A DNA stretch of 64,000 nt from Opitutaceae bacterium (GTDB taxonomy: Bacteria > Verrucomicrobiota > Verrucomicrobiia > Opitutales > Opitutaceae), in contig JBAZMN010000001.1 of NCBI GenBank assembly GCA_041649735.1, positions 509-64,508 of the forward strand, given 5' to 3'. Within the stretch, counting starts at the first letter, position 1. Every line of letters begins with the position of its first letter. The translations under genes were made by a program, and so were the position numbers. Shown in pieces: positions 1-64,000 of this stretch. The notes under the pieces are model-generated. The model worked only from the letters and a program-made list of their open reading frames with translations, searched no databases and had not been told where the DNA came from.

Positions 1-1
1 T

Positions 2-922
2 CCAGTCACAAGAGACAAGGAACCGTTGCCGCCACGATCCGAAAACAGCGTCAAGACGTATCTGAACCAGATAGCTGCCATCTTGGGCTGGGCGTGTCGT
101 GTGGGCCTGCTTGGTTCCGTTCCCCGCGTTCCCAAAATCAAGCGAACACGGGCCGCCGATTCGCCCATGAAGGGCCGTCCGCTAACGGAACCGGAGTTTC
201 AGACGATCTTGGCCAACGTGGAAGCCGTCGTAGGGCCTCTGGCTGCCCCGTCCTGGCGTTTCTGGCTCACGGGCCTCTGGTGGTCCGGTTTGCGTTTGGA
301 AGAGTCTCTCGCGTTATCCTGGGACGCGACGGGTGGCCTGAGCGTCGATCTATCGGGCAAATATCCGATGCTTCGTGTGAAACGGCACTGGGAGAAGGGA
401 CACAAAGACCGCATTTTGCCCATCGCCCCGGAGTTTGCAGAATTTCTGCTTGCCGTGCCGATCAACCAGCGGAGCGGGCTGGTGTTTCGGCTCCAAGCCA
501 TCGAGTGCCCCACGGCAAAGGGCGGCCGCTCGCGGGCGATGCCCGGAACCATTGATTCAGAATGGGCGGGCCGGATCGTATCGCGGATCGGCAAGGCGGC
601 TGGCGTGGTGGTTGACACGTCGGACGCGGGCAGGATAAAATATGCCACGGCTCACGATTTACGGCGTTCCTTCGGTTCCCGCTGGGCTTTGCGGGTCATG
701 CCGCCGGTACTCAAGGAGCTGATGAGGCACGACGATATCAAAACCACCATGAAATACTACGTCGGCTACAACGCGGATCGAACGGCGGAAGCGGCTTGGG
801 CGGCTATCCGTCCGCAGGGTGGCGAGGCTGCCAATGGTTCCGTTCGTGGTTCCGCTGGTTCCGAAAACACCAAAAAGGCGAGTCAACAAGAACACACAAC
901 CACAAGTGAAGAAAGCACTTAG
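2..922 (+). CDS. int: Tyrosine recombinase / phage integrase, 5-prime end off window
   Basis: C-terminal catalytic motifs are present: AHDLRRSFGSRW and MRHDDIKTTMKYY (R..HxxR..Y). The frame is open back to nt 2 and the track start at 26 is TTG. Confidence 0.9.
   Translation, partial: PVTRDKEPLPPRSENSVKTYLNQIAAILGWACRVGLLGSVPRVPKIKRTRAADSPMKGRPLTEPEFQTILANVEAVVGPLAAPSWRFWLTGLWWSGLRLEESLALSWDATGGLSVDLSGKYPMLRVKRHWEKGHKDRILPIAPEFAEFLLAVPINQRSGLVFRLQAIECPTAKGGRSRAMPGTIDSEWAGRIVSRIGKAAGVVVDTSDAGRIKYATAHDLRRSFGSRWALRVMPPVLKELMRHDDIKTTMKYYVGYNADRTAEAAWAAIRPQGGEAANGSVRGSAGSENTKKASQQEHTTTSEEST
836..863 (+). repeat. Three direct GGTTCCG repeats (836-842, 848-854, 857-863) in the integrase 3-prime end
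   Basis: Read directly from the sequence. The same heptamer recurs twice at 1087-1104, on the other side of the tRNA fragment. Possible arm-type recombinase sites. Confidence 0.45.
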
Positions 923-929
923 AGCATTT

Positions 930-972
930 CGGGGCGTGGCGCAGTCTGGCTAGCGCGTCTGAATGGGGTTCA
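930..972 (+). pseudogene. 5-prime fragment of a tRNA-Pro(GGG) gene (acceptor, D arm, anticodon loop); att-core candidate
   Basis: Parse: CGGGGCG-TG-GCGC-AGTCTGGCTA-GCGC-G-TCTGA-ATGGGGT. The fragment has a perfect D stem, a U33-GGG-G37 anticodon loop and a Pro-type acceptor. No T arm or 3-prime acceptor strand follows. Confidence 0.55.
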
Positions 973-1086
973 TGGCTATCCCGATCGTGCCTGCCGGTTT
1001 TCTCGCAAAAACATCACTGTTTCCGGTGTTTATCCTAGTCCGTCCTATTTGCCGTTGTTCGTAAATTGTGGATAACTGGCGGAAAT

Positions 1087-1104
1087 GGTTCCGTTTTGGT
1101 TCCG
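1087..1104 (+). repeat. Two direct GGTTCCGTT repeats (1087-1093, 1098-1104)
   Basis: Same heptamer as at 836-863. Lies ~115 bp downstream of the tRNA-Pro fragment in a non-coding stretch. Confidence 0.45.
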
Positions 1105-1461
1105 TTCGGCCGCATCATCCTGAGCCTGTCCTATACCTATATATTAGGGACGATAACGGCCCGATGATCTGGCCACGCCTTGCGGATGCGACGATTGAAG
1201 TGCCGGATGAATGATCGGCAGTGCTGGCGGGATGCCTCTTGGATCAGTAGTCCAATCGGGCGGTTTGTGTTAGCATCAACGAGAACGACAGCATAGCCCC
1301 TGGTGTGAAACATGGTGAAGAAACTCCCGAGAATCGAGAGGCTGAGGGTCGGCCTCAGCACCGGCGGGCACCCTGGCCCGATCAAAGATTGTGGATAGTA
1401 TACAGCCGTATATATGGATGTCAAGGGGCATGGCCGCCATTACTCAAAAAAGGGGACAGAA

Positions 1462-2259
1462 ATGCGAACCACGACTCTGACGGTTGCGATTGTGTTGGTG
1501 CTGCTCGCGTCGGCTGGACAGTTGCACGGCCAGAATACGAGCGACACGATAAAGTCGTATCTGGATTTCCGACGTAGCAATTTTCAGCATGACAGGCGAG
1601 TGGTGGAAGCCGGAGAGACCGGCGCGGAACTTCTGGGACGCGATGAACGCTGCGGGAAGAAAGAATTCGCGGGCACGCTGCGGGGGAAGATTCCCAAGGA
1701 CTACAAAATCGGCGACTGGGGATGTTACCATTCGTCGTTGCGGGTTATCAGCGCGGTAAGCAGTACATCCTGCATCGTCATGCCGACAAACCGAACGCAT
1801 GGTGGCCCGTTCCTGGTGCGTGGATTGGATATGTCCAAGATGGTGGACAATGTTGAATTCACGCTCCAACATCCATTCATAATTCTCGGCACCTATCGCT
1901 ATTCGTCGGCATCCGGTGCGTCGAGAACGATATTGGCGTTCGACTGCGGATCGAAGTTCAATGAATTCATCGCCGAGAAAACCAAGCGGGACCGCCAGTT
2001 GGCAGACGAAAAAGAGAAGGCTGACGCGGAAGAGCGGGCGAGACTCGACGAAGCACGCTGGCACACCTGGACCATTGCGAAAAGCGGAGAGAGGATAGAC
2101 GGTAAGTTTTCCAAGGTGGTAAGCGGTGTGGTGTACGTGACCACACGAAGCGGCGAAAAGACCACGCTGCAATTGGATGAATTGAGCGAAGGCGACCACG
2201 TGTGGATCAAGGATCGGTGTTGGAAGAAGCCGTCAGGAAATTCGTCCACAACAAAATAA
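1462..2259 (+). CDS. Secreted protein with C-terminal SLA1-homology (SHD1)-like domain
   Basis: Signal peptide MRTTTLTVAIVLVLLASAGQLHGQ after an AGGGGA SD. C-terminal segment WHTWTIAKSGERIDGKFSKVVSGVVYVTTRSGEKTTLQLDELSEGDHVWI matches the SHD1 pattern common in Planctomycetota. Confidence 0.7.
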   Translation: MRTTTLTVAIVLVLLASAGQLHGQNTSDTIKSYLDFRRSNFQHDRRVVEAGETGAELLGRDERCGKKEFAGTLRGKIPKDYKIGDWGCYHSSLRVISAVSSTSCIVMPTNRTHGGPFLVRGLDMSKMVDNVEFTLQHPFIILGTYRYSSASGASRTILAFDCGSKFNEFIAEKTKRDRQLADEKEKADAEERARLDEARWHTWTIAKSGERIDGKFSKVVSGVVYVTTRSGEKTTLQLDELSEGDHVWIKDRCWKKPSGNSSTTK

Positions 2260-2294
2260 CGAGCGACAATTGCGTATTTCGGGGAGAGTGTAAC

Positions 2295-2720
2295 ATGGAC
2301 AAAAAAGACATTTGGCCTGGCACGTTTGACCTGAACGATGGAAATGCAGACACGGGCAACCGCAATCCAGTTTCCGGCAGTCGATCCGCCGAAAGTAAAG
2401 TCGCATCGGAAAGCGGCTCTCTGTTCGCAGCACTGTTGGGCACGTTAGTCATATCGTGCATTCTCGTCGTTTTGATTTCGGCTGTTGTGATGGCCATCGA
2501 AAACCCGTCGAGGCTCATGGAAATCGCAGCAACAGTCGTTATTCCGGCGATTGCTGTTATAGTATCCATTGTGCTTTACTTTCTCCCGGCAGGCATTGCT
2601 ATTCGCCGATCCCACCGGAACGACTTGGCGATTTTCGTGCTGAATCTCTTTCTCGGCTGGACGTTTCTGGGCTGGGTAGTAGCCCTGGTGTGGGCATTTA
2701 CCAACGACGTTCGGAAATGA
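2295..2720 (+). CDS. Superinfection immunity (Imm_superinfect-like) membrane protein
   Basis: C-terminal motif YFLPAGIAIRRSHRNDLAIFVLNLFLGWTFLGWVVALVWAF. ATG at 2295 follows a GGGGAGAG SD; the track start at 2202 overlaps the upstream gene. Confidence 0.75.
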   Translation: MDKKDIWPGTFDLNDGNADTGNRNPVSGSRSAESKVASESGSLFAALLGTLVISCILVVLISAVVMAIENPSRLMEIAATVVIPAIAVIVSIVLYFLPAGIAIRRSHRNDLAIFVLNLFLGWTFLGWVVALVWAFTNDVRK

Positions 2721-2738
2721 CATGGGAGGCCAATCATC

Positions 2739-3161
2739 ATGTCAGAAAATAACGCCGTGCTGGCCGTAGCGATCGCGGTAATCGTCTGCGTGGCCTGCGG
2801 GTTCATCGGCTACTTCGTTGCCGACAGAAAGAACATGGGGCCAGTCGGCGCCATTCTCGGCGTGCTGCTTGGTCCGGTCGGCGTGTTGATCGCGGCCGTT
2901 GCATTGGACGCTCGGCAACAGTGCCCCAAATGCCGAGAGCGAATCAATGAGGGTGCGACGATATGCCCGCACTGCAAAGCCGAACTGAAAATCAACCGCA
3001 CTGCGGCCGCCTCCCGTAGAACCGAAACGTGCCCAACGTGCGGCAGACTACTGTTTGAGGGTGCGCCTCTGTGCAATCGCTGCAACACTGAGGTATTTTG
3101 GCTTGGGAATCAGGCGATGACGCGAGCCGAGCTTGAGCAAATTGCCATTCTCCGAAAATGA
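2739..3161 (+). CDS. Membrane protein with double zinc-ribbon
   Basis: Two N-terminal TM helices, then CPKC..CPHC and CPTC..CNRC pairs. Confidence 0.65.
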   Translation: MSENNAVLAVAIAVIVCVACGFIGYFVADRKNMGPVGAILGVLLGPVGVLIAAVALDARQQCPKCRERINEGATICPHCKAELKINRTAAASRRTETCPTCGRLLFEGAPLCNRCNTEVFWLGNQAMTRAELEQIAILRK

Positions 3162-3170
3162 TCGCCAATC

Positions 3171-3536
3171 ATGTGCGCCCTTGTTCATGCCATCAATCAG
3201 GCCGTCGCGTTCGTCAAGCAACGCTCCGTCAAGATGACGCGGGCCGAGGTGATTGAGTTTCGCCGCATCGCGGATGAGATTTACAATCTGGCCGAACGAT
3301 CGGAACTGATTGACATTCTCCCCGGTGTGCCACGATCGCGGAACAATTCCGACAACACGGCAGTCCCGTTTGAGTCGCGGTTGCACCTGCCCGGCGACTG
3401 GTTCGACCTTGACGGAAACGGCACGTACTGGTTTGTTCCGGCTCGATTGCCGCGATGGTTCGCCAAAATGGAAACGCTGCGGATGATTGCCGTGCTACAA
3501 CCGGATGACGAAGATAGTGTACGTCAGTCGAGTTAA
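3171..3536 (+). CDS. Hypothetical protein
   Basis: Clean ORF 10 nt after the previous stop. No recognisable motif. Confidence 0.5.
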   Translation: MCALVHAINQAVAFVKQRSVKMTRAEVIEFRRIADEIYNLAERSELIDILPGVPRSRNNSDNTAVPFESRLHLPGDWFDLDGNGTYWFVPARLPRWFAKMETLRMIAVLQPDDEDSVRQSS

Positions 3537-3588
3537 ACTAGGCAAACCCACCCCCTCTAGATATTTTTCGGATTTTGGCTCGCCCCGC

Positions 3589-3616
3589 TTGACTCCTATA
3601 ACCGATTGGCTATAAT
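3589..3616 (+). promoter_or_regulatory. Sigma70-like promoter TTGACT-N16-TATAAT
   Basis: TTGACT at 3589-3594 and TATAAT at 3611-3616. A GGAGAG SD and the ATG at 3641 follow. Confidence 0.6.
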
Positions 3617-3640
3617 AGAGGCAGTGACGGAGAGAAAACA

Positions 3641-4003
3641 ATGAACGAAAACGAAACGATCTACTGTGTGGAATGTGGCGAGCGAACCGTCGAGTTTGAC
3701 GGTGGCTGCTGCGAAAAATGTACATGGTACGCATGGCTCGAAAAAACAGAATCGGCCGTTGAGGAAATCGCAAAATCGCTCGGCTGGACGTGTGAGTTTG
3801 AGTCTCAGGCGAGCGGCGGTCGGTCCAGATATTACGACCTGTGGCGCGAACCAGAGAGCGAGGAGAGCGACGAGGAATTTGAGCACCTGAAACTCAGGAT
3901 CAGCGACCACTCGCAATGCTACGATGCTGATATTTCTATCGACCAGTGCGGCGGCGCGTCGGTCGATCAGTTTGCGGCGTGGCTGAAAAAAAGGGCTCGA
4001 TAG
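3641..4003 (+). CDS. Zinc-ribbon hypothetical protein
   Basis: N-terminal CVEC..CCEKC motif. Lies downstream of the near-consensus promoter and an SD. Confidence 0.6.
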   Translation: MNENETIYCVECGERTVEFDGGCCEKCTWYAWLEKTESAVEEIAKSLGWTCEFESQASGGRSRYYDLWREPESEESDEEFEHLKLRISDHSQCYDADISIDQCGGASVDQFAAWLKKRAR

Positions 4004-4072
4004 ACTGACATTCGCTCCGCGCTGCCCTCCCCGCCGGGGCACGCGGATTCAACCGGCGGGAGGCAAAGAGAA

Positions 4073-4435
4073 ATGAAAATGAAAACGACACTGAAAATCG
4101 ACCGCAACAGTTTGGCCAATGTGATTCGTGAATTGATTGAGGACGACGCCCACGGCCCGATGGACCCGCGGCTGATCTACGATTCCCAGACGGGTGAATT
4201 TTCGATCGAGAGCAGTCTGAATTCTCTCGACGAAACGGAGCATGTCATCGCCGCCCGCGTGGGGGATTCGTTTCTCGAATCGGATGCTGCCGAAACTCGC
4301 AGCGAAATCGAATCGGCCACGGAAAAACTGCGAGAAAAAATGATTGCTGACGCCGTTGCAGCAGCGATGGCCGGAATGGACGACGATTACATCGCGGAGT
4401 ATGTGATTGGCGATTTGACGGAGGCGGCTGAGTAG
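4073..4435 (+). CDS. Acidic hypothetical protein
   Basis: GGGAGG SD upstream. Highly acidic composition with no recognisable motif. Confidence 0.55.
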   Translation: MKMKTTLKIDRNSLANVIRELIEDDAHGPMDPRLIYDSQTGEFSIESSLNSLDETEHVIAARVGDSFLESDAAETRSEIESATEKLREKMIADAVAAAMAGMDDDYIAEYVIGDLTEAAE

Positions 4436-4595
4436 CATTTCTCCGCGCTGCCCGGCTCTGCGAAAGCATCCGGGCGGCGTGCCTTTTGGAAAAACTTTCG
4501 CCTGCACGGTCCGGGCTTTCAACCCGGCAATCAGGGATCCGATCGAGTACGCCTGATCTAAGCGGCCCGTTAAGCACGCGAGTCGGCGAAGTGCA

Positions 4596-4808
4596 ATGCG
4601 GGCATTATCAATCATGCAATTCGCCAAAAACCTAAAATCCCGCCGCCTCGCTCTTGGCCTGACCCAGCGACAGGTGGCCGATCTAGCCGCCATGCCGCAG
4701 CCTGCCTACGCACGCCTGGAATCCGGTGGCCGCGAGAATCCACGGATTGATACGCTGCAACGGCTGGCGAAGGCACTTCGCACCACGCCGGACAAACTGC
4801 TAAAATAA
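4596..4808 (+). CDS. XRE/Cro-CI family helix-turn-helix regulator (candidate repressor)
   Basis: LKSRRLALGLTQRQVADLAAMPQPAYARLESGGRENPRIDTLQRLAKAL is a typical HTH_3 pattern. Confidence 0.85.
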   Translation: MRALSIMQFAKNLKSRRLALGLTQRQVADLAAMPQPAYARLESGGRENPRIDTLQRLAKALRTTPDKLLK

Positions 4809-4812
4809 GATT

Positions 4813-4887
4813 CCGCCGCTGTACCGTTGCCAATCGTGGGAGCGAATCACGCGGCAGTCGCGTCCGTGCGACTCGGTACAGCGGCGG
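4813..4887. terminator. Convergent-gene inverted repeat (14-bp arms) with a nested hairpin
   Basis: CCGCCGCTGTACCG (4813-4826) pairs with CGGTACAGCGGCGG (4874-4887). An inner AGTCGC/GCGACT stem is present. The repeat sits where + and - transcription converge. Confidence 0.45.
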
Positions 4888-5848
4888 CAATTTCTCTCGC
4901 GGCCATCGTCGCAATGGCTGCTGCCTGTTGTTCGGTAATTGTCGGGTCGGCCGGCAGATAGAAAACCTCCCGAGCGAACAGGTTCGCTTTCAGGTGAAAA
5001 TGCGGTTTGCGGTATTCCTGTTGCGAACTCATCGGCTTGAACGCATGGCGGGCCGCGACGCCGGCGGCATTCAGATTGGCGATGATCTGCGACTGCTGGG
5101 CCGCGTTCATTCCCGGAACTCGTAAATCGTAAACCCAACACGCCTCGCGTTTCGGAAGTCGATATTGCTCCGGGATAGCGCGGTTGTATGCCGCCTCGAT
5201 TCGCGTTCGCCGTCGCAAGTTTTCGTTGACGTTGTGTAAACTGCCGAGGATGATCGACGCGAGAGCGTTCGCCAACCGATAATTGCAGCCGCGTGGCACG
5301 TGGCTGAAATCGTGGGCCGCCGTAAATCCCTGCGACCGCAATTTCTTGGCGAGTTTTGCGTGGTGGGGATTCTTAAACGCGATCATTCCGCCCTCTTCTC
5401 CGGCGACGATCTTATTTCGGTAGAACGACCAGCAGGCGGCGTCGGTGTCTTTGTGCGGCCTGACGCCGTGGGCCTCGGCCAAATCCTCGACAACGCGACA
5501 ATCGTAATACCTCGCGGTAGCATGAATGGCCGTCATGTTGCACCGCCTGCCGTAAATATGCACCGGCATGATGGCCTTGATGCGTTGTGCCGCTCTTCGT
5601 TCCACCAGCACCGGGTCAAGCAGCATCGTATCGTCGCAGTCCACGAATACCGGCTCCAAGCCGGCCATCGTCACCGCTCTGGCGCAAGCGACCATCGTAA
5701 ACTCAGGAACGATGACGCGACTCTCGGGCCGTAATTCTAACGCCTCCAATGCGAGGTGTAGGGCGGCCGTGCCGCTGTTGCAAGCAACGGTGTTTGGGTT
5801 GCCTATCCACTCGCCAAACTCTTTTTCGAGCCGTTCGTATGCGTCCAT
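4847..5848 (-). CDS. DegT/DnrJ/EryC1/StrS-family PLP-dependent sugar aminotransferase
   Basis: NSGTAALHLALEAL and SFYRNK (PLP-lysine region) motifs. ATG at 5848 sits 1 nt after the upstream stop. Confidence 0.85.
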   Translation of the reverse strand: MDAYERLEKEFGEWIGNPNTVACNSGTAALHLALEALELRPESRVIVPEFTMVACARAVTMAGLEPVFVDCDDTMLLDPVLVERRAAQRIKAIMPVHIYGRRCNMTAIHATARYYDCRVVEDLAEAHGVRPHKDTDAACWSFYRNKIVAGEEGGMIAFKNPHHAKLAKKLRSQGFTAAHDFSHVPRGCNYRLANALASIILGSLHNVNENLRRRTRIEAAYNRAIPEQYRLPKREACWVYDLRVPGMNAAQQSQIIANLNAAGVAARHAFKPMSSQQEYRKPHFHLKANLFAREVFYLPADPTITEQQAAAIATMAAREIAAAVPSRTDATAA

Positions 5849-5849
5849 G

Positions 5850-6806
5850 TCACCAGTCCCAGCGGCTCCCGTTCTGCTGATAGTAGTTGATGGTTCGTCG
5901 TAACGCCTCACGCAGCGGCACGGCTGGCCGTGTGTCGATGACGCCGTAGAGCTTGCTGTTGTCGCTCTGCAAGTGCCAGATCTCCCACGGCCGCCGCTTG
6001 GCTTCTGTCGGCACGATCGTAATCGATTCGTGGCCCATTAATTCGCCAATGAGTTTTGCCAAATCGTAAATCGTGACGCATTCTTCCGAACCCATGTTGT
6101 AGACTTCGCCGAACTGGCCGCACTCCAGCAATGCGACCGCCATCCGCACGGCATCGCCGGCGTACTGAAAATCTCGCGTGCTGTTGTTGCCGAGGCGAAT
6201 CGTCGGGCCATTCTCGGCAATCTGGCTGATAATCTCGGGAATCACGTATTCATGCGTTTCCCGCTCGCCGACACAATTGAACTGCCGCATGGCAATGGCC
6301 GGGACTTTTGCCTCTCGCCAACGGACTTGCACCAAGCCGTCGGCGGCCATCTTGCTGACACCATAAGTGCTGTGCGGGCAAACCGGATCGGATTCCTTGA
6401 TCGCGCCTTTCATGTCGCCGTAGATTTCGGCCGAACTGACTTGCAGCAGTCCCTCTACTTCCGCCAACTTGCAGGCATTCAGCACCGACAGCACGGCCGT
6501 AGCATTGATGGTAAAGAAGTGCGTCGGCCGCTCGAAACATTCCGGGATGTACGGCTCGGCGGCGTAGTTGAACACGTAGCGAACGCCATGCTGCTGTAGC
6601 AGGCGGGCCGTTTCGTGTTCACCTTCGCGGATATCGTGCCATACGAAAGTTGCATCCCGATGAATGTGCTTGGTGTGTCCGTTAATCAGGTTGTCCAACA
6701 CCAATACGTCGCAGCCGCGATCGTCAATGAGGTGGTCAACCAGATGGCTTCCCAAAAAACCAGCGCCGCCAATGACGCACGCCTTGCAGTTCTTTATCGT
6801 TCGCAT
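5850..6806 (-). CDS. NAD-dependent sugar epimerase/dehydratase (SDR)
   Basis: GGAGFLGSHLVDHL Rossmann motif and the YGVSKMAAD (YxxxK) catalytic motif. Confidence 0.85.
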   Translation of the reverse strand: MRTIKNCKACVIGGAGFLGSHLVDHLIDDRGCDVLVLDNLINGHTKHIHRDATFVWHDIREGEHETARLLQQHGVRYVFNYAAEPYIPECFERPTHFFTINATAVLSVLNACKLAEVEGLLQVSSAEIYGDMKGAIKESDPVCPHSTYGVSKMAADGLVQVRWREAKVPAIAMRQFNCVGERETHEYVIPEIISQIAENGPTIRLGNNSTRDFQYAGDAVRMAVALLECGQFGEVYNMGSEECVTIYDLAKLIGELMGHESITIVPTEAKRRPWEIWHLQSDNSKLYGVIDTRPAVPLREALRRTINYYQQNGSRWDW

Positions 6807-6815
6807 AATTCGCTC

Positions 6816-7697
6816 CTAAGTGTGAACATCCGCCACGCCGCGCAGTTCGCCGACTGTTGTCGGATGGCATTGCTTGTAGGCCATGACGGCATCCGTGCCA
6901 CGATAGAATCCCGGCAACGGGACCAACGAGAACCCCAGCCACTGGTAGATTTTCTGCATCGGCTTGTTGTCTCCGCGCATGAATCCGTAGCACGTTCCCA
7001 CGGTGCTGCCGATGACCTTTTGTAGAATGTTGATGCTCCCATTCATGGCCGCCAGCCCGCCACGCCCGCGTACTTCGTCGCTGGTAGCTAGTTCGTAAAA
7101 CTCCACCGTGCCATCGTGACCGGCCCGATAAATCAGCGTGACACCATCCTGGACGATGGTATTGTGTGTGAAGTCTTCCGCATCATGCACGGCATCGATC
7201 ATGCGATAGCAGGTCGGAACGGTATACGACAGCAGCAATAGACGATCCGCCACGCGAAGCAATTCTGTTTCCATGAGTCGCCACGTCGCCGTGCCGAGTC
7301 TGTCCTTTACCATGCCGTCAAGTGAGCGGGCAATGCACATATCGAAGCTGCGATCGGGAAACGGTAGCTTTCGCAGGTCGGCCACGTCGAACGCTTTCCC
7401 GGGATTCCGCTTTCTGGCTTCCTGGATAAAGTCCGGCGACAGGTCGATTCCAACGTACTCTGCTTGCGGCAGAACCTCGCAAAGCGCCCCGTATCCACAC
7501 CCGGCGTCAAGTAAACGAGTCCCCGGCGGGATTAGTTTGGCCAGCAGTTCGCGGTGCGTCGCCTGAATGTTGTCCCATGCGCCTTGATTCACGTCGTAAA
7601 CAGAGCGGTGGATTTCGTTCTGTGCCAACGCTCTACGTAGCCGTGGCCGCCAGAATTGCGGATCGTCGATGTTGGTTTCACGCGACTTTAGATTCAT
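6816..7697 (-). CDS. Fusion of class I SAM methyltransferase and GNAT-like acetyltransferase
   Basis: LLDAGCGYGALCE...GIDLSPDFI...FDMCIARSL (Methyltransf_11-like) N-terminal half. C-terminal R-G-R-G..YQWLGF resembles a GNAT. Start is uncertain: 7697, 7724 or 7781. Confidence 0.65.
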   Translation of the reverse strand: MNLKSRETNIDDPQFWRPRLRRALAQNEIHRSVYDVNQGAWDNIQATHRELLAKLIPPGTRLLDAGCGYGALCEVLPQAEYVGIDLSPDFIQEARKRNPGKAFDVADLRKLPFPDRSFDMCIARSLDGMVKDRLGTATWRLMETELLRVADRLLLLSYTVPTCYRMIDAVHDAEDFTHNTIVQDGVTLIYRAGHDGTVEFYELATSDEVRGRGGLAAMNGSINILQKVIGSTVGTCYGFMRGDNKPMQKIYQWLGFSLVPLPGFYRGTDAVMAYKQCHPTTVGELRGVADVHT

Positions 7698-8547
7698 GCT
7701 GAAAAATCTCCGGTATCGGACCATGATAATCAACCACCGATGCCCGCCACGGCAATTCGTCGCCTGGCTGCCACGTCTCAAAGGCGGCTCGGCAGTTGAC
7801 GTACCTTTGCCGTTGGTCCCTCACGCCTTCGCCACGCGCTACGTAATAGCGATGCTTGGCGCTTCGCATGAGTTGGGATGATGCGAACCCAAGATGGACG
7901 CACTGCGGGGCCTGGTCGTAGTTGTCGTAACGCTGAATGGCCTTGTCCAGCGAACGGCCCGCAATGTCCGCTGGCGTGTTGTGGTTGTTCGCGTAGTGCA
8001 AACCATGCGACCACCGCCAGCCGCGACAGTGTGGTATGGCCCAGTAGCCGCCGACCACTTCCCGCCGAAACAGCGGCTCATGGAGGATGCTTGTCGGCCG
8101 CCAGATATGCCGCTGCTTGAGAAGAAAGCCACGATAGCGTTCGTTGGCCGCCTTCATGGTTTCCGCAAATAGCTTCTGGTGATGGTGCGTGTAGTATTCG
8201 TCGGCGTCCAAGACCGCAATAAAGTCGGGCCGCGTCAACTCCGCGACTTTCATATATTCCTGTCGAGAGGCGACCTTGCCTTGGGCCGGGTCGGTGTGTT
8301 TCGACAGGCCATAGGGAACATACACAACGCGGTGATCGTTGGCGGCCAAGTTCTGCAAATACTGCGAAGTGCCGTCGGTGGACAGTCCGGCGTCAGTCAC
8401 CAGCGACAGATTCGCCTTGGCGTACATCGAATCGGCCGACTCGACAAACACCCACCTATCGAGCCACGGCCAATCGTAATGCTGGGCGTAAAGTCTCGGC
8501 AAATGCTCCATCTCATTTAAGCAGAGCGTAGCCAGTAGAATCTTCAT
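7678..8547 (-). CDS. GT-A fold (family 2-like) glycosyltransferase
   Basis: MKILLATLCLNEMEHLP N-terminus and AVLDADEYY (DxD) motif. ATGA overlap with the upstream gene. Confidence 0.65.
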   Translation of the reverse strand: MKILLATLCLNEMEHLPRLYAQHYDWPWLDRWVFVESADSMYAKANLSLVTDAGLSTDGTSQYLQNLAANDHRVVYVPYGLSKHTDPAQGKVASRQEYMKVAELTRPDFIAVLDADEYYTHHHQKLFAETMKAANERYRGFLLKQRHIWRPTSILHEPLFRREVVGGYWAIPHCRGWRWSHGLHYANNHNTPADIAGRSLDKAIQRYDNYDQAPQCVHLGFASSQLMRSAKHRYYVARGEGVRDQRQRYVNCRAAFETWQPGDELPWRASVVDYHGPIPEIFQHESKVA

Positions 8548-9527
8548 GGCGACTTCTCCAGCGATTGCAGGTAGAGCGGCTTGAGGGCGTCCCAACTCAT
8601 GGACTCGGCCCACGCCCGCCCGCGTTGCGAGTAGGCCGTTATGTCGCGTTCATACCATTCGTCGATCGTGCGGGCGATTATGCGGGGATCAAGTACCGCC
8701 CGGTCAACCGTCACGGCGATCTTCGTTTTTTCGACGCCCGTGATCGGTATCAGCGGCTCGGCGGGCAGCCACTCCGTCATGGGGAATCGCTTGCTGGCCA
8801 TTACCAGCATCCCGCTGGCGTAGGCTTCCTGGAGCGGCAGCGAAAGGCCGTTGAATTTCTCGGGAAAGACAAACACGTCGCCATCGTAGAGCTTGTCGGC
8901 GGGCACGTTGTCAAGCACAAACGTAATGCGTTTGTCGCGGTTGCCGCGATACTTGTCGAACAGTCGCAGTATCTGTCGTTCGTCCGGCTGTCCGCGTACC
9001 GTTAAGTGGATCGGGCTTTGCACGTATCGCATCGCCTCCAATAGTTCCGGCGTGCCGTTGCGGTAGTTCGTGCCGCCGTGTCCAGCGTTGTGGATGAATT
9101 GCTTGGCGACCGTCCGCTGCTTCCACGGCACGTCAACGGGGACCGGCACAAACAGCGATGGCAAGTCTTTGTAGTATTGCAGGTCGAGCATCGACGGGCA
9201 CAGATACACGTCGGCCGGAACCGGCAGAGGCATCGGCGTCCATTCGTACATCGGCATCATGGCAATGCGGATTCCCTGCCGCCGTGCCGCTCTGACGATA
9301 TTCCAGTCAAAGGCGTTTTCAAGCAGGAATAGCACGTCCAGCCCGTGAAGAAAGTCACGGTGAGTTTCCACCGTGAAGCGGTTCTCTGACGGATACCACT
9401 CGGGATGGTTTTGGTAATGCGGGTGGCGAATCAGCAGGATGCGATTGACAATGCCGTGGTCGTAGAAAGACTTGGCGAGAATACCAAGCCCCGATTGCGT
9501 TGCGTAGCTGATGGCTCCGATATTCAT
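8544..9527 (-). CDS. GT-B fold (group 1 / GT4-like) glycosyltransferase
   Basis: C-terminal PEKFNGLSLPLQEAYASGMLVMAS (E-x7-E-like region). ATGA-coupled on both sides. Confidence 0.7.
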   Translation of the reverse strand: MNIGAISYATQSGLGILAKSFYDHGIVNRILLIRHPHYQNHPEWYPSENRFTVETHRDFLHGLDVLFLLENAFDWNIVRAARRQGIRIAMMPMYEWTPMPLPVPADVYLCPSMLDLQYYKDLPSLFVPVPVDVPWKQRTVAKQFIHNAGHGGTNYRNGTPELLEAMRYVQSPIHLTVRGQPDERQILRLFDKYRGNRDKRITFVLDNVPADKLYDGDVFVFPEKFNGLSLPLQEAYASGMLVMASKRFPMTEWLPAEPLIPITGVEKTKIAVTVDRAVLDPRIIARTIDEWYERDITAYSQRGRAWAESMSWDALKPLYLQSLEKSP

Positions 9528-10201
9528 GTCAGCAACTCCCGCGCGTCAAACTGTTCGCCGCGAAATGATAACGCTAGCGGCTGTAGCCGATTACCTACCG
9601 AGCTTTCGGTGCCGGTGTGTTGCACCAGGCTCGGATTGTGGACGTATTCCTTCCAGCCAACCAGCTTAAACGCCGTAACGATGCCGCCATCAACCCACTT
9701 GTACCCACGGTTTACATCCTTGGGGCGATTAACCATGTAGGGACTGCTGAGAAGAGTCACTACGGCCTCATTGGTAAACACCAAGGCGACGGCGCCCTTG
9801 CCGAGTTGGTCCGACAAGTACCAGCCGTTGCGGCCGTTTGCCATCGCTTGGTTTTTCGGGAACGTGTAGAGATTTAGATACCCACGTTGCGGTTGCTGGC
9901 ATTGTTCCAGGTATTCGCGCAGGTGCCGATACGTAACGAAATCATCCTGAAAAATCGCGTAGCGGTCGGCCAGCGGGTCGCGAACGTACAGTTCCCACAG
10001 CGATGCCACCCAATTGCCGTAGCATCGCAAGGGCGGATCGTGAAATGTAGACTCCAGGCCGAACCGCTCGAACCCCTGCCCGCTGCCGTCGATGAATAGA
10101 CGCGGCTGCTCGAATCCTGCCAGTGCCAACGAGGCAAGCGTGCGGGGCAGCAAATCGTCCCGCCGCTTGGGCACGGTAGTAACTCCATAACTCCATCTCA
10201 T
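9524..10201 (-). CDS. GT-A-like glycosyltransferase
   Basis: MRWSYGVTTVPKRRDDLLPRTLASL N-terminus and YAIFQDDF acidic motif. ATG at 10201 overlaps the upstream stop (ATGA). Confidence 0.6.
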   Translation of the reverse strand: MRWSYGVTTVPKRRDDLLPRTLASLALAGFEQPRLFIDGSGQGFERFGLESTFHDPPLRCYGNWVASLWELYVRDPLADRYAIFQDDFVTYRHLREYLEQCQQPQRGYLNLYTFPKNQAMANGRNGWYLSDQLGKGAVALVFTNEAVVTLLSSPYMVNRPKDVNRGYKWVDGGIVTAFKLVGWKEYVHNPSLVQHTGTESSVGNRLQPLALSFRGEQFDARELLT

Positions 10202-10473
10202 CGCATCACCCTTAATTTGTACTTGGCGTTTCGTATAGCCATCAACACCACAAACTTGGCGGCACATTCCACAAATACCATGCCGCGTTTTTCGGCTTCC
10301 TCTTTCATCCACCCGATGATGGTGTCGATGTTTTGCAGGCACCACTCGGGGCCTTGCACGTCCATGAGCAAAGCCCGCTGGTCACAGTTGCAGCCCGCCG
10401 TGGAAGTGATTCCATAGCGGCGCAGCATCCGCTTCAGTTCCGTTCCAGCCCCGATTGTCGCCTGCTGTTTCAC
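10198..10473 (-). CDS. Conserved-looking hypothetical protein (GCNCD motif)
   Basis: GTELKRMLRRYGITSTAGCNCDQRALLMD..WC..NIDTIIGWMKEEA is a pattern I recall from glycosyltransferase neighbourhoods. No assigned function. Confidence 0.55.
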   Translation of the reverse strand: MKQQATIGAGTELKRMLRRYGITSTAGCNCDQRALLMDVQGPEWCLQNIDTIIGWMKEEAEKRGMVFVECAAKFVVLMAIRNAKYKLRVMR

Positions 10474-10474
10474 G

Positions 10475-10966
10475 TTATGGCGTCCCTGAGCCGGTCAGTT
10501 CTTCGGGGATTCCGTAGAACTCAAGGTTGAGCGCAAATGGAATGCGGGTGTTCGATCCCGAGTCTGGATTGAACGGCACTCCCCAATCCTCGACTCGATA
10601 GAATATCGAGGTGATGTCCGTTGTGATCGGGCACGGTTCGTTTCCGCCGTGATGCCAGAACACCGGCCGACTAGGAGTGACAATCAGCTCGCCGAAGTTC
10701 CAATCGTTGAAGCTGACGATAACTTGCGGCTTGGTTCCCGGCAGCAACGGCAGATAATAGTCGGTTTCCATGTTGATAAACATGGCGTGCAGATTATCCA
10801 GGAAAATTGAATAATCAAATCGCGACTGCCACCAGCCACCAGCAGCCATTTCGGGAGGAACCACGTGAATTTTCAGGCGGCCAAGGATGCTCGCATCGTA
10901 GGTGAATGTGTTCACCTTTGCGGCCTCGGCTCCGCTTTTCCATGATTGAGTTATTTGTAACGCCAT
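10475..10966 (-). CDS. Hypothetical protein
   Basis: ORF 1 nt downstream of the previous gene. No motif recognised. Confidence 0.55.
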   Translation of the reverse strand: MALQITQSWKSGAEAAKVNTFTYDASILGRLKIHVVPPEMAAGGWWQSRFDYSIFLDNLHAMFINMETDYYLPLLPGTKPQVIVSFNDWNFGELIVTPSRPVFWHHGGNEPCPITTDITSIFYRVEDWGVPFNPDSGSNTRIPFALNLEFYGIPEELTGSGTP

Positions 10967-11007
10967 GATCTAAACTCCAATTGTGTTGTGTGGTGATTGC
11001 TTGGTAA

Positions 11008-11847
11008 TTAGTTCGGCCGCGCTATCCGCATCGGTGGCGGAATGATACCGGCCTGACGCATTTCTTCCGCCGACAACGGGCCGCCCATCATCGGTTGCCC
11101 AGGGCCCATCGGCGGCCGGGCAAACTGTTGTGTCTGCGGCGGCCCCGCAAACGTGTCGGCTTCCGGCAAGTCAATGGCCCCTTCGGCCTTGAGTACGTTG
11201 GCAACTGCCGAAATAGCCCGGCTCTGTTGTACGCTCATTACGATGCCATCGGGCACGGCCTCGGTAAGGGCCTTGATGGCTTCCGTAGCGTTGGGGGCGA
11301 TGATGGCCCGGCTCTGCGGAATCTGATTGTCTGCGGTCACGAAAACAACTTGGTAGGCATACGCAATCATGTCACTCGCTCCTTTGGGAACTTCTGCTTT
11401 TGCGCCCCACTTGCCGACGGGGCACGATTCGGTCGCCATCTTGATCTTGTTCAAGACAGTGAGTTTAGAAAGGTTTACATTGCAGCCGCATTTCGAGCAT
11501 TTGCCGTCTACGAAATATTGGCAGGGCCTCGGCTTCGGGCGGCAGAACGTGTTGTAGATTTGCTCGACTTCCTCTTGGCTTCGCTTCGGCCGACCGGCCT
11601 TGTACCATCGCAGCAGGGCCTTGATGTAGGTCTTTGCCGTCTCGAAGGACACGCCCAGGTCGGCCGCCGCTTCCTTCGTCTGTTCCTCTGCTTCCGCCGT
11701 CATGGGAATCTCTTGCGGCGGCAGATAGCCGGGCCGCTTCATGGGTGGCATGGCCATCGGCCCCAAGTAGCCGTCGTTCATCGTCAGCGGTCTGCGAATC
11801 GAGCCGAGCATCTTGTTGATCGGGTGTGTTGGGTCTTGTGGTCGCAT
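11008..11847 (-). CDS. Hypothetical protein with Cys-cluster (CSKCGCN..CPVGKW) and Pro/Met/Gly-rich ends
   Basis: ATG at 11847 lies 1 nt after the giant gene stop; the track start at 11862 is TTG. Confidence 0.55.
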   Translation of the reverse strand: MRPQDPTHPINKMLGSIRRPLTMNDGYLGPMAMPPMKRPGYLPPQEIPMTAEAEEQTKEAAADLGVSFETAKTYIKALLRWYKAGRPKRSQEEVEQIYNTFCRPKPRPCQYFVDGKCSKCGCNVNLSKLTVLNKIKMATESCPVGKWGAKAEVPKGASDMIAYAYQVVFVTADNQIPQSRAIIAPNATEAIKALTEAVPDGIVMSVQQSRAISAVANVLKAEGAIDLPEADTFAGPPQTQQFARPPMGPGQPMMGGPLSAEEMRQAGIIPPPMRIARPN

Positions 11848-11848
11848 A

Positions 11849-14800
11849 TCATGCTTCCCCAATGTGGTGCGGAGTTAGTGAGTATTTCGAGCCGTCAACC
11901 AGTCCGCACGATTGCCAGTAATCGTCAATGATACATTCCAGTTTCTCTGGCACCACGCCCGATGCGATGCAGAAACTGTATCGCCAATTATCGTCGCTGC
12001 CCTGCCAGCACCAATCGAACAGCAGGCGAATGATGCAAGCGTTCTGCCTGCCAAGATTCGGCGTTGCCGACACAGCAATGGGGTAATGCTCGTTGACCCA
12101 GTAGTGCGTTTGCCCCAACACGTTCGGCCGATATTCCTCATAGGTCTGCGGTACGTTGGTGTAATTCTCTACCAGCCCGGCGGCAATCAGCCTGATGATC
12201 CATTCGCCGTTATCCTGGTCGATCTGGAACCAGTCTTTCGGCGTCATGTCGATGGTGGCGAACGTAAACCCGACGCCGGTAATGCTGGTGCTGGTGTTCC
12301 ACGCAAAGGTGATTTCGCCGAACAGCACGCTCTCGCCTTGGATGTCGATGTACAGCAGGATGCTATCGGTAGACTGCGTGGCGAGTACGTTTAGGTCTGG
12401 GTGCTGGTTGATCTTGCGAACGAGGATATTGATGGTTGCCGCCAGCGTAGCTTGCACGGGCACCGTATCGTCCCCGGTGTCCTGGTCTGAGGCGACGAAG
12501 GTAAACGGGACCGGCTCGTCAAATCCATTGGCGATAGAGAACTGTTCACCCGCTTGTACCTGCGTGGTGGCCGCCTGCGAATTGGCCAAGTCCACGATTT
12601 GCATTTCCACGTCGTAAACGAGGATGCAGCTTTCATCCATCGGATCGTTGGGAATGGCCCGCACGTTCAATACGTCGCTGTCGCATAGCTCATTGACTTG
12701 CGTCACGATGCCGCGAATCTTCTCAGTTTGATTGGCGGCAAGCTGGACGCTGGAGCCGTTGCTTACGCCCGATATAAACGTAATCGTGGCCGTGTGATCG
12801 TCGTCAACCTCAATAACAAACTCCGACCCAATCTGCGGTTCAATGACTTGCGTAGTGCTGTGTAATACGTCGTGGTACGTGAGCGTGCAACCATTGAACC
12901 AAGGCGCGATAACATACATGCGGCCCGCGTTACAGAACGTATCCCCGGCGGCCGTAACCACCGCTTGCATTACTTGGCCTTCCCACGGCAAATCAAAGTC
13001 AATCGCGTCGCACCACGCATCGGAGAAGGCAATTGGCGGCTGGTGCTTGATCGTGGTGAGGCCGATCATGTTGCCTTGCGGCTCTTGTTCCCAAGCGTGA
13101 ATCTTGAATACCGGCTCTAGCAATCCCTCCTGTTTGCAAACGTCCGTCATAAAGGCCGTGTTGATGGCGTCGTGAATCGCTTCGATCTGGCGGATGTCAT
13201 CGTCGATGATCGGAACGATAACGATTTCGGAAGCGGAGCCGGCCCCCAGCGTTGCGTCGCAGCCACCGTCCATTCCGTAAATCGTCAGCGGTTGCGTGGT
13301 GTCCATCGGGGCCGTCACCCACTCCTCGAATATCCGAGTGGTGAGGCTGGCGACGATGGCAATGTTTCCTTGCGGGCCGATGTGCTGGTTGATTAGCGTG
13401 AGGCGGCTACTACGTGTCCCCGCTCTCCTAACGTCGATGTCCAAGTCCCTGTCTGGTTCGGTGCCGTTGGCCATCCCGGTAGCGACGATGAACTGCGACG
13501 AATAGCCCAACGGTACATTGTTGTCACCCAGCAGCAGATTCGTCAGGTCGCACGTGGTTTCAGGACCGCCGCCGACGGCCGCCGACATGTAGAAGTTGGG
13601 AGTGCCGTTGACCGCCGCAACCAAGTTTGCCGCAGCGGCGTCCACGTCGGCGCCCATATCCACTTCAATGTAGCCTTCGGGAACACCGCCGCCCGTCGAG
13701 AACTGGTAGTTTTTGGTGGTGAAGCCATCGTTGATAAACACCCGGTCGCCTTCGCTGACTTGATGCGTGAACCAAAACGATCCCGTCGAGTGTGTGCCGG
13801 ACGTGGGATCGACGCCGCCGCTCATGCCAGTAGCGTAAATGGTGGCTGGGGTGCCCGATCCCACGCAATCCACGGTGATGTCATGGTTCCCGATGACGCC
13901 CGCGATGTTGTGCATCAGGCAGCACGTGCCGTCATTGTTGCCGAGCGAAGCCGTTACGCTGAGCGGGTTTGCGTTCGTGTTGACAGCTAAGATTAGCCGC
14001 TTGATCGTATCCTGTAGGTCGAAGCCGACCGCCACGCCCACGCGACTGACGGGCGTACCCGGCAATGACGATGATGGATCAAGCCCGCCGCTCATGCCGG
14101 TAATTGTAAAGCTGCCGCCAACGTGTTCGATGTCCACGTTTCCGGCTGCCAGCTTGCGGTCGTTCGTCAAGTGGACCGTGGCGTCGGCAAGGTACGTGTC
14201 TGGATCGGTGCCCGTACCGGACGCGATGGTGTCCGTCGAAGTAATATCTAGCAGGCGGCTTGTGTCGTTGATCGCAAAGGCCAGATTCGCCGCTGTTTCC
14301 TCTTTGTTTTCGCTACTGATCTCGACGGCCACATTTCCCGGCTGAGCGATGCCGTCGATAACCACAAACTCGAATGTGATCCAGGGATGCTTGGGGTTGC
14401 CATCCCACATTCGCAAGATCGTGCCGACGGTAGGCTGGCCGGTGAATTGGATTGTCCCCGTCGCGGCCGTGCCATCGTCGGTGAACTCGAATATCGAATC
14501 AAAGTGCGTTGGGATACCATCGTCGATGGTGATCGTGTCGCCCGGCTCGGGCTGTGCAGTGAATGTCAGTTTGCCTACCGCGTGCCGCCCGCTGGCTGAG
14601 TTGATTGCCGTTTCAATGGCCGCCGCCGTTTCGCTGTTGCCCCAGCCCAGCGTTACACCGATGTTGCCCGGCGTAATATCATCGCCGCCGTCTTCGCCGT
14701 CCACCATACCGTAGACGATGATATTGTCACCCGTTGTGCTGATCGCCTGATTACAAAGGGCAGACTTATGCAGACTGGTCAACACACAGAAGTCATCCGG

Positions 14801-17524
14801 CGGCACGCTGGCCGTTGCTGAGATGCCGATTCCCGTCAGGCCGTTAAGCTGGAATACAAAGTTGGCCATCGTTTCCACGCGGTCGATGCCAATAACGACG
14901 CCGACGTTTCCAGACAACAATGAACCGCTTGGGCCGTCCAGTCCGCCGACCATCCCGAGAACCTCGAAGGGCGGCCCGGCGTCCGGGTCAGGGTCCGTGA
15001 AACTCGGCCCACCGAACTGAATCGCGTGATTGCCTACGGTGCTGGCGTGGATGTTGACCAGCAAGAACCAATCGACTTCGCCGTTTGCCGTCCCCGTTCC
15101 CGTGCCTGTCCCCGTGCCGGTGCCGGTGCCCACCAGCGAAAAGTCATCCGCCACGATGTCCATATCGGCTGCGCTGTTGATGGCGTTGTAGAGGCTGGTG
15201 GCCGTGTCGCGTTGGGTCGCGCCGATAGGTATTTTGATGAACCTGTCCGACGCTACGATACCGATGTCGCCGAATGAGAATGTTTTGCGAGTATGGATGC
15301 CATCGTCCAAAACAATGAAGTCACCGGCTCGCGGCTGATCGAATACCTTGACCCAACCGTGGGCCGACGTGCCTGTTGTGAGTTCCAGCGTGAGTTGCTT
15401 GCGGCCGTCGTGGAGCGTAATCGTATCGCCGGATGCCGGGTTGTCGATAAACTGGACCGTGCCCCATGATGCCCGGCCTTGGTCAAACTCAAACGTAACG
15501 GGGCCGTGGCCGGTCACGCCGTCGGCCAGTCGGAACCAGTCGCCGTCGGCGGGCGGATACTCGACGGTGATCGAACCGCGTGCGGGAGCGCCGTTGCCGA
15601 CGAATTGGAACGTAGCAACGCACCCGTTGCTGTCGTTCATTTCCCAGCTAACGCCGTCGCGGATTGGTAGAATCCACCGCTGGTAGGTCGGGTTGGAATT
15701 TCCCTCCCCGTCGATTTCGTCGTGGAAATCGAAGTAGTAGAGGGAGCGTTGGTAAGTGGGCGTGACTCGCAGTTCCCAGTAGTCGATGTCTGCCGTGCCG
15801 CATCCTGTGTCTAGGCATTCATTTTCCAGATAACCCTGCGCGTTCGTGTTCCCCATCGACGCGCCATAGCAGTTTTGGCAGTCGGCGTAGCTCGCTCTCT
15901 TTATCAAGTTGACTTGGGCGTAGGAGTTAGTGAAGTCGGCGGAATGGCCGGTGTCGAGGCCGGTTGACCACGTGGGGTCGAACGGCAGCAGTTGATTGAT
16001 TTGGTCGGATGTCGGCTTGATGGCCCCCGGCACCGACCACGATTTCTGATAGGTCAGCACGCGCCAACGCGGTTCGGCCCCTAGCGGCCCGAGAATATAG
16101 GACAGGTCTGCACCGGTAACATAGACCTGAATCAGCGTGTCAATGCACCCAGTGCCGCGTGTCGGATTGTTGACCCATGACCAACGCCAGCCGAAGTAGC
16201 TCGGGAACGGGGCAATACAGCTTGTTGGCTTGGCGTAGAACATCGCCGTATTGAGGTAGCGATAATTCACCGTGACTTGATCGTGCTGCGGATCGACTTC
16301 CATCGGTGACTGCGCCAGAGTGCAATAGCATTCCTCGGGGCTGGTGATACCGACGAAGTTGACTTGAGCACAACAGATTCCATACGAAGGGATGTCGATG
16401 TCGGCCAGATTGTTGTCGCAAAACCGCTCCGGTGGGAAGCAGCAATCCATTCGCGGTTGCCGACGTTTCGACCACGAAATGCCGTAAGTGTAGTCGAGAT
16501 AGTACCACCCATTAGGAAATGCCGGCTCGCCCGTGCATGGCTTTGTCTCACCTCGGCAGTCGTAGTTGTAGTTCCACGGCATCAACGGGCCGGGGTCGCC
16601 GTGCGGGTAGCCTTCCGCAGTGTAGTAGAAGTTCTCCCAGCAGCAGTCGAACGCATCGTACTTGGAGCATTCGCCAGTCCAGCACGGCTGTTCGGACAGC
16701 AGATTTGGCGCGGGCGGGTCATACCAACCGGGAATTTCTGGTGCCAGCAAAACTTGCCCGTAGCCGCAACATGACCAACACCACGGATAGGGATTGTCGC
16801 CCAGCCATGCGTCCTTGACGCATTGCGGTATCCCATTTGGATAGCTGGAAATTACGTAGACGCCGTGCTGTTGCGAAATGGAACCGCTTTGCAATGACGG
16901 CAGTGTTTCGTAGACCTCAAAATATCCAACCACCGGATCATCCGTGGCGATGGTGTAGCGATAGTTGTCGCAGCCAGTGAACCACGTCCGACGAAACTCA
17001 GTGGTATAGCCGGGTCCATAGGGGCTGCCGTCAAACGTGTACACGTCTCCATAGGGTGCTGAACTGTGAACCAGATTCCCCTGGTAGACGCCGGTGAACA
17101 AGTTGCCTTTCGAGGGCTGGCAGGGTGGGCTTGGACATTGGTAAACATCTTCGTACCCTGACACCACTACCCAAATGCTGAGCGGTATCGAATCACCACC
17201 AAAGGCTGAGATGCAACTATCGGGGTCGCTGGGGTCTTCTTCAATCCAGCAGGTTTCAATGTACTCCTGCGATTCGGGGTCGTTGGGGTCGTAGAGAGGA
17301 TTCAGTTCATACCAACACTCAAACCACTCGTTGTAGTCGGCATACCAAAACAGCGTACCGACCGCCTCGCACGTGCGGATGTTGGTCTGGTAGTAGCAGA
17401 GCGAACCCCAGAAGCTGTAAAGCGGAATTGATAGCAGCAATTCAAAGACACTCTTGAACCGCCGCCCGCTCGCGTGCGGTGGCGTGAATGCGTGTCGGAG
17501 AAGTCTGCGGAGTAGGTTCAACAT
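11849..17524 (-). CDS. Giant (about 1,891 aa) modular tail-fibre / host-recognition-like protein
   Basis: Single ORF at the distal end of the tail module. The N-terminal ~560 aa and the C-terminal ~150 aa are rich in Cys, Trp, Tyr and Pro. The centre (about nt 12300-15544) holds ~9 degenerate modules. ATG at 17524 overlaps the upstream stop (TAATG). Confidence 0.75.
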   Translation of the reverse strand: MLNLLRRLLRHAFTPPHASGRRFKSVFELLLSIPLYSFWGSLCYYQTNIRTCEAVGTLFWYADYNEWFECWYELNPLYDPNDPESQEYIETCWIEEDPSDPDSCISAFGGDSIPLSIWVVVSGYEDVYQCPSPPCQPSKGNLFTGVYQGNLVHSSAPYGDVYTFDGSPYGPGYTTEFRRTWFTGCDNYRYTIATDDPVVGYFEVYETLPSLQSGSISQQHGVYVISSYPNGIPQCVKDAWLGDNPYPWCWSCCGYGQVLLAPEIPGWYDPPAPNLLSEQPCWTGECSKYDAFDCCWENFYYTAEGYPHGDPGPLMPWNYNYDCRGETKPCTGEPAFPNGWYYLDYTYGISWSKRRQPRMDCCFPPERFCDNNLADIDIPSYGICCAQVNFVGITSPEECYCTLAQSPMEVDPQHDQVTVNYRYLNTAMFYAKPTSCIAPFPSYFGWRWSWVNNPTRGTGCIDTLIQVYVTGADLSYILGPLGAEPRWRVLTYQKSWSVPGAIKPTSDQINQLLPFDPTWSTGLDTGHSADFTNSYAQVNLIKRASYADCQNCYGASMGNTNAQGYLENECLDTGCGTADIDYWELRVTPTYQRSLYYFDFHDEIDGEGNSNPTYQRWILPIRDGVSWEMNDSNGCVATFQFVGNGAPARGSITVEYPPADGDWFRLADGVTGHGPVTFEFDQGRASWGTVQFIDNPASGDTITLHDGRKQLTLELTTGTSAHGWVKVFDQPRAGDFIVLDDGIHTRKTFSFGDIGIVASDRFIKIPIGATQRDTATSLYNAINSAADMDIVADDFSLVGTGTGTGTGTGTGTANGEVDWFLLVNIHASTVGNHAIQFGGPSFTDPDPDAGPPFEVLGMVGGLDGPSGSLLSGNVGVVIGIDRVETMANFVFQLNGLTGIGISATASVPPDDFCVLTSLHKSALCNQAISTTGDNIIVYGMVDGEDGGDDITPGNIGVTLGWGNSETAAAIETAINSASGRHAVGKLTFTAQPEPGDTITIDDGIPTHFDSIFEFTDDGTAATGTIQFTGQPTVGTILRMWDGNPKHPWITFEFVVIDGIAQPGNVAVEISSENKEETAANLAFAINDTSRLLDITSTDTIASGTGTDPDTYLADATVHLTNDRKLAAGNVDIEHVGGSFTITGMSGGLDPSSSLPGTPVSRVGVAVGFDLQDTIKRLILAVNTNANPLSVTASLGNNDGTCCLMHNIAGVIGNHDITVDCVGSGTPATIYATGMSGGVDPTSGTHSTGSFWFTHQVSEGDRVFINDGFTTKNYQFSTGGGVPEGYIEVDMGADVDAAAANLVAAVNGTPNFYMSAAVGGGPETTCDLTNLLLGDNNVPLGYSSQFIVATGMANGTEPDRDLDIDVRRAGTRSSRLTLINQHIGPQGNIAIVASLTTRIFEEWVTAPMDTTQPLTIYGMDGGCDATLGAGSASEIVIVPIIDDDIRQIEAIHDAINTAFMTDVCKQEGLLEPVFKIHAWEQEPQGNMIGLTTIKHQPPIAFSDAWCDAIDFDLPWEGQVMQAVVTAAGDTFCNAGRMYVIAPWFNGCTLTYHDVLHSTTQVIEPQIGSEFVIEVDDDHTATITFISGVSNGSSVQLAANQTEKIRGIVTQVNELCDSDVLNVRAIPNDPMDESCILVYDVEMQIVDLANSQAATTQVQAGEQFSIANGFDEPVPFTFVASDQDTGDDTVPVQATLAATINILVRKINQHPDLNVLATQSTDSILLYIDIQGESVLFGEITFAWNTSTSITGVGFTFATIDMTPKDWFQIDQDNGEWIIRLIAAGLVENYTNVPQTYEEYRPNVLGQTHYWVNEHYPIAVSATPNLGRQNACIIRLLFDWCWQGSDDNWRYSFCIASGVVPEKLECIIDDYWQSCGLVDGSKYSLTPHHIGEA
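15089..15130 (-). repeat. Imperfect hexanucleotide repeat encoding (Gly-Thr)x7
   Basis: GGC ACC GGC ACC GGC ACG GGG ACA GGC ACG GGA ACG GGG ACG on the coding strand. Confidence 0.9.
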
Positions 17525-18393
17525 TATGACAACAAGCACGGTGCCCCAACAACGAAGAACTTTCTCGCATTCGGCCAGTAGTCAACGATGACCGGCGTAA
17601 AAGGCGGAATCGTCTGGCCTGGTGCCAACAGGTGATCGTGGGCCGTTTTGATTGTCAGCCCGGCACTATTGATAAGCAGCGCCACGGCCGCCGATTGGCC
17701 GTAAGGCATTCCGCCGCGGCGCATAATGAAGCCTGGAAAACTCAACTGCTGCGACATGCGATGCGTTATCATCACGTACTTAGGGCCACCGACTAGCCCT
17801 TCGTAGCCGTTGGTGTCGGAGTAGCCGTCCACGGCCACGGATGAACACTGAACAATGTCACCGGCCCACGCGGGTAGTTGCAGGCTCGGGTCGATAACAA
17901 TCACCGTCGAGGTTGTATTGACTTGACCTTCTTCGGGGTCGTATAGAAATCCGGCGTCCAGCAGTTCCAGCGGATTAGCCAAGGATGAATAGGTGTCATC
18001 ATCCATGTCCCGCAGCATCAGGTAATAGTTCGTGCTGACGGAACCGCCCGCGACGGCCAGCCACTTGCCGAACTTGTCGCGGTTCACCTGGAACCAGCCG
18101 CTGGTAATGGCGGTTGCCGAGAGGTTGTAAATCGCTCGCATGATGCCGGCGGAAATCAGCGTTGGTACGCCGGTCACTTCGACGATCTTGTAAATGTCGC
18201 ACTCCGCTTGGCCCGGCGTGGTGCCGCTTAACGCCGGTAGGCCGCCGCTCGGAGCCTGAGCCACGTACACATCCGGCGTCTGGCCCGGTAGACTGAGGCT
18301 CGTTGACGCAGCTCTATTTTGTGGACGGGCACGCCACTGGGCGAGGATGCGCCGCAAGTCGCGATGGTCTTCCTCAGTCAGAAATTTGGCCAT
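17524..18393 (-). CDS. Tail-tip/baseplate-like protein, short paralog
   Basis: Shares FLTEEDHRDLRRI.., PDVYVA, CDIYKIV, WFQVNRDKFGKWLAVAGGS and RMSQQLSFPGF blocks with the 18393-19754 product. Confidence 0.65.
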   Translation of the reverse strand: MAKFLTEEDHRDLRRILAQWRARPQNRAASTSLSLPGQTPDVYVAQAPSGGLPALSGTTPGQAECDIYKIVEVTGVPTLISAGIMRAIYNLSATAITSGWFQVNRDKFGKWLAVAGGSVSTNYYLMLRDMDDDTYSSLANPLELLDAGFLYDPEEGQVNTTSTVIVIDPSLQLPAWAGDIVQCSSVAVDGYSDTNGYEGLVGGPKYVMITHRMSQQLSFPGFIMRRGGMPYGQSAAVALLINSAGLTIKTAHDHLLAPGQTIPPFTPVIVDYWPNARKFFVVGAPCLLS

Positions 18394-19754
18394 TACCGAC
18401 ACCCCGCATGGTTGCCGTACCACTGAGCTAGGTTTGACCAATGGGTCGCCAGAAACTTGGTGCCTGTCGGAATGCACTGGGGCGACGTGGAGGCCGGAAT
18501 CAGGTAATTGAGAATCGCGTGCTTTCTGCTTTCCTCCATTACCGGAAATACCAACTCTTCATTTTCTTCGTCCCAGCCTATTGTGTCGGTGTAAACCGTA
18601 GAAATCGGCGGCACGGCCCCGATGACGTACTGACACTCCGGCCCGCAATACTCGATAAGGTCGCCGCACATCGGGCCGCCAAGCACGCCGGGAAACCGCA
18701 ACTGCTGCGACATCCGGCTGGTGAGCCGGCAGAACTTTCGTTGCCCGGTACTTGGCGCCAGCCCTAGCGGGTCTTCGATACCGGCTTCACCACCCGCCAT
18801 GCCGCTGACCAGCACGCGGTCTTCGCAACTGGAAACGATTGGCTTGTTGCCCCACGGCCCGTAGACTAGATTGATAAGGTGGACCGTGTTGACGGCACCC
18901 AGCTCGGCATAGATGAACAGATTCAGGTCCAAGTCCACGGCATAAATGAAACTGTTCACAATCGTCGCCAGCGGCGTTGGGTCGGCAATGTCCGGCAACG
19001 CCACCTTGATATTCCCGTTCGCCAAAAGCTGGCCGTTAGCAACGCCCAACTCGTTATCATCAAACTCGAATATCGTCGAGGGGATGTGCCCGCCATCGTC
19101 CAGGATGATTTGCATTCCGTCCAGCGGCAATTCGTAGAAGGTAATGTCGCCGGTCGGCGGGGTGCCAGCGAATCGTGTTTCCTCTTCGGCAATAACGATG
19201 TCGCCACGCCAACACGGAGACATCGTTGACACGTCTACGATTATGACAGTAGTGCCTACTGTGACCTCTCCGTCGAACGAGTCCACCCAGCGGCCATCAA
19301 CCATCGCCACCGGATTCGCTCGACCCATCGGCAGGTACATGGGATTCCCGGCCTGCGCCTCCATATCGTCCAAGACCTTGAAAAACGACACGCTCGCGCT
19401 TCCGGTTGCCACCAGCCAGCGGCCAAACTTGTCGCGGTTGATTTGGAACCACGTATCCGGCTGGATGGCATTGGCGGAAATGTTGTACACGTCCCGGTCG
19501 GTTCCCGCCTGAATCAGCGTTGCCGCCCCGGTTTCGTCCGGCACGATCTTGTACACGTCGGCCTTGGCCCGGCTCGGCACGCCACCAGCAGCACCGTCCA
19601 GCGTTTGGCCGTCTTGCAGCTTGGCGACATAGATGTCCGGCGTAACGGTTTCCTGCTGAGGTGTCTCGGGCTGTTGGGGATTGAACTCGCCCGCCCGGTA
19701 CGACTTCACCAGCCGTTGCAATTCGTGTTGATCTTTCTCACTGAGGTAGAACAT
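18393..19754 (-). CDS. Tail-tip/baseplate-like protein, long paralog with an inserted fibre-type module
   Basis: Same conserved blocks as the short paralog. An extra ~120 aa (nt 18789-19151) matches the GDxIxxxDG..FEF / ..AV.. / GMAGG module of the giant protein. Confidence 0.65.
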   Translation of the reverse strand: MFYLSEKDQHELQRLVKSYRAGEFNPQQPETPQQETVTPDIYVAKLQDGQTLDGAAGGVPSRAKADVYKIVPDETGAATLIQAGTDRDVYNISANAIQPDTWFQINRDKFGRWLVATGSASVSFFKVLDDMEAQAGNPMYLPMGRANPVAMVDGRWVDSFDGEVTVGTTVIIVDVSTMSPCWRGDIVIAEEETRFAGTPPTGDITFYELPLDGMQIILDDGGHIPSTIFEFDDNELGVANGQLLANGNIKVALPDIADPTPLATIVNSFIYAVDLDLNLFIYAELGAVNTVHLINLVYGPWGNKPIVSSCEDRVLVSGMAGGEAGIEDPLGLAPSTGQRKFCRLTSRMSQQLRFPGVLGGPMCGDLIEYCGPECQYVIGAVPPISTVYTDTIGWDEENEELVFPVMEESRKHAILNYLIPASTSPQCIPTGTKFLATHWSNLAQWYGNHAGCR

Positions 19755-19756
19755 AG

Positions 19757-20212
19757 CTAGCGCGGCATGAGGCAGAGCGAAGCACGGATATTGCCGTGGA
19801 GACTGCGAATTGACAGGCGGCTTGCATTGCGTGGCACGGCCCGCATGGATTCGCCCGGCATGATAAGCCAACTGGCGTCGGAATCGTTTGCATCGAAGGC
19901 CACCTGGATAATCCGCTGGGCCAGCTCACTCGCCTCCGCTGGCGTTGGGATTTTGCCCGGCGTGTCGCCTTCTTTGTTGCGAATCAGCAGCAGGCCGGGG
20001 TTGTTGACCCAGCCGCAATCCAAGGCCATCCATTTTTCCGTGATAAGCAGTTCGCGGATGTAGGGCTGTTCGTCGCTGTTGAGTTTGCGACTGCAACGGG
20101 TGACAAACTCAACCGGCTCCCCTCCCTGCCGCTGATGGTAGACGTGTTCGACGATGGTAACGCGATTTCGAGACGCGGGGCTTTCCGCCGTGATAGTCTT
20201 TGCGCCCAGCAT
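19757..20212 (-). CDS. Hypothetical tail-associated protein
   Basis: ORF within the tail module. No motif recognised. Confidence 0.5.
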   Translation of the reverse strand: MLGAKTITAESPASRNRVTIVEHVYHQRQGGEPVEFVTRCSRKLNSDEQPYIRELLITEKWMALDCGWVNNPGLLLIRNKEGDTPGKIPTPAEASELAQRIIQVAFDANDSDASWLIMPGESMRAVPRNASRLSIRSLHGNIRASLCLMPR

Positions 20213-20250
20213 GATTTCGCTCCTCTGGTGCTACGTGCTGATGAAAACAA

Positions 20251-21291
20251 TCAAAGGGTGATCGGCACTCCCAACAATAGGAAGTTGCTTTCGTGGAATA
20301 ATTCTTCGACCCAGATAACCGGCTCTTCATCCTCGAACAGCGGCCGACCGTTGATGTCCAGATAAGTGCGGGCCAAGTTGCCGTCGCGGTCCACGTACCG
20401 CTTGAAGTGCAAGGGATTGGCCGGATTCGGATCGGGGCCGACGGTCGGATAAAACAATTCGTCGTACCATATCCACGGAGCGTTAGAACTGGCTTGCTCC
20501 CAATGCCCCGCCAGAACCATTTCCCCCTGGTTGACATACTGCCGGTCGAAGCCGATGTAGTTGCCGTCCTTGTCCCGCGTCTCGTTGTCAATCTCAAACT
20601 CGAATGTGCGGGTGTAGTAGTACGTGCATTTGCCGTACATCTTGCGTTCCCACGGAGCATTCACCAGCTTGATGAACCGCTTGGGAAGGCCCCAAAGCGT
20701 ATCGTCGTTGACCGTGTTAATCATGGTCGAGAACGTGGACAGGCCGAGGGTCAACACGTTCTGCTGGATAGACACGGTTGGCAGGCCGACATCGACTTCC
20801 GTGCCTTCGGGTACTTCCCAACTGCTGGTGCGAATCATTTCGCCTTGCCGGTTGTGCGTCAGCTTCTTCGAGCGGGTAGTAAACCCGCCGCTGATCTTCG
20901 GCGGCTCCAAGCACGGGTCGCCAATCTCTAGGTCTTGGCATCGCTGGTTGAACTTCGCCGCGTTGGTGCTGTACTTGCACTCGACGGTGTAGAACCGCGA
21001 CGCTTCGCCTTCCTTCGCTTCGTGCGGGCGGATTTTCAACTCGGGCAAGCAAAACGCCCATTCGTCGATTTCACCGGAGCCGTCGGACGTACCGGAAACA
21101 GCCCCCGAAAAACCAGCGTTGCCGAAGTCCCACTCGGATCCGACTTCCGGCAGCCCCGGCGTGTGCATGATGTTATACGGGCCGTCCATCGGCTCCGCTT
21201 CCACCAGGAACGAGAGCGTATATTCCCGGTGGCCCTCGGCCGTTCTGCCGCCGCCGAATGATCGTGGCCCGCCACGTAGTTTGCATGTCAT
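20251..21291 (-). CDS. Distal-tail-protein-position gene (hypothetical)
   Basis: First gene after the tape measure. ATG at 21291 lies 1 nt from the tape-measure stop. Confidence 0.5.
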   Translation of the reverse strand: MTCKLRGGPRSFGGGRTAEGHREYTLSFLVEAEPMDGPYNIMHTPGLPEVGSEWDFGNAGFSGAVSGTSDGSGEIDEWAFCLPELKIRPHEAKEGEASRFYTVECKYSTNAAKFNQRCQDLEIGDPCLEPPKISGGFTTRSKKLTHNRQGEMIRTSSWEVPEGTEVDVGLPTVSIQQNVLTLGLSTFSTMINTVNDDTLWGLPKRFIKLVNAPWERKMYGKCTYYYTRTFEFEIDNETRDKDGNYIGFDRQYVNQGEMVLAGHWEQASSNAPWIWYDELFYPTVGPDPNPANPLHFKRYVDRDGNLARTYLDINGRPLFEDEEPVIWVEELFHESNFLLLGVPITL

Positions 21292-21292
21292 G

Positions 21293-23170
21293 TTACGACA
21301 ACTCCGATGGCTCGATAGTGACGGCCGATCCTGTCCAATAATCCTGAGCGATGCCAAGCAGCTTGGTGAGCGCCACCGTCTGCTGCTTCACTTCGTTCTT
21401 CATTTCGTCCTTTTCGCTCGAATCTTCCTGCAGATACTTTGCGCCTTGGATGGGATCGTACTCAAGCTCTGGGTGTGCATTGCGTTCCTGGTTGGCGTGC
21501 GTCATTTGCCAATACTGGTCAGCAGACGATGTATGCCCGGAAATCTCAAACGCCGGTTCCGCCGTAGTCGGCATGGACCGTGGAAGGTTTGCATTCGCTA
21601 CACTTCTCTGGTGCTGCCAGAAGGAAGTGAGAATTGAACCTACATCATCGCCGCGAACGCGGATATTGTTTACGGCGTTTTTGGCCTCTTTCGTTTCTTC
21701 CAGTGATTCATTCAGCGCCTGCACGGCCCGGTCGTATGTTTCCGAACTTATGGCATCGAACACCAATAGCGTGCCCAACCGCTCCATTTCGTCGTTGTAT
21801 TTTTCCAACTCCGTGCGGGTGTCGGCGTAAACGCTCGCCCCCTGGCTCTCTAGGTCGCTCATCAACGATTCGGATTCCCTCTGCGATTCGGCAAGTGCCT
21901 CCTGTTCCGCCCTGGCCGCCGCCGTTGCCGCTGCAATGTCCCCTAATGCTCCGGCATCTTTGTGTGGCAGCGGTCTGGTTCGTTTTATGCGGGCCTCTTC
22001 GTCTGCCGCCCAATTGTCCAACTCTGCCTGTGCCTTCGCTCGTTGGCGGGCCGCCTCTTCTCCCGTCAGACCAATGAGACTCAATTCATTTTCGCGTGCC
22101 TTCAATTCTCTCTGATTGGCAAGCTCCGTCAGACCAACTAATTCAAGGCGGCGGGCTTCTGCTTCTGCTGCCTGCTCGGAAAAATCCGCCTGTCGCCTCA
22201 GTTGATCGGCAATAGACGCCTGCTGAGCGGTTGTAACCGCCAAGTCCCCCGCGTCTTTTCTGGCCTGTTCCGCCTTGGCGAGATTTTTCTCTGCATCCTC
22301 TAGCTCTTTATATAGCCCGGTTGACCTGGTACCTGTAGGATCTTTGGAACCAAGTTGTTCGCGGCGAAAATCGGTGTCCCACGGATTTCCTCTTGCGATA
22401 TTCGCCTTGATTGCTTCGACTTTTTGCTGTTGCGCATAGGCCGCATCAGCCGCCTTGTCGAATTCCGCTTGGGCGGCTTTCGCGTATGCGTCGGCATCAC
22501 TCGCCTCAACTGTGCGGTTTGGCTTTCCGCCTTTTCCCAGACTGGTAACATGGCCGGCAGCGCCTGCCAGTCGCGTCTGCCTTTCGATTTCCTCGTTGAC
22601 TTTTGCTAGTTCGTCCTTGAGTTGCTCTTGTGCCGCCTTGATCGTGTTTGTGTGATCTTCCCATAGGGCAAAACCAGCGGCGATAGCCGGTAAGGCAACA
22701 AACGCCAGCGGCGTGTAGGCGCTGGAAACGACACTTATTAGCGAGCGCTCAAGTCCGTGATAGGCGTGTTCTGCCGCTGACACGTACCGAACCGCTTCCC
22801 CCATAGACACAAGCGACTCGCCCATTCCCGCGTTGACCTGCCCAACTGCAACCCCCAGCATTTGTAGGCCGTGCCCGACAGCACGGTGGGCACGCGAAAG
22901 ATTTTGTCCGCTCGCCGCCAATGCGTTTTCGTGAGCGTTTAGGTCTTCCAATGCGGGCGCAGCCGTGTCACTGCTAATTGCGGCCGCATCGGCCATCGAT
23001 TCTTTCACGGAATCGAGGGGGTGGTTGTTGTTCAATCGACTTAACTCAGATTCGATGGCGTTTACCGACTGTTGCGCTTGGGTTTTCGCGTCGTTCATCA
23101 TGGCCAGATACGACTCACCTTCGCCGATAAGCCGCACCACCAGCCGTTCCAGTTCCACTTCATTGGCCAT
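21293..23170 (-). CDS. Tape measure protein
   Basis: 625 aa, Ala/Glu/Gln-rich coiled-coil character. Immediately follows the chaperone pair. Confidence 0.75.
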   Translation of the reverse strand: MANEVELERLVVRLIGEGESYLAMMNDAKTQAQQSVNAIESELSRLNNNHPLDSVKESMADAAAISSDTAAPALEDLNAHENALAASGQNLSRAHRAVGHGLQMLGVAVGQVNAGMGESLVSMGEAVRYVSAAEHAYHGLERSLISVVSSAYTPLAFVALPAIAAGFALWEDHTNTIKAAQEQLKDELAKVNEEIERQTRLAGAAGHVTSLGKGGKPNRTVEASDADAYAKAAQAEFDKAADAAYAQQQKVEAIKANIARGNPWDTDFRREQLGSKDPTGTRSTGLYKELEDAEKNLAKAEQARKDAGDLAVTTAQQASIADQLRRQADFSEQAAEAEARRLELVGLTELANQRELKARENELSLIGLTGEEAARQRAKAQAELDNWAADEEARIKRTRPLPHKDAGALGDIAAATAAARAEQEALAESQRESESLMSDLESQGASVYADTRTELEKYNDEMERLGTLLVFDAISSETYDRAVQALNESLEETKEAKNAVNNIRVRGDDVGSILTSFWQHQRSVANANLPRSMPTTAEPAFEISGHTSSADQYWQMTHANQERNAHPELEYDPIQGAKYLQEDSSEKDEMKNEVKQQTVALTKLLGIAQDYWTGSAVTIEPSELS

Positions 23171-23474
23171 CGTTGGACCTCTTGATTTTCAGAAAGCCAA
23201 ACCACTTCGACTTAGCGCGTGCCGCTACCTGTGCGGCGTCCCGTTTGGCCTTCGGTTGCGGCGACTCAAACTTCAGTCGCATGTCTTTTACTTCCAACTT
23301 GCTGGGGTTTTTCAGATTTCCTCGACGCACTTCGGCGGCAATTTGCATCAGGTAGTTGTCGGTTCTGTCCGGCTGGTTCCACTGCTTATCCAGCCACGCC
23401 ATCCAAGCTCGATACTGACGGTAGGTGTGTTTCCTCTGGCACTCGTCCAGCGGCATCCGCAAATGTGACGCCAA
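23160..23474 (-). CDS. T-like extension of the tail assembly chaperone, reached by -1 frameshift
   Basis: The -1 frame from the slippery site reads ..EKN-LLARYDGWFRLASHLRMPLDE.. with no stop, running directly into this ORF. The track start is TTG. Confidence 0.7.
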   Translation of the reverse strand: MASHLRMPLDECQRKHTYRQYRAWMAWLDKQWNQPDRTDNYLMQIAAEVRRGNLKNPSKLEVKDMRLKFESPQPKAKRDAAQVAARAKSKWFGFLKIKRSNDGQ

Positions 23475-23497
23475 GCGAAACCAGCCGTCGTATCGAG

Positions 23498-23923
23498 CTA
23501 GGAGTTTTTTTCGGTTTCCTCCGCCTTGTCCAGTTCCGCCAGTTGCCTATCGATGTTGGTACGCATGGCCAGCAGTTCGTCCCGCGAATTGCCGCCATCA
23601 AGTCCGCTGATGGACTTAGCCTTGGCGTACAGCGGCTTCAGCACGCGGTACGACATCTTGCGGACATCCTCTTCCGCGACAGGCTCGCCGGTCTGTGTGA
23701 ACAGGCACCCGGCCACCAGCAACGGCTCCAGGTCCGCAATGCCGTCCATGCTGAGCGGCTTTCCGTCCGGCCCCAACTTCGTGCATCGCATCAACGCATT
23801 GCGATAGGCACACGCCGTCGCTCCGTCGGCCTCTCGCAAGACATACTTTTTGTCGCCGATGGAAACGGGCAACTCGACGATGGTCAAGTCGCTGAAGTCC
23901 AATTCGTTTTCTTTTGCTGGCAC
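23498..23923 (-). CDS. Tail assembly chaperone (G-like)
   Basis: Lies between the tail tube and the tape measure. GTG start with a GGAG SD. Ends just after the slippery site. Confidence 0.75.
   Translation of the reverse strand: MPAKENELDFSDLTIVELPVSIGDKKYVLREADGATACAYRNALMRCTKLGPDGKPLSMDGIADLEPLLVAGCLFTQTGEPVAEEDVRKMSYRVLKPLYAKAKSISGLDGGNSRDELLAMRTNIDRQLAELDKAEETEKNS
23504..23510 (-). other. -1 programmed ribosomal frameshift heptamer A_AAA_AAC
   Basis: Coding strand reads ACC GAA AAA AAC TCC TAG. The canonical X_XXY_YYZ motif lies 3 nt before the chaperone stop codon. Confidence 0.75.
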
Positions 23924-24024
23924 GATTCGCTCCGAGTGTTGAGGTGGTTAAAGATAGCCGACCGAGCTGGGGGCGTCCCGCTGGTTAGCAAGGCGGCCCC
24001 CAACATCGGCCAACAATGTGAACG

Positions 24025-24516
24025 TCACGCAACGGCGGTTCCCGTGCCCACCGGAGCGTGGTACACCGGCGGCTCTTCGTCGCCTGTTATCGGGTCGGCG
24101 TTGGTCACAGTGATCGTGACCTTGGCCTCTGGCATCTTGCCCTCTTCCGTCGAATCCGGCTCAAACTTTTGCAGGAAGCCATAGAACACGATGTACGAAT
24201 CGTCCGGGAATCGCAGCGTGATCGACGTTTCGACGTTGACCAATGCCAAGATGCTGTCGTACACGGCCGGGTCGTAGCCGCAAGACATCTGCGAATCGGT
24301 CATTTCCAGCAGTCGGCGAGCCGCCTTCGATCGCCACGTGGCGTTAATCATCGTGGTGGTGTCGATCGGAGAGCCGCCGTCGATCCCCGGCGGCTGGACG
24401 GTCTTTTCCCACAGTTCGATGGACGGATCGGCGGCGAACGCCACCAGCGTCTGGTATCCATCCTCCAGCATGGTGCCGGACGGAAACTGTCTGGCAGTTG
24501 CGGTTGGTGCTGACAT
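24025..24516 (-). CDS. Major tail tube protein (candidate)
   Basis: Position upstream of the chaperones, 163 aa, GGAG SD. Confidence 0.6.
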   Translation of the reverse strand: MSAPTATARQFPSGTMLEDGYQTLVAFAADPSIELWEKTVQPPGIDGGSPIDTTTMINATWRSKAARRLLEMTDSQMSCGYDPAVYDSILALVNVETSITLRFPDDSYIVFYGFLQKFEPDSTEEGKMPEAKVTITVTNADPITGDEEPPVYHAPVGTGTAVA

Positions 24517-24537
24517 GATTCGATATCTCCTACTTGG

Positions 24538-24984
24538 TTACTGTGTTTGCCGCAGTGACACCACGGCGTTGATGGTGAACAATCGTCGGCCCGTGTTCGG
24601 CTCCTCTCCGATGTCGAACACGTCGCCGATGTGAGCGAAGCAATGCACGCTGTACTGGCTGCTTTCAATGGTCACTGTCGCACGCCGGATGTCCTTGGCC
24701 AGCGTCGCGCGGATAGCATCGGCCTTGCGGTATCCGGTCTTGGGGTCGCTGTCCCGCACGGAAATCTGGATACCGTAATGGCCCAGCATTTCGCCGCTCT
24801 GCATGTCGCGGCCGTCGCCGGTCCCCGCAGTGTTGTAAACGACAATCAGCTTGTCTGGTTGGTCTGGCGACAGCGTTGCGAAAATCGGCCAGTCGCCACC
24901 GACCGACGGAAGAACGCCGAGATTCACGGCAATCAACAGATTCCGCGTAACATCCGCCGGTGAGTGGGTTAGTCCGTTGCTCAT
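24538..24984 (-). CDS. Tail terminator / tail completion protein (candidate)
   Basis: Lies between the gp10-like gene and the tube gene. ATGA-coupled. Confidence 0.5.
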   Translation of the reverse strand: MSNGLTHSPADVTRNLLIAVNLGVLPSVGGDWPIFATLSPDQPDKLIVVYNTAGTGDGRDMQSGEMLGHYGIQISVRDSDPKTGYRKADAIRATLAKDIRRATVTIESSQYSVHCFAHIGDVFDIGEEPNTGRRLFTINAVVSLRQTQ

Positions 24985-25346
24985 TCTTTTCGCGTAAAGG
25001 CGCTGCCGCGTAGGTTCCCCGTGTCAACTGGCACGATTGCTTGGCTGGCCCGCTGAATGCGAAGGCCGGCAAGGTAAAGTGCCTGCTGCATGGTACTGCC
25101 GTTTGCCACGGCCTCGGTTACGATGGCGGGCAGTTCATTGGTGGCCAATTCGCGGGCCGGTTGCTCCAGGTATTTCCACTGCTTTCCCGGTTTGTGTGCG
25201 GCGTTTCGTTCGTGGACGTGCAAGGCGTAAGCCGCCGTGTAGCCGACGATCACGCTCGTGCCCTTGACGGCATTGGGAGAGTCGAAATACCGACTCGCCG
25301 CCTGCTGCAAGGCACGCTTCAGTCGTTCTACGCCTTCGACTTTCAT
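24981..25346 (-). CDS. HK97 gp10-family head-tail joining protein
   Basis: MKVEGVERLKRALQQA...VKGTSVIVGYTAAYALHVHE pattern. ATG at 25346 avoids overlap with the spike gene. Confidence 0.65.
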   Translation of the reverse strand: MKVEGVERLKRALQQAASRYFDSPNAVKGTSVIVGYTAAYALHVHERNAAHKPGKQWKYLEQPARELATNELPAIVTEAVANGSTMQQALYLAGLRIQRASQAIVPVDTGNLRGSAFTRKE

Positions 25347-25354
25347 GCTGTCTG

Positions 25355-27835
25355 TTATCCGAATACGTTGGCCATCGCGTGCGGACTGGTAGCCGTGCTT
25401 GGTATGCTGTAGTTTTTCCATGTCCCGGTTGTGCCGCGTCGAACTCGATAGGAACAGCCGGTAGGCAGATTTGCAAACGTGACCAGTCCGGCAGCGTCAC
25501 TTACTTCGCTGCGGGTTGCGGCGTCGTAGCAGGCGCCAGTCCCCGCCACGTTGATGATTTGGAGTTGCACGGTCACGCCGCTTTCGACAACACCTTGCGT
25601 GCTGTAGCAGTACAGATAGCCGGTAACGAAGCCAGCCTCGCTGTCGGGAAGGGTGACGGCCGATACCGCGTAGGTATGCGACGTATCGGCAGATACGGCC
25701 AGCGTGGTTGGCGTGAAGCTGCAACCCGAAGCAGTGATTGACACGGCCCACGTACCATCATCGACGGAGAAGGTAACAACGCCGGATGCGTTGGTGGCCC
25801 CCACGTAGGATTCCGCGCCTTTGGTCAGGCGTACCGTGGCGTTTTCGACAGGATTCGTGCCATCGGTTACGGTGATCGTGACGGTACGCGCCCCAGTGCC
25901 GAGCAATGCGGTTCCAATCGCGTTCGCCAGCGTGGTCCGCTCTCCACTGGTCAGCGCCATTGCGTCGCCAGCCCTGGCTGGTGCGTAGTTCGGCTGTGTT
26001 GCGGCCAGCGTCACGTCGCCTGTCTGGCCACCGTATCCGTCTGGTGCGACGGTCGGCAGCGTCACGGCCACGGATCGCTGTTGGTAGTCGGTGGGTATTG
26101 TCGCCCCGTCCAGTCCAGCCACGTCAGCGGCGATGGTGTCGAGGGTGGTCTTGTCGGCCACCGTTCCCGGCACTCGACTTAGCAGCGTGGAGATGTTCGT
26201 TCCGAGCGATGCGACGGCCGACGCTACTTCATCCTCGGTCAGCACGGCCGTCCCCGCGATTCCGTTGGCAGCACCGAAGAACGCCGACGCCGCCACCAAT
26301 GCCGCATCCCCAGTGTCCCAATGTGCTTCGTCCTCCGGCCCAGCGTTCGGCAACCGAAGGTCGCCAACAATGTCATCAACCGTTTTGCCGTATCGCAGGT
26401 CAGTGGTCACAAGATCGTCCGTTCCTGTCGCCGTCCCAATGTTTGACGCGCGGAGCGTGCCGGTCTCGCCGTCGCCACGATCAACGCCGTATCTAACGTC
26501 GCCAACAGCCGCTAGCGGATAGGCGTTGGCCTCGTTTGTTGTCCACCCGCCAGCTACAGACGTACTATTGGCCAGCCAGGCAGCAATCAGGTTGGCGCGC
26601 GTTTCCGGCGAAACCGTTGTCCCGAGGATATACCCGCTGCCACTTCCTGCCAGGCTATACTCGTTCTCGTCGAACACTAAATGGCCGGTGCTGTCGGCGG
26701 TTTCGGCCGAAATTGCAAGGGCGGTCCCGGTGGTGACAAAACGATTTGACGTTACCGAGACGTTTTTGCAGAGCTTGTTGGAGTCGGCATCGTTGGCGTA
26801 GACGCGAATCCCCTTTGCCCCCGCTCCGCTCACGTACACGCGGTTTCTGAAATAGCTGGCCTCCGTCACGCCCTTGACGATCAGGCCGGTGGAGGTCGTG
26901 GATTCCGCGTAAATGTCGTTGTCATAGACCTGATAGCCTGTGCCCCACTTGCAAACAATCGCCATCCCGCCACTGCCGGCCGCTCCCGTGTGGACCACAT
27001 TTCTCCTGCACACAACGCCATCGCCATCGAGCATCAATACGTGCATTGACCCAGTGCTGCTTATCGTGATGTCCTCCACGATGACATTCGTGTTGCGAGC
27101 GGATTTTGTATCGCCGCTATTGCCAACGGACACGGACATATCCGTCCCGCTCCACGTTCCGCCCGATACCCGCACCACATTTGCCGGTCCCCTGAACCAC
27201 ACACCCTTGCCAACGAATGTACCGTTGCAATCCACCACGCGCACGTTGCTCATGGTGCCAGTCGATCCAGAGCCAAGCATAACGGCATAGTCAATGCTAT
27301 TAGGAGTCAGGAACGTGCATCGCGTGAACAACAGCGATGTGACAACCGCCGTTGATGCGTGTTGAACCAGTCGCCCGGTGCCATTCGCGTTCGTCAGCGT
27401 ACAATCGCGCATCTCAAACCCGGTGAGTGCCTGTTCGGCGAAATAGAAGCACGTAGATATGCTGGTTGGCGCAAACGTGCAATTTTCAAATCTCCAGTTC
27501 GATCCGGCAGCCGAATAGTGTCGGATTAGCGAGCCGCCGGTCCCCGCGCCAGTGATCGTAAATCCGCTCTGGTAATCGCCCGGGTTGGTGACGGGTTGGA
27601 TTACCACGGTGCCTGCTGCATTCAGGCGATTGAGATTCAGGTACGCTGCTGGAGTGAGCGTTTTGCCATTCGTAACTTTGATGTAGCATGATACTCCGCT
27701 GCCGTCTGCGACTGCCGTGTTGTCGCATGTGGTCATAGCCTTGCCGAGCGATGCCCACGGGGTCGCGGGTGACTGCGCCTGCGCTTCGCTGTTGGAATCG
27801 CTTCCGGTGTCTGGATCAACGTAATAGGTTTTCAT
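25355..27835 (-). CDS. Right-handed beta-helix (pectate-lyase-fold) spike / depolymerase-like protein with C-terminal CarboxypepD_reg-like domains
   Basis: N-terminus MKTYYVDPDTGSDSN...PWASLGKA is typical of beta-helix proteins. The C-terminal region includes VTITVTDGTNPVENATVRL..NASGVVTFSV. Confidence 0.7.
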   Translation of the reverse strand: MKTYYVDPDTGSDSNSEAQAQSPATPWASLGKAMTTCDNTAVADGSGVSCYIKVTNGKTLTPAAYLNLNRLNAAGTVVIQPVTNPGDYQSGFTITGAGTGGSLIRHYSAAGSNWRFENCTFAPTSISTCFYFAEQALTGFEMRDCTLTNANGTGRLVQHASTAVVTSLLFTRCTFLTPNSIDYAVMLGSGSTGTMSNVRVVDCNGTFVGKGVWFRGPANVVRVSGGTWSGTDMSVSVGNSGDTKSARNTNVIVEDITISSTGSMHVLMLDGDGVVCRRNVVHTGAAGSGGMAIVCKWGTGYQVYDNDIYAESTTSTGLIVKGVTEASYFRNRVYVSGAGAKGIRVYANDADSNKLCKNVSVTSNRFVTTGTALAISAETADSTGHLVFDENEYSLAGSGSGYILGTTVSPETRANLIAAWLANSTSVAGGWTTNEANAYPLAAVGDVRYGVDRGDGETGTLRASNIGTATGTDDLVTTDLRYGKTVDDIVGDLRLPNAGPEDEAHWDTGDAALVAASAFFGAANGIAGTAVLTEDEVASAVASLGTNISTLLSRVPGTVADKTTLDTIAADVAGLDGATIPTDYQQRSVAVTLPTVAPDGYGGQTGDVTLAATQPNYAPARAGDAMALTSGERTTLANAIGTALLGTGARTVTITVTDGTNPVENATVRLTKGAESYVGATNASGVVTFSVDDGTWAVSITASGCSFTPTTLAVSADTSHTYAVSAVTLPDSEAGFVTGYLYCYSTQGVVESGVTVQLQIINVAGTGACYDAATRSEVSDAAGLVTFANLPTGCSYRVRRGTTGTWKNYSIPSTATSPHAMANVFG

Positions 27836-28128
27836 CCTTTCGCCTCCTCTCGCCGCTCGGCCTGCCGCATTTCTAGCTCATGCCTAGCGGCCAATTCGTC
27901 CCACCGTAGCATCGATTCCTCTCGGGCCGCGTTATTCGTGGCTTCCTCTCGCCGCTCGGCCCGCCGCGTGGCCGCCGCCTCAAGTTCCGCTATCGCGGAA
28001 TCAATGAACAATCGGAATCGGCCCTGGTTCACTTCGCTACACTCTTTCGCATAGGATTTCGATTCGAGCAACTTCGCCCTCGCCTGGTACTCGTATTCGT
28101 CCATTCCGCTGCGTGCAAGTGGTGCCAT
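27832..28128 (-). CDS. Coiled-coil hypothetical protein
   Basis: Arg/Glu-rich. Contains an internal ~24-bp direct DNA repeat encoding RRAERREEA and RQAERREEA. Confidence 0.55.
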   Translation of the reverse strand: MAPLARSGMDEYEYQARAKLLESKSYAKECSEVNQGRFRLFIDSAIAELEAAATRRAERREEATNNAAREESMLRWDELAARHELEMRQAERREEAKG

Positions 28129-28143
28129 AACATCGACTCCTAC

Positions 28144-28497
28144 TTATCGCCCAGGTTCCTTGGCGGCCAAGCGCGTCAATGTCGCGTTCATCTCATCCTG
28201 CTTGCGGCTGACCGACTGCATCCACGAATCCATCTTGTCGAGCTGCCGCTCCAGCGACTTCCGAAATTCGCCTTCACGGGCCTGCTGGACTTCGCACGCT
28301 CGCAATGCTTGGTCGGCCGTGGCCTGAGCGTTGCGGGCGTCGTTTATTGCCCAGCCGATGGCCCCGCCGCCAAAGCAAAATATGAACAGTGCGAGAAATC
28401 CGAACTTCTGATTCACGCTACCGATACGGTCACCAATAGCCTTGTGCTTTTCCTTGCAGGCGTCAGCATCAAACTCGTTTTCTTCATGTGGTGCCAC
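28144..28497 (-). CDS. Membrane-anchored coiled-coil protein (i-spanin-like or holin-like)
   Basis: TM segment FGFLALFIFCFGGGAIGWAI followed by a coiled coil. GTG at 28497 has an AAGGAAG SD; the ATG at 28557 would overlap the upstream gene by 47 nt. Confidence 0.55.
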   Translation of the reverse strand: MAPHEENEFDADACKEKHKAIGDRIGSVNQKFGFLALFIFCFGGGAIGWAINDARNAQATADQALRACEVQQAREGEFRKSLERQLDKMDSWMQSVSRKQDEMNATLTRLAAKEPGR

Positions 28498-28510
28498 GTT
28501 GCGGCTTCCT

Positions 28511-28906
28511 TTAGTGATTGCCGAGATACGGCGGGTTACTACTGCCCGAACCGCCAAAGTAGACGGGCTGGTCGGTGATTGTCCTCAACAGAATCGATAC
28601 CAAGTTGCTTACGGTCATTCCTCCGCCCGCCCCCATCATCATCCCACTTTCACTGCCGCCGCTGAATTTTCCCCAGACGATCATGCCGACGCCCACGGCC
28701 GCTAATATGCCGGCCACCTGGATTGTCTTGCTCTTCCACCACACCTTTCCGGCCTTGCCTTCCTTGACGGCCGCCGCGAACCCGTCCGCCCATTGGTCCC
28801 GATCGTCCGTGTCCTCTGCTTGGTCTTCGGAGTATTTGCACGGCTGCCGTGTCTGAGCGGCAAGCCAGCCTTCCCAATACGCTGCGGTTTTTCGTTTGGC
28901 CATCAT
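28511..28906 (-). CDS. Membrane protein; weak RMF-like N-terminal pattern
   Basis: YWEGWLAA...PCKY...WADGF resembles ribosome-modulation-factor-like domains, but weakly. A TM segment and a Gly/Met-rich tail follow. Confidence 0.45.
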   Translation of the reverse strand: MMAKRKTAAYWEGWLAAQTRQPCKYSEDQAEDTDDRDQWADGFAAAVKEGKAGKVWWKSKTIQVAGILAAVGVGMIVWGKFSGGSESGMMMGAGGGMTVSNLVSILLRTITDQPVYFGGSGSSNPPYLGNH

Positions 28907-28969
28907 GGTTGTTTTGAGAATGCCCGGCCGGCGGTCTGATTCCACCGGCCGGGCCGTCAAGAGGATCGC

Positions 28970-29311
28970 TCATCGCCTACAGGCCACGCGATGGCAAACC
29001 AGCCGCACCCCCTGCGCAGCGTGCAAGAGCGGCGTTCGTTCGCGCTCGCGGAGTCTGGTAGCGATGGCCTTCAGTCCTTTAGCGGGTAGTGTCGCCGCCT
29101 TGACGGTTAAGCTGGCCACGGTGCCAACGGACCTCCCGGCCGTGGCGATTATCGGCCGTTCCGGTACGGCCAAAACGGTTACGGAAGTTGTCGTCTCGAT
29201 AGTCTTGGTCACGCACTTTTCGCCGTCGCACGGACAGCCGGCCATTGCGGGCGATACAAACAGCATCGCCACGGCGGCCAGCGAAAACAGAAGCAACACA
29301 AACGGTCTCAT
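28970..29311 (-). CDS. Secreted protein or lipoprotein (o-spanin-like candidate)
   Basis: Signal peptide MRPFVLLLFSLAAVAMLFVSPAMAGC with a lipobox-like AMAGC. Confidence 0.55.
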   Translation of the reverse strand: MRPFVLLLFSLAAVAMLFVSPAMAGCPCDGEKCVTKTIETTTSVTVLAVPERPIIATAGRSVGTVASLTVKAATLPAKGLKAIATRLRERERTPLLHAAQGVRLVCHRVACRR

Positions 29312-29343
29312 CGTTCGTTCCTCCAGGGGTTAAAGAAAACTCT

Positions 29344-30759
29344 TTAGCGGCGTCGTTGTCGAGGGTGAAAATATCCGTCGTTCGTTTGCGGCATTGGTTC
29401 CCAATCGTTTGGTTCGCGGCAATCGACGGCCGACGGTTCGGGCTGTTGGATGTCCCGCGTGATGATGCACGCATACCACACGCCGCGTCGGCTCCTGGCC
29501 ATGCCGCTGCCGTACTCGCTGTGCTTGCGGCTGGCGACCGACCAATGGCCGGGCGACTGACGCCAGCAATCAAACATTTCCGCCCACAATTCCGCCGGCG
29601 GATCCTCGGCCTGTCGCGGCCAGCTTTCCGCACAGATTTCGCGGTAGTCGCCCGGGCCGATGCTGTTGAGCATCTGCTGCCGCCGCTGGTCGAAATTTTG
29701 ATGGCCCTGCTTGTCGGCTTCCGCCTGATAGTTCGCGTGAGACTGGGCAAAAGAACATAGCGAAGCGTTCACCTTCGACTTCAGCACGTCGGCCGATTGG
29801 CCGTCTTTGCTTGCGTAACTGAAACCTTCGGGCACCTGGCCGCCGACTTGCGGCTTCTCCGGCTCGGCTCGTTTCGTGCTGAACGCATAGGCGTGAATTT
29901 CCGTCGTACTGACATAAACCGCCTTCGTCCACCGGCTACGGTCGCCGTTCTGGCAGGTGAACACGGCCATTCGCGGGATCGACCCCGGGCCGGTCAACTG
30001 ATTGGCAAACGCCTGTTCGCGGTCCAAATTGACACATGCGACATGGCCCTTCCGCCGCAACTGCGGCAACCACTCATGGACCTGCTTGCACGGCGTACAC
30101 CAGTCGGCCGTAACGATCACCAGCAACGGCCGGCCGTCCCGCTTGGCCGCATCGCTGGCCAATGAGTATCGTTCGGTCGGTAAAAAGTCCCTGTCGATCG
30201 ACTCGGGCTGCGTCATGCTCGACTTTGGCAGACCATCGTCTTTCGGCTGCTTGACCGTCTCGGCCGGCTTCGGCTTCTCCGGTTGCGGTTTCGCTTTTGG
30301 CGGTTCTGCCTTTGGCGGTTCGGACAGCTTCTCGACCCGCTGCTTTAATGCGTCGATGGCCGATTGGCTTGCGGCAAACGCCTGATGCAATTTTGCCCCA
30401 GACTGTTCAAGTCGAATCATCCGCTGGCCCAATTCCTCGATGCCGTCGATCTTCGCTACGGCTCCGTCGATGCGGCCAACGAGCGAATCAATCTTCGTCG
30501 AAAGTTTTCCGACGTCGGCCGATGTCGCTGCCACTCGCTTATCCACGTCGCTGATGGCCAGCGTCATGCACTTATCCAAGTCGGCGACGTGCCTCTGGAC
30601 GGCCTCCACGGGATCGGGTTTCGCGGCCGGCGTCGGCTGCGGTTCGGGCGCCTGCGACTCTACCTGTGCATTCCAGATTGCGGGGTTCAGCCGCAATTCA
30701 CTGTCCGGCTGGTTGCATCCGACCAAGAACATCGAAAATATAATTACTACATTTCGCAT
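29344..30759 (-). CDS. Lipoprotein with coiled coil, thioredoxin-fold (WCTPC) domain and CAP/SCP-like C-terminal domain
   Basis: MRNVVIIFSMFLVGC lipobox. LLVIVTADWCTPCKQV thioredoxin motif. C-terminal ..FDCWRQSPGHWSVA..YGSGMA..GVWYACIIT resembles CAP/YkwD. Confidence 0.65.
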   Translation of the reverse strand: MRNVVIIFSMFLVGCNQPDSELRLNPAIWNAQVESQAPEPQPTPAAKPDPVEAVQRHVADLDKCMTLAISDVDKRVAATSADVGKLSTKIDSLVGRIDGAVAKIDGIEELGQRMIRLEQSGAKLHQAFAASQSAIDALKQRVEKLSEPPKAEPPKAKPQPEKPKPAETVKQPKDDGLPKSSMTQPESIDRDFLPTERYSLASDAAKRDGRPLLVIVTADWCTPCKQVHEWLPQLRRKGHVACVNLDREQAFANQLTGPGSIPRMAVFTCQNGDRSRWTKAVYVSTTEIHAYAFSTKRAEPEKPQVGGQVPEGFSYASKDGQSADVLKSKVNASLCSFAQSHANYQAEADKQGHQNFDQRRQQMLNSIGPGDYREICAESWPRQAEDPPAELWAEMFDCWRQSPGHWSVASRKHSEYGSGMARSRRGVWYACIITRDIQQPEPSAVDCREPNDWEPMPQTNDGYFHPRQRRR

Positions 30760-30774
30760 TACTTCGCTCACCTC

Positions 30775-31548
30775 CTAAACAACGTTCAGGTTGTAGGTAG
30801 TTGCCCGAATCACGTACAGTTCGCTCGGAATCGCCTTGCTACCGAACAGCGTCCAATCATTTCCCGGCCCGTGAGTGTTCGGCGTATGCACTCCAATGCG
30901 ATTGCCGTCAAGTACCAGTCCATCGAGCCATACGGCGTGTCTTGCCCAGTTGTAGGCCGCATAGCAGCCGTGACCATCGACCAATGCCGTAATCGTTTCC
31001 GCCCAAATATCCCGTGCTCCGCCATCGAAGCCCTCCAGGGGCATGTATTGCAGAGCGTCTTGTTCGTATCCAGGCTTCCAGCGGTTTCGGTTGTACTCAT
31101 GTTGCGGGACGTATTCACTTGATGCAATTCCGTACTTCAGCATCCACGTCAGGGCTTTGTCGAGATAGTAACCTTGAATTCTCCCGCCTGTTACACCGAT
31201 CAATGATTCGCCCTGAAGTTGTACAAACGGAAGGCCGGCGTTGAATCTCGCCCCCATTACCGCCTGTGCTGCGGATTTTGCCCAACACGTCGGAAAACCG
31301 TTTTGATAGTCGGATCGAGACTGTAGCCCAAGCCGCTGACCGATGAAACCTCCCCTCGCCAGCGTATCGCGCACGACGTCAGGCCATCGCGACTCAGGAA
31401 GCAACTCGATTCGCTCCGCAAAAACCGGCACACCCTCAAGTCCGCCGATTTCGCTTTCTCGCGGTAGTGCTCCCGGAAAAAAGCCACCGACGGCTTCGGC
31501 TGATTCGATCACCTGCTGCCAATTGGAGTCGTCAATGATGGTGCTCAC
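30775..31548 (-). CDS. Papain-like (C1-type) cysteine peptidase; possible lytic enzyme
   Basis: QNGFPTCW (Gln six residues before Cys-Trp), WARHAVWLDG (His) and GPGNDW (Asn-x-Trp) match the papain triad arrangement. GTG at 31548 has a GGAGG SD and a GTGA overlap. Confidence 0.55.
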   Translation of the reverse strand: MSTIIDDSNWQQVIESAEAVGGFFPGALPRESEIGGLEGVPVFAERIELLPESRWPDVVRDTLARGGFIGQRLGLQSRSDYQNGFPTCWAKSAAQAVMGARFNAGLPFVQLQGESLIGVTGGRIQGYYLDKALTWMLKYGIASSEYVPQHEYNRNRWKPGYEQDALQYMPLEGFDGGARDIWAETITALVDGHGCYAAYNWARHAVWLDGLVLDGNRIGVHTPNTHGPGNDWTLFGSKAIPSELYVIRATTYNLNVV

Positions 31549-31940
31549 TTTATGGCCTCCACGAGCTTCTCTTCGCTGTTTGGACATGGTTGCGAAGAGT
31601 ACGAATCTTCGCCCCGACAGGTAATAAGTTGCGGATGCACACGATCAACACACGCTTTCAGAAACGGAACCAAAATATCCGGCGTGGTCTTTCCGCCCGG
31701 TCCTCTTACGTCAAAATCGAGCGTTTTGATTTTGTGTTTGGGAGCGATGGTATCAATCACCGCCTTGACGTTGTCTGGTAAGCTGCGTTTTGTCTTCGTC
31801 TCGTAGAAGATCACGGCAGCCGTAACTGGTTTTCGGACTTGCGGTATTGGAAGGCCGGCGAACTGCCCATAGCGGCCAGCAAGCCCGACTACCAGCAACG
31901 CCACGGCCACAACGGGAATCGCGTATCGGATCGCTTTCAT
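31545..31940 (-). CDS. N-terminally anchored hypothetical protein
   Basis: TM/signal segment AIPVVAVALLVVGLAG. No other motif recognised. Confidence 0.55.
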   Translation of the reverse strand: MKAIRYAIPVVAVALLVVGLAGRYGQFAGLPIPQVRKPVTAAVIFYETKTKRSLPDNVKAVIDTIAPKHKIKTLDFDVRGPGGKTTPDILVPFLKACVDRVHPQLITCRGEDSYSSQPCPNSEEKLVEAIK

Positions 31941-31943
31941 GGC

Positions 31944-32123
31944 CTACTTCGCCTCCGTGTCGAACCCGAACGTCACCTTGACCGACAGGCCGCCGGTATC
32001 ATCGAGCCTCGCCGACAGCATTTTGCCCAGCGATTCAGCCGCGTTCACCCGTTCTTTGGCGGCCGGCACCAGAAGTTCGGTCACTTCCTTCGCCGACAGC
32101 TCCACGCTCATTGTCGTTTTCAT
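31944..32123 (-). CDS. Small hypothetical protein (59 aa, below the ORF-track cutoff)
   Basis: Hand translation gives MKTTMSVELSAKEVTELLVPAAKERVNAAESLGKMLSARLDDTGGLSVKVTFGFDTEAK. It fills the gap between neighbouring genes. Confidence 0.45.
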   Translation of the reverse strand: MKTTMSVELSAKEVTELLVPAAKERVNAAESLGKMLSARLDDTGGLSVKVTFGFDTEAK

Positions 32124-32139
32124 GGTCGAGTGCCTCTTG

Positions 32140-32601
32140 CTATGTGGCCTTTCCGGTCACAGGATCGAATGTGAGAGATTCGGCGTGTTCGTCGGCGGCC
32201 GGCGGAACGGCGGGAATGAGTCCAGGCGACTCTTGTCCGACGGGCTGCGGCGTGTTTACCGACGTGATTACGATCGGCGGCGTGACGCCTGGCAGGGTGA
32301 CTGCGGTGGCAGGGGCTGGGGTCGCTACTGACGGCGCCTTGCCTTTCACGGCCACCGTCCAGAGATAATTCCACGCCTCGATGGCCTTCGGGTCGGCCTC
32401 AATTGGGTCGTATTCGCGGAGTGCGTAGAGGGCCGCCTTGACGGTCCACTGCTGCGTCACGTCAACCACCGTACCGACCGTCTTGCCGGCCTGGTTGTCG
32501 GTCGCCGCCGGCCATACCCAGCGAATCAACGCCCAGAGGCCCCAAAGGGCAACGAGCAACAGTCCCGCAACAATCAACCAGTCGAATAGTCCGAAAATCA
32601 T
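32140..32601 (-). CDS. Membrane-anchored protein with Pro-rich C-terminus
   Basis: TM segment LFDWLIVAGLLLVALWGLWALI, followed by a Pro/Thr/Val-rich tail. Confidence 0.55.
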   Translation of the reverse strand: MIFGLFDWLIVAGLLLVALWGLWALIRWVWPAATDNQAGKTVGTVVDVTQQWTVKAALYALREYDPIEADPKAIEAWNYLWTVAVKGKAPSVATPAPATAVTLPGVTPPIVITSVNTPQPVGQESPGLIPAVPPAADEHAESLTFDPVTGKAT

Positions 32602-32605
32602 CGCG

Positions 32606-32857
32606 TTACCCTTTCGCCTTCACGGGGTCGGCCCCGTAGGTAAACTCATGTTCGATCGTCCCATTTCGCAAATGGATCACTACTTGGCCGATGTGCCGCC
32701 GCGACCTCGCCTTGGAACATGCCGTCTTGACGGCCGTGGTCTTTAACTTGCTTCTCCGCACAACGCGGTGAGCGTAGTTCTTTCCAGTGATCTCCAACAC
32801 TTGCCAGCGGCGGAGCACAGCCGACCATGTTACGTGAAACACTTTTCTGGTCGCCAT
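32606..32857 (-). CDS. DUF2188-like small protein
   Basis: FHVTW....W.V... and VVIHLRNGTIEHEFTYGADPVKAKG match the DUF2188 pattern (..i.h..dG.I.e...yg.DP.p.kG). Confidence 0.55.
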   Translation of the reverse strand: MATRKVFHVTWSAVLRRWQVLEITGKNYAHRVVRRSKLKTTAVKTACSKARSRRHIGQVVIHLRNGTIEHEFTYGADPVKAKG

Positions 32858-32860
32858 AGT

Positions 32861-33376
32861 TCACCCCGCCGCCGCTGGTGTGCTACTACCGCCTTGCACC
32901 ATTACACCGTGCCGGTTCCTCGCCTCCGTGACGGCCTGGTCGAGGATCGCCGTTACGCTTCGCACGCCCTCGATGCCGGCCAGCGTCCAAGTCGGATCGC
33001 TTCTGTCGTTCGATTGCACGATGATCGACCCGATGCCGAATGCTCGATCAAGGCCCGACTGCTTGCATCGCACGTCCTCGACCATCAGCAGCTCTACGCG
33101 GTCGATGGTCGCCGTCAACAGCCCCGCTTCGCACACCAGCCGCCGCGTGGTCAACGTGTAACGAATTGTGGCGTGACGATAGATCGCGACGGCAACGCAC
33201 CAAAGGCCCGGCAACGCGGACAACAGCGATACCGCCAAGATCACTCGCCAATTTCCCGTCGCCATCGACGCAAACGAGCACGCCGCGAAGATGATCGCAG
33301 AAATGACCCACGCCCCGGCCATCGCCTTCGTGCTGTACGTGCCCGACCAGAGTTGTTTTTCCGCTTCATCGACCAT
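32861..33376 (-). CDS. Bacterial PH-domain (bPH_2 / YdbS-YdbT-like) membrane protein
   Basis: Two TM helices, then YTLTTRRLVCEAGLLTATIDRVELLMVEDVRCKQSGLDRAFGIGSIIV. Confidence 0.65.
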   Translation of the reverse strand: MVDEAEKQLWSGTYSTKAMAGAWVISAIIFAACSFASMATGNWRVILAVSLLSALPGLWCVAVAIYRHATIRYTLTTRRLVCEAGLLTATIDRVELLMVEDVRCKQSGLDRAFGIGSIIVQSNDRSDPTWTLAGIEGVRSVTAILDQAVTEARNRHGVMVQGGSSTPAAAG

Positions 33377-33379
33377 CAA

Positions 33380-33610
33380 TCATCCTGCCAGAAATCGAAC
33401 CACAAACCGCAAACCGATCATCGCCAAACCGAAAAAGCCCGCCATCGTGCAAATTGTCGCTCCCAGCCAAAACAGCAGCAGCATTGGCGGCCCGCCGATG
33501 CCCGGCCAACCGCTGTAGATCGACACCATCGTGGCACAAACACACCACACGATACTGCCGCAAAGCAGCATCATCATCCAAAGCCACCACAGTTCGACCA
33601 CCGCGTACAT
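33380..33610 (-). CDS. Small multi-TM protein (holin-like candidate)
   Basis: 76 aa and almost entirely hydrophobic. GGAGG SD. Confidence 0.55.
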   Translation of the reverse strand: MYAVVELWWLWMMMLLCGSIVWCVCATMVSIYSGWPGIGGPPMLLLFWLGATICTMAGFFGLAMIGLRFVVRFLAG

Positions 33611-33616
33611 TGTCGA

Positions 33617-33796
33617 TCAGCCTCCGCCAAGCAGGAGTTTGATAAGCCGGAGCGGCCAGAGTACGGCTCCGATGATCGGCCGCTGGGCCTCGTGGTTAAT
33701 CAGGTAGATCAGCATGATGATGGCCGGAACAACGTAGGCCGCCACGCCGCCGATCGCAAACAGGTACGCATTGCCGCGTCGGATAATCTCACGCAT
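33617..33796 (-). CDS. Small TM protein (59 aa, below the track cutoff)
   Basis: Hand translation gives MREIIRRGNAYLFAIGGVAAYVVPAIIMLIYLINHEAQRPIIGAVLWPLRLIKLLLGGG. Confidence 0.5.
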   Translation of the reverse strand: MREIIRRGNAYLFAIGGVAAYVVPAIIMLIYLINHEAQRPIIGAVLWPLRLIKLLLGGG

Positions 33797-33809
33797 GGAT
33801 CACCTTCTT

Positions 33810-33950
33810 TCAACCGAACAAGATGTGACACACAAAACAAAACACGGCACCCGCGATGATGCAACGCAACACGACCGACGGCAACTTAAGGAACGTCAGA
33901 ACCAGCAGGCCGATTAGGAAAAACTCAAATAACTTCCAGAGGATCAACAT
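33810..33950 (-). CDS. Small TM protein (46 aa)
   Basis: MLILWKLFEFFLIGLLVLTFLKLPSVVLRCIIAGAVFCFVCHILFG. This is the internal ATG of track ORF 33810-34148. Confidence 0.5.
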   Translation of the reverse strand: MLILWKLFEFFLIGLLVLTFLKLPSVVLRCIIAGAVFCFVCHILFG

Positions 33951-33955
33951 GGCCG

Positions 33956-34054
33956 TCAGTTCGATAAATCGAAAAACCACTGAATGAATTTGTTTATCAG
34001 GATCATCGCCACAACCACACCCAACATCGCCAACATGCCGCCGACGAATCCCAT
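33956..34054 (-). CDS. Mini TM peptide (32 aa)
   Basis: Hand translation gives MGFVGGMLAMLGVVVAMILINKFIQWFFDLSN. Starts 3 nt after the upstream stop. Confidence 0.4.
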   Translation of the reverse strand: MGFVGGMLAMLGVVVAMILINKFIQWFFDLSN

Positions 34055-34057
34055 AGA

Positions 34058-34999
34058 TCACCGTTTTTTCTCCGACCACAAGCCCCGCTTTTCCTGCTGT
34101 GCCTTGAACTGCTCGACGGTCCAGGCGTTCGGTGCCCCTTCGCGGCACGTCGCCAGCCCGGCCCGTACTTGCTCTAAGTTGAGACTGGCACCCGACTGGC
34201 CGAACACTTCGCCGATGATCGGACCACGGGCCGCTTCATACACAATCAACGTCCCGCTGCCTCGGCAGTACGGACAGGTTTCTTCGGCGGGCACGAAGTC
34301 CTTTAACTCACTGCTTAATCGCTGCCATCGTGACCGAAACTCTGGACAGAACGCTGCTAGCCTTGCGTTGTCGTGCAGCGCCTTGCGGCACTGTTCACAT
34401 TTTGGCAAATGCCCGTCACAGTATACGGACATCGACGCGTAAATCATGTCCTGCCGCGTCGCGGTGTGCTTGCCAGTCCCTTTACAAAGACTGCAAGCCG
34501 CTTCCTTGCCATCATCCAAAACGGAGCCGCCGTTTTCACCTACCGGGGTTTCCGGTTCCTCTGCCGCCGACGGCTCGGCTACGGGGAGGCTCGACTGGCC
34601 GCTGGAGTCGCTCCGAAAGATACCGTGCTTTTCGCACGTGACGGTAACGCTACTTCCTGCTACCTGTTCAAGGTGCTTGCGTGCCTCGTCGGCCCATTTG
34701 CCAGCGGGCGGTTGGTCGATGCCGGCCAATTGCACAACCGCCGTTCGCCGGCGGCCGGTCTTCACGGTCATGCTGTTGCCGCTCTCGACCGACACGACCT
34801 CATATGGCCCGACCGTGACATATCGCGGTGGCCTGGGCGGACGTGGCGGCCGTGGCCCGCGGCATGACCAGTTGCGGGCGATAATCGCCAAGCAAATCAG
34901 GCAGACCACCGCGACGGCCGCCAGCACGTAAAGCGATATGAAGCCCTGCTTGCGTGTGTGCCGTGACCTTACCATGCTTTTGATTCCGAAAATATCCAC
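34058..34999 (-). CDS. Membrane-anchored staphylococcal-nuclease (SNase/OB)-like protein with an inserted DnaJ-type zinc finger
   Basis: N-terminal TM helix and an RPPRPPRPPR linker. SNase-like halves: VVSVESGNSMTV..VQLAGIDQPP and ARGPIIGEVFG..LNLEQVRAGLA..KRGLWS. These are split by an acidic linker carrying CSLCKGTGKH and CPYCRGSGT. Confidence 0.55.
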   Translation of the reverse strand: MDIFGIKSMVRSRHTRKQGFISLYVLAAVAVVCLICLAIIARNWSCRGPRPPRPPRPPRYVTVGPYEVVSVESGNSMTVKTGRRRTAVVQLAGIDQPPAGKWADEARKHLEQVAGSSVTVTCEKHGIFRSDSSGQSSLPVAEPSAAEEPETPVGENGGSVLDDGKEAACSLCKGTGKHTATRQDMIYASMSVYCDGHLPKCEQCRKALHDNARLAAFCPEFRSRWQRLSSELKDFVPAEETCPYCRGSGTLIVYEAARGPIIGEVFGQSGASLNLEQVRAGLATCREGAPNAWTVEQFKAQQEKRGLWSEKKR

Positions 35000-35002
35000 C
35001 GT

Positions 35003-35383
35003 TCAGCTCCACGATCCTGCTTGCAGTGCCGGCAATGCGTTGCTGTAGTTTTTCAGTCCCACGGTACGATAGATGTTGCGACCCTTAATGTCCGGCGTCT
35101 CCGTGTAGTCAACCACACGCTTTAGATTCGTCGGTTGCGCCGGCATTTCGTCCATGCGGCCCAACCACATAATGCTGTCGATGGGAATCTCCCGATCGAC
35201 AACCACCAACGCATCCAAGTCCACAACGCGACCTCTCGCGTCCGCGACGTTGTGCATCAGGCGATTCCAGCGAACAAACAACTCGACCGGCTCCAGTACG
35301 GTTGGATTGCCGTAATCGTCCGTTCCGGCGGATTCCCACAATACGGCTGATTGATGTCGAAATTGACGCTCTAAGCTGGCCAT
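35003..35383 (-). CDS. Head-closure / head-tail adaptor protein (candidate)
   Basis: Position after the gp6-like connector. 126 aa. TAATG coupling. Confidence 0.5.
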   Translation of the reverse strand: MASLERQFRHQSAVLWESAGTDDYGNPTVLEPVELFVRWNRLMHNVADARGRVVDLDALVVVDREIPIDSIMWLGRMDEMPAQPTNLKRVVDYTETPDIKGRNIYRTVGLKNYSNALPALQAGSWS

Positions 35384-35799
35384 TACGCCCGATCCTCATA
35401 ATCAATCTGTTGACTCGGAACCTTCCCCAACCACGCCGCCCCGGCCTTCGGTCGCATCGGCATGTCGATCCTCGCCAGATACCCCGTCACGTCCATTCGC
35501 TTGGCGGTTTGGCCATAGAGTGTGCCGTCATAGCCCATATCCGTCCGACCTTGAAACTGCCCGCTCGCCCCGCCCGTTGATTTGCTCTGCAATAGCTGGT
35601 CGGCGTGTGCGTAGAAGTGAGCAGCCAAGTACCGTTCGATCATTTCCAAATCCGCCGCCGTCAATTCACTGCCGGAATCGTTCGCGGCGATCTTATCGAC
35701 CACTAGCGTTGCCGTGTCGATAAAAGGCGTCAGGCTGGACTCGCCATCGTAGTGGTCCAGCAGGATGCCTTGAACGGCGGTGGTGTCTGTTCGCGGCAA
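35383..35799 (-). CDS. Head-tail connector (gp6 / DUF4054-like) protein
   Basis: ..LEMIERYLAAHFYAHADQ.. is the pattern typical of head-tail connector proteins. TTG start with a GGGAG SD. Confidence 0.55.
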   Translation of the reverse strand: MPRTDTTAVQGILLDHYDGESSLTPFIDTATLVVDKIAANDSGSELTAADLEMIERYLAAHFYAHADQLLQSKSTGGASGQFQGRTDMGYDGTLYGQTAKRMDVTGYLARIDMPMRPKAGAAWLGKVPSQQIDYEDRA

Positions 35800-35802
35800 C
35801 GG

Positions 35803-36012
35803 CTACGCTCCCTTGCGTTGTGCCGGTTCGGCGGTTTGCCTCGGCCGATCTTCCTTGCTGGCAGGAGTGGGCGCGTTCACTCGCTCGAACTTGCACGCAC
35901 CCTTAGAGGAGTTGAACTTGAGCAGGTCGAGGCTCGATTCCACCACGTCGCCGCGGCTGTAGGTGCGGCCACCGTGGTTATAGCTGCCTCGCAGAAGTTT
36001 GTAGGACGCCAT
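35803..36012 (-). CDS. Small hypothetical protein downstream of the capsid gene
   Basis: 69-aa ORF with an ATG start. Confidence 0.45.
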   Translation of the reverse strand: MASYKLLRGSYNHGGRTYSRGDVVESSLDLLKFNSSKGACKFERVNAPTPASKEDRPRQTAEPAQRKGA

Positions 36013-36060
36013 GATTTCGCTCCGCGTACATTGTTGATTGGCCCCATTATTCAGGCCCGG

Positions 36061-36093
36061 CTCCCCTGCCTAGTGGGGCTGTAGGCAGGGGAG
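36061..36093 (-). terminator. 12-bp perfect GC-rich stem-loop just 3-prime of the capsid gene
   Basis: CTCCCCTGCCTA-N9-TAGGCAGGGGAG. No clear U-tract, so it may act as an mRNA stabiliser or a partial terminator. Confidence 0.5.
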
Positions 36094-36110
36094 CGATGCA
36101 CGGGCTTTTC

Positions 36111-37277
36111 CTACGCCGTGGTGGCGTGACAGATTCCGCAGTTGCCGTTGTAGTCGCTGCGGAGTTGCGGAACTTGGATGGCCATCACCTTGAAGTTCAG
36201 TTGCATTCCGCCCTTGCTCTCCCACTGGACCGTGGTGATGTCCATGCCGTTGACGGCGCGGGCCACGTCGCTGGTCATCTGGACGAAGATCAGCGTGAAC
36301 GTGTCGGAGAGGAAATCGAGTTGGCGAACGTCTTGGATTCCCTCGATGGCCCGCAATCGCTGCCGCAGCGTTTGCGTCGGTGCCGTTGCGCCGGACGTGG
36401 ACAAGACGTAGTAGTCGTTGTCCAGGTACTGCGCCCAGTCTGGCGAATGGTAGACCATGAACGGTCCGTAGAACTTTTTGTCAGCCATCAACTTGATGAT
36501 TGCCAAAAAGTCGGTCACGGTCTTGTCCGGGTTGGCGCCGGTGGGCACCGTCACATCGGTTTTGATAACACGATCAGGGTGATTCGTGTATCCAAACACC
36601 GTCGGGGCGTTGCTGTAGTCGGACGCCTTGCCGTAAGTGACGCCGGTCTCGACGCCGATCAGCGTCTTTTCGATCATTTCGGCAACACGTCGGCCAGCGG
36701 CTTCGGCCATCGTGGTGTCCAGCGGCGTCCCGCTGTTCCGGCTCACCGCCATGCGGCGACTGGAAAACTGGAAGTCGCTATGAGTGATCGGCAGAGGCAG
36801 TCCCTCAAGCTGATACTTGGGGCTGTCGGTGCGGCCTTCGGTCAATCCGTCCATGTCCACCACGGCCTCGCCGGGGTCAGACATGGTTTCATGCTCCAGG
36901 ATCATCTTGGCCATGCCGTTGAACCCGCCAAACGTATTGGCGGCGGCCAAGTCGGACCACGCCTTTAGTCGCTGCCGTGCGGCTCGCAGGACCACCCGGT
37001 CAAGCTCGATCCATTCCTGCTTTCGCAGGCTGGTGGCATTGAAGACCGGGCTGAAAATGCCATTTTCCATGAGATTGGAAATCAGGCAGTTTTCGTAAAC
37101 CGGCGCATACATGCCGGTCTTTTCGTTGAACGCCATGCGTCCGGTGTTGACGGTCGCACACTTGCGACCATTGTCGTCAACGTAAGGCCGAAGCAGGCCG
37201 GGATCAAAGCGGCAGTTTCCCAACATTTGAGCAACGTCGCCGTGCCCTTGTCCGTTGAGGATGAAGTCCGTGAACAT
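36111..37277 (-). CDS. Major capsid protein (HK97-fold, encapsulin/DUF2184-like)
   Basis: 388 aa, positioned after scaffold and decoration genes. ..SLRKQEWIELDRVVLRAARQRLKAWSDL.. resembles encapsulin-like capsid N-terminal regions. Confidence 0.8.
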   Translation of the reverse strand: MFTDFILNGQGHGDVAQMLGNCRFDPGLLRPYVDDNGRKCATVNTGRMAFNEKTGMYAPVYENCLISNLMENGIFSPVFNATSLRKQEWIELDRVVLRAARQRLKAWSDLAAANTFGGFNGMAKMILEHETMSDPGEAVVDMDGLTEGRTDSPKYQLEGLPLPITHSDFQFSSRRMAVSRNSGTPLDTTMAEAAGRRVAEMIEKTLIGVETGVTYGKASDYSNAPTVFGYTNHPDRVIKTDVTVPTGANPDKTVTDFLAIIKLMADKKFYGPFMVYHSPDWAQYLDNDYYVLSTSGATAPTQTLRQRLRAIEGIQDVRQLDFLSDTFTLIFVQMTSDVARAVNGMDITTVQWESKGGMQLNFKVMAIQVPQLRSDYNGNCGICHATTA

Positions 37278-37345
37278 TGTGTATTCTCCTGTGTGTTTTG
37301 CGTAGTGCGGACGTTTGTGTCGCCCGATGGATGGTGTTGCCCGGC

Positions 37346-37828
37346 TTAGTGGCCGGTGTACATGCAGTGAACGAGCGAACCAGCCGCCACCAAGTCGGCA
37401 ACGGCCTCCAACGCGATGAACGGTTCGCTTTCCGGCGTGCTGGCCGTGGCAATCAGGATGCCATCGCCATCGTTGACGATCAGCAAGGCGCCGATGGCCA
37501 GTGCATCGCCCGTGCCCGTGCCCGCAGCGGCCACAAGCATGTTCAACTCTTCACCAGCAATCGGACAGTAGAGGAAGCAGCGGTCGCCATCGACATAGGC
37601 GTCCGTCGCAGTTTTTCCCTGCAAGTTGTCGGGAAGCAAGACGGCGATCAGTCGTTGATTGCCGTCGGCATCGGCGTTGAACACTTCCCACGTGTGCCGC
37701 CCGCCAACCGCCGCCGTCGCTGCCTTGATTTGCATGACGGTTCCCGGCTTCGGCGTCCCACTCACAATCCCCTCAAGGTACACGCCCTTCGGGTTTGCGC
37801 TCAGAACGATTTCGTTTCCTTTGGCCAT
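37346..37828 (-). CDS. Head decoration / DUF2190-like structural protein
   Basis: 160 aa, between scaffold and capsid. Gly/Ala-rich beta-type sequence. Confidence 0.5.
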   Translation of the reverse strand: MAKGNEIVLSANPKGVYLEGIVSGTPKPGTVMQIKAATAAVGGRHTWEVFNADADGNQRLIAVLLPDNLQGKTATDAYVDGDRCFLYCPIAGEELNMLVAAAGTGTGDALAIGALLIVNDGDGILIATASTPESEPFIALEAVADLVAAGSLVHCMYTGH

Positions 37829-37889
37829 TGGATTATCTCCGAACAGAATTTTGTTTGATGGTTTGTGAACGAAAGAAGCGGCCCGTCAA

Positions 37890-39272
37890 TCAGGCCCGCT
37901 TTTCATTGCTCCAGTCGATGGTCGGAAGCGGAAGGATGTCTCCGGCGTTCACCGTCGCTTGGTTGCGCGTTTGCGGTGCCGCCATGCCGGTGTAGAGCGG
38001 CAGCGGATCGGCCTGCTGATTGGCGACCGGCGCCAACGCCAACAGGTCTCGCAGTTCGTCCAGCGGCTTGTCCTTCAGCCGGTTGACGATCACTTCCTTG
38101 CGTTCGGCAGCGACGTTGGCCGTCAGACGTTCGATCAACGCGGAACGCTCCCGCTGTTCGATGGCCTTGGCGTTGGTGATCGCCGAGCGAATGCTGGCCG
38201 GAGCCTGCTTCATCCAGTCCTCTTCGGACATCTCGTTGCACGTCGCCTTGCCCTTGCCTGTGTCTTCTTCGTCTTCCTTACCGGCCTTCTTTTTGTCGAG
38301 GGCCTCTTGCAGGGCCGCCGGCATGGCGTTGATGGTGACGGTTTCGGGAATGCCAAACCCCTTGCGGGCCGCGTTGACAACGGCGTCACGCTCGGCAATC
38401 TTCGCCTTTTGCTCCGTGATCGTCTTGGCGTTGGCCTGCAATTTGGTCAACGCTTCGTCGCCGAGGTTGGTCAGCAATTCGCGGTCGGTTTCCTTCCATC
38501 CGCAATCGCCGCAGTTGGCAATCAGGTTATCCACGATCGCCTTTTTCTGGTCAACGGTAAGTGCCATTGTGTGGCCTCCTCGATTCGTATTGTTCGTCGG
38601 CTGGCCGCCATCCGGCCCGCCCTGGTTACTTGTTTGGTCACTGGCAATGCCAAGCATGTTGCCGAGCATTTGCCACAAAGAGCGTTTGGTTGCGTCCGTC
38701 GCGTTGTCGGAATTTACCAACACGCCGCACCCGTCGCGGATGCTGCACGCCCCAACTTGGTCCGGCAGAATCGCCAAGTGGTCCGGCCGATAGTTGCGAG
38801 CGATGAACTGATACGGCTTGCCGTTGTGGACCGCGCCTTCCGGGGCCGCTTCATTATCCGTAAACAGGCCCGTACTCAGTTCGATCGGCTTGCCCGCTTC
38901 GAGATTGGCGAGGATTCGCGGCTCGACCTTACGCACAAGGTCGATGTCAATCCAGCCTTCGCTAACGAGCTTGTCTTTGTATTGCGTGTTGAATACAAAG
39001 CCGATGCCGAACTTGTTCAACACGGCGGGATTGCGGGCGCTGATTGCCGAGCCGTCGCCCGCCGTGGGATGGTTCACCACGATGGGCATGATGTTCCATG
39101 CGTCGGCGTTGCGACTGATTTCCTCGGGCGGATAGTACAACGCACCCTTGGAGCCGTTCAACACGCCCGGCACGATCGTCGTCAGCGGGACAACGAGAAA
39201 CTCGCGGCCGTGCATCGTGTCGCGGCGAACTTTGCCCGTAGCATTGGAAACAATTCGTTCCATGCCGGACAT
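37890..39272 (-). CDS. Scaffold / prohead-core protein (DUF2213-like N-terminus, coiled-coil C-terminus)
   Basis: HGREFLVVPLTTIVPGVLNGSKGALYYPPEEI..IMPIVVNHP pattern. Lys/Glu-rich coiled-coil C-terminal half. Confidence 0.6.
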   Translation of the reverse strand: MSGMERIVSNATGKVRRDTMHGREFLVVPLTTIVPGVLNGSKGALYYPPEEISRNADAWNIMPIVVNHPTAGDGSAISARNPAVLNKFGIGFVFNTQYKDKLVSEGWIDIDLVRKVEPRILANLEAGKPIELSTGLFTDNEAAPEGAVHNGKPYQFIARNYRPDHLAILPDQVGACSIRDGCGVLVNSDNATDATKRSLWQMLGNMLGIASDQTSNQGGPDGGQPTNNTNRGGHTMALTVDQKKAIVDNLIANCGDCGWKETDRELLTNLGDEALTKLQANAKTITEQKAKIAERDAVVNAARKGFGIPETVTINAMPAALQEALDKKKAGKEDEEDTGKGKATCNEMSEEDWMKQAPASIRSAITNAKAIEQRERSALIERLTANVAAERKEVIVNRLKDKPLDELRDLLALAPVANQQADPLPLYTGMAAPQTRNQATVNAGDILPLPTIDWSNEKRA

Positions 39273-39342
39273 TGTGCCAACTCAATACGCGAGTTGTAAA
39301 GAAGAAACCGGGCAGGACTAACCCTATAGGCGAAGGCAAATA

Positions 39343-39366
39343 AAACCGTAGAAATTTCTACGGTTT
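39343..39366 (-). terminator. Intrinsic terminator (perfect palindrome AAACCGTAGAAATTTCTACGGTTT)
   Basis: On the minus strand the stem is followed by TTTTATTT. Located between the wHTH gene and the scaffold gene. Confidence 0.65.
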
Positions 39367-39369
39367 GCG

Positions 39370-39630
39370 TTACTCGACAGCCGCCGCTAGCAACCGCACG
39401 TGCCGATAGCAGAGCTTCCTTTTCGTGCCGCACGCCTGAGAGAACTCACAGATTACGTCTTCGCCGATCAGTCGCAGCACCTTCCTGATTCCCGTCAGGT
39501 GCCAGCGGACGGCGCTTTCCCCGCTCAGTTCGTCCGGCAGGCAAGCGTGAAGCTCGCACAGAAGATGGGGGCGGCCATCCGACAAGATTTTCAGAATGGC
39601 CCGCTGTGTTGCGGTGAATCGTTCTTCCAT
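39370..39630 (-). CDS. Stand-alone OmpR/PhoB-type winged-helix (Trans_reg_C-like) protein
   Basis: FTATQRAILKILSDGRPHLLCELHACL....AVRWHLTGIRKVLRLIGEDVI matches the winged-helix effector-domain pattern. No receiver domain is present. Confidence 0.55.
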   Translation of the reverse strand: MEERFTATQRAILKILSDGRPHLLCELHACLPDELSGESAVRWHLTGIRKVLRLIGEDVICEFSQACGTKRKLCYRHVRLLAAAVE

Positions 39631-39644
39631 GATTGCGTTCGACG

Positions 39645-40760
39645 TTATTTCGCGTCGAGTATGCTTTCGGGACGATCGTCGTCGATCGTTACTCCTGCCC
39701 CACTCCAATTACTCCGGTCCCGCTGTTCGGCCAGTGTTCGCTTGGCCGGTGCCCTCGCCATCAGGCTTTCCTTGATTGATTCCCTGATGTCGCGTGGCTC
39801 GCGCGTTTGCCCCTTCTTCGGTTCCCCTACGTTCGCGGGGGTCCATGCGCAGCGGCAGCGCGGGTGCCTTGGCAACATGCCTCGGGCCTCTTCTATGGTC
39901 AATACGACGGTTTCCAGCGATGAACATTCCTCGCATACTTTTTCATCACCAGCCGTCAGCCACTCGACCATGACACCCACTTCCTCGACCCCCATTTCTT
40001 CCAGGGCGTCAAGCTGGCCCTCGGCGTGGCAACGAATGATTTCCGTGCGGGCGATAACGTCGGCCCGCGTGCGGTCGATGCCGTCAACCACCTTGGCGAT
40101 GGTCCGGCCGATGTCGCGTGGACTCTGCCCTTGTACCAGCCCGTCGGCCAGCGTGCGGGTGAGCTTCGTTGACATGCTCTCCGTCACGCCCTTCAGTTCC
40201 GTGAAGACGCGGCCAGCCAGCAGCTTGACTTTCTCGACAGCCACCGGGCGGGCAAAACTACTCCGCAAAAACTCTTCTTTCGTGCCACGATAGAAGCCCC
40301 GCGTGCTGTCATCCTCGGCGTATCCCTTCGCGTAGGGCTTGCGAGCGTCATCGAAGGCCCGACCGGCCCCCTTCGCGTATCCGTCTTGCACGTACCGCAC
40401 AAACCATTGATCGGACAAATCGGCAATTCGATCCTCGATGATGTCGAGGGCGATTTGCGACCTCAGCCACTTGCGGAATGCCTCGACCTTCTTAAACGAC
40501 GAATCGGGATCGAACAGGCCCGCGTTATCGGTCACGTTGAACGCCAATCGCGGCCCGATCCCCAACGCATCATCCTCAACGATCAACTTTAGCATCGCAC
40601 GCTTCAGCCGCGTGAACCGCCGGTTCAATTCGGCGGTGAACTGCCGCCGGATCGTTCCGGTTCGCGTCGGATCGACCCGCAGCGGGTTCGGCTTGCGGGC
40701 GTTGCGAACGGTCGAATTGTGGCAAAGACAGCTTGGCATGGTGTCGATTCCTTGCGTCAC
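39645..40760 (-). CDS. Head morphogenesis protein, SPP1 gp7 / Mu F family
   Basis: IARTEIIRCHAEGQ..WLTAGDEKVCEECSSL..PRHPRCRCAW signature. Confidence 0.85.
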   Translation of the reverse strand: MTQGIDTMPSCLCHNSTVRNARKPNPLRVDPTRTGTIRRQFTAELNRRFTRLKRAMLKLIVEDDALGIGPRLAFNVTDNAGLFDPDSSFKKVEAFRKWLRSQIALDIIEDRIADLSDQWFVRYVQDGYAKGAGRAFDDARKPYAKGYAEDDSTRGFYRGTKEEFLRSSFARPVAVEKVKLLAGRVFTELKGVTESMSTKLTRTLADGLVQGQSPRDIGRTIAKVVDGIDRTRADVIARTEIIRCHAEGQLDALEEMGVEEVGVMVEWLTAGDEKVCEECSSLETVVLTIEEARGMLPRHPRCRCAWTPANVGEPKKGQTREPRDIRESIKESLMARAPAKRTLAEQRDRSNWSGAGVTIDDDRPESILDAK

Positions 40761-42295
40761 GGCGTTGTTGGCGGTTGCGGGGTTCCGTCACCATCCACGG
40801 CTGGCGGCAGCGGATCTGCGTTGGCGTCGGTCCCGCCGCCCGTCAGTGCATCGTGAATATCGCCGGCGTCTTTGTCTTCCTTCCGCAGCATGTCGAGCGT
40901 GGACTCCAAAATCTGCCGTGCCTCGGTATCGGGAATACCCAGTATCCTGGTCAGGAAGTAGAGCGGCGTAATCAGCGACTCGACGCCACCCTGTACGTAC
41001 TTGACCAGAGCGTCCGTTCTGGATACCGCCACCGTGGCCTGCTCTTGCAGCGTCAGGCGTTCGGTGTCCGACCACACGACGGAATACTGGTCCGGCGCTG
41101 GAAGCACCCCGAGCGATATCAGTCGGTCCACCAGCGGGACGATCAGCCGTGACGTGAGATAGCGATTACGCCGCGACTGGAGCCGGTCACTCCACGCCTG
41201 AGCGTCTTGCGTGCTGGCCAGTTCGCCCCGTTCGCTACCCAAAAATATTCGCTTGGGGACGCCCCGATTGATGCAAATGGCGTCGAGGTGGACATTGATC
41301 TGCGGCGTTGGGTCAACCACCGTAGGGGACAGCGTTTTGGCCGTCATTCCCATCAGCGACAAGTATCGCTGCAAGCCGTTCATGTAGTTTTCCATCGTGT
41401 CTTGCAACGCACTCTGGTCGATGGCCACGTCGCCGCCTAACTGCGGGTGCGTTTCCAAGCTGACGCCGGGGAAGGCACCACGCCAGTACATTTCGGCCGA
41501 CCCACCGTAGAGCTTGCGTAGGTCCATGAGCCGATTGAACACCGGCCGCATCCTCGGCACGCCGAAAATCTCACTGCTGCCAAGGTCGCCAGCCACGTGA
41601 ATCACTCGGGTCCAGTGAACATTCACAGTGGCGGTTTGCGCTCCGATGCCGCCCTTGTTGCCGTCGGACGGATCGGACAGGGACACCTGATACATCGTCG
41701 GCTGGCCGTACCGTGGGCTGTTTTTGTCGGTCTCGTAACTGAGAATCGGTGCCATCGCTTCGTCGAACGGCCGCAAGTACAGTAGCTTGCGAGTTGGCGA
41801 TTGCTTTTCGCCCAGTTCTGCCGGTTGGTCGAGTGGCTTCCCATCGTCGATCCCCATCAACAAGATGCCGTAGCTGCCGATCCCGCTCAGTTCGTCGAGA
41901 CGACATAGGTAATCCCACAACGGGTTCTGCTCGCCCTCCGCCTGATACCAACTCTTGCCCCGCAGCGAATTGCACACTGCATCGAATGTCTGCTCGAATG
42001 GCGTTTCTGTATCGACATCCTCATCCTCATAGACTTCCGGCAGCACCTTCCACGATTCGTGGGGCATGATGGCGACCACCTGGGCCGCAACCGGGTCGCG
42101 GTCGTACCAGTCGCGGTACTGTTGCGGCGTGATGTTGGCCGTGTCAGGGTAGCCGCACTCTTGATCGTAGTCGCGTCGCGGGTCGATCAGCTTTTGCAGC
42201 AGTTGCGACCGCGACGAAGAGGCGTTGTCAACAATCTCGCGGAACTGATTCAGTGCGATGGGGTCGGTAAACGCGAAGCCGCCAGTCGTTGCCAT
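40757..42295 (-). CDS. Portal protein (DUF1073-like)
   Basis: 512 aa, between TerL and MuF. ATGA-coupled to MuF. Confidence 0.75.
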   Translation of the reverse strand: MATTGGFAFTDPIALNQFREIVDNASSSRSQLLQKLIDPRRDYDQECGYPDTANITPQQYRDWYDRDPVAAQVVAIMPHESWKVLPEVYEDEDVDTETPFEQTFDAVCNSLRGKSWYQAEGEQNPLWDYLCRLDELSGIGSYGILLMGIDDGKPLDQPAELGEKQSPTRKLLYLRPFDEAMAPILSYETDKNSPRYGQPTMYQVSLSDPSDGNKGGIGAQTATVNVHWTRVIHVAGDLGSSEIFGVPRMRPVFNRLMDLRKLYGGSAEMYWRGAFPGVSLETHPQLGGDVAIDQSALQDTMENYMNGLQRYLSLMGMTAKTLSPTVVDPTPQINVHLDAICINRGVPKRIFLGSERGELASTQDAQAWSDRLQSRRNRYLTSRLIVPLVDRLISLGVLPAPDQYSVVWSDTERLTLQEQATVAVSRTDALVKYVQGGVESLITPLYFLTRILGIPDTEARQILESTLDMLRKEDKDAGDIHDALTGGGTDANADPLPPAVDGDGTPQPPTTP

Positions 42296-42298
42296 GAT

Positions 42299-42793
42299 CT
42301 ATTCTCCCTTGTGTATGGTTGGTGGCGTTTCGGACAATTCCGTCAACGCCGATTCGCAATCGTGTAATTCCTGCCGAAAAAGTTCTACTTGCTGAGTCAA
42401 GGTATCTAGGTCGATGTCAGTCGAAACCGTGTGGGCCATGCCCGCTTCGTCCGATTGCCGAAATGCCTGCTGTAGCGGCAGGCTCTTGGCGTCCTGCCAT
42501 CGTTGTAGGCCGGTCAATCGCCGTTCGGCATACAGTAGTCGCTGCCGTGCGTTTTCGTGGCGGATCGACCAATATGCGTGCTTCCGTGTGGCCAGTTCGC
42601 TTGGCGACTCTGCCGGCGGCCACTCGGGTCCGGCGTAGTCGGTCGCACTGTATTGCCAGCCATCGCTAAACAGCAGCCGCCCGGCGTGCATTACCGGCTC
42701 GCCGTGTGCTTGGCAGAATCGCAGAAAATACGCCCGCCAGTCGAGGCGAATCTTGATCGTGCCGTCGTTGGCGTTGTGGATTGCCACTAACAC
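42299..42793 (-). CDS. Hypothetical protein between terminase and portal
   Basis: ORF with a GTG start overlapping the TerL stop. Confidence 0.5.
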   Translation of the reverse strand: MLVAIHNANDGTIKIRLDWRAYFLRFCQAHGEPVMHAGRLLFSDGWQYSATDYAGPEWPPAESPSELATRKHAYWSIRHENARQRLLYAERRLTGLQRWQDAKSLPLQQAFRQSDEAGMAHTVSTDIDLDTLTQQVELFRQELHDCESALTELSETPPTIHKGE

Positions 42794-44364
42794 ACCCCTG
42801 CCGTCGCTTGGTGACGTTTTCGCGTGCGATGGAATTCGGCCATTGCCACGGAATCGGCTTCGTCCGGGCTACAGCCGATCAGTTCCGTCAGAGACTTTTC
42901 GTTGCTGTCTGGATTGTTTTTGTACTTCGGCAGCAATCGCATCCTACCCTCGCTGTCGTAGGTCAACGGTATCGGCGATAACTGTTCCCGCAACGACGCC
43001 TTGCTGTCCAGGCGCCGACGATTCAGCAGACCAGCAGGCAGTGCGAAACTGCCAACCAGCCTACCGTTTTGATCGACGGTTTTCAATCGCAGTCGCAGCA
43101 CGCCATACATCTCGGCCCGCCTGTTTTTGTAGACGTACCGAACCTCGGCATCTTCCTTGCGACTGGCGAGTGGCTTGACACCATGACGGATTTCCGGCGT
43201 GGCCGACTCGCCGAAGGCCACGGTCGCCACCTTGTAGCCCATCAGTCGCAACCGGTCGGCATGTTGCTTGCCGCCGCCGCCGATGTCGAACAGTATGTTT
43301 TCCGGCATGAGGTGGTATTCACGCATCAATGCTAGCGTCCGGCCGACAATTTCCGTGGTGTCGGGCGTTTTCTTCGATTCCAGGTGCAATAGGCCGCGTT
43401 CGTCCACAATGGCCCATGCCGTGTTGTCGCCGCCTTGTGCCGAATCGACCGCCATCGACGCGCCCCGCGTCCTGGTCGGCAGCGTGGCCGCATAGGCTTC
43501 GGCCGCGTCTAGCCACGCCGGCGGGAACATGAGCAATTCCGCACCCTCATAGAATCTCGCGTCGAGACATACGCACTGCTGGATTTCGTCCCACTGACTG
43601 CGGTTTTTCAGGTAGTCGGGGTACGACTTCACGCCCGGAACGACAATCTCGTTGGTTACTGGCACGCCCGCCTTGACCTGATTCATGGCCAGCCGCACGT
43701 TCGGCGAATCCTCGGCACGAATACGAATCACGCGGCGGTAGCATCGCGTCCCATCCTCGGAAAACTTGTCGCCGCCCTTCACGCCGCGATGGAAGAAGTT
43801 GCGGCACGGCCACGTATTGCCGATAATCAAGGCCCGGTTGAACCAGGTCGAGGCCATCGTATAGTAGGAATCGGACACGCTGCTGGATTCGTCGCACACA
43901 AACAGCGTGCGGGGAACGCCGTCGCCCGTGTTGGCAATATGGTGCCCCTGCATGGCCGCAATGCTGTCGCGGCTCGCCACCAGGCCCGTGACGTAGCTGA
44001 GCGGACACTGCTGTCCCGCCCGTATCTTGCGAAGATCGTGATGGTTGACCACCAGCGGCCCGCCCGATTTGGCGTCGAGCGGGTACTTCGCCTTCTGAAT
44101 GAAGTGGCCGATTTCGCCCCACAACACGCGAAGATGGTCATCTTTTGCACTGGTGGTTACGATTCGGCACGGGTGGCGAGTGAGAAAGAAGCAAAGCACG
44201 ATGAACGCGGCCACGAAATCCTTGCCGAGCATGTTACCGGCCGGCACTACGGTTTCATCGTCGTTCCACACAGATTCGATGATTTGCCGCTGCTCACGGT
44301 AGAACGTGACATCCGGCCAAAGCCACTGCTTGAACGCCAGCGGGTTGACGATTCTCTTCGTCAT
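42787..44364 (-). CDS. terL: Terminase large subunit
   Basis: PAGNMLGKDF (Walker A-like) and LFVCDESS (Walker B-like). 525 aa, follows TerS with an ATGA overlap. Confidence 0.85.
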   Translation of the reverse strand: MTKRIVNPLAFKQWLWPDVTFYREQRQIIESVWNDDETVVPAGNMLGKDFVAAFIVLCFFLTRHPCRIVTTSAKDDHLRVLWGEIGHFIQKAKYPLDAKSGGPLVVNHHDLRKIRAGQQCPLSYVTGLVASRDSIAAMQGHHIANTGDGVPRTLFVCDESSSVSDSYYTMASTWFNRALIIGNTWPCRNFFHRGVKGGDKFSEDGTRCYRRVIRIRAEDSPNVRLAMNQVKAGVPVTNEIVVPGVKSYPDYLKNRSQWDEIQQCVCLDARFYEGAELLMFPPAWLDAAEAYAATLPTRTRGASMAVDSAQGGDNTAWAIVDERGLLHLESKKTPDTTEIVGRTLALMREYHLMPENILFDIGGGGKQHADRLRLMGYKVATVAFGESATPEIRHGVKPLASRKEDAEVRYVYKNRRAEMYGVLRLRLKTVDQNGRLVGSFALPAGLLNRRRLDSKASLREQLSPIPLTYDSEGRMRLLPKYKNNPDSNEKSLTELIGCSPDEADSVAMAEFHRTRKRHQATAGVC

Positions 44365-44972
44365 AGTGCCTTTTCATCCCGCTCCATGAGCAGTGGGGCC
44401 ATTACCCGCTGTTCAACCACGTCCACGTCAATCGGCTGTTCGCAGAGCTTATCCCACGGCGATACTTCCACCCGGACGCTGCTCTTGTCGGGTGCGAACA
44501 GACCCTTGTGCTTCATGGCCATGTCAATGGCGGCTGCCTTCGGACTGAGCTTTAACTGCGTCGTAATCGTTCGCTCGCCAGTCTCGGGATCAACCGTTAC
44601 CGTCTGCTTAAAGCCGTCAACGGCCGCCCGGGCACGGTCGGGGAGCTTATTGATTGGCAGCAATTCGCCCGTATCGTCCACAAACTCCAGCACGTCGCGG
44701 GTGGCAACGTAGTAGAGCTGCTTCAGCACCTCCCGGCGTGACAGTCTAAGTACCCGCACATCGCCCCGCTGGAGGATTTCCATATACTCACGGAGTAGCG
44801 GAATCTTGAGCAAATTGGTCGCGTGCGTGCTGGCGCTACGCGCACTGTAGCCGGCCCGAATGGCGGCTTGCATACCGTTGAAATCAATCAGGTACTCAGC
44901 CGCGAATCGCTTCTGGCGTTCGTTGAGCCGGTTCTCGGCACGCATCAGCTTTTTGGTTCTCTTTTTGGCCAT
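44361..44972 (-). CDS. terS: Terminase small subunit (Terminase_2 / P27-like)
   Basis: LNERQKRFAAEYLIDFNGMQAAIRAGYSARSASTHATNLLKIPLLREYM pattern. Confidence 0.85.
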   Translation of the reverse strand: MAKKRTKKLMRAENRLNERQKRFAAEYLIDFNGMQAAIRAGYSARSASTHATNLLKIPLLREYMEILQRGDVRVLRLSRREVLKQLYYVATRDVLEFVDDTGELLPINKLPDRARAAVDGFKQTVTVDPETGERTITTQLKLSPKAAAIDMAMKHKGLFAPDKSSVRVEVSPWDKLCEQPIDVDVVEQRVMAPLLMERDEKAL

Positions 44973-45032
44973 AACCGCTTATGGGCTTGCGACAATCAAG
45001 CCACATTATAGCAAATGGGGTACGTTGATTTC

Positions 45033-45209
45033 CTAGTTGTCGTTGTGCTTTCCGCTCCCAACATGGCAGAGCATATCGAACAGACATCCGCACTGTCTTT
45101 TCCACCGCCGCCTCTCGGCCCGGTCAATCAACCAGACCGGCAGCCAGAATGTCGTGGCTGTGAGTAAGCCGATGATGAAGCCAAGCGTAAACCATTGGTC
45201 AGGTGTCAT
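45033..45209 (-). CDS. Small TM protein (58 aa, below the track cutoff)
   Basis: Hand translation gives MTPDQWFTLGFIIGLLTATTFWLPVWLIDRAERRRWKRQCGCLFDMLCHVGSGKHNDN. ATGA-coupled to the upstream gene. Confidence 0.5.
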   Translation of the reverse strand: MTPDQWFTLGFIIGLLTATTFWLPVWLIDRAERRRWKRQCGCLFDMLCHVGSGKHNDN

Positions 45210-45472
45210 TGGCCTGTTTCTCCAGTCGCTAGTCTCTCCGTTTCGGCGTCGTAGGCTGCATCCTCGTCATAGTCAGTGCTACATGGTCCCTCTCCCGCTG
45301 GAAATCCCGGTGGGTGCCACGTTGCCGGGCGTTTACCTCGAAGCTGCCGAATCACCGTCTCACGCCTGTCGAGTTCGGCAAGCACAACTTTCTCTGCGCA
45401 GCAGACATCGCATTGGCAAAAAACGCTCTTACATTCATTCAGCAAAATCTCTTTCGCTTCGTCAATCGTCAT
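45206..45472 (-). CDS. Hypothetical early protein
   Basis: ORF in the coupled gene train. Confidence 0.55.
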   Translation of the reverse strand: MTIDEAKEILLNECKSVFCQCDVCCAEKVVLAELDRRETVIRQLRGKRPATWHPPGFPAGEGPCSTDYDEDAAYDAETERLATGETGQ

Positions 45473-45665
45473 TGGATTTTTCCTCTTCTTTAGCCCACGC
45501 CAATATCCGCAACTGCCAGTCGCCGAATACTTCCAGCCATTCGAGTGCCGTCAGTTCGCCGACCTTCTTTGTTGCCCGGTCCATTGCCTCGGTGATTTCC
45601 ATCCTGGCGAACAGTATCCTCTTGCGGCTCTCCATTTCGGCGTTGGTGATTGTGCGTTTGCTCAT
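45462..45665 (-). CDS. Hypothetical early protein
   Basis: ORF in the coupled gene train. Confidence 0.55.
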   Translation of the reverse strand: MSKRTITNAEMESRKRILFARMEITEAMDRATKKVGELTALEWLEVFGDWQLRILAWAKEEEKSNDD

Positions 45666-45668
45666 TGT

Positions 45669-45905
45669 CTAATCCTCCGCTCTCACGTACCGCACGGTGC
45701 CGATGCAGCCGATGCCCCTGAAACTCTCGGCTGAATCCCTAGTCATGTACATAGGCGCAAACCCGTTGTCGTAGAAGTTCACCCAGCCCTCTTTCGGCCA
45801 GACCGGCTTCTGCTCGGGCTTTGTCGGCCCCGCAATCTTGGCCTCCAGTTCGCGGACTTCCGCTTCCAGTTTTCCGATGCGGCAGTCGCAGGTACGATTC
45901 ATCAT
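45669..45905 (-). CDS. Hypothetical early protein
   Basis: ATG ATG at 45905/45902 after an AAAGGAAAAAG SD; the track start at 45953 is TTG. Confidence 0.5.
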   Translation of the reverse strand: MMNRTCDCRIGKLEAEVRELEAKIAGPTKPEQKPVWPKEGWVNFYDNGFAPMYMTRDSAESFRGIGCIGTVRYVRAED

Positions 45906-45940
45906 GGCTCTTTTTCCTTTCTTTGGGTTGTAATGAACAC

Positions 45941-46216
45941 TCACTCCGGCCAACTCACCACAACATTGCTGCCGACATGCTCGTCGGCGGAGCCGCGTGC
46001 GATGCGTATCACCAGGTAGTCGTAGCCATCGTCTAGGTTGTTTTTGCTGCCCGGCGGCAGTCCAAACGATGCGCCGACAAGTTTTCCAGTCTTAGCCCGC
46101 TGATCAAGCGATGCGAGTTTCGCCTCCAGTTCGCGGGCGCGGCACCAGGGGCAGCTATTGTTATTCGGACGGCAATCAAGCCAACGCCCGCCGCACTTTT
46201 CACAAACCAGGTTCAT
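45941..46216 (-). CDS. Zinc-ribbon hypothetical protein
   Basis: CEKCGG..CPWC motif. ATGA-coupled. Confidence 0.55.
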   Translation of the reverse strand: MNLVCEKCGGRWLDCRPNNNSCPWCRARELEAKLASLDQRAKTGKLVGASFGLPPGSKNNLDDGYDYLVIRIARGSADEHVGSNVVVSWPE

Positions 46217-46803
46217 GGTTTCTTCCTTTCTTCAATCTCGGCAATGATCGACGCCACGGACGGACGGTACTTTCCGTGCGTCCACGACAGCGGTTCATTG
46301 GCCTTTAGATAATCATTGACCGCTTTTTCTGCCGCCTCATAGTCGCCTGGAAGCTCGGCATCACCAGAGATGTAGTTACTCAAATGCTCGGACAAATCAA
46401 AGAACCCGGGGTGGTGCGGCTCGGCAAACAGCAGCCGCAAGTCCTCGATCTGCTCGGCAGTTGGCGTGTCTGTCTCCATGTGGTCAAGTAGATCGTCTAG
46501 ACTCCAAAACCACTTGTCGTCATTGTCGCAACACAGGGGAGCCTTGCCGTCCCACTCCCGTTCCTCGCGGGCGTAGTAGCGTTCGGTGTCGGCTTTTGCG
46601 CGACAGGCGTCACACTTCACGTAATGCTTGTCGACGCGGCCTCCACACTCACACGGTCGTGTCGTACAGCAGCAGTAGCTCGCCATGTGCTTGGCACTGT
46701 CATCATACCCGTACCATCGCTTGCACGTCTTGCAAATCCATCCCGTGACGGTTGCTTGCTCGGCGTTGTCCTCGTACCGAATCACTGTATCAGGCGTTTT
46801 CAT
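46213..46803 (-). CDS. Cys-rich hypothetical protein
   Basis: CKTCKRW..CCCTTRPCECGG..CDAC cluster. Confidence 0.6.
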   Translation of the reverse strand: MKTPDTVIRYEDNAEQATVTGWICKTCKRWYGYDDSAKHMASYCCCTTRPCECGGRVDKHYVKCDACRAKADTERYYAREEREWDGKAPLCCDNDDKWFWSLDDLLDHMETDTPTAEQIEDLRLLFAEPHHPGFFDLSEHLSNYISGDAELPGDYEAAEKAVNDYLKANEPLSWTHGKYRPSVASIIAEIEERKKP

Positions 46804-46824
46804 GGTTTCTTCCTTTCTTTTCGC

Positions 46825-47466
46825 TTACCGTAACGTCAGCATCGCCGGGTTTAGTACACTGCCTCTCTCGTTGGCCTTTTCGCCTTCGGTCCCAATCTGC
46901 ACATCAAGATTGTGCCAACGTCGCAACTCCTCGCCATGTTGCCAGCAATCCGCTAGCACCCGCACAGCAAAGCCGTACATGGCCCCAGTGATGCCCTCGT
47001 CGTCGGCAATGCGTGAGGCTTCCTCGGCACATTCGGCGATTGCGGACCCTACCGCAATTCGCGTCTGCATGATACGCGCCCACTTCTCTGCGTAATCGAC
47101 GACCGCCTTGCCGTAGCCGTCCTGGTTGGCCAGTTCCCGTGATTTCCATTTCAGTTCATTGCGTAGCATGATCGGCGGCGCATCCGCCAAGATCGCCGCC
47201 AACGTCGCACGCTTCTCGGCTTCCTTCCTCGCCCACTCCGCACGCTGGGCAATCACCTCCGGGCGGGCGTTGTATTCTTCGCTGCGCCGCCTTGATTCTG
47301 TGTCGTAGTGGAGCGTGATGTCCTCGGCAGCGCAGCCTGGTACTGCTGTCAGTTCGATTTCATTGAATGAACACGTGACCTGTTCGCCGGTGTCGTTGGC
47401 TAGCTGCACCATACGTCTGGCGGTTTCGCTGACATGTTCGCCGCAATGTGCTTCAAGTGTTCGCAT
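46825..47466 (-). CDS. Hypothetical early protein
   Basis: ATG at 47466 after an AAAGGAG SD; the longer track ORF overlaps the upstream gene. Confidence 0.55.
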   Translation of the reverse strand: MRTLEAHCGEHVSETARRMVQLANDTGEQVTCSFNEIELTAVPGCAAEDITLHYDTESRRRSEEYNARPEVIAQRAEWARKEAEKRATLAAILADAPPIMLRNELKWKSRELANQDGYGKAVVDYAEKWARIMQTRIAVGSAIAECAEEASRIADDEGITGAMYGFAVRVLADCWQHGEELRRWHNLDVQIGTEGEKANERGSVLNPAMLTLR

Positions 47467-47662
47467 TTTGGCTCCTTTCTTCTTCGACTTCATCCACCAC
47501 GATTCGCACCTTGACGGACCGCTCGTTCTCTGTAGCGTTAATTCCCGCGTCCTCGGCGGTTGGATACAGCACTGGAGAATCCACAAACGTAGTGAACGAA
47601 TCAACGTGACCACGCTCATCCACCAGAATCCAGTAGTGGTTGGCAAGTTTTGGTTTGGTCAT
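47453..47662 (-). CDS. Hypothetical early protein
   Basis: ATGA-coupled ORF. Confidence 0.55.
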   Translation of the reverse strand: MTKPKLANHYWILVDERGHVDSFTTFVDSPVLYPTAEDAGINATENERSVKVRIVVDEVEEERSQNANT

Positions 47663-48387
47663 TGACTTCCCTCCGTTTCCTTTACCGCATCAACGATCTT
47701 CTCGGCCGTTTCGCGGATATGTCGCAGCCACGACAACTCGCGATTATGCTCTCCGTTCAGCACTGCGCGGACGGCGTTGCCGATGTTCTCGGCACCTTTC
47801 CATCCGTCGATTTTAATACCGCTCGCCTTCTGAAATGCAATAATATCGCGTTCCTTTTCGGCCAGTTGCTCACGAATACGACTGCTGGTTCTTTCCGAGG
47901 ACTCAAATCCCAACTTGTAGCCGTCATCATGTGCTTTTTTTAGCAACTCTGCGTCGGCACCCTGTTCGGCCACTCGCCGCATGATGGCGGCCAAGAAGCC
48001 ACGATCAATTGGTTTTGGATTCAGCCGCTCGGGTTTTACTTTTATTTTTAGGCCAGAGCCGTTCGGAACCAGTAGCCCCCAACCCTCGGGCAGTTCACCG
48101 TCACGAATGATTGACCTATCGCCAACTACCATGTACCAATGATCGCAGTATCGCAAAACGGACTCCGCTTTCTCTGGGTCTTTCAGTTCCTTCAGCCAAT
48201 CTGTGCGGCTGACCTTAATCTCGACTCCCGCGAGAGTAAGGCCACGACTCGGCCACAGGGACATTACTAATGCGTCAGCGTGGCGACTACAATTCATGCC
48301 CGTCCCATTTCCAACTTCCCAGAGCAGGGCATAGGCGCGAGAATCGAAGTGAAACCTCAATGCGTTTTTGACTTCGTGAGTATTCAT
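47659..48387 (-). CDS. MmcB-like PD-(D/E)XK nuclease-fold protein
   Basis: ..HADALVMSLWPSRGLTLAGVEIKVSRTDW.. (D...E-x-K). ATG at 48387 forms an ATGA overlap. Confidence 0.55.
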   Translation of the reverse strand: MNTHEVKNALRFHFDSRAYALLWEVGNGTGMNCSRHADALVMSLWPSRGLTLAGVEIKVSRTDWLKELKDPEKAESVLRYCDHWYMVVGDRSIIRDGELPEGWGLLVPNGSGLKIKVKPERLNPKPIDRGFLAAIMRRVAEQGADAELLKKAHDDGYKLGFESSERTSSRIREQLAEKERDIIAFQKASGIKIDGWKGAENIGNAVRAVLNGEHNRELSWLRHIRETAEKIVDAVKETEGSQ

Positions 48388-48707
48388 GGCTTTCCCTCCG
48401 CTTCGACAACCGCCGCCACGGCAAGGCACACCGCGTGCGCGATGGTGTCGCCGTAGATATACTCACGTTCCTCACCGAGTACAACATACACTCGCCATTG
48501 GTTTGTAGATGGCTGCGGCTCTAGGCAATACAGCGTTTTGTCCCGCAGCCACGTCATAATCTGGCAGAACTGCTCGAAGCTTGGCGTCGTGCTGACTCGC
48601 GGCGAAACCAAATCGCCGCTAGGTAATAGCATGACGGCGTGCGGTATATGCACGGCCTTGCAAACGATTTCGTCAAGCTCGGGACCGGGTTGTAGGGGTT
48701 TGGTCAT
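48384..48707 (-). CDS. Hypothetical early protein
   Basis: ATGA-coupled on both sides. Confidence 0.55.
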   Translation of the reverse strand: MTKPLQPGPELDEIVCKAVHIPHAVMLLPSGDLVSPRVSTTPSFEQFCQIMTWLRDKTLYCLEPQPSTNQWRVYVVLGEEREYIYGDTIAHAVCLAVAAVVEAEGKP

Positions 48708-48880
48708 GGCTTCTTATCCTTCCTTTTCAGTGCCGCCCTGAGTGACGACCAGCGAATACGTGCTATTGTGTGCTGCCCAGACTCATAGACGACCACCATG
48801 ATGCCTTCCGGTTCTTCGTACCACCACCCATCCCGGTTCTTAAAACGGTGCGGCTTCAATTGCAGATGTTTGTTGCTCAT
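48704..48880 (-). CDS. Small hypothetical protein (58 aa)
   Basis: The internal ATG at 48880 gives an ATGA overlap with the upstream stop. Confidence 0.5.
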   Translation of the reverse strand: MSNKHLQLKPHRFKNRDGWWYEEPEGIMVVVYESGQHTIARIRWSSLRAALKRKDKKP

Positions 48881-49239
48881 GGCGTTGGCTCCTGTTCTAT
48901 CTCTGCTACTATCTTTGACGAACGTAGATACCCATTCAGGTCCAGCCACATCTTCCTGCTCGCGTCGGCCAGCCACGCCAAGTAATCCAGCGGCACGCAA
49001 TTAACTGGTTCACCTGCGAACTTTCCGAACGGCATCTTATCCTCGCCAAACCGCGTTGCTTCGATGTCAGTCATGGGCTGCGGCGCAAACGGTAGAGCCT
49101 GTTTGACTTCAATCCACGATTCAATGGCCGCCCTAACGCGATTGGCAATAATCCGCTGCTCAATCTCGTTTCGCTCGGCCATACCTTCACGGATCAGGTC
49201 CGCCAGTACGTTGCCTACGTCGTTGGCGTTTTCACTCAT
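48877..49239 (-). CDS. DUF3820-like protein
   Basis: C-terminal MPFGKFAGEPVNCVPLDYLAWLAD matches the MPFGKYKG..L.DLP..YL.W pattern. Confidence 0.55.
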   Translation of the reverse strand: MSENANDVGNVLADLIREGMAERNEIEQRIIANRVRAAIESWIEVKQALPFAPQPMTDIEATRFGEDKMPFGKFAGEPVNCVPLDYLAWLADASRKMWLDLNGYLRSSKIVAEIEQEPTP

Positions 49240-49625
49240 GGCTTCGGCTCCTTAGACAGCCTATGTTCAACGATACCAATAGATGAGCGTGGTCCATTGT
49301 AATGCTCGTTGGCATAGGTTTGCTGTTGAATCTGAAAATCAATAGGCAGTCCAGTTATTCCCCGCCCCAGCGTCGAAAACGCCATAACGAACGCACACCA
49401 CTTGTCGCATAGATGCTCATTGCGAGGGTCGCAGCCGGGAAACATCGCAGCATATTCGGCATCGGACAAGATGATGCGAATGTCAACGTCCCGCCACGCT
49501 CGCTCTTTATCTCCGGGCAGCGACGATCCTACTTGGTATGCGAACGTACCAAAGGCATCAAACAAAATCTCGCCGAAGTAGTTAAGTTTCAACGCCTCCG
49601 GCATTCCGACTCCAGCCCGTCCCAT
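49236..49625 (-). CDS. Pol-beta-superfamily nucleotidyltransferase-like protein
   Basis: YQVGSSLPGD....WRDVDIRIILSD fits the GS...DxD motif. Confidence 0.45.
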   Translation of the reverse strand: MGRAGVGMPEALKLNYFGEILFDAFGTFAYQVGSSLPGDKERAWRDVDIRIILSDAEYAAMFPGCDPRNEHLCDKWCAFVMAFSTLGRGITGLPIDFQIQQQTYANEHYNGPRSSIGIVEHRLSKEPKP

Positions 49626-49665
49626 TATGGTTCTCCAAATTCATTCCAACACTACTCGCAGATGC

Positions 49666-49863
49666 CTACTCGAACAGCACCTTATGAATAGCATTCCAAT
49701 CAATTTCTGACTCAGCAATCAAACGCTCGAACGCCGCTTCATCGTATGCGAGTGCCTTGCCCTCGATTCGCCGCAACCAGTTTTCCATTATCATGCCCGT
49801 CATACGAATCATCGCCGTTGCACATCGGGCGTTCATAACGGCAGATTTTTGTTCGGCTGTCAT
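49666..49863 (-). CDS. Hypothetical early protein
   Basis: 65-aa ORF with an SD-like AAAGGAAAA upstream. Confidence 0.5.
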   Translation of the reverse strand: MTAEQKSAVMNARCATAMIRMTGMIMENWLRRIEGKALAYDEAAFERLIAESEIDWNAIHKVLFE

Positions 49864-49879
49864 GTCATTTTCCTTTCGG

Positions 49880-50104
49880 TTACTTCTTTAATTCAGTAAT
49901 CTGAGTCACTCCCCGCACCCTCCAACAGTAACCACACTTACGACAGGACGCCAAAACGTGAACTGGCTTACCCGCACTGGTATATCCTTCTTCCGCCGGG
50001 AATCCACGCTCGTCCGCATCAAACGATAGACCGTGGCCGGACCACACCTCTAGGTATTCGTTGGGCAAGTTGCCGCACTTCGGACATCGCGGGATTGTTT
50101 TCAT
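49880..50104 (-). CDS. Zinc-ribbon hypothetical protein
   Basis: CPKCG...CRKCGYC. Confidence 0.55.
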   Translation of the reverse strand: MKTIPRCPKCGNLPNEYLEVWSGHGLSFDADERGFPAEEGYTSAGKPVHVLASCRKCGYCWRVRGVTQITELKK

Positions 50105-50132
50105 TTCCTTTTTGGCTTCCAGCCCATCATGG

Positions 50133-50357
50133 CTATTGCAATCGAATCACGCCCATTGGCTTTTCGCCGATGCTTACGAGATATCCATTCAATCGCCAGT
50201 TTTTCTCAGCACGCATAGCATAGCCCGCATCCCAACCCGCCAGCCAGTGTGTTGTTTCATCGGTGGTGTCGTGGCAGGAAGCGAGTATGCCTGAGATGAA
50301 TCCTGCGGAAAACTGGTTGGCAATAACGTATTTGTTCTCATCGCGTGGCTTCATCAT
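50133..50357 (-). CDS. Hypothetical early protein
   Basis: ATGA-coupled ORF. Confidence 0.5.
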   Translation of the reverse strand: MMKPRDENKYVIANQFSAGFISGILASCHDTTDETTHWLAGWDAGYAMRAEKNWRLNGYLVSIGEKPMGVIRLQ

Positions 50358-50524
50358 AACTCCCTAACGTCTGAGCAGTCACATTCCATTTCCGCGACCT
50401 CAAACTCGGCACCACACTCGGGACAAAGATCGTCGGCCAGCACAAGGGAATTGATCGATGGATCATCCTCGATTACACGCGAACCAAAACCATGTCCATT
50501 GGTACACTTGCATAAAGCGATCAT
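50354..50524 (-). CDS. Small zinc-ribbon protein (56 aa)
   Basis: MIALCKCTNGH..CPECG. ATG at 50524 forms an ATGA overlap. Confidence 0.5.
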   Translation of the reverse strand: MIALCKCTNGHGFGSRVIEDDPSINSLVLADDLCPECGAEFEVAEMECDCSDVREL

Positions 50525-50973
50525 TGTTCTTTCTCCTTCGGTTTCCAATCCGCTGGCGGCACGCGGTCGGGTTTTGCAGGGTCGGCAAGAACCATCAAGT
50601 CATAGGCTGAGTAGATGCTGGTACTCGTCCACGAAGTATAGCCACTCGTATAAAACTTCCCAATGCCCGCGTAATGCCTGCGAGTCCATTCGATACCCTG
50701 TCGCACCCACACCTTCGCATCAATCGGCGTCGATTCATCCGGCTCACGCCAATCATACGGTCGCTCGATCAGCGATTCTCGCCAGTGGTCGGCGGGAGGG
50801 AGGTCGATGATGTCGAAAAGATAGAACGACAACCAACCATCCCAACTACACCCACCCGCTGTTGGTCTTTGGCGGCGACGATGAAATCCAACCGGGTCAC
50901 CGCAAGCGTTAATAGCGGCAAAATCTCCACAGTACGCCGCCCAAAACTCGGGGCTGTTCCATCGTATGCTCAT
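50521..50973 (-). CDS. Hypothetical early protein (Trp-rich)
   Basis: 150-aa ORF. Confidence 0.55.
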   Translation of the reverse strand: MSIRWNSPEFWAAYCGDFAAINACGDPVGFHRRRQRPTAGGCSWDGWLSFYLFDIIDLPPADHWRESLIERPYDWREPDESTPIDAKVWVRQGIEWTRRHYAGIGKFYTSGYTSWTSTSIYSAYDLMVLADPAKPDRVPPADWKPKEKEQ

Positions 50974-50985
50974 GGATTGGTTCCT

Positions 50986-51189
50986 TTAGTGCCAGATTTC
51001 AGTAATTACAAGGTCCGGTCGCGTTTTCTTGAGCCGGATATGTTGCAATCGGCCTTCGATGGCTGGCAGAAGTCCCGCCAACCATTGCTTTTCACCCTCG
51101 GTGTCTGCCGTTAGCGTCAACTTATAGACCTGTTCGCACAGGCTGACCGACTTCGGCGCTCTGCCTACTGATGCGTCAATTCTCATCAC
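50986..51189 (-). CDS. Hypothetical early protein
   Basis: ATGA-coupled ORF. Confidence 0.5.
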   Translation of the reverse strand: MMRIDASVGRAPKSVSLCEQVYKLTLTADTEGEKQWLAGLLPAIEGRLQHIRLKKTRPDLVITEIWH

Positions 51190-51560
51190 TTCTCTCCTTT
51201 CGCTGCCTCGGCAGCCTCGCGGGTGCTGTAGGTTCGTTCGCCGGAACTGTAGACAATATCTGGAATCGAGCTATCTGTGCGAAAGTACACCGCCCCATAG
51301 TCCAGTGATTGCACATAGCCTGTTGGGTCAACGTAGTAGTATTTGTTGCCTCGAATGATCGGCACACCATCCGCCGTCTTTGGCAGCCGCTCCACGATCT
51401 CGCGGAGGCGTCGAATCTCGGCCACCGCCAGCCGCATTGCCGCTGGCATTTCGTACAGCGAGTTCGCTTCGACCTCAAATGCGGTTCCTCCCAAGTCAAT
51501 GATGCGACTCAGCCGTTCCTCCCACAACTCCTGCATTTCGTCGGTCCATTGGTCGCTCAT
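51186..51560 (-). CDS. Hypothetical early protein
   Basis: ATGA-coupled ORF. Confidence 0.55.
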   Translation of the reverse strand: MSDQWTDEMQELWEERLSRIIDLGGTAFEVEANSLYEMPAAMRLAVAEIRRLREIVERLPKTADGVPIIRGNKYYYVDPTGYVQSLDYGAVYFRTDSSIPDIVYSSGERTYSTREAAEAAKGEK

Positions 51561-51835
51561 GTCGATGCTCCCTTCGGTGATTCAGCCGCAACTCTACGGG
51601 TGTCTTGGCTGCCACATTTGTCGCACAAACAGTACGGCCGTATCGAGTCGGCATAGTAGCCGTGGTGGCCGCAGTCGTGACATCGCCGCATGTGGAGCTT
51701 ACGTCCCACGATCTCGCGGAGGCGTTTCAGTTCGACCAGCACATGCCTGATCGCCACAACATCATTCGGCGACAAGTCCCACGTTTGCTGCCGGGGGTCG
51801 ATCATCGCTTCCAGTCGTTCAATATGTTCGCTCAT
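51557..51835 (-). CDS. Zinc-binding hypothetical protein
   Basis: CHDCGHHG..CLCDKCG. ATG at 51835 forms an ATGA overlap. Confidence 0.55.
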   Translation of the reverse strand: MSEHIERLEAMIDPRQQTWDLSPNDVVAIRHVLVELKRLREIVGRKLHMRRCHDCGHHGYYADSIRPYCLCDKCGSQDTRRVAAESPKGAST

Positions 51836-52170
51836 GGCTTCTCCTTCGCAATCTGAATGGAATACCACGGGTGCCACTCCGAACCGAGCCACGTCCTAAC
51901 CAGCACGCTAGGCGTCGGTTCCCAAAACGGCCACCCGTCGTACATGCCAACTGCCAATACGTCGTGTCCCTCGCCGTACAGCGACACCATGACTTGCTTG
52001 CCAGCGTCCAGCAGTTCAACCACTTGGCGTAAGGTTGCCACGGCGTTGCGGGCGATTTCCGGGTTTACGCCGCCGCGACCGTTCGCCCAATCGTGCTTGG
52101 TGAAGTCATAGGACCAATCGACAGGCCCAAGCAACTCACCCACTCGCTCTGTCTTTGTGATAGTTTTCAT
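51832..52170 (-). CDS. Hypothetical early protein
   Basis: ATGA-coupled ORF. Confidence 0.55.
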   Translation of the reverse strand: MKTITKTERVGELLGPVDWSYDFTKHDWANGRGGVNPEIARNAVATLRQVVELLDAGKQVMVSLYGEGHDVLAVGMYDGWPFWEPTPSVLVRTWLGSEWHPWYSIQIAKEKP

Positions 52171-52403
52171 GGCTTCTCCTTCCCGTGTTCGAGTGATTCT
52201 TTCAGCGTAGTAATGAGTGACTCAAAGGACACGGATTCGATACTGTTCGGCCAGTTCCGCCAGTAATCGACCACCGACCGCGCCGCAATCTCGATTCGCT
52301 GGAGACGCTCCAGTTCCCGCTCCGCTTCCTCGAATAGACAATACCGCCCGTTTATGGTTTCGGACATGAACTGGCCATCGGTCGTGTCGGTGAATCGTCG
52401 CAT
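52167..52403 (-). CDS. Hypothetical early protein
   Basis: ATG at 52403 overlaps the upstream stop (TAATG). Confidence 0.5.
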   Translation of the reverse strand: MRRFTDTTDGQFMSETINGRYCLFEEAERELERLQRIEIAARSVVDYWRNWPNSIESVSFESLITTLKESLEHGKEKP

Positions 52404-52870
52404 TAGATGGTTTCCTTTAACCGCTTTTCCCATCGCATTCTCGGTGAGACAGATTGGTTTGTTCTGCCCATTCGGCACTTTGCCCCTCCACATCCAGCAG
52501 CCCAGCCGCGACTGCGACTAATATAGTTTTCCGCTTGTTTCCAACCTGACGCCCTGTAGATCGCGCCAGTGTGAACATCGCAATCCTGGTAGGAAATCAG
52601 CATTTCCACTTCTGGAAAACGCTTGCGAATGTCGCGTACCATCCATCCAATCATTCGTGATGCTGTGTTTTTTGGTGCGTTGCTTGCAATCGCCATTCTT
52701 CGCAATTCAAGCCACGTTCGTTGCGGCAGCAGTCGCGCGACAGGGTTAGACCACGCTGCCGTCGCATAATACCGACCATCGTATTCTGCCGTGTAACACA
52801 CTCGGAATTGCGATGCACCAATTTTTGGTAGTCTGGAATGCCACAGCAGATTGAGTTGAGCAAACGTCAT
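52403..52870 (-). CDS. GNAT-fold Mom / XF1762-like protein (putative DNA-modification acyltransferase)
   Basis: WHSRLPK..AAWSNPVARLL...LELRRMAIASNAPKNTASRMIG...LISYQDCDVHTGAIYRASGWKQ fits the Mom/XF1762 family pattern as I recall it. The longer track ORF N-terminus is the antisense strand of a tRNA-like gene. Confidence 0.45.
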   Translation of the reverse strand: MTFAQLNLLWHSRLPKIGASQFRVCYTAEYDGRYYATAAWSNPVARLLPQRTWLELRRMAIASNAPKNTASRMIGWMVRDIRKRFPEVEMLISYQDCDVHTGAIYRASGWKQAENYISRSRGWAAGCGGAKCRMGRTNQSVSPRMRWEKRLKETI

Positions 52871-52898
52871 CCTATTGGTCGTGTCGAATAGCAACGAA

Positions 52899-52971
52899 AG
52901 CGCCGAGGTCGGAATCGAACCGCCTCCTTCCGCCTGGAAAAGCGGACGTGCAACCAGTACACTATCGGCGC
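52899..52971 (-). tRNA. tRNA-like gene, Gly(UCC)-like, with an 8-nt anticodon loop and a bulged T stem
   Basis: Parse: GCGCCGA-TA-GTGT-ACTGGTT-GCAC-G-TCCGC-TTTTCCAG-GCGGA-AGGA-GGCGG-TTCGATT-CCG(A)CC-TCGGCGC-T. It has a perfect 7-bp acceptor stem, a 5-bp anticodon stem and a TTCGATT T-loop. G1:C72, C2:G71, G3:C70 and U73 fit Gly identity. Confidence 0.55.
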
Positions 52972-52998
52972 GACTATACTCCATGCTAATCCACTTTC

Positions 52999-53169
52999 TT
53001 AGTCCACGTCCCCAGTCCCATCACACGATAAGCAGTCGGTTTCCCCGCTTCCCTTGCACACCAGGCACGTACCATCCATCTGGCCGCAGCAGGGACATAC
53101 ATATTCGCCCGTGCCATCGCAATCAGCACATTCCTCTTTTCCGGTCCCGTCGCATTGTCGGCACTTCAT
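52999..53169 (-). CDS. DnaJ-type zinc-finger mini-protein (56 aa, below the track cutoff)
   Basis: Hand translation gives MKCRQCDGTGKEECADCDGTGEYVCPCCGQMDGTCLVCKGSGETDCLSCDGTGDVD, with four to five CxxCxGxG repeats. ATGA-coupled. Confidence 0.6.
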   Translation of the reverse strand: MKCRQCDGTGKEECADCDGTGEYVCPCCGQMDGTCLVCKGSGETDCLSCDGTGDVD

Positions 53170-53447
53170 GGGGTTCTCGCTTTCTCGGTGTCGCTACCAT
53201 CTGGCGGCAGCAAGTCGCCAACGGCCACGACTTCGGAGCCAAGATATTCATTGCCATCAAACACCAGCAGCAGCGCAGGCGTGTTGACATACGCCTCACA
53301 TTCGGCCATCGTGCCGATGCGGGCCAGCTTGGAAAACATGCCACTGCTGCCACGGTACATCGAAACGGCCACCGCCTCTGATTGCAGGATGCGGTCGTAT
53401 TGCTCACGGTCTACGTTCAGCGGAAGTGTTTGTCGTTCGTCGGTCAT
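53166..53447 (-). CDS. Hypothetical early protein
   Basis: 93-aa ORF with an AAGGAAAG SD. Confidence 0.55.
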   Translation of the reverse strand: MTDERQTLPLNVDREQYDRILQSEAVAVSMYRGSSGMFSKLARIGTMAECEAYVNTPALLLVFDGNEYLGSEVVAVGDLLPPDGSDTEKARTP

Positions 53448-53457
53448 GGACTTTCCT

Positions 53458-53586
53458 TTACGCTAAATGCCTTGCCGCTTCCCATGCGGTTTTCAATCGT
53501 ACCCAGCCCCAATAGTCCCGGTTGCACTTGTGGACGTTGCCGCTCCAAATGATCCAGGTGTAGCGGATGCGGCGTAGTAGTTTCAT
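53458..53586 (-). CDS. Small basic Trp-rich protein (42 aa)
   Basis: Hand translation gives MKLLRRIRYTWIIWSGNVHKCNRDYWGWVRLKTAWEAARHLA. ATGA overlap with the methyltransferase stop. Confidence 0.4.
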   Translation of the reverse strand: MKLLRRIRYTWIIWSGNVHKCNRDYWGWVRLKTAWEAARHLA

Positions 53587-54353
53587 TGCTTCCCTTTCTC
53601 GGCTTCTAGGATTTGCTCTCCGATCCATTGGACGACTTGCGGGACAACGGCGTTGCCGACTGCGCGGTATCTGTCCAGTTCACCGGGAAGCCCATCAACC
53701 ATTCGACAAACTGCGGCGTCGGGACACCACCGTACTCGATCTGGCAATGCAGGACTATGTTGGCACTGGCCGGGCCAGCACCGTGTCCTAGCCGCCTGTT
53801 TCTCGCTTGTTGTTTTAGGTGGGCGTGTACCGAAAACCCCATCCGCATGGCATCGCTCGCTTGCGGTGCTGGCCACAACGAAAAGTCGATCTCTTGTGAT
53901 TGGCGAACCAATCGCTTGTGCCGATATAGTCTGCCATTCCGCATCGTACCCGAGCGTGGAAAGGTCGCCGAGAACGGTATCGAGTCCACGAAAAGTGAGG
54001 GCTGGCACGTTTTCAATGATGACCCATCTTGGACGAAGTACGCGAAGCACTCTCGCGTATTCGCTCCACAATCCGCTACGCTCGTCGGCAAGTCCGGTTG
54101 CACGGAAGTTTGCCGCACTAATTCCTTGACATGGAAATCCCCCGCAGATAACGTCACACTTCCATCGCTTGATTGGCTCTGGCGGGAAGGTTCGCACGTC
54201 GTCCCATCGGGGCACGTCGGGCCAGTGTTTTGCGAGAACTCGTTTTGCATACGGATCGATTTCGCACTGCCAGACAGTCTGAAAGCCTCCGGTCCATTCG
54301 AGTCCAAGTTCAATCCCTCCTATCCCAGCGAACAGACTGCCAACCGTTAGCAT
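53583..54353 (-). CDS. dcm: DNA (cytosine-5)-methyltransferase
   Basis: FAGIGG (motif I), GFPCQGIS (motif IV), IENVPAL (motif VI), TRDRLFVV (motif VIII) and GNAVVPQV (motif X). Confidence 0.9.
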   Translation of the reverse strand: MLTVGSLFAGIGGIELGLEWTGGFQTVWQCEIDPYAKRVLAKHWPDVPRWDDVRTFPPEPIKRWKCDVICGGFPCQGISAANFRATGLADERSGLWSEYARVLRVLRPRWVIIENVPALTFRGLDTVLGDLSTLGYDAEWQTISAQAIGSPITRDRLFVVASTASERCHADGVFGTRPPKTTSEKQAARTRCWPGQCQHSPALPDRVRWCPDAAVCRMVDGLPGELDRYRAVGNAVVPQVVQWIGEQILEAEKGKQ

Positions 54354-54565
54354 CGCTTCCCTTTCTCGGCTTTCCTCGCCAGCCGCTCGGCACGGCAGCA
54401 GTAGCAAATCCCTTCGTCCTCGCCGTTGATGTCCAACTCGCAGCCGTGCCCCGGCACGCAGTCATGGCCGCACTCCTGGTTGCCGCGACAGTGGCACACC
54501 GCGCATCGCGGCTCGGTCTGCCAGATGCGGTGGGCCTGGATTAGTTTGCGTGATGGTCGCTTCAT
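54347..54565 (-). CDS. Small Cys-rich protein (72 aa)
   Basis: MKRPSRKLIQAHRIWQTEPRCAVCHCRGNQECGHDCVPGHGCEL..CYCCRAE. GGAGG SD. Only the distal part of track ORF 54347-54865 is plausible. Confidence 0.55.
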   Translation of the reverse strand: MKRPSRKLIQAHRIWQTEPRCAVCHCRGNQECGHDCVPGHGCELDINGEDEGICYCCRAERLARKAEKGKRC

Positions 54566-54578
54566 GGGGTTGCCTCCG

Positions 54579-55205
54579 TCAACTCGGATCGGCGAACGCT
54601 GGTTCATAGTTTTCTGGCCGCACTGGCTCGCGGCCCGCAATCCACTCAGCCAGACGCTGTTGGTTGTCACGGTCGCTGGCGCAGCCGACCAGCGGCATGG
54701 CCATTTTCGCGTCGAACCGTGGCGACAGCGGAAAACACCTTGCCCACACATCGCCCGCTCGACACTTGCAGGGAAACACCGCCGCATACAGCGGTTTCGC
54801 CGTGATCCCGTTCGCGGCGACCTCGGCGACACTGGCCGGATGCCAACACCGCACCCAGCCATCATCGAAGCACGTCAGGCACACAAACATCTGGTTGCCA
54901 TCGGCGTCGTAACGCGGCGTCTCCGAGTCACGCTGCCGCCTCGCCACGCCGCACGCTCTGCGGATCGCCGCCGGGTGTCGATCAAACCCTTTCGGCTCCT
55001 CGATCTCGCCCGCGTGCATCTGGTGGCTCGCCGCCTTGGCCGCCGCAAGATCGACGTTGCGAAGCACGCCGTACCAAGATTTCATCACGTTGCGAGTCGC
55101 CGGCCCGTCGTGCGACGCTTCGAGCTTGGCCATCCAGGCCGGGATGCCAGTGAAACACGCGCAATGCTCGGGATACCACTCTAGGCGAAACTCGTCCCAC
55201 GTCAT
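54579..55205 (-). CDS. Replication-module protein (possible helicase-loader-like)
   Basis: ATGA-coupled to the initiator-like gene. Weak resemblance to G39P-type loaders (W..VL..VDLAAAKAA...P.AI). Function is uncertain. Confidence 0.4.
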   Translation of the reverse strand: MTWDEFRLEWYPEHCACFTGIPAWMAKLEASHDGPATRNVMKSWYGVLRNVDLAAAKAASHQMHAGEIEEPKGFDRHPAAIRRACGVARRQRDSETPRYDADGNQMFVCLTCFDDGWVRCWHPASVAEVAANGITAKPLYAAVFPCKCRAGDVWARCFPLSPRFDAKMAMPLVGCASDRDNQQRLAEWIAGREPVRPENYEPAFADPS

Positions 55206-56089
55206 CGTCGGCCCTCCGCTCGCTTCGCTTCCTCGGCGTGCATCTCATCGTCGAGGGAATCGAGGGCACGTTTGACCACGCCGTCGCCAGCAGCATCGGC
55301 GAATCCATTCGGCTCAAAGATTCCCTGCCAACCGTTCCCGATGCTATGCCGGATCGCCGCCACGGCACGAGCCGGTCCCCACTTCGCCAACTCCCGAAGT
55401 TTGTTCGCCGTCGCCGTTGGCTTCAGTGGTTTGCGAATCTCCGCTCGATGCTGAAGCCAGTCCGACCAGGCCGACAAAAACTCCGTCGTTTGCAACTCAG
55501 GGGGTAAGGGGGTTTCTTGTACGTTAGTACAAGAACCTCTTCTCTTCTCTTCTCTCCTCTTCTCTACGTCACCCGTTACGTCACCCGTTACGTCACCCGT
55601 TACGTCACCCGTTACGTCACCCGTTACGTCACTATTCTTGCGTTTTTTCGCCCTGTAGCGAGCTTGTCTTGCAGCCGCCGAAGAGTGCCGTTTTTCTGGA
55701 GAGTCCTTGTCAGCAAAGAACTTAGGGAAAGTCCCCGATCCATCCTCGTTCCCGACGAACCACCCAACTTCGGACATTGCTACCCCAAATCCAGGTAGGC
55801 AACAAATCGCTTCGATGATGTTCACGTCGCACTTATCGACGACCAAATCGTCACCAACTCGCCTCCCTTGCTCGCGTGCAATCCCCCAAGTCTCCAACAG
55901 TGCCGTAACGCAGAGTGACGCCGTTACGTCACGCGTTACGTGTTCGTGCGCCGATTTGTCACACGTCCTTTTGGACGGATTGGTGAGCCAATCCATGAAC
56001 CGTCGGTCGGTCGCCAGAACGTCGCTCATCCAGACTACGCGGGGGTCGCGGCGAAGCCAAACTCGCATCTTGATCCAGTCGCCAGCCAT
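55202..56089 (-). CDS. Replication initiator / replisome-organizer-like protein carrying internal iterons
   Basis: N-terminus MAGDWIKMRVWLRRDPRVVWMSD resembles phage replisome-organizer N-terminal domains. The centre encodes (GDVT)x5 from the 12-bp repeats. Confidence 0.6.
   Translation of the reverse strand: MAGDWIKMRVWLRRDPRVVWMSDVLATDRRFMDWLTNPSKRTCDKSAHEHVTRDVTASLCVTALLETWGIAREQGRRVGDDLVVDKCDVNIIEAICCLPGFGVAMSEVGWFVGNEDGSGTFPKFFADKDSPEKRHSSAAARQARYRAKKRKNSDVTGDVTGDVTGDVTGDVTGDVEKRREEKRRGSCTNVQETPLPPELQTTEFLSAWSDWLQHRAEIRKPLKPTATANKLRELAKWGPARAVAAIRHSIGNGWQGIFEPNGFADAAGDGVVKRALDSLDDEMHAEEAKRAEGRR
55566..55632. repeat. 5.6 tandem copies of the 12-bp unit ACGTCACCCGTT (candidate origin iterons)
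   Basis: Perfect tandem array read directly from the sequence. Related copies GTTACGTCAC and GTTACGTG lie at 55923-55942. A T-rich stretch lies at 55631-55650. Confidence 0.85.
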
Positions 56090-56295
56090 CAGCCTGCCCT
56101 CCCGCCAAATCGGTTTCTATCATCCCGAATCCGCTTCGCTACGGCCCTCGCGTTGGCAACGGCGCTTTTGTAGCTGTCGCCGCTGCCGTGGCAAGAATCG
56201 CCGTCGAGCATCGTGGCAGCGGAGTCGAGCGACTGCGTAACGGCAATCGTCATTCCGTCGCGGATGGAAACAACGGCATACCACACTTGAGCCAT
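56089..56295 (-). CDS. Hypothetical early protein
   Basis: ATG at 56295 (TAATG overlap). 68 aa. Confidence 0.5.
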   Translation of the reverse strand: MAQVWYAVVSIRDGMTIAVTQSLDSAATMLDGDSCHGSGDSYKSAVANARAVAKRIRDDRNRFGGRAG

Positions 56296-56558
56296 TATGC
56301 AGCCCTCCAAACCTTGACCGTCTTGCCGGCCCTCGTCTTCGTCGTCCCGCCCGTCCAGACGATGGCGCCAAGGCGATGCAGTTGCGTGCAGGCGTGCTCG
56401 ATGGTCGATTCAGGGTAGCGACACTTGAGCAGCCACACGACGGCAGGAACGGCCAGGGATCCGCAGCGGGAGCATTTCAGTTGCCGGAAGATTCCGAGAA
56501 CTGCCCTGGCCGCTGGGCTGCGTCGAACAAATCGGCTTAGCTCCGTGCTCCCTGCCAT
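56295..56558 (-). CDS. Winged-helix-like small protein
   Basis: ATG at 56558 after an AAGGA SD. ..STIEHACTQLHRLGAIVWTGG.. resembles a recognition helix plus wing. Confidence 0.45.
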   Translation of the reverse strand: MAGSTELSRFVRRSPAARAVLGIFRQLKCSRCGSLAVPAVVWLLKCRYPESTIEHACTQLHRLGAIVWTGGTTKTRAGKTVKVWRAA

Positions 56559-56577
56559 GATGATCCTTTTCGGTCCT

Positions 56578-57399
56578 TCAGTCTCGTGTGGGCAATTCGT
56601 GATATTCCAAGCCATCGAGTACGCAGCCGGCGGCCTTCTTGCCGATCTTGCTCATGCCTGGGAACGCACCAAATGAGTCGGCGTCCGCCGTCTCCGGCGC
56701 GAACTCCCCCCATTGCTTAAACCACCACGGTACGCCAGCCGCTTGACACTGATCGCGGACCGAGCGGACCCAATCCGGGTGCATCGGCCGTGCGCCGGGA
56801 CCGGACTCGCCGCCGACAACGACCCAGTCAATTTCGGGTCTGAAACCGGAGCGCTCTGTCCCGCCCTCCTTCATGCGTGCGCACTGGAGCCAATCGCAGT
56901 TTCTCAGAAGGTCCACCGGACCAAGCATCGGCTCCACGCTCAGCCATCGCACGGCGGCCAGGCATTTCAGCAGCCCGGGAATGCGATCGTCGGCGGCTCG
57001 CTGATCCTCGACAGACACGCCGAGCCACACGTTATGCGGCAACGGATTGCGTATTGCCAGATACGCCGCCAGCAGCTTTGGCCGCTTTGTCAGCAGCAAA
57101 AACGTGTGCCTTTGTGCCGAGCGCATTGCTCGAACCACAGCGTCGAGCCAGTGTATCGGTGCCAGCGCGATATCACCCATAAACGAAACAGCGACCCGTT
57201 GCGGCCTCCGCCACTTCTCCGGTTCCCCTAGCCGATCCGGGTGGAACGTCGGCGTGAATGGAGCGTCCGCGTCGTATCCGTTGCGGCCACGCTGCCGATT
57301 GGCCATGCGGCGTGCCCAGCAGCGGTCCCAGCATTGCAGGCCGGAAATGCATCCTGTGATCGGGTTCCATTGGCGGTCGCAGTATTCGATCTTACCCAC
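56578..57399 (-). CDS. DUF5131 (phage Gp37/Gp68) family protein
   Basis: MGKIEYCDRQWNPITGC N-terminus is typical of the family. VVGGESGPGARPMHPDWVR. Confidence 0.8.
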   Translation of the reverse strand: MGKIEYCDRQWNPITGCISGLQCWDRCWARRMANRQRGRNGYDADAPFTPTFHPDRLGEPEKWRRPQRVAVSFMGDIALAPIHWLDAVVRAMRSAQRHTFLLLTKRPKLLAAYLAIRNPLPHNVWLGVSVEDQRAADDRIPGLLKCLAAVRWLSVEPMLGPVDLLRNCDWLQCARMKEGGTERSGFRPEIDWVVVGGESGPGARPMHPDWVRSVRDQCQAAGVPWWFKQWGEFAPETADADSFGAFPGMSKIGKKAAGCVLDGLEYHELPTRD

Positions 57400-57400
57400 G

Positions 57401-57631
57401 TCAACCGACCTCCTCTTCGGTAACAGCAGTGCATCCGTTACGGTGCGCGAAGGCGGCTAGGTCGGCTTCAGCCTCGACGCGAGTGGAGCACATCGGAAGA
57501 CTCTTCGAGACCAGCCGCTTTAAGGACCCAAACGGTTTTCTGTAGAATGTTCCAAACGCCTTGCCGCTAGAAATTCCATCCGAAACGAAAAGACGACGGC
57601 CCTGTCTATCGACACATGCAAATGATTTCAC
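57401..57631 (-). CDS. Hypothetical early protein
   Basis: ATGA-coupled ORF. Confidence 0.5.
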   Translation of the reverse strand: MKSFACVDRQGRRLFVSDGISSGKAFGTFYRKPFGSLKRLVSKSLPMCSTRVEAEADLAAFAHRNGCTAVTEEEVG

Positions 57632-57822
57632 CTTCTCACCGCCTTTCTTTTCTCCCGCCTCTCAGCCCGCTCTGCATGACGTGCCGGATCGCCGTAGCCG
57701 GTGATCCCGTCATCCACGCCGTCAAACTCCCGCCGGCAGCCGCCGCAGTAGTAGTGGCGATGGCCGACCATGCGGACGTGTTTGGCGTGGCCGCACCAGG
57801 GGCATTTCGGAACGTCGTTCAT
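57628..57822 (-). CDS. Zinc-finger small protein
   Basis: CPWCGH..YYCGGC, followed by a basic tail. Confidence 0.55.
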   Translation of the reverse strand: MNDVPKCPWCGHAKHVRMVGHRHYYCGGCRREFDGVDDGITGYGDPARHAERAERREKRKAVRR

Positions 57823-57970
57823 TGGCCGTCCTCGCTTTTGAAAAGCATCGTGGCGACAGGGGGCGCTTTATAGGCCGGTTTGCACCGAATGGCGTTATGG
57901 GCAGATTCGGGCACTTCAGCGACCACATCGAATGAACCGACCCGTCGCGGACGATGATTCCTTTCTTTGG

Positions 57971-59029
57971 CTACATTCCTGATTCCGTTGCCGAGGGGCC
58001 GCCATTGTCCACCAGCGACTTCTGCTTCGCGTTGCTGCGATCGCCTCTAGAACCGCGAACAGCCGCCTCGCGCATCTCGACGGCGTTGACGATCGCTTGC
58101 TGGGCGTCGGCACTAAGCGTCTGTGGGATCGTTCTCCGGGCCTCGGCCAAATCCGCAAGAAAATTCAACGTGCCGATTTCTTCTTTCCATTGGGCGACCG
58201 TGGCGGATTCCGAGTCCGAGAGGACAGGCGCCGCCTCCGACTCTTGCGGCTTCTTCGTCTCTGTTTTGCTGGGCTGCTGCGTCTCGGCCTTCGCCTTGCT
58301 TGGGCCTTCGAGCTGCGGAGCTTGCTCAGACGTAGTATCGATCGCGGCACGCCCGTTCCAGCGAAAGCCACCCCACTCCTCAAACGATGCCTCGCCGCCG
58401 AGCTCCTCGGGGAAGGCAGAGCGCAAAGCGGCTGCCTCGGCACACTTGTCGATCATTCCGATCGGACGATCGGTCCACATTGTGTTTGGACAGCCGTTGC
58501 GCTTGCAGGCGTAGGTTTCGAGCCAGTATACTTTTGGTCCAGGAAACGCACACCGATTTCCCTGTACAAGCCTATAGACCGTCATCTGCGCCCATTCTGG
58601 AAATTCAACCTCGACCGTCCCGTGACTCTTTCCGCTCTTGTCGGTGTCCTCCCATGACTTTCTAATCATCGGGCCATGCGCCACTTCGTCGTGGCCGGCG
58701 TAGCTCCCCGTTCGCGCGGCCGTGGTTCGGTATTCGGCGATTCCTGGCCAAACCGTCTCGACCTCGCAGCCTCGCTCCTTGTCCCAGATCGGAACAATGT
58801 GGACCGTCTTCTTGAAGGGGTCAAGGTTGCGTGCCTTGCAGTAGGCTAGCGCGAGGATCACAGCGCCTACCGATCGGGCGGCAGGAAACGTGGACTCAAC
58901 GAGTGCTCGCCACTCGGCCTGATCCACGCCGAACCGCTCCTTGAGTCCGGGATGGTAGGGAAGTCTCGGGCCAGCGATTGCCGGGACGTTTGTTTTTTGG
59001 GCTGGTTGAAGTGCTGTGTCAGTGCTCAT
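57971..59029 (-). CDS. recT: RecT-family single-strand annealing protein
   Basis: ..ILALAYCKARNLDPFKKTVHIVP.. and ..MIDKCAEAAALRSAFPEE.. are RecT patterns. Acidic, low-complexity C-terminal tail. Confidence 0.85.
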   Translation of the reverse strand: MSTDTALQPAQKTNVPAIAGPRLPYHPGLKERFGVDQAEWRALVESTFPAARSVGAVILALAYCKARNLDPFKKTVHIVPIWDKERGCEVETVWPGIAEYRTTAARTGSYAGHDEVAHGPMIRKSWEDTDKSGKSHGTVEVEFPEWAQMTVYRLVQGNRCAFPGPKVYWLETYACKRNGCPNTMWTDRPIGMIDKCAEAAALRSAFPEELGGEASFEEWGGFRWNGRAAIDTTSEQAPQLEGPSKAKAETQQPSKTETKKPQESEAAPVLSDSESATVAQWKEEIGTLNFLADLAEARRTIPQTLSADAQQAIVNAVEMREAAVRGSRGDRSNAKQKSLVDNGGPSATESGM

Positions 59030-59050
59030 TGTGCTGTTCCTTGATTGTGA

Positions 59051-59947
59051 TTACTCGTAATCGTTAAACTCCGAAAACGGCTGCGACATCGGAAGTCCGA
59101 GCGGGTCATCTGTCCATGCCCATTTTGGCAATGACACGGTGTTGAGTTTTCCAAACCGGCCACCGTGCCAATTGCCGCACGCCAGGCGAGACTGCAATTC
59201 GATCAACGCAACGCGGTTGTGTCGTTTCCCTAGCTCTATATCCAGTTCCGGCAACGTCCACGCCACCGCGTTGTATGGCGGCTTGTTGCGGACAAAAACA
59301 AAAACAAAATTCAGCGGGCGCTCACCGAACAACAACGTCGCCGCATCCATATACGCCGCCGCCTGCTGGTGGTAGCCAAAACTGAAAATCTTCGAGGCAA
59401 TCTCACGCTCGTCTGTCACGTCGGCCGACGTGCATTTGATGTCGGCAATCTGATATCCGCCGTCAAACCGACATAGCTTGTCGATTCGGCACCGCAACGG
59501 AAGCCCTGTTTCTTCGTCCGTCCAAACGATCGTATGCTCGGTTTCCCCTTCCGCCTCCATCAGCGACCGAACGACCGGGTCTTCCAATCCGCGATCGAGC
59601 ATATCGCGGATCCTCAGAGAATCCTTTTCGAGAATGCCGTGATCTTCGGGGTGTTCCTCGCACCACGCTTCCCAGCTCCTCCCGCGCCGCTGTCCGTTCG
59701 ACGTTAGCGCTGTGTACGGAATAATCAAAAGCTCTTTCTTTTCGAGCCAGACGCCGTGTAGCTGCGTTCCAAGCTCCATGTCCTCCGTGGCCTTGAACTT
59801 CCACCGCTTTTCAATGTCCGGCTCGATGTACATCCCATAGAACAGTTCCGGGTGGTCGGGCAGAAGTTTCCACTGGCTTTGGCTCCACTCCGGGCGGGCG
59901 TGGTATTCGGCGGCCTGGCAGTCGATGTGGATTGCGTTTGCGCTCAT
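59051..59947 (-). CDS. PD-(D/E)XK (YqaJ/Cas4-like) recombination exonuclease
   Basis: ..RCRIDKLCRF..YQIADIKCTS.. (D...D-x-K). Adjacent to recT. Confidence 0.75.
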   Translation of the reverse strand: MSANAIHIDCQAAEYHARPEWSQSQWKLLPDHPELFYGMYIEPDIEKRWKFKATEDMELGTQLHGVWLEKKELLIIPYTALTSNGQRRGRSWEAWCEEHPEDHGILEKDSLRIRDMLDRGLEDPVVRSLMEAEGETEHTIVWTDEETGLPLRCRIDKLCRFDGGYQIADIKCTSADVTDEREIASKIFSFGYHQQAAAYMDAATLLFGERPLNFVFVFVRNKPPYNAVAWTLPELDIELGKRHNRVALIELQSRLACGNWHGGRFGKLNTVSLPKWAWTDDPLGLPMSQPFSEFNDYE

Positions 59948-61479
59948 GCTGTCGCCCCCGCATACAATCGCTTATAGTCGTTGGCCGGCTCGTACGGCAC
60001 GGCTTCGAGCTCGTCCCCGACGGACTCCGCTGTGTACACCGCAACCCCCAACTCGACGGCAAGATCATGGATCGCGGCACGATTCGCCACGTCCATGCCC
60101 TCCCAACACTCCTGGCAAACGCTAATGATGGCAGTAGCGCCCGGGTTGGTTTGGCGAATGCGCTTGATGATTTCCTCCATCGCCAATCGCCAACGAGTTC
60201 CAACCGAACGTTCTGCGAGGTACACCTCTCCTCGCGTTGGGTGTTGCGTTATCAGTCGGCCTGCACGCACCTTCATGGTGTCGCTGTTGACTGCATCAGA
60301 AAGCACCTCGTCGGTGGATCGTGCCGCCTCCCGAAGAGATTCGGCCGCTTCCTGGTGTTTTGCCGCAGCTTTGGCAAGTTCCTTTGCCTCCGATGCTCTC
60401 TCTTTGGCGGCGCGAACGACGGCGGCCTGTTCTACGTCTTGCCGGCATTGCGTCACGCGGAATCCAGCGCCGGCAATGGCGGTTTCGCTCGGGCATTCTA
60501 CCGACTCTGCGGCGGCGATGGTTTCCTGCCAGCCGATTAGCGAGCTTGCGTGAGCCTTCACTCGCTCAAGGGCACTTTCGGCCGCGTTGAGTTTTTGGAT
60601 TGCCGCACGCAAAGATTCTTGCGCCAGTCGCAATTGGTCCTCGACATCCGATACTCGTTGCTGCGCGTCTTTGTAGCCGCGTATGGCCATTTCAAGCGCC
60701 ACTTCAGCAGCGAGAACGTCTGGCGCGTTTGGTTCCCTTGCCATTCGCTCCGAGGCGTCGGCTGCTGCCGCCTTTGCTTTCTTCGCTGCCGCCGCTTTGG
60801 CTTCGATAGTTCCCTGGGCATAAATTGCATCTTCGAGTTTTGCTTGCAGTGTTGCGCAATCCGTTTCAATATCTAGGTCGATGCCTTCCGTGGCAGCCTT
60901 ACATGCCGCCGCCTTGGCGAGAATCTTTTCGGCCTGCTCTGCCTGCTTGCGAGACAACGCCTCAAAATCCCGCTTGGCTCTCGACGCCATTTCCACGAGG
61001 TCGTCGGACTTTTCTGTGTCAACGGAAAACACATCCGACGCATTCCAGCCGGACGGGACGAGGGGCGTAAACAATGCTAAATCGGCCTTTGCGCCGGTCA
61101 ATTGCAGCAGCGCCTTGATGCGTGCCCTGTCTGCTGCGACGGGGTCTTTGAGCGGCGGGGAAACGAGGTCGAGTATCGATGGCTTGCCTTCCAGCGACAC
61201 GGCTTCGAGTTCGCCAGTGCGCCGCATGGACTGCCTCAGGTTGACGGTAATCCCCAGCCCTTGGATGGAGCCGGCCGCGGTTCCGTCGCGTTTGGTTAGG
61301 TTTGCTGAGCCGCCAACGAGCTTCGATACCGCCTCGAGCGCCTGCGATTTTCCAGTATCGTTTGGCGCGCGAAAGACGATGATGCCAGGCTGCACGGGAA
61401 TAGTCAGCTTGCGGATCGGGCCGGCGTCTTCGATGGTGATTGATTCCATTTGTGGTTGCTCCTTTGCGGTTTCGATCAT
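59944..61479 (-). CDS. SMC/SbcC/RecF-like AAA ATPase with central coiled coil
   Basis: Walker A FRAPNDTGKSQALEA, a long Ala/Glu/Lys coiled coil, and a C-terminal ATPase lobe. Confidence 0.65.
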   Translation of the reverse strand: MIETAKEQPQMESITIEDAGPIRKLTIPVQPGIIVFRAPNDTGKSQALEAVSKLVGGSANLTKRDGTAAGSIQGLGITVNLRQSMRRTGELEAVSLEGKPSILDLVSPPLKDPVAADRARIKALLQLTGAKADLALFTPLVPSGWNASDVFSVDTEKSDDLVEMASRAKRDFEALSRKQAEQAEKILAKAAACKAATEGIDLDIETDCATLQAKLEDAIYAQGTIEAKAAAAKKAKAAAADASERMAREPNAPDVLAAEVALEMAIRGYKDAQQRVSDVEDQLRLAQESLRAAIQKLNAAESALERVKAHASSLIGWQETIAAAESVECPSETAIAGAGFRVTQCRQDVEQAAVVRAAKERASEAKELAKAAAKHQEAAESLREAARSTDEVLSDAVNSDTMKVRAGRLITQHPTRGEVYLAERSVGTRWRLAMEEIIKRIRQTNPGATAIISVCQECWEGMDVANRAAIHDLAVELGVAVYTAESVGDELEAVPYEPANDYKRLYAGATA

Positions 61480-61664
61480 TGCGCACTCGATAAAATCAGT
61501 TGTGCCTCTTCCAAGATCGCCCGCTGCTTATTCACGTTGCAGAGCAACTCGTTGATCAGCAGACTCAGGCGGCTTCCGCTTGCGTCGATCTCGGCCTGAC
61601 GGGCAATCGCAGCCTGAACGATAAGGGGCGGCATTGCGCCGCATTGGGCTTCTTGGATTGTCAT
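61476..61664 (-). CDS. Hypothetical early protein
   Basis: ATGA-coupled on both sides. Confidence 0.5.
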   Translation of the reverse strand: MTIQEAQCGAMPPLIVQAAIARQAEIDASGSRLSLLINELLCNVNKQRAILEEAQLILSSAQ

Positions 61665-61981
61665 GGTTCGTTTGCTCTTTTCTCGACGGCCCTGCCAAGC
61701 CTCGATAATTCATCCTGCTCGATAATCTCGACCGCCTTCCCGATGTCCTCCACCGCCTGAGCCACCGGGCTTTTCGCGCGATGCTCAGGGGCGAGCGAAG
61801 CGGCAGAAATCTCATTCGTCACCCGATGGATTGCGCAGTAGACTTCCTCGCGGTGCACTGGCACCTTGCTGTCGGCGTCGATGCCGATTCGTACCTTGTC
61901 GCCGCGAATCTCGACAATCACGATGGAAATATCATCGTTGATGCGGATACGTTCGTTCTTCTTGCGGGAGAGCACTAACAT
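61661..61981 (-). CDS. csrA: CsrA-family RNA-binding regulator with ~50-aa C-terminal extension
   Basis: MLVLSRKKNERIRINDDISIVIVEIRGDKVRIGIDADSKVPVHREEVY aligns by eye with canonical CsrA (MLILTRR.GE...IGD.V.V.VL...G..VRIG..AP..V.VHREEIY). Confidence 0.85.
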   Translation of the reverse strand: MLVLSRKKNERIRINDDISIVIVEIRGDKVRIGIDADSKVPVHREEVYCAIHRVTNEISAASLAPEHRAKSPVAQAVEDIGKAVEIIEQDELSRLGRAVEKRANEP

Positions 61982-62008
61982 GGTTTGATCCTCCGTGAAA
62001 ATGTGTTG

Positions 62009-62668
62009 TCATACCGCAACGAACTTTTCGTCTACGAGCGAGTACCAAGTGTCGGCCTTGATTCGCTTACCGTCGATTCTCTTTGTCCGAACGTCAACGC
62101 GACTCCACTTGTCTCCATCCAGCTTCCATTCCGCCAGCGTGAGCCAGCAGCCTACAGCGCCTTTTGCTTTTCCTCCGATTCCAAGCGCGGCGGCGCAGCC
62201 CTCGGCGCCTAACTCATTTCCGACAATCGTGGCGGTGCCGTAATCGCCGACGGCAGTAGCAACAGCGAAAACGCCGGTGGCCTGAGCGCCAGCCCGGTCG
62301 CCGGTGGCCTGAGCGCCAGCCTGGTCGCCGGTGGCGGACTCTTTTGTTTCGCTAAAGTCCACCTTGTCGAGAATGAACTTGATTCCAGCGGCGATAATGC
62401 CGCGCAGATCAATTTCAGCAGAAATCTTTAATTGCCTGCATACACGCTTGCTATCACTGTGGGTTTGATCCGACACACCGTCGGTCTCAACCTCTGCATA
62501 GCGCGAGTCGGCTGGCCGGTAGTAGGCAAAGACATCCAGCGGGTTTTCGCAGAAATGAAATCCGCTGGCGCACAGGATGACATTGCCGTCGTGCTCGTAT
62601 GTTCCTCCAACGGCGTATTGAAACTCATTGCATCGCAGATTATTGTCGAATCCCTTGTAGCCCTTCAT
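62009..62668 (-). CDS. Hypothetical protein: conserved N-terminal domain plus GD-x-AGAQATGD repeats
   Basis: MKGYKGFDNNLRCNEFQYAVGGTYEHDGNVILCASGFHFCENPLDVFAYY is a pattern I recall from many phage hypothetical proteins. Repeats TGDQAGAQATGDRAGAQATG follow. Confidence 0.6.
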   Translation of the reverse strand: MKGYKGFDNNLRCNEFQYAVGGTYEHDGNVILCASGFHFCENPLDVFAYYRPADSRYAEVETDGVSDQTHSDSKRVCRQLKISAEIDLRGIIAAGIKFILDKVDFSETKESATGDQAGAQATGDRAGAQATGVFAVATAVGDYGTATIVGNELGAEGCAAALGIGGKAKGAVGCWLTLAEWKLDGDKWSRVDVRTKRIDGKRIKADTWYSLVDEKFVAV

Positions 62669-62694
62669 GCGTCACCATCCCTTTCGACCGGGTT

Positions 62695-62753
62695 TAGAAA
62701 AAACCCGCCCGCTGCGTTCGTCCCGGTCGAATGGGGCGAATCGCAGGGGCGGG
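62695..62753 (-). terminator. Intrinsic terminator (about 18-bp interrupted GC stem plus U6)
   Basis: CCCGCCCGCTGCG...CGCAGGGGCGGG arms with an inner CGTCCC/GGGGCG stem. On the minus strand it is followed by TTTTTT (plus-strand A-run 62698-62703). Confidence 0.7.
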
Positions 62754-63249
62754 CGTAGATCGCAAAGCACCCCGCGCCCGATCGCACGACCGGGGAAACG
62801 CGGGGGATGCTACTGTTAAGAGTGAGGCGGGCCGGAATTGCACCGGCTGGCTTCCAGCTTGGGGCACCATCGCCCTCTTCCCAGGTAAGGTTCTCTGGTG
62901 TTGCAACGCATCAAAGCCACTGAGTTGCCGTTGTGCGTGTCGCTGTCCACGCCGCCGCCTCGATGTGCCGGGGCTACGTCGGCATCGCCCCGGCTGTTGC
63001 CCTTGCGGGCCGCTCGCGTTGTAGCGGGCTGCATCCCCGTGCTCGCAGCTTTGATTTGCGAACGGATCGGCCGACCAATCCGCCGTTAGTTCGGGTATCG
63101 CACGGATAGCCCCGAACGCCATGCCTTGGATCACGCACAGCCCTGATGGATTCGGTAGAAATGCCGGGACTCTCCCCGGCTGGTCACGTCTGTTGTCAAC
63201 GGTCGCCGTGATATCCCGACGCCATGAGTACGCCTCGGTTTGCGTAAGG

Positions 63250-63299
63250 CCCGCGTTGCCGAATCGAACGGCGAATACGGCATCCGGTGCCGACGCGGG
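63250..63299 (-). ncRNA. tRNA-like minihelix inside the non-coding region
   Basis: Minus-strand parse: CCCGCGT-C-GGCA-CCGGA-TGCC-GTATT-(C)GCCG-TTCGATT-CGGC(A)-ACGCGGG. It has a perfect 7-bp closing stem and a consensus T-loop hairpin. Confidence 0.3.
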
Positions 63300-63413
63300 G
63301 AAAAACAAAAAGCACGCCGGCCGTCGGTTGAGACTCGCCAGAGTGGCCGACGGGCGCGACGTGCGTTGGTTGGTGAATGAGCGGAACATGGCGAGTCTCT
63401 CCCCTAAAGGTTT

Positions 63414-63560
63414 CTATCCTCGACGCCGAACTTGAACTAACGCCATCGGCCAGTCATGCTGGCACAACTCTTTCACGCGGTCGGCCGCGTAGAAATCATT
63501 GGCCGTGAAGTAGATGTTCCACGGCTCAAACGAGTGTCTGCGAAAGACAACTTCCCACAT
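63414..63560 (-). CDS. Small early protein (48 aa)
   Basis: ATG at 63560 after an AGGAG SD. Sequence: MWEVVFRRHSFEPWNIYFTANDFYAADRVKELCQHDWPMALVQVRRRG. Confidence 0.5.
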   Translation of the reverse strand: MWEVVFRRHSFEPWNIYFTANDFYAADRVKELCQHDWPMALVQVRRRG

Positions 63561-63589
63561 TGGCGAGTCTCCTGAAAAAGTGGTTGAGG

Positions 63590-63847
63590 CTATTTCTTGC
63601 TGGCCTTCTCGGCCGCCGCTACCTGCGTTGGGAATCGAGTTACGCCGATCGGCTTCCGGCCTCGGCACATCGCCCGCGACTCCGCTTCCTTCCAGTCCTT
63701 GATTCGCTGGAGCTTGATGAGCCGGGTGATGCAGCGATAGCACGGCTCGCAAAGCCCCCTGGCGTACTCCACTCCCTTAGAGGGGCAGTCGGGGTTAATG
63801 CAGCGGGCCGGGCGACGGGTCGGTTTCTTGGTTGGCTTGCGTTTCAT
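63590..63847 (-). CDS. Basic zinc-ribbon early protein (first gene of the early operon)
   Basis: MKRKPTKKPTRRPARCINPDCPSKG..CEPCYRC. ATG at 63847 lies downstream of the promoter; the track start at 63940 lies upstream of the -35 element. Confidence 0.55.
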   Translation of the reverse strand: MKRKPTKKPTRRPARCINPDCPSKGVEYARGLCEPCYRCITRLIKLQRIKDWKEAESRAMCRGRKPIGVTRFPTQVAAAEKASKK

Positions 63848-63880
63848 AATTCCGTCCGAATGTTCCTTTTGATGTCCGAC

Positions 63881-63932
63881 ACATGTCATAACATCGGATT
63901 CTATCAAAGTAAACTTGTGTGTCAATACATGT
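63881..63932. promoter_or_regulatory. ACATGT palindromes flanking the early promoter (operator candidates)
   Basis: ACATGT at 63881-63886 (downstream of -10) and at 63927-63932 (abutting -35), plus a tandem ATGTAT. Confidence 0.4.
63898..63925 (-). promoter_or_regulatory. Early promoter TTGACA-N16-TAGAAT
   Basis: Minus strand reads gtaTTGACAcacaagtttactttgaTAGAATccg. Plus-strand tgtcaa at 63920-63925 and attcta at 63898-63903. Confidence 0.6.
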
Positions 63933-64000
63933 TCATACATCTGTTCGTACGCAAGCCCGACATTGGCGTCGTAAGTTCTTTGTAGGAAAACACTTGTTAT

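Follow-up and report, generated by a model that had tools for sequence, protein, structure and literature searches.

A variable sugar-modification cassette closing the virion operon of a temperate phage and its possible role in glycosylation of virion surface proteins

Results

The virion operon of a temperate phage ends in nine genes for amino-sugar synthesis and glycosyl transfer, and we consider the chances about even that, late in infection, this cassette carries out cytoplasmic O-glycosylation of surface proteins of the phage's own virion. The genes were studied in a 64,000-nucleotide stretch of DNA (the window), where they are tightly packed on the minus strand at 4847-11847, directly after the gene for a giant fibre of 1,891 aa (Table 1); their coordinates match the gene calls of the source contig. 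From the fibre gene onwards, successive junctions consist of spacers of 1, 41 and 1 nt, three ATGA overlaps, a 20-nt overlap, and spacers of 9 and 1 nt. The tight same-strand coupling described in an earlier sequence-only reading is therefore real, and the cassette is translationally coupled to the late genes, whose structural members share its GC and GC3. Promoter-like and terminator-like sites did not exceed their frequency in shuffled sequences. A strong hairpin is present only after the DegT aminotransferase gene (-47 kcal/mol, z = -5.3; 0 of 200 shuffles fold equally well), and is probably the terminator of both the late operon and the convergent HTH gene. In the window, integrase, superinfection immunity (Imm_superinfect) and HTH genes converge on the cassette, which thus abuts the lysogeny module.

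Table 1. Positions of the cassette genes, the candidate acceptors and the hairpin in the window.
Feature	Position	Strand	Basis or comment
Hairpin	4813-4887	.	Perfect 14-bp inverted repeat spanning the DegT stop codon
DegT aminotransferase	4847-5848	-	PF01041
Extended SDR	5850-6806	-	PF01370
Methyltransferase-GNAT fusion	6816-7697	-	Methyltransf_11; GNAT in homologues
GT2-like (GT-A) glycosyltransferase	7678-8547	-	Glycos_transf_2, below cut-off
GT-B (GT4-like) glycosyltransferase	8544-9527	-	Glycos_transf_1, below cut-off
Anchor glycosyltransferase GT225	9524-10201	-	AlphaFold2 GT-A fold
Small Cys-motif partner p76	10198-10473	-	Homology to N-terminal domain fused to transferase
p163	10475-10966	-	ORF without library match
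p279, DUF6171-like centre	11008-11847	-	Weak DUF6171 match
Giant fibre gene	11849-17539	-	Context and candidate acceptor
Putative major tail (tube) protein	24025-24516	-	Candidate conserved acceptor
Head decoration protein with GTGT	37346-37828	-	phrog_766; candidate acceptor

The anchor transferase, GT225 (225 aa), had no match in Pfam, PHROGs, NCBIfam or PDB sequences, and its AlphaFold2 model (pLDDT 92.4) adopts a GT-A fold; D86 and D87 are invariant. Its best fold matches are protein-glycan transferases and virus enzymes, and the matches include POMGNT1, Mimivirus R655 and R699, GalNAc-T2 and LH3. The top viral match, at fold level only (15% identity), is gp87 of mycobacteriophage Ardmore, whose transferase family comprises 661 mycobacteriophage records and lies at the right end of F1 genomes. 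Foldseek ranking within GT-A folds does not reveal the acceptor. The GT225 family holds 1,369 close homologues and 2,179 clusters at 50% identity. Scans that reach close relatives only gave no match in GenBank phages and only 10 in GTDB genomes, and every GT225 that they placed was in a phage contig or prophage, none in a bacterial glycan locus. GT225 is present in 92 of 94 related loci with a median identity of 52%, against about 48% for the tube protein and 36% for a Dit-like tail protein. It lies on the same strand as the Dit-like gene in all 64 of 64 loci, at a median of 3.6 kb downstream. GT225 is thus a phage core gene that closes the tail module and is conserved like the tail tube protein. 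The hosts of these phages are probably Planctomycetota.

The two other transferases fell just short of Pfam cut-offs. The GT2-like enzyme (289 aa), with an 'LDADEY' DxD motif in its sequence, scored 19.8 bits with Glycos_transf_2 (cut-off 23.3) and 1e-5 with phrog_13126 (beta-1,4-glycosyltransferase); its homologues occur in 14 of the 94 loci, and one of about 50% identity (L004:14868-15731) reaches 26.5 bits, above the cut-off. The GT-B enzyme (327 aa) scored 24.9 bits with Glycos_transf_1 (cut-off 26.4) and 2e-5 with phrog_2170. A relative (L005:11179-12168) exceeds both Pfam cut-offs, and homologues are found in 42 of the 94 loci, mostly adjoining the anchor transferase. With relatives above the cut-offs for two enzymes and the modelled fold for the third, the proposed set of three glycosyltransferases (GT-A, GT-B, GT-A) was confirmed.

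Three small proteins lie between the fibre and GT225. The protein p76 was called as 76 aa from an ATG at 10428, and its frame extends to 91 aa from a GTG at 10473; it is 43% identical (E = 2e-26) to the N-terminal domain that P0068 carries in fusion with its transferase, and the alignment starts upstream of the called ATG. Such fusions also occur in L005 and in many members of the family, although fused partner modules vary between the p76-like type and Cys-rich types. The protein p279 has a Cys-rich, DUF6171-like central domain (a weak match, 18 bits) flanked on either side by Pro/Gly-rich ends. Its residues 64-149 match small ORFs immediately upstream of the transferase in four loci (L050, L054, L072 and L088) and, weakly, the N-terminal extension of P0059 (E = 5e-4), so that p279 is possibly a second partner module of the transferase. 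The third protein, p163 (163 aa), matched nothing in any library searched, nor by tblastn in the 94 loci, and its membership in the glycan system is uncertain. The description of all three as Cys-motif proteins applies to two of them, since p163 has a single Cys.

The amino-sugar enzymes were assigned with more confidence at the level of family than of product. The last gene of the operon encodes a 333-aa PLP sugar aminotransferase of the DegT/DnrJ/EryC1 type (PF01041, 222 bits; cut-off 19.8), in which the sequence 'SFYRNK' contains the Lys expected to bind PLP. Its closest solved relative is perosamine synthetase 3bn1 (E = 5.7e-47), among NCBIfam models LegC (7e-52) and PseC (3e-44) came out best, each far under cut-off, and homologues occur in 18 of the 94 loci. 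The SDR (318 aa; PF01370, 161 bits; GDP_Man_Dehyd, 148 bits), with homologues in 14 of the 94, carries GxxGxxG and YGVSK motifs and matched the LegB (4e-43) and RmlB (1e-42) models below cut-off. Its 'SSAEIYG' aligns to 'STDEVYG' of RmlB and 'STSSVYG' of epimerase 6zl6, and has 'SAE' in place of the catalytic 'TDE' of RmlB, which indicates that the Glu is retained and the catalytic Asp lost. The enzyme is probably a nucleotide-sugar 4,6-dehydratase, a decarboxylase being the alternative. The fusion protein (293 aa; AlphaFold2 pLDDT 89.4) consists of a class I SAM methyltransferase up to about residue 160 (Methyltransf_11, 50 bits) and a short GNAT domain at about residues 165-280. The GNAT half had no direct Pfam match; an 'RGRGG' GNAT motif is present, all four full-length homologues (P0262-P0265) have both methyltransferase and GNAT matches, and a 45%-identical homologue (L004:15724-16560) exceeds the cut-offs of Acetyltransf_7 (33.8 bits) and Acetyltransf_1 (32.2 bits). 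By fold, the fusion comes closest to the amino-sugar N-methyltransferases CalS10 and TylM1 (E about 2e-9), and its architecture has only five members among 5.8 billion proteins. No nucleotidyltransferase is encoded in the cassette. The pathway logic, in which a 4-keto sugar is aminated at C4 and then N-acetylated and/or methylated, holds together with the enzyme assignments of the sequence-only reading, but the product can be assigned to no specific sugar, such as the bacillosamine or viosamine types that it gave as examples, as every NCBIfam equivalog scored far under cut-off.

Cassette content was compared in 53 of the loci, where the 485 proteins encoded downstream of GT225 fall into 278 clusters. 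Most Pfam matches are to glycosyltransferases, methyltransferases, NDP-sugar SDRs, DegT, GNAT and radical SAM enzymes; the gene content is therefore highly variable between relatives and almost always concerned with sugar chemistry. None of the cassette proteins of the window has a transmembrane-grade hydrophobic segment, and neither do 339 of 363 downstream proteins of the relatives, which indicates that no Gtr, Wzx, Wzy or polyprenyl-phosphate transferase partner accompanies the transferases. Only 2 of the 94 loci have an integrase homologue within 10 kb. Replication genes make up most of the convergent neighbours in relatives, and 1 of 122 neighbour proteins matches Phage_integrase; in one locus (L011) a short cassette stands at the prophage end, adjoining host DNA with a P-type ATPase gene.

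Gly-Thr tracts are a family-wide hallmark of virion surface proteins. Alternating G/T tetrapeptides numbered 526 in the tail proteins of relatives where 20.8 were expected (25-fold enriched). Of 763 tail proteins, 119 contain GTGT (13.7 +/- 3.6 in shuffles), and of 446 cassette proteins only 2 do. Tract positions are conserved in the exposed tail proteins, and the tape measure and chaperones have no tracts. In the window only three proteins carry GTGT, namely the decoration protein (2.6e-7 with phrog_766, head decoration), the tube protein and the fibre; the Dit and 151-aa proteins of the window lack the tracts found in their relatives. The tube gene follows a tail terminator gene (24538-24984, phrog_123), and its product ends in '...PVGTGTAVA'. 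G157 and T158 are at least 90% conserved, '-GT' is terminal in 36 of 44 unique homologues and GT falls within the last six residues in 42 of 44. Relatives devoid of GT225 were sought for co-variation with this C-terminal GT, and none was found. The fibre (an ORF of 1,896 aa, called as 1,891) does contain the predicted (GT)7 tract, at residues 804-817 (nt 15089-15130), and 'SGTGTD' at residue 1108. It is not especially Ser/Thr-rich, as had been claimed (15.2%, versus 13-15% in other virion proteins and 21.9% in a beta-helix protein). The tract makes the fibre, once regarded as an obvious substrate, a candidate site, but not the general acceptor, because no homologue exists in any of the 94 loci. 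Taken together, the comparison of relatives suggests that these phages may coat tail and head surface proteins with variable glycans.

Discussion

Virion glycosylation, as first proposed for this locus, is indirectly favoured, by way of comparison, by the position of GT225 at the end of the tail module, by the lack of membrane and export proteins, by the rarity of adjacent lysogeny genes in relatives and by the family-wide Gly-Thr tracts on virion surface proteins; against it, the cassette of the window abuts a lysogeny module. We infer the acceptor and its site, the sugar, the order of the transferases and late expression as follows. The SDR would oxidise and dehydrate a host nucleotide-hexose to a 4-keto-6-deoxy sugar, the DegT enzyme would aminate it at C4, and the methyltransferase-GNAT fusion would methylate and/or N-acetylate the product. 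GT225, aided by p76, would then place the first sugar on Thr of Gly-Thr motifs, and the GT-B and GT2-like enzymes would lengthen the glycan. In this phage the candidate acceptors are the tube protein, at its C-terminal tail, the fibre, at its (GT)7 tract, and the head decoration protein.

The soluble enzymes might instead transfer a modified amino sugar, together with other sugars, to a lipid-linked host precursor (an O-antigen, capsule, cell-wall or S-layer glycan intermediate) at the cytoplasmic membrane face, from where host flippases would export it, so that the phage receptor is destroyed or masked by lysogenic conversion or late superinfection exclusion. The end of a prophage, next to the lysogeny module, is the classic place of conversion genes, and both the convergence of integrase, Imm_superinfect and HTH genes on the cassette of this temperate phage and the prophage-end cassette beside the host P-type ATPase gene fit that pattern. 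A variable island beside variable fibre genes would likewise fit the tracking of a variable receptor glycan. TarP, a prophage-encoded cytoplasmic GT-A enzyme that acts on wall teichoic acid, is a precedent and is found among the fold matches of GT225, at rank 47. However, the cassette of the window and those of the 53 relatives lack membrane proteins, be it a flippase, a polymerase or a Gtr component, and have no polyprenyl-phosphate transferase. The cassette of the window is coupled to the late genes and indistinguishable from them in composition, integrase genes are rarely near and replication genes are the usual convergent neighbours in relatives, and scans that reach close relatives only showed GT225 in phage contexts and in no bacterial glycan locus. 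Seroconversion is thus weakened rather than refuted, and we regard host-envelope modification as unlikely.

It is more doubtful still that the cassette acts on another cytoplasmic or secreted target, such as a host protein (for takeover or anti-defence), a non-virion phage protein or a small molecule, the Gly-Thr tracts being unrelated. The tracts could be mere flexible linkers: at least 120 other IMG/VR stretches contain (GT)5-coding tracts, and among 80 that were fetched none has a GT225 homologue and only 6 have a homologue of any cassette-region protein. The differing modules fused to GT225, p76-like or Cys-rich, could also reflect differing targets. This leaves unexplained the fixed place of GT225 at the end of the tail module, its conservation at the level of the tube protein, and the confinement of Gly-Thr enrichment to exposed virion proteins of the same genomes. 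That the transferases modify hypermodified bases and evade restriction in the manner of T4 is very improbable, as the early genes scanned include no dCMP/dUMP hydroxymethylase or related enzyme, the window covering 64 kb of the 65.4-kb contig, and the cassette sits in the virion operon, not in the replication module. We know of no DNA-glycosylating phage with an amino-sugar pathway that includes acetylation and methylation. On the other side, the phage has a Mom-like gene and a C5-cytosine methylase, and some viruses are known to build glycans on DNA with GT-A and GT-B enzymes, according to work cited in PMC12619734.

The cassette can be set against several known systems. Bacterial pathways to 4-amino-4,6-dideoxyhexoses and di-N-acetyl sugars (perosamine Per/RfbE, viosamine VioA/VioB, LegB/LegC, PseB/PseC/PseH and PglF/E/D were compared) likewise place an SDR, a DegT aminotransferase and an acetyltransferase side by side; perosamine synthetase is the best solved relative of the DegT enzyme, and LegB/LegC are the best NCBIfam models for the SDR/DegT pair. 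Here, in contrast, every equivalog model is far under cut-off, the SDR lacks the catalytic Asp of RmlB, the acetyltransferase is a truncated GNAT that forms one protein with a methyltransferase, and no nucleotidyltransferase is encoded. The serotype-converting modules of temperate phages, which include GtrABC (P22 and Shigella phages), Oac, Wzy/Iap of D3 and TarP (S. aureus prophages), also bring glycan-modifying genes near the integrase end of a temperate genome. The present cassette differs in having no polytopic membrane proteins or bactoprenol-linked steps, in its coupling to late genes, and in being anchored by a gene that is core in relatives, where the cassette adjoins replication genes.

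By analogy, the cassette resembles the glycosylation systems of mycobacteriophages and Mimivirus. Freeman et al. (2023), as cited in PMC11256854 and PMC12619734, are reported to have described virion glycosylation for the cluster F1 mycobacteriophages Che8 and Rita, with glycans at the C-terminal ends of the capsid and tail tube subunits. Both systems have phage-encoded soluble glycosyltransferases, and the glycosylated tube C-termini there would correspond to the conserved C-terminal Gly-Thr here; Ardmore gp87 is the best viral fold match of GT225. Unlike the mycobacteriophage enzymes, to which GT225 has no sequence similarity beyond the fold-level 15% identity, the genes described here stand last in the tail operon and comprise a complete pathway for modifying an amino sugar; they make up a highly variable island that follows a conserved anchor, and belong to phages of hosts that are probably Planctomycetota, not Actinobacteria. 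In Mimivirus and the Megavirinae, a cluster comprising R141 (dehydratase), L136 (aminotransferase), L142 (acetyltransferase-GT), R132 (methyltransferase) and L137-L140 (GTs) decorates virion fibrils with 2-O-methyl-4-N-acetyl-viosamine (PMC10117803). Although Mimivirus is a eukaryotic giant virus and ours a 65-kb tailed phage, and although the methyltransferase here is like amino-sugar N-methyltransferases whereas R132 is a MycE-like O-methyltransferase, both combine a 4,6-dehydratase, a PLP aminotransferase, an N-acetyltransferase, a class I SAM methyltransferase and several GT-A enzymes (PMC10117803) in clustered, clade-specific and variable genes, and the top solved-structure matches of GT225 include Mimivirus R655 and R699.

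Results

The window covers almost all of a metagenome contig of 65,360 bp (ENA ERZ27247363 k141_3028779) and represents a tailed-phage genome; the identical sequence is held at NCBI as a MAG contig under the label Opitutaceae. Nearly all of its genes lie on the minus strand. In minus-strand order, a replication/recombination module (RecT-like protein, exonuclease and replication initiator) comes first, followed by small and large terminase, portal, head morphogenesis, protease or scaffold and capsid proteins, then by head decoration protein, connector proteins, tail terminator and the putative tube protein, and then by the tape measure, a Dit-like (distal tail) protein, distal tail proteins without library matches and the giant fibre gene, behind which the cassette lies. 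A plus-strand lysogeny module (integrase, superinfection-immunity protein, zinc-ribbon protein and HTH protein) converges on this operon. Compared with cultured phages, the portal protein reached at best 27-33% identity, to Halorubrum and Brevundimonas phages. Prophage relatives were found in Planctomycetota MAG contigs (L011, L012 and L015): L011, at 15624-18188, borders on a host heavy-metal P-type ATPase, and L012 is part of a 168-kb contig. At NCBI, bins with this phage type carry the names Opitutaceae, Pacearchaeota or Dehalococcoidia, mixed labels that probably reflect mis-binned phage contigs. On the basis of MAG binning and two or three prophage contexts, the host is probably a member of the Planctomycetota.

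Features of the phage genome, listed in minus-strand order
Position	Strand	Feature	Observation
62009-62668	-	DUF7666 protein, early region	120 bits
56578-57399	-	DUF5131 protein, early region	252 bits
53583-54407	-	C5-cytosine DNA methylase, early region	
52403-52984	-	Mom-family protein, early region	
52899-52971		ARAGORN 'tRNA-???'	Probably false, since it sits inside the Mom-like ORF
46825-47646	-	273-aa protein, likely anti-defence gene as judged by domain match	C-terminal domain matches Pfam Tad4, type I Thoeris inhibitor (95 bits)
28144-34999	-	Block of membrane or secreted proteins	Breaks up the virion operon
34058-34999	-	Protein of this block	DnaJ-type CxxCxGxG and SNase-like domains
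29344-30771	-	Lipoprotein-like protein of this block	Thioredoxin-like and CAP domains; N-terminal 'FLVGC'
25355-27835	-	Beta-helix protein, between connector and tube genes	21.9% Ser/Thr, highest among virion proteins; 23 GT dipeptides (2.8 per 100 residues)
24025-24516	-	Putative tube protein, 163 aa	
18393-19871	-	492-aa tail protein	Repeated modules 'GD.I.L.DG....FEF', as in the fibre beyond residue 640
11849-17539	-	Giant fibre, 1,891 aa	Residues 1-640 hold 32/50 of its cysteines, several as CC pairs, unusual in a cytoplasm-made protein
4847-11847	-	Cassette of nine genes	
11008-11847	-	p279, Cys-rich protein	
10475-10966	-	p163, one-Cys protein	
10198-10473	-	p76, small Cys-motif protein	
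9524-10201	-	GT225, anchor transferase, 225 aa	
8544-9527	-	GT-B transferase	
7678-8547	-	GT2-like transferase	
6816-7697	-	Methyltransferase-GNAT protein	
	-	SDR	
	-	DegT aminotransferase	
4813-4887		Hairpin, likely bidirectional terminator	Perfect 14-bp inverted repeat, -47 kcal/mol (z = -5.3), over the DegT stop codon at the convergent HTH junction

The sequence-only reading had placed an enzyme cassette tightly coupled behind the fibre gene, and all nine genes were indeed found there on the minus strand, joined by overlaps or 1-41-nt spacers that include three ATGA overlaps. It had also counted three Cys-motif hypothetical proteins; two of the three small proteins carry such motifs and the third does not. 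The base composition of the cassette is that of the structural genes. A scan with a sigma-70 promoter model, which may not suit this host, and for terminators gave nothing above chance, and the only strong terminator-like structure is the hairpin 3′ of the DegT gene. In the relatives, the genes that converge on the cassette mostly encode UvrD-type helicases and other replication proteins.

GT225, the third transferase of the cassette, had no profile match in Pfam, NCBIfam or PHROGs and none by phmmer against PDB sequences, against which a 50-member profile also found nothing at E <= 10. Only structure prediction resolved its class: the model (pLDDT 92.4) gave 464 PDB fold matches at E <= 1e-3, the top 50 of which were mostly GT-A glycosyltransferases and related nucleotidyltransferases, and the Asp-Asp pair D86, D87 was invariant in 50 sequences. 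GT225 is thus predicted to be a GT-A fold glycosyltransferase with a DxD-type acidic motif. Its 1,369 close homologues are all unnamed, and an exhaustive profile search yielded 2,179 clusters at 50% identity. By tblastn, a search that reaches close relatives only, neither GT225 nor the tube protein matched any of 50,697 GenBank phages. The ten matches in GTDB genomes lay only on phage-sized contigs or prophages, seven of them in Planctomycetota MAGs.

Among the 94 related phage loci that were compared, GT225 was present in 92 with a median identity of 52% (Dit-like protein, 36%; tube protein, ∼48%), in every case on the tail-gene strand and at a median of 3.6 kb past the Dit-like gene. Most family members (P0011-P0260) carry a 100-200-aa N-terminal extension; the window represents the split form. 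These N-terminal modules are interchangeable, being either p76-like or Cys-rich and zinc-ribbon-like: one extension type is homologous to the separate p76 of the window, and the Cys-rich type shows a weak likeness to the centre of p279. Because homology to the fused relatives already starts ahead of the annotated ATG, the p76 gene probably starts at GTG 10473, which would give a protein of 91 instead of 76 aa. In some family members the C-terminus is greatly extended too, by as much as 874 aa.

Downstream of GT225, 53 non-redundant loci encode 485 proteins that fall into 278 clusters, with very low pairwise sharing between loci. A Pfam census of these genes returned mainly glycosyltransferases, methyltransferases (including sugar C-methyltransferases), NDP-sugar SDRs, DegT proteins, GNAT proteins and radical SAM proteins. 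This variable but sugar-dominated content indicates that the window cassette is one form of a glycan island that varies behind a conserved anchor gene. In two related loci (L005, 12158-15822, and L002, 11705-17442), the cassettes carry sulfotransferase-like, LicD-like, cytidylyltransferase, PLOD-type GT, radical SAM and C-methyltransferase genes, implying that the sugars of other members are phosphodiester-linked, sulfated or C-methylated.

The amino-sugar enzymes were then assigned from profiles, motifs and folds. The aminotransferase belongs unambiguously to the DegT/DnrJ/EryC1/StrS sugar aminotransferases (PF01041, whole-protein score of 222.1 bits against a gathering cut-off of 19.8), and its translation contains the 'SFYRNK' motif with the Lys for PLP. 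Equally unambiguous is the membership of the SDR in the extended NDP-sugar epimerase/dehydratase family (PF01370, 161.5 against 20.9 bits), the alignments of which displayed 'GGAGFLGSH' (GxxGxxG), 'SSAE' and 'YGVSK'. In RmlB, the active-site Thr is followed by a catalytic Asp-Glu pair (TDE). The S-A-E of the SDR aligned with T-D-E of RmlB (8shh) and T-S-S of a 4-epimerase, the Glu being kept. A kept Glu suits a dehydratase or decarboxylase more than an epimerase, making either of these chemistries plausible. The DegT aminotransferase needs a 4-keto substrate, which matches the product of a dehydratase-type SDR; an SDR decarboxylase, opening an ArnA/ArnB-like route to a 4-amino-pentose, is a plausible alternative.

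The nearest NCBIfam models to the SDR are LegB and RmlB, and its score with the RmlB equivalog model was far too low (TIGR01181, 146 bits against a cut-off of 365). For the DegT protein, the nearest models are LegC and PseC (176 against 420 and 151 against 423; ArnB, 118 against 631) and the nearest solved structure is perosamine synthetase. Since all equivalog scores fall far below curated cut-offs, neither the nucleotide nor the sugar can be named, and perosamine, viosamine and bacillosamine types were dropped as names. The amino-deoxy-sugar route of the sequence-only reading stands in its dehydratase/aminotransferase/acetyltransferase logic, and the bacillosamine and viosamine types that it gave as examples cannot be assigned. 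No nucleotidyltransferase gene occurs in the cassette, so the pathway must begin with a host nucleotide sugar.

The N-terminal part of the fusion protein is clearly a class I SAM-dependent methyltransferase (Methyltransf_11, 50.2 against 21.2 bits; motif I 'LLDAGCGYG'). Its best fold matches are the amino-sugar N-methyltransferases CalS10, TylM1 and DesVI, and on these matches methylation of the sugar amine may accompany or replace its acetylation. The C-terminal half (residues 165-293) matched no Pfam family at E <= 1. A 45% identical homologue in L004 scored 33.8 against 27 bits with Acetyltransf_7 and 32.2 against 20.7 with Acetyltransf_1, and PF00583 and PF13508 were matched in all four of P0262-P0265. 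These four were the only full-length homologues in 5.8 billion proteins, and each has both the methyltransferase and the GNAT matches. Together with the alignment of window 'RGRGG' to 'RRQGVA' at GNAT motif A (R/Q-x-x-G-x-G/A), homology thus supports a GNAT acetyltransferase in this half. The two remaining transferases themselves fell slightly short of the Pfam cut-offs. The GT2-like protein, which contains 'DADE' (DxD motif), scored 19.8 bits against 23.3 with PF00535, and its ∼50% identical L004 homologue passed the cut-off with 26.5; the GT-B protein scored 24.9 against 26.4 bits with PF00534 and 25.2 against 27 with PF13692, and its L005 relative passed both (26.9 and 28.5).

Gly-Thr sequences recur in the tail proteins of this family. 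In the putative tube protein, the C-terminal end was exactly Gly-Thr in 36 of 44 unique relatives and GT fell among the final six residues in 42 of 44, with variable residues just ahead of it; there was no relative lacking GT225 in this comparison. Across the loci, 37 of 1,287 ORFs end in GT, and 25 of the 37 are in the 32-member tube cluster. G/T alternating tetrapeptides were found 526 times in tail proteins against an expectation of 20.8 (25-fold), the next commonest alternating pairs being enriched 1.5- to 3-fold only, and GTGT occurred in 119 of 763 tail proteins (13.7 +/- 3.6 in shuffles), compared with 2 of 446 cassette and 2 of 122 early proteins. Conserved sites for the tracts are seen in a baseplate protein of ∼141 aa, the Dit-like protein, a distal tail protein of ∼239 aa and fibres, and the tape measure and chaperones have none. 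Within the window, just three proteins contain GTGT: the head decoration protein, the tube protein (at its C-terminus) and the fibre. Given its GT dipeptides and Ser/Thr content, the beta-helix protein could be a further glycan acceptor. The fibre, described earlier as Ser/Thr-rich, is not unusually so, and since it has no homologue in the relatives it would be at most a phage-specific acceptor. The earlier guess that its (GT)7 tract is the acceptor fits the family-wide enrichment, which generalises it as a candidate motif.

A scan of IMG/VR for (GT)5 gave at least 120 stretches, and 49 of the 80 fetched were in-frame GT tracts. None of the 80 carried a GT225 homologue and six had a homologue of some cassette-region protein, a test of low power because long tracts are rare even inside the GT225 family. 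A (GT)n tract alone is not diagnostic of this family. Our literature search found no relevant report on glycosylation in Planctomycetes phages or on Gly-Thr repeat glycosylation in phages, and no published description of the tube '-GT' end or of GT-tract enrichment.

Discussion

The most likely function of the cassette, to which we give about even chances, is cytoplasmic O-glycosylation of virion surface proteins, with acceptor, glycan and timing all inferred. The main rival, which we regard as unlikely, is that these enzymes modify the host envelope. In the window an integrase-bearing lysogeny module adjoins the cassette, as seroconversion by a prophage would have it, but only 2 of the 94 loci have an integrase homologue at a distance of up to 10 kb, which makes this adjacency peculiar to the window phage. 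Envelope modification also sits poorly with the proteins themselves: none of the nine has a transmembrane-grade segment (highest 19-residue hydropathy, 1.52), 339 of 363 (93%) downstream same-strand proteins of the relatives lack a hydrophobic segment and only one has three or more. Gtr-/Wzx/Wzy-type conversion parts (GtrA, GtrB, GtrC, Wzx, Wzy, Oac and polyprenyl-phosphate transferase) were not encountered in the cassette, and judging by its gene content phage-encoded export or lipid-carrier steps are absent. The shared composition with the structural genes and the position of the only strong terminator-like structure, after the DegT gene, likewise speak against it. The comparative context gives partial support to the virion, the first choice of the sequence-only reading, and its alternative of seroconversion keeps the low probability just stated.

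DNA glycosylation was rejected, because the early genes that were scanned include no hydroxymethyl-pyrimidine enzyme, which argues against DNA as the acceptor; the only DNA-modification genes seen there were the Mom-like and Dcm ones. The Gly-Thr tracts may simply be linkers.

With regard to virion glycosylation, we tentatively propose, as a reading somewhat less likely than not, that a very large, uncultured and as yet unannotated siphophage lineage, probably infecting Planctomycetota, hard-wires O-glycosylation of its virion. GT225 would recognise Gly-Thr motifs, both the '-GT' with which the tube protein ends and the (GT)n loops of baseplate, fibre and decoration proteins, and the highly variable sugar-tailoring island behind it would give every phage its own virion 'serotype'. 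Speculatively, the glycan could engage glycan-binding uptake structures of planctomycetes. If this is true, virion glycosylation would be widespread in environmental phages and predictable from their genes, with a readable candidate sequon that is directly testable by mass spectrometry, and self-glycosylation would be common among them, the anchor enzyme alone accounting for ∼2,000 clusters at 50% identity. The system would be recognisable from sequence as a conserved GT-A protein that lacks a sequence-family match and closes the tail module, with a variable sugar island behind it. In viral metagenomes, the sugar genes called "auxiliary metabolic" would then be virion-building genes and not means of host reprogramming, and phage-host recognition would gain an extra variable layer.

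To our knowledge, virion glycosylation in tailed phages has been demonstrated by experiment only in mycobacteriophages, and most known cases of a virus encoding its own amino-sugar pathway to decorate the virion are giant viruses. The best viral fold match of GT225 is a transferase of the mycobacteriophage group. Systems of the proposed kind are described in mycobacteriophages and giant viruses (PMC10117803 for a giant virus), and C-terminal glycosylation of capsid and tube subunits is reported for mycobacteriophages (Freeman et al. 2023, as cited in PMC11256854 and PMC12619734), which the candidate Gly-Thr motif at the tube C-terminus parallels. Set against these systems, what is new here is a very large phage-specific GT-A family without sequence-family match, the arrangement of a conserved anchor and a variable island at the end of the tail operon, a complete amino-sugar tailoring route, and a candidate Gly-Thr sequon.

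Follow-up and report, generated by a model that had tools for sequence, protein, structure and literature searches.

In flagellin the chain runs outwards and back through nested domains D0-D3, and Ig-like-type accessory domains are reportedly displayed on phage virions. Some phage sheath proteins, among them those of Agrobacterium phage Milano (gp20), cyanophage A-1(L) and Vibrio phage XM1, likewise carry an exposed alpha/beta domain of ~110 aa that is inserted in another domain, giving a nested topology. In Milano gp20 this sheath extension domain (SED) spans residues 91-203 (PMC10811340), and the sheath insertion domain of XM1 resembles domain D3 of FliD and was proposed by its authors to be a host-derived acquisition (PMC10457771). 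Our own literature searches, on nested domains in sheath proteins and on the sample accessions, were unproductive. Here we describe a 1,891-aa giant, encoded in the window (the whole 64,000-nt stretch of DNA analysed), whose repeated units find their nearest characterised relatives, by weak but convergent matches, in the external sheath extension/insertion domain and, more remotely, in the IN-motif outer domains of FliD and flagellin. On balance we favour the view that it is a large, probably virion-associated tail-distal protein in which nested ~110-aa domains, flanked by private caps, form an exposed cluster for decoration or adhesion. Evenly poised, in our judgement, is the broader proposition that the repeated unit, termed A+B below, is a self-nesting mobile module of ~110 aa and defines an unnamed superfamily linking sheath extension domains, the outer (IN-motif) domains of flagellin/FliD and phage decoration or fibre proteins, with Russian-doll arrays of up to seven layers in more than 1,000 phage and bacterial clusters, the giant being the most elaborate seen.

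The giant is encoded by an uninterrupted ORF that opens with ATG (a GTG alternative start lies at 17539), and two public assemblies call the gene identically, with 0 mismatches in 5,676 nt; the ORF is real. A diversity-generating or hypervariable locus was also considered, the identical pair of assemblies offering no variation to compare. The ATG shares 1 nt with the stop codon of the gene before it. The same-strand order is terminase, portal, protease, capsid-like protein, tail terminator and then the giant, followed by glycosyltransferase (GT1, GT2) and methyltransferase genes on that strand at 6816-9527; GC content is uniform across the giant gene and its neighbours. A thioredoxin-like/CAP protein is encoded at 29344-30771. 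Gene order and analogy suggest an uncultivated, long-tailed phage with the giant probably associated with the virion; the source samples are ENA ERZ27247363 and SRA SRR8542065. The earlier label 'tail protein' can be kept in the sense of a modular giant whose gene lies distally in a phage structural operon, 'tail' itself being taken from gene order only. Neighbouring tail genes mostly lack annotation from database matches: PDB sequence searches with the 625-aa ORF, the 368-aa ORF and n317 returned no matches, and no sheath family was matched among the ORFs scanned in the window. Portal-based relatives in IMG/VR were either too distant or on contigs that end before the tail region. One neighbour, n492, contains a single A+B domain, whereas its paralog n317 (17524-18477) does not, so the domain is an insertion in n492. 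The gene and this neighbouring domain are as follows.

11849..17524, minus strand: whole gene, 1,891 aa plus the stop codon at 11849-11851.
18789..19163, minus strand: single A+B domain inside n492 (ORF 18393-19871), placed by the family profile and by paralog comparison.

Searches with the giant as query gave 0 hits in PHROGs, no match by tblastn against 50,697 cultured phage records, nothing significant among PDB sequences (phmmer), no homolog in a word-indexed search and no relatives in IMG/VR. Families of tail fibre, tailspike, central fibre, tip and receptor-binding proteins did not match it in Pfam, PHROGs or PDB, and a known fibre family, which would have told against the original prediction, was not among its matches there.

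Repetition is restricted to aa ~646-1741 (nt 12302-15589), in agreement with the span of 12300-15544 proposed before. In segment Smith-Waterman comparisons against a shuffled null, 45 pairs of 100-aa segments exceeded the 99.5% shuffled threshold where 3 were expected, and the top pair scored 101 against a null maximum of 54; internal periodicity is thus statistically supported. When the giant was compared with itself by BLASTP, no HSP appeared off the diagonal. Leave-one-out profiles scored the copies at 13.5-36.8 bits (shuffled maximum, 13.6), each clear copy being found by a profile from the remaining copies and outscoring 999 of its own shuffles, and profiles of the wider family locate all copies within the giant. 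Tandem repeats of module length are absent from the gene at the DNA level, and recent slippage or recombination as the origin of the array is therefore rejected. The core had been expected to consist of about nine three-part tandem units of ~100-120 aa; instead it is built of two module types in the irregular order AAA-BB-b / AABB / AB / b. Module A (~36 aa) is a beta-hairpin part with the motif GD.I.I.DG...FEF, and module B (~76-110 aa) an alpha/beta part with the motifs GNV.V.IG, TA.NL..AIN, GN..I and GM.GG. The giant holds 6 A, 5 intact B and 1 B split in two halves, and then 2 degenerate A+B units, or about eight domains in all, six complete and two degenerate. The core is rich in Thr. The example peptides quoted in the original prediction lie at aa 995-1014, 1076-1098 and 1139-1147, and the three motif classes recognized there are indeed conserved motifs of the domain family. 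From N- to C-terminus, the protein is laid out as follows.

15590..17524, minus strand: N-terminal cap, aa 1-645; it contains 32 Cys, is enriched in Trp, Tyr and Pro, and has its only conserved counterpart in the ortholog P0003.
15476..15589, minus strand: A module, aa 646-683, proposed to form the outermost layer of nest 1 and to have the split B as its partner.
15368..15475, minus strand: A module, aa 684-719, middle layer of nest 1.
15269..15367, minus strand: A module, aa 720-752, the inmost A of nest 1 and directly followed by B753.
14942..15268, minus strand: B module, aa 753-861, its loops carrying insertions, among them a (Gly-Thr)7 run.
14696..14941, minus strand: B module, aa 862-943, mapped by profile.
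14585..14695, minus strand: N-terminal half of the split B, aa 944-980, a strand and an IN-like helix covering B-profile positions 3-31 only.
14471..14584, minus strand: A module, aa 981-1018, the outer A layer of A2B2; it opens the insertion of 374 aa that P0003 lacks.
14354..14470, minus strand: A module, aa 1019-1057, inner A of the A2B2 nest.
14084..14353, minus strand: B module, aa 1058-1147, inner B of the A2B2 nest, modelled together with A1019.
13814..14083, minus strand: B module, aa 1148-1237, outer B of the A2B2 nest.
13688..13795, minus strand: A module, aa 1244-1279, mapped by profile.
13463..13687, minus strand: B module, aa 1280-1354, mapped by profile.
13262..13462, minus strand: C-terminal half of the split B, aa 1355-1421, covering B-profile positions 32-76 only.
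12815..13261, minus strand: middle region, aa 1422-1570, conserved in P0003, with a weak IN-like strand-helix element at aa ~1436-1461 that is not significant.
12605..12814, minus strand: degenerate A+B unit, aa 1571-1640, marginal (E 0.017).
12302..12568, minus strand: degenerate A+B unit, aa 1653-1741, recognised by the family profile at E 1.2e-9.
11852..12301, minus strand: C-terminal cap, aa 1742-1891 (150 aa), rich in Cys, Trp and Tyr.

Structure prediction indicates that one A and one B together make a single domain. AlphaFold folds A1019+B1058 (aa 1019-1147) into one compact domain of ~110 aa (pLDDT 91.5, pTM 0.86), the single-module model that the original prediction had proposed as a check, and the best match of this model in BFVD is an uncharacterised phage protein (TM 0.79, query-normalised; E 1e-10). 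Its N-terminal part A is three-stranded, with the motif G.I.F...P.DGD.I.I.DG....FEF, and its C-terminal alpha/beta part B runs through GNV.V.IG, the helix TA.NL..AIN, strands, GN..I and GM.GG. In the model of the A2B2 block (aa 981-1237; pLDDT 88.1, pTM 0.76), the outer A (pLDDT 89-95) and outer B (88-97) are also predicted with confidence.

The A+B family is large and unnamed: it comprises 1,605 cluster representatives at E<=1e-3, of which 414 remain at E<=1e-10, and has no significant match to any Pfam, NCBIfam or PHROGs model. Many members match profile positions 2-114 as one stretch, and the giant belongs to the family by both the A+B profile and the motifs GD.I.I.DG..FEF, TA.NL..AIN, GN..I and GM.GG. 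The domain occurs within proteins that have tail-sheath Pfam domains (the relatives P0009, P0012 and P0027 among them) and within one that has Baseplate_J; its two ends must therefore lie close together. Relatives are also found in gp13 and gp17 of Rhodobacter phage RcTitan and in large cellular proteins with PD40, Big_7, PKD and DUF4214/4215 domains. A tblastn search with one canonical domain against cultured phages found no match, and a word-indexed homolog search with a 58-sequence family alignment returned only 3 proteins; the existence of P0003 shows that this type of search misses relatives at ~30% identity. The family alignments contain no conserved block of 7-10 columns. In its distribution the domain is analogous to the Ig-like, BACON and FN3 domains, small promiscuous surface domains that turn up as additions or insertions in many structural proteins and also in proteins of the bacterial surface. 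It differs from them in having a different, alpha/beta fold and in apparently multiplying by self-nesting rather than by simple tandem addition.

The split B and the ortholog P0003 bear directly on how the copies are arranged. The two half-Bs, which lie 374 residues apart, are exactly complementary in the profile positions that they cover, and when spliced together they score 50 bits, against 49 and 53 for two intact Bs in the same run. P0003, a 1,205-aa metagenomic protein from a contig of 4,998 bp (Logan SRR28415871), is 31% identical to the giant over 922 aa (E 3e-84), is followed by a weakly homologous gene of ~280 aa, and is the sole protein found to share the N cap, the middle region and the C cap. 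In contrast to the giant, it has an A3B3 block with the outermost B intact and one degenerate A+B unit only, and it lacks the three-domain insertion: the extra residues of the giant begin exactly at P0003 position 832, and giant residues 1363-1421 align with P0003 833-875. Under strict criteria, no further split-B case was found among 150 hits. These data weigh on the idea of a linear head-to-tail array in which about nine modules of ~100-120 aa form a beads-on-a-string or rod-like tail fibre shaft between the caps. The repeats are certainly genuine over ~1,080 aa, about nine B-like elements can be reached if halves and degenerate copies are counted, and tandem ABAB occurs in 24 of the 150 best hits of the family. 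Yet A and B are contiguous in only three units of the giant, the halves of the interrupted B are joined in P0003, and the balance of A and B across the family argues for pairing across intervening copies; we consider a linear shaft decidedly unlikely.

That balance is seen in 31 of 50 multi-copy blocks with equal numbers of A and B (16.1+-2.7 by permutation, family-wide), and the modules form balanced bracket words in 62 of 91 arrays with >=4 modules, against 18.7+-3.7 in shuffled order. Balanced arrays include A7B7, A5B5 and, in a sheath protein, A[AB][AB]B, and the giant itself has equal numbers when its split B is counted with the intact ones. About one-third of the family arrays are unbalanced and B-only runs are present; these may represent detection failures, gene fragments or a B able to stand alone. 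Read as brackets, the A and B modules of the giant are best read as nested domain-in-domain insertions, with the proposed layout A646[A684[A720-B753]B862]B944a{[A981[A1019-B1058]B1148][A1244-B1280]}B1355b. We infer from this sequence logic, not from coordinates, that the copies are nested and not strung in tandem, each new copy having entered an older one either at its A/B hinge or in the loop that leads from helix to strand in its B. The giant would then contain three nesting levels plus a three-domain insertion splitting a B unit, and its chain would run out and back, as in flagellin and the sheath proteins, to build a compact branched cluster of surface domains.

Bracket pairing could be challenged by treating A and B as independent repeats that either form separate stacks or pair in the same order, A(i) with B(i), in an intertwined manner. 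When congruence between A and B similarities was compared for nested and same-order pairing, 6 of 13 arrays came out for nesting, and significance was reached in both directions. The two A7B7 arrays point to nesting (r 0.90, p 0.002; r 0.37, p 0.057) and one A5B5 array to same-order pairing (r 0.72, p 0.008). The last case speaks for independence, as do A-only runs and the B-only runs and unbalanced arrays noted above. On the other hand, the inner A-B of A2B2 is predicted to fold as a complete domain with the same fold as stand-alone members, and branched words such as A[AB][AB]B exist. In arrays, A is joined to B by a junction no longer than that of single domains, and with same-order pairing the partners in A5B5 and A7B7 would probably lie several domain diameters apart. 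Moreover, arrays inserted in sheath-Pfam proteins need adjacent ends, which nesting supplies. Independent repeats thus seem to us an unlikely account of the arrays.

The relationship of the nested domains to sheath and flagellar proteins was seen with both profiles and structures, each link being individually weak (E 1e-3 to 0.1, TM 0.3-0.47). Family profile A2 gave a significant but weak match to Milano gp20 (8fop_T) at residues 117-171 (E 7.4e-4), which falls within the SED, and PHROGs phrog_165 'tail sheath' was matched by 3 of 58 family members. The top PDB structure in Foldseek was the A-1(L) sheath, 8kee_A, itself a weak match (E 0.023, probability 0.99, TM 0.47 over 127 columns); 8kee_C (E 1.2e-3) and the Milano sheath 8fop_j (E 0.02) were also retrieved, none at E<=1e-3. 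FliD of P. aeruginosa (5fhy_A) was matched by the single-domain model (E 0.024, TM 0.40) and by the A2B2 model (E 8.5e-3), for which ranks 2 and 4-14 were all FliD or flagellin entries, each of them weak. Some A+B members, moreover, place 2-3 modules between N- and C-terminal sheath domains. The sheath relationship is nevertheless remote (13-16% identity, TM 0.3-0.47): the giant lacks handshake and body domains and any sheath match in Pfam or PHROGs, and carries the domain 6-8 times, apparently inside itself, between Cys-rich caps. The element of part B made up of a strand, a helix leading to ...A(I/V)N and two further strands resembles the IN motif of flagellin and FliD (5FHY; E. coli FliD 5H5V; Sphingomonas flagellin 2ZBI/3K8V), and the nested out-and-back topology proposed here would be common to both.

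The IN-motif resemblance proposed in the original prediction accordingly stands as a remote one, at the level of the fold and of the family, and not for the giant as such, which has 0 Pfam families at E<=1, Flagellin_IN (PF07196) included. A stronger version would hold that the modules are true Flagellin_IN domains captured from host flagellin or FliD, for example for flagellar mimicry or flagellotropic adsorption. Flagellin_IN is the commonest Pfam match among the relatives, a weak one (8/58, best E 0.0019), NCBIfam FliD is matched by 1/58 family members, and the flagellin chain 9atl_A is reached by the family profile at E 0.09; entries for FliD and flagellin come up repeatedly among the best structural matches, and a host origin was also proposed for the XM1 sheath domain. 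Against capture, multi-B relatives gave no PF07196 match at E<=0.01, part A has no IN-motif counterpart, and the sheath signal (E 7e-4) is stronger than the flagellin signal. The modules also belong to a family of their own, GC content does not set the gene apart from its neighbours, and the giant sits in a phage structural operon and lacks the D0/D1 terminal helices, with no Flagellin_N/C or FliD_N/C match in Pfam. We regard capture of a genuine Flagellin_IN domain as very improbable.

The caps that flank the nested core are of a different nature. Over aa 1-645, the N cap contains 5.0% Cys, 3.9% Trp, 8.1% Tyr and 8.5% Pro, against 2.1, 2.0, 2.7 and 5.6% in other long minus-strand ORFs, and the enrichment in Cys, Trp and Tyr recurs in the C-terminal 150 aa; both the Cys/Trp/Tyr/Pro-rich start and the presence of caps at both ends had been predicted correctly. 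In P0003, 18 of the 22 Cys of the N cap align to Cys of the giant, and residues 1763-1888 of the C cap are 31% identical to P0003 1097-1201. A word-indexed homolog search with the N-cap alignment found nothing, and JGI metagenomes yielded no relatives of this cap. The caps would be private to a small lineage, are probably stabilised by disulfides, and presumably serve virion attachment and/or receptor contact. The domain cluster between them may offer an exposed decoration or low-affinity adhesion surface, analogous to the Ig-like domains on phage virions, and gene position and family context suggest that the whole protein functions in adhesion or decoration at the surface of the distal tail. 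That it is not exposed at all, being instead an internal or ejected protein or a late product that modifies the host surface, seems to us extremely improbable. The sugar- and methyl-transferring enzymes encoded after it on the same strand and the presence of the domain in PD40, Big_7 and PKD cellular proteins would fit such a role. However, the gene lies within the structural operon, after the tail genes and overlapping the gene before it; in other phages the domain is carried by proteins of the sheath and baseplate J-like type and by others associated with the virion; and the abundance of Cys would suit an extracellular, disulfide-stabilised protein.

If the nested arrangement is true, the giant would represent an unusually deep and recurrent self-insertion of a domain, and balanced A/B brackets would provide a simple parsing rule for a large set of unannotated phage and bacterial surface proteins. 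It would also provide both name and structural model for a domain found on sheath, baseplate and other virion-associated proteins as well as on fibre-like giants, and would tie the flagellar 'IN motif' to the extension domains of phage sheaths. A family profile would annotate about 1,600 clusters that are now 'hypothetical' and would mark sites on virions that are exposed, probably dispensable and open to engineering.

The internal repetition of the giant protein (1,891 residues) is real. In Smith-Waterman comparisons, 45 pairs of its 100-residue segments scored above the 99.5th percentile of the shuffled null, against 3 expected, with best scores of 101, 94 and 92 and a null maximum of 54. 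Each clear copy was also found by a profile of the remaining copies, at 13.5–36.8 bits (best of 999 shuffles, 6.7–13.6 bits). All segment pairs above threshold fall in residues 601–1750, the interval that matches the repeat span of nt 12300–15544 in the original prediction, and the example peptides and motif classes named there are found in the protein. The proposed three-part unit, repeated nine times, gave way to two module types, a β-hairpin (A) and an α/β module (B).

Modules of the giant protein (residue numbers)
646, 684, 720, 981, 1019, 1244: starts of A modules, about 36 residues each
753, 862, 1058, 1148, 1280: starts of intact B modules, 76–110 residues each
944–980 and 1355–1421: B halves
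1571–1640: degenerate A+B (E 0.017)
1653–1741: degenerate A+B (E 1.2e-9)

A DNA-level tandem repeat of module length is absent from the gene, so the duplications must be old.

A and B together form one domain, belonging to a large family. Run against 1.84 billion proteins, a profile built from units of the window matched 1,605 cluster representatives at E≤1e-3, of which 414 passed 1e-10 and 26 passed 1e-30, and many matches span profile positions 2–114 continuously. The AlphaFold2 model of residues 1019–1147 (58-sequence alignment; pLDDT 91.5, pTM 0.86) contains, in order, three strands, one strand, a 14-residue helix and four more strands interrupted by a short helix. No model in Pfam, NCBIfam or PHROGs significantly matches the family. 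The giant itself has no Pfam match at E≤1, and by this standard test its membership of PF07196, raised by a perceived likeness to the flagellin hook IN motif, was not borne out. Yet this likeness may reflect a remote fold-level relationship, as the weak profile matches of the family and the Foldseek ranks suggest. Among weak Pfam matches in the family, Flagellin_IN recurs most often (in 8 of 58 members; best E 0.0019), and the family profile matched a flagellin chain at E 0.09 and residues 117–171 of the Milano sheath protein gp20 at E 7e-4. The latter segment falls within the external sheath extension domain (residues 91–203), itself an insertion in the body domain (PMC10811340). In Foldseek searches of the PDB, the single domain ranked the cyanophage A-1(L) sheath first (E 0.023) and Pseudomonas aeruginosa FliD second (E 0.024), while the top 14 matches of a two-domain (A2B2) model were all phage sheaths or FliD/flagellin outer domains (E 1.2e-3 to 0.66). 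The closest characterised relative of the A+B domain appears to be the sheath extension domain, not flagellin.

Other phages display this domain on exposed virion proteins, and large cellular proteins of several domains, among them PD40, Big_7, PKD, DUF4214 or DUF4215, carry it too. Foldseek against BFVD gave ten matches at E≤1e-3 (TM up to 0.79), mostly uncharacterised phage proteins and one baseplate J-like protein; weaker, lower-ranked matches include a tail sheath and a major capsid protein. The baseplate J-like P0014 carries the domain, and three metagenomic proteins with tail-sheath Pfam domains have modules between their N- and C-terminal sheath domains (P0009, A3B3; P0012, A[AB][AB]B; P0027, ABAB). 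These three are T4-type sheath proteins with two or three A+B domains at the expected site of the outer domains. Cultured-phage sheaths cover just 50–60% of P0012 in alignment. The domain is also present in two proteins, annotated as hypothetical, of Rhodobacter phage RcTitan (KR935213), a cultured system in which it could be tested.

8559–9128: RcTitan gp13, 189 aa, after the capsid gene, A+B at E 2.5e-10
10535–12748: RcTitan gp17, 737 aa, in the major-tail-protein position, A+B at E ~1e-9

Two ORFs just upstream of the giant gene are paralogous, with 38% identity over 211 aa (E 3e-37), and the second differs from the first mainly by one complete A+B domain. Within this genome, the pair illustrates how the domain behaves as a mobile insertion.

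17524–18477 (-): n317
18393–19871 (-): n492, with the A+B insertion at 18789–19163 (-)

Common arrays in the family are AABB, AAABBB, A4B4, A5B5 and A7B7. Of 50 multi-copy blocks, 31 contain as many A as B modules, where permutation gives 16.1±2.7 (maximum 26 in 10,000). With A read as an opening and B as a closing bracket, 62 of 91 arrays of at least four modules are balanced, against 18.7±3.7 with shuffled order; branched words such as that of P0012 also exist. Since the domain recurs as an insertion, in n492 as well as between the N- and C-terminal sheath domains of P0009, P0012 and P0027, its ends must be adjacent. A-to-B junctions are as short in arrays as in single domains. In the A2B2 block of the giant (residues 981–1237; pLDDT 88.1, pTM 0.76), the outer A and outer B are modelled confidently, and the inner contiguous pair, modelled alone, gives a complete domain fold.

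The two B halves are complementary: residues 944–980 cover only positions 3–31 of the 76-position B profile and residues 1355–1421 only positions 32–76. Spliced, they give a full-length match of 50 bits, with 49 and 53 bits for two intact B modules in the same run. P0003, a metagenomic ortholog of 1,205 residues (31% identity over 922 aa, E 3e-84), carries an A3B3 block in which the last B is intact. The 374 extra residues of the giant (981–1354, three A+B domains) start exactly opposite P0003 residue 832, and P0003 residues 833–875 align with giant residues 1363–1421. The giant therefore has six A and six B parts in residues 646–1421, and the split B and its intact counterpart directly demonstrate insertion of whole domains into a loop of another domain. 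Taken with the balanced arrays, insertions, junctions and models, they make out-and-back nesting the simplest topology. The layout would then be A646[A684[A720-B753]B862]B944a{[A981[A1019-B1058]B1148][A1244-B1280]}B1355b, where the pairing of A with B is suggested by bracket order; a similarity-congruence test of such pairing across arrays had a mixed outcome.

The window is a phage genome of even GC content (0.54–0.60 in 4-kb windows), whose portal shares no more than 33% identity with the portal of any cultured phage. The giant gene sits in its structural operon.

42787–44364 (-): large terminase, same strand as the giant
40757–42295 (-): portal, same strand
37890–39272 (-): protease/scaffold, same strand
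36111–37277 (-): capsid-like protein, same strand
24538–24984 (-): tail terminator, same strand
11849–17539 (-): uninterrupted giant ORF; ATG at 17524 gives 1,891 aa (ORF listing)

The terminator is followed by tail-region genes that could not be annotated and then by the giant, whose ATG overlaps the upstream stop codon by one base. Behind the terminator, the gene series of 163, 141, 80, 625 and 346 aa looks siphovirus-like, and no sheath family matched among the window ORFs scanned. An identical giant gene with the same called boundaries is present in two independent public assemblies, ENA contig ERZ27247363:k141_3028779 (65,360 bp) and a Logan contig from SRR8542065. A (Gly-Thr)7 run in the variable loop of the B module at residue 753 (15086–15131 (-), residues 798–812) is coded by an imperfect 6-nt repeat, equal in copy number in both assemblies. 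Other genes were observed as follows.

57971–59029 (-): RecT-like single-strand annealing protein (phrog_2449, E 1e-58), marking a replication/recombination module
52899–52971 (-): tRNA-like gene (ARAGORN), amino acid undetermined, 2-nt 'anticodon' (tc)
34058–34999 (-): 313-aa ORF between capsid and tail genes, with weak DnaJ-type CxxCxGxG zinc-finger and staphylococcal-nuclease-like matches
25355–27835 (-): 826-aa ORF upstream of the tail terminator with a right-handed β-helix region (Pfam Beta_helix, E 1e-6), an odd location, between head and tail genes, for a tailspike-like protein
11008–11847 (-): 279-aa gene after the giant, with a weak DUF6171-like Cys motif (E 0.003)
8544–9527, 7678–8613 and 6816–7781 (-): GT1-like and GT2-like glycosyltransferases and a SAM methyltransferase, after the giant on the same strand (6816–9527)

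The C-terminal ~100 residues of the 279-aa protein are weakly homologous (E 4e-5) to a 285-aa gene product behind P0003 (3782–4639 of its locus, L003); the two genes form a conserved pair, and the 279-aa product is possibly an assembly factor. Together with the Thr-rich repeat core (10.5% Thr), the nearby glycosyltransferase and methyltransferase genes make virion glycosylation possible.

The predicted richness of the N-terminal cap (residues 1–645, 32 Cys) held for all four residues: Cys 5.0, Trp 3.9, Tyr 8.1 and Pro 8.5%, against a background of 2.1, 2.0, 2.7 and 5.6%. In P0003, 18 of the 22 N-cap Cys align with Cys of the giant, and the C-terminal ~130 residues are also conserved (31% identity), Cys and Trp included. 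The caps are common to these two proteins only: BLAST of both, with the 150 top family hits as targets, matched P0003 alone, and queries with the giant or its N-cap found no further relative in the PDB, IMG/VR, JGI metagenomes or a 5.8-billion-protein index, searches that covered the C-terminal cap solely through the full-length protein. The structural operon also contains a 475-aa ORF (29344–30771 (-)) with thioredoxin-like (E 1.2e-6) and CAP/cysteine-rich secretory protein (E 2.8e-4) domains. With the ~2% Cys across long ORFs of the window, it hints that the phage itself provides for oxidative folding of Cys-rich proteins of the virion, a speculative role with which it is compatible.

The original observation thus stands for the repetition and the caps and its interpretation only in part, as the nine-fold unit and PF07196 do not. 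The giant showed no match to an enzymatic or receptor-binding family. From its place in the structural operon and by analogy with other carriers of the domain, it is probably a tail-distal, surface-exposed protein for decoration or adhesion, in which the caps would give attachment and/or receptor contact and the nested core would offer a multivalent surface. The giant is not a categorically new system; it belongs to a large domain family that has no name and is distantly linked with sheath extension domains and the outer domains of flagellar proteins, and its architecture is apparently bracket-balanced and self-nested, which makes it more interesting than a simple repeat.
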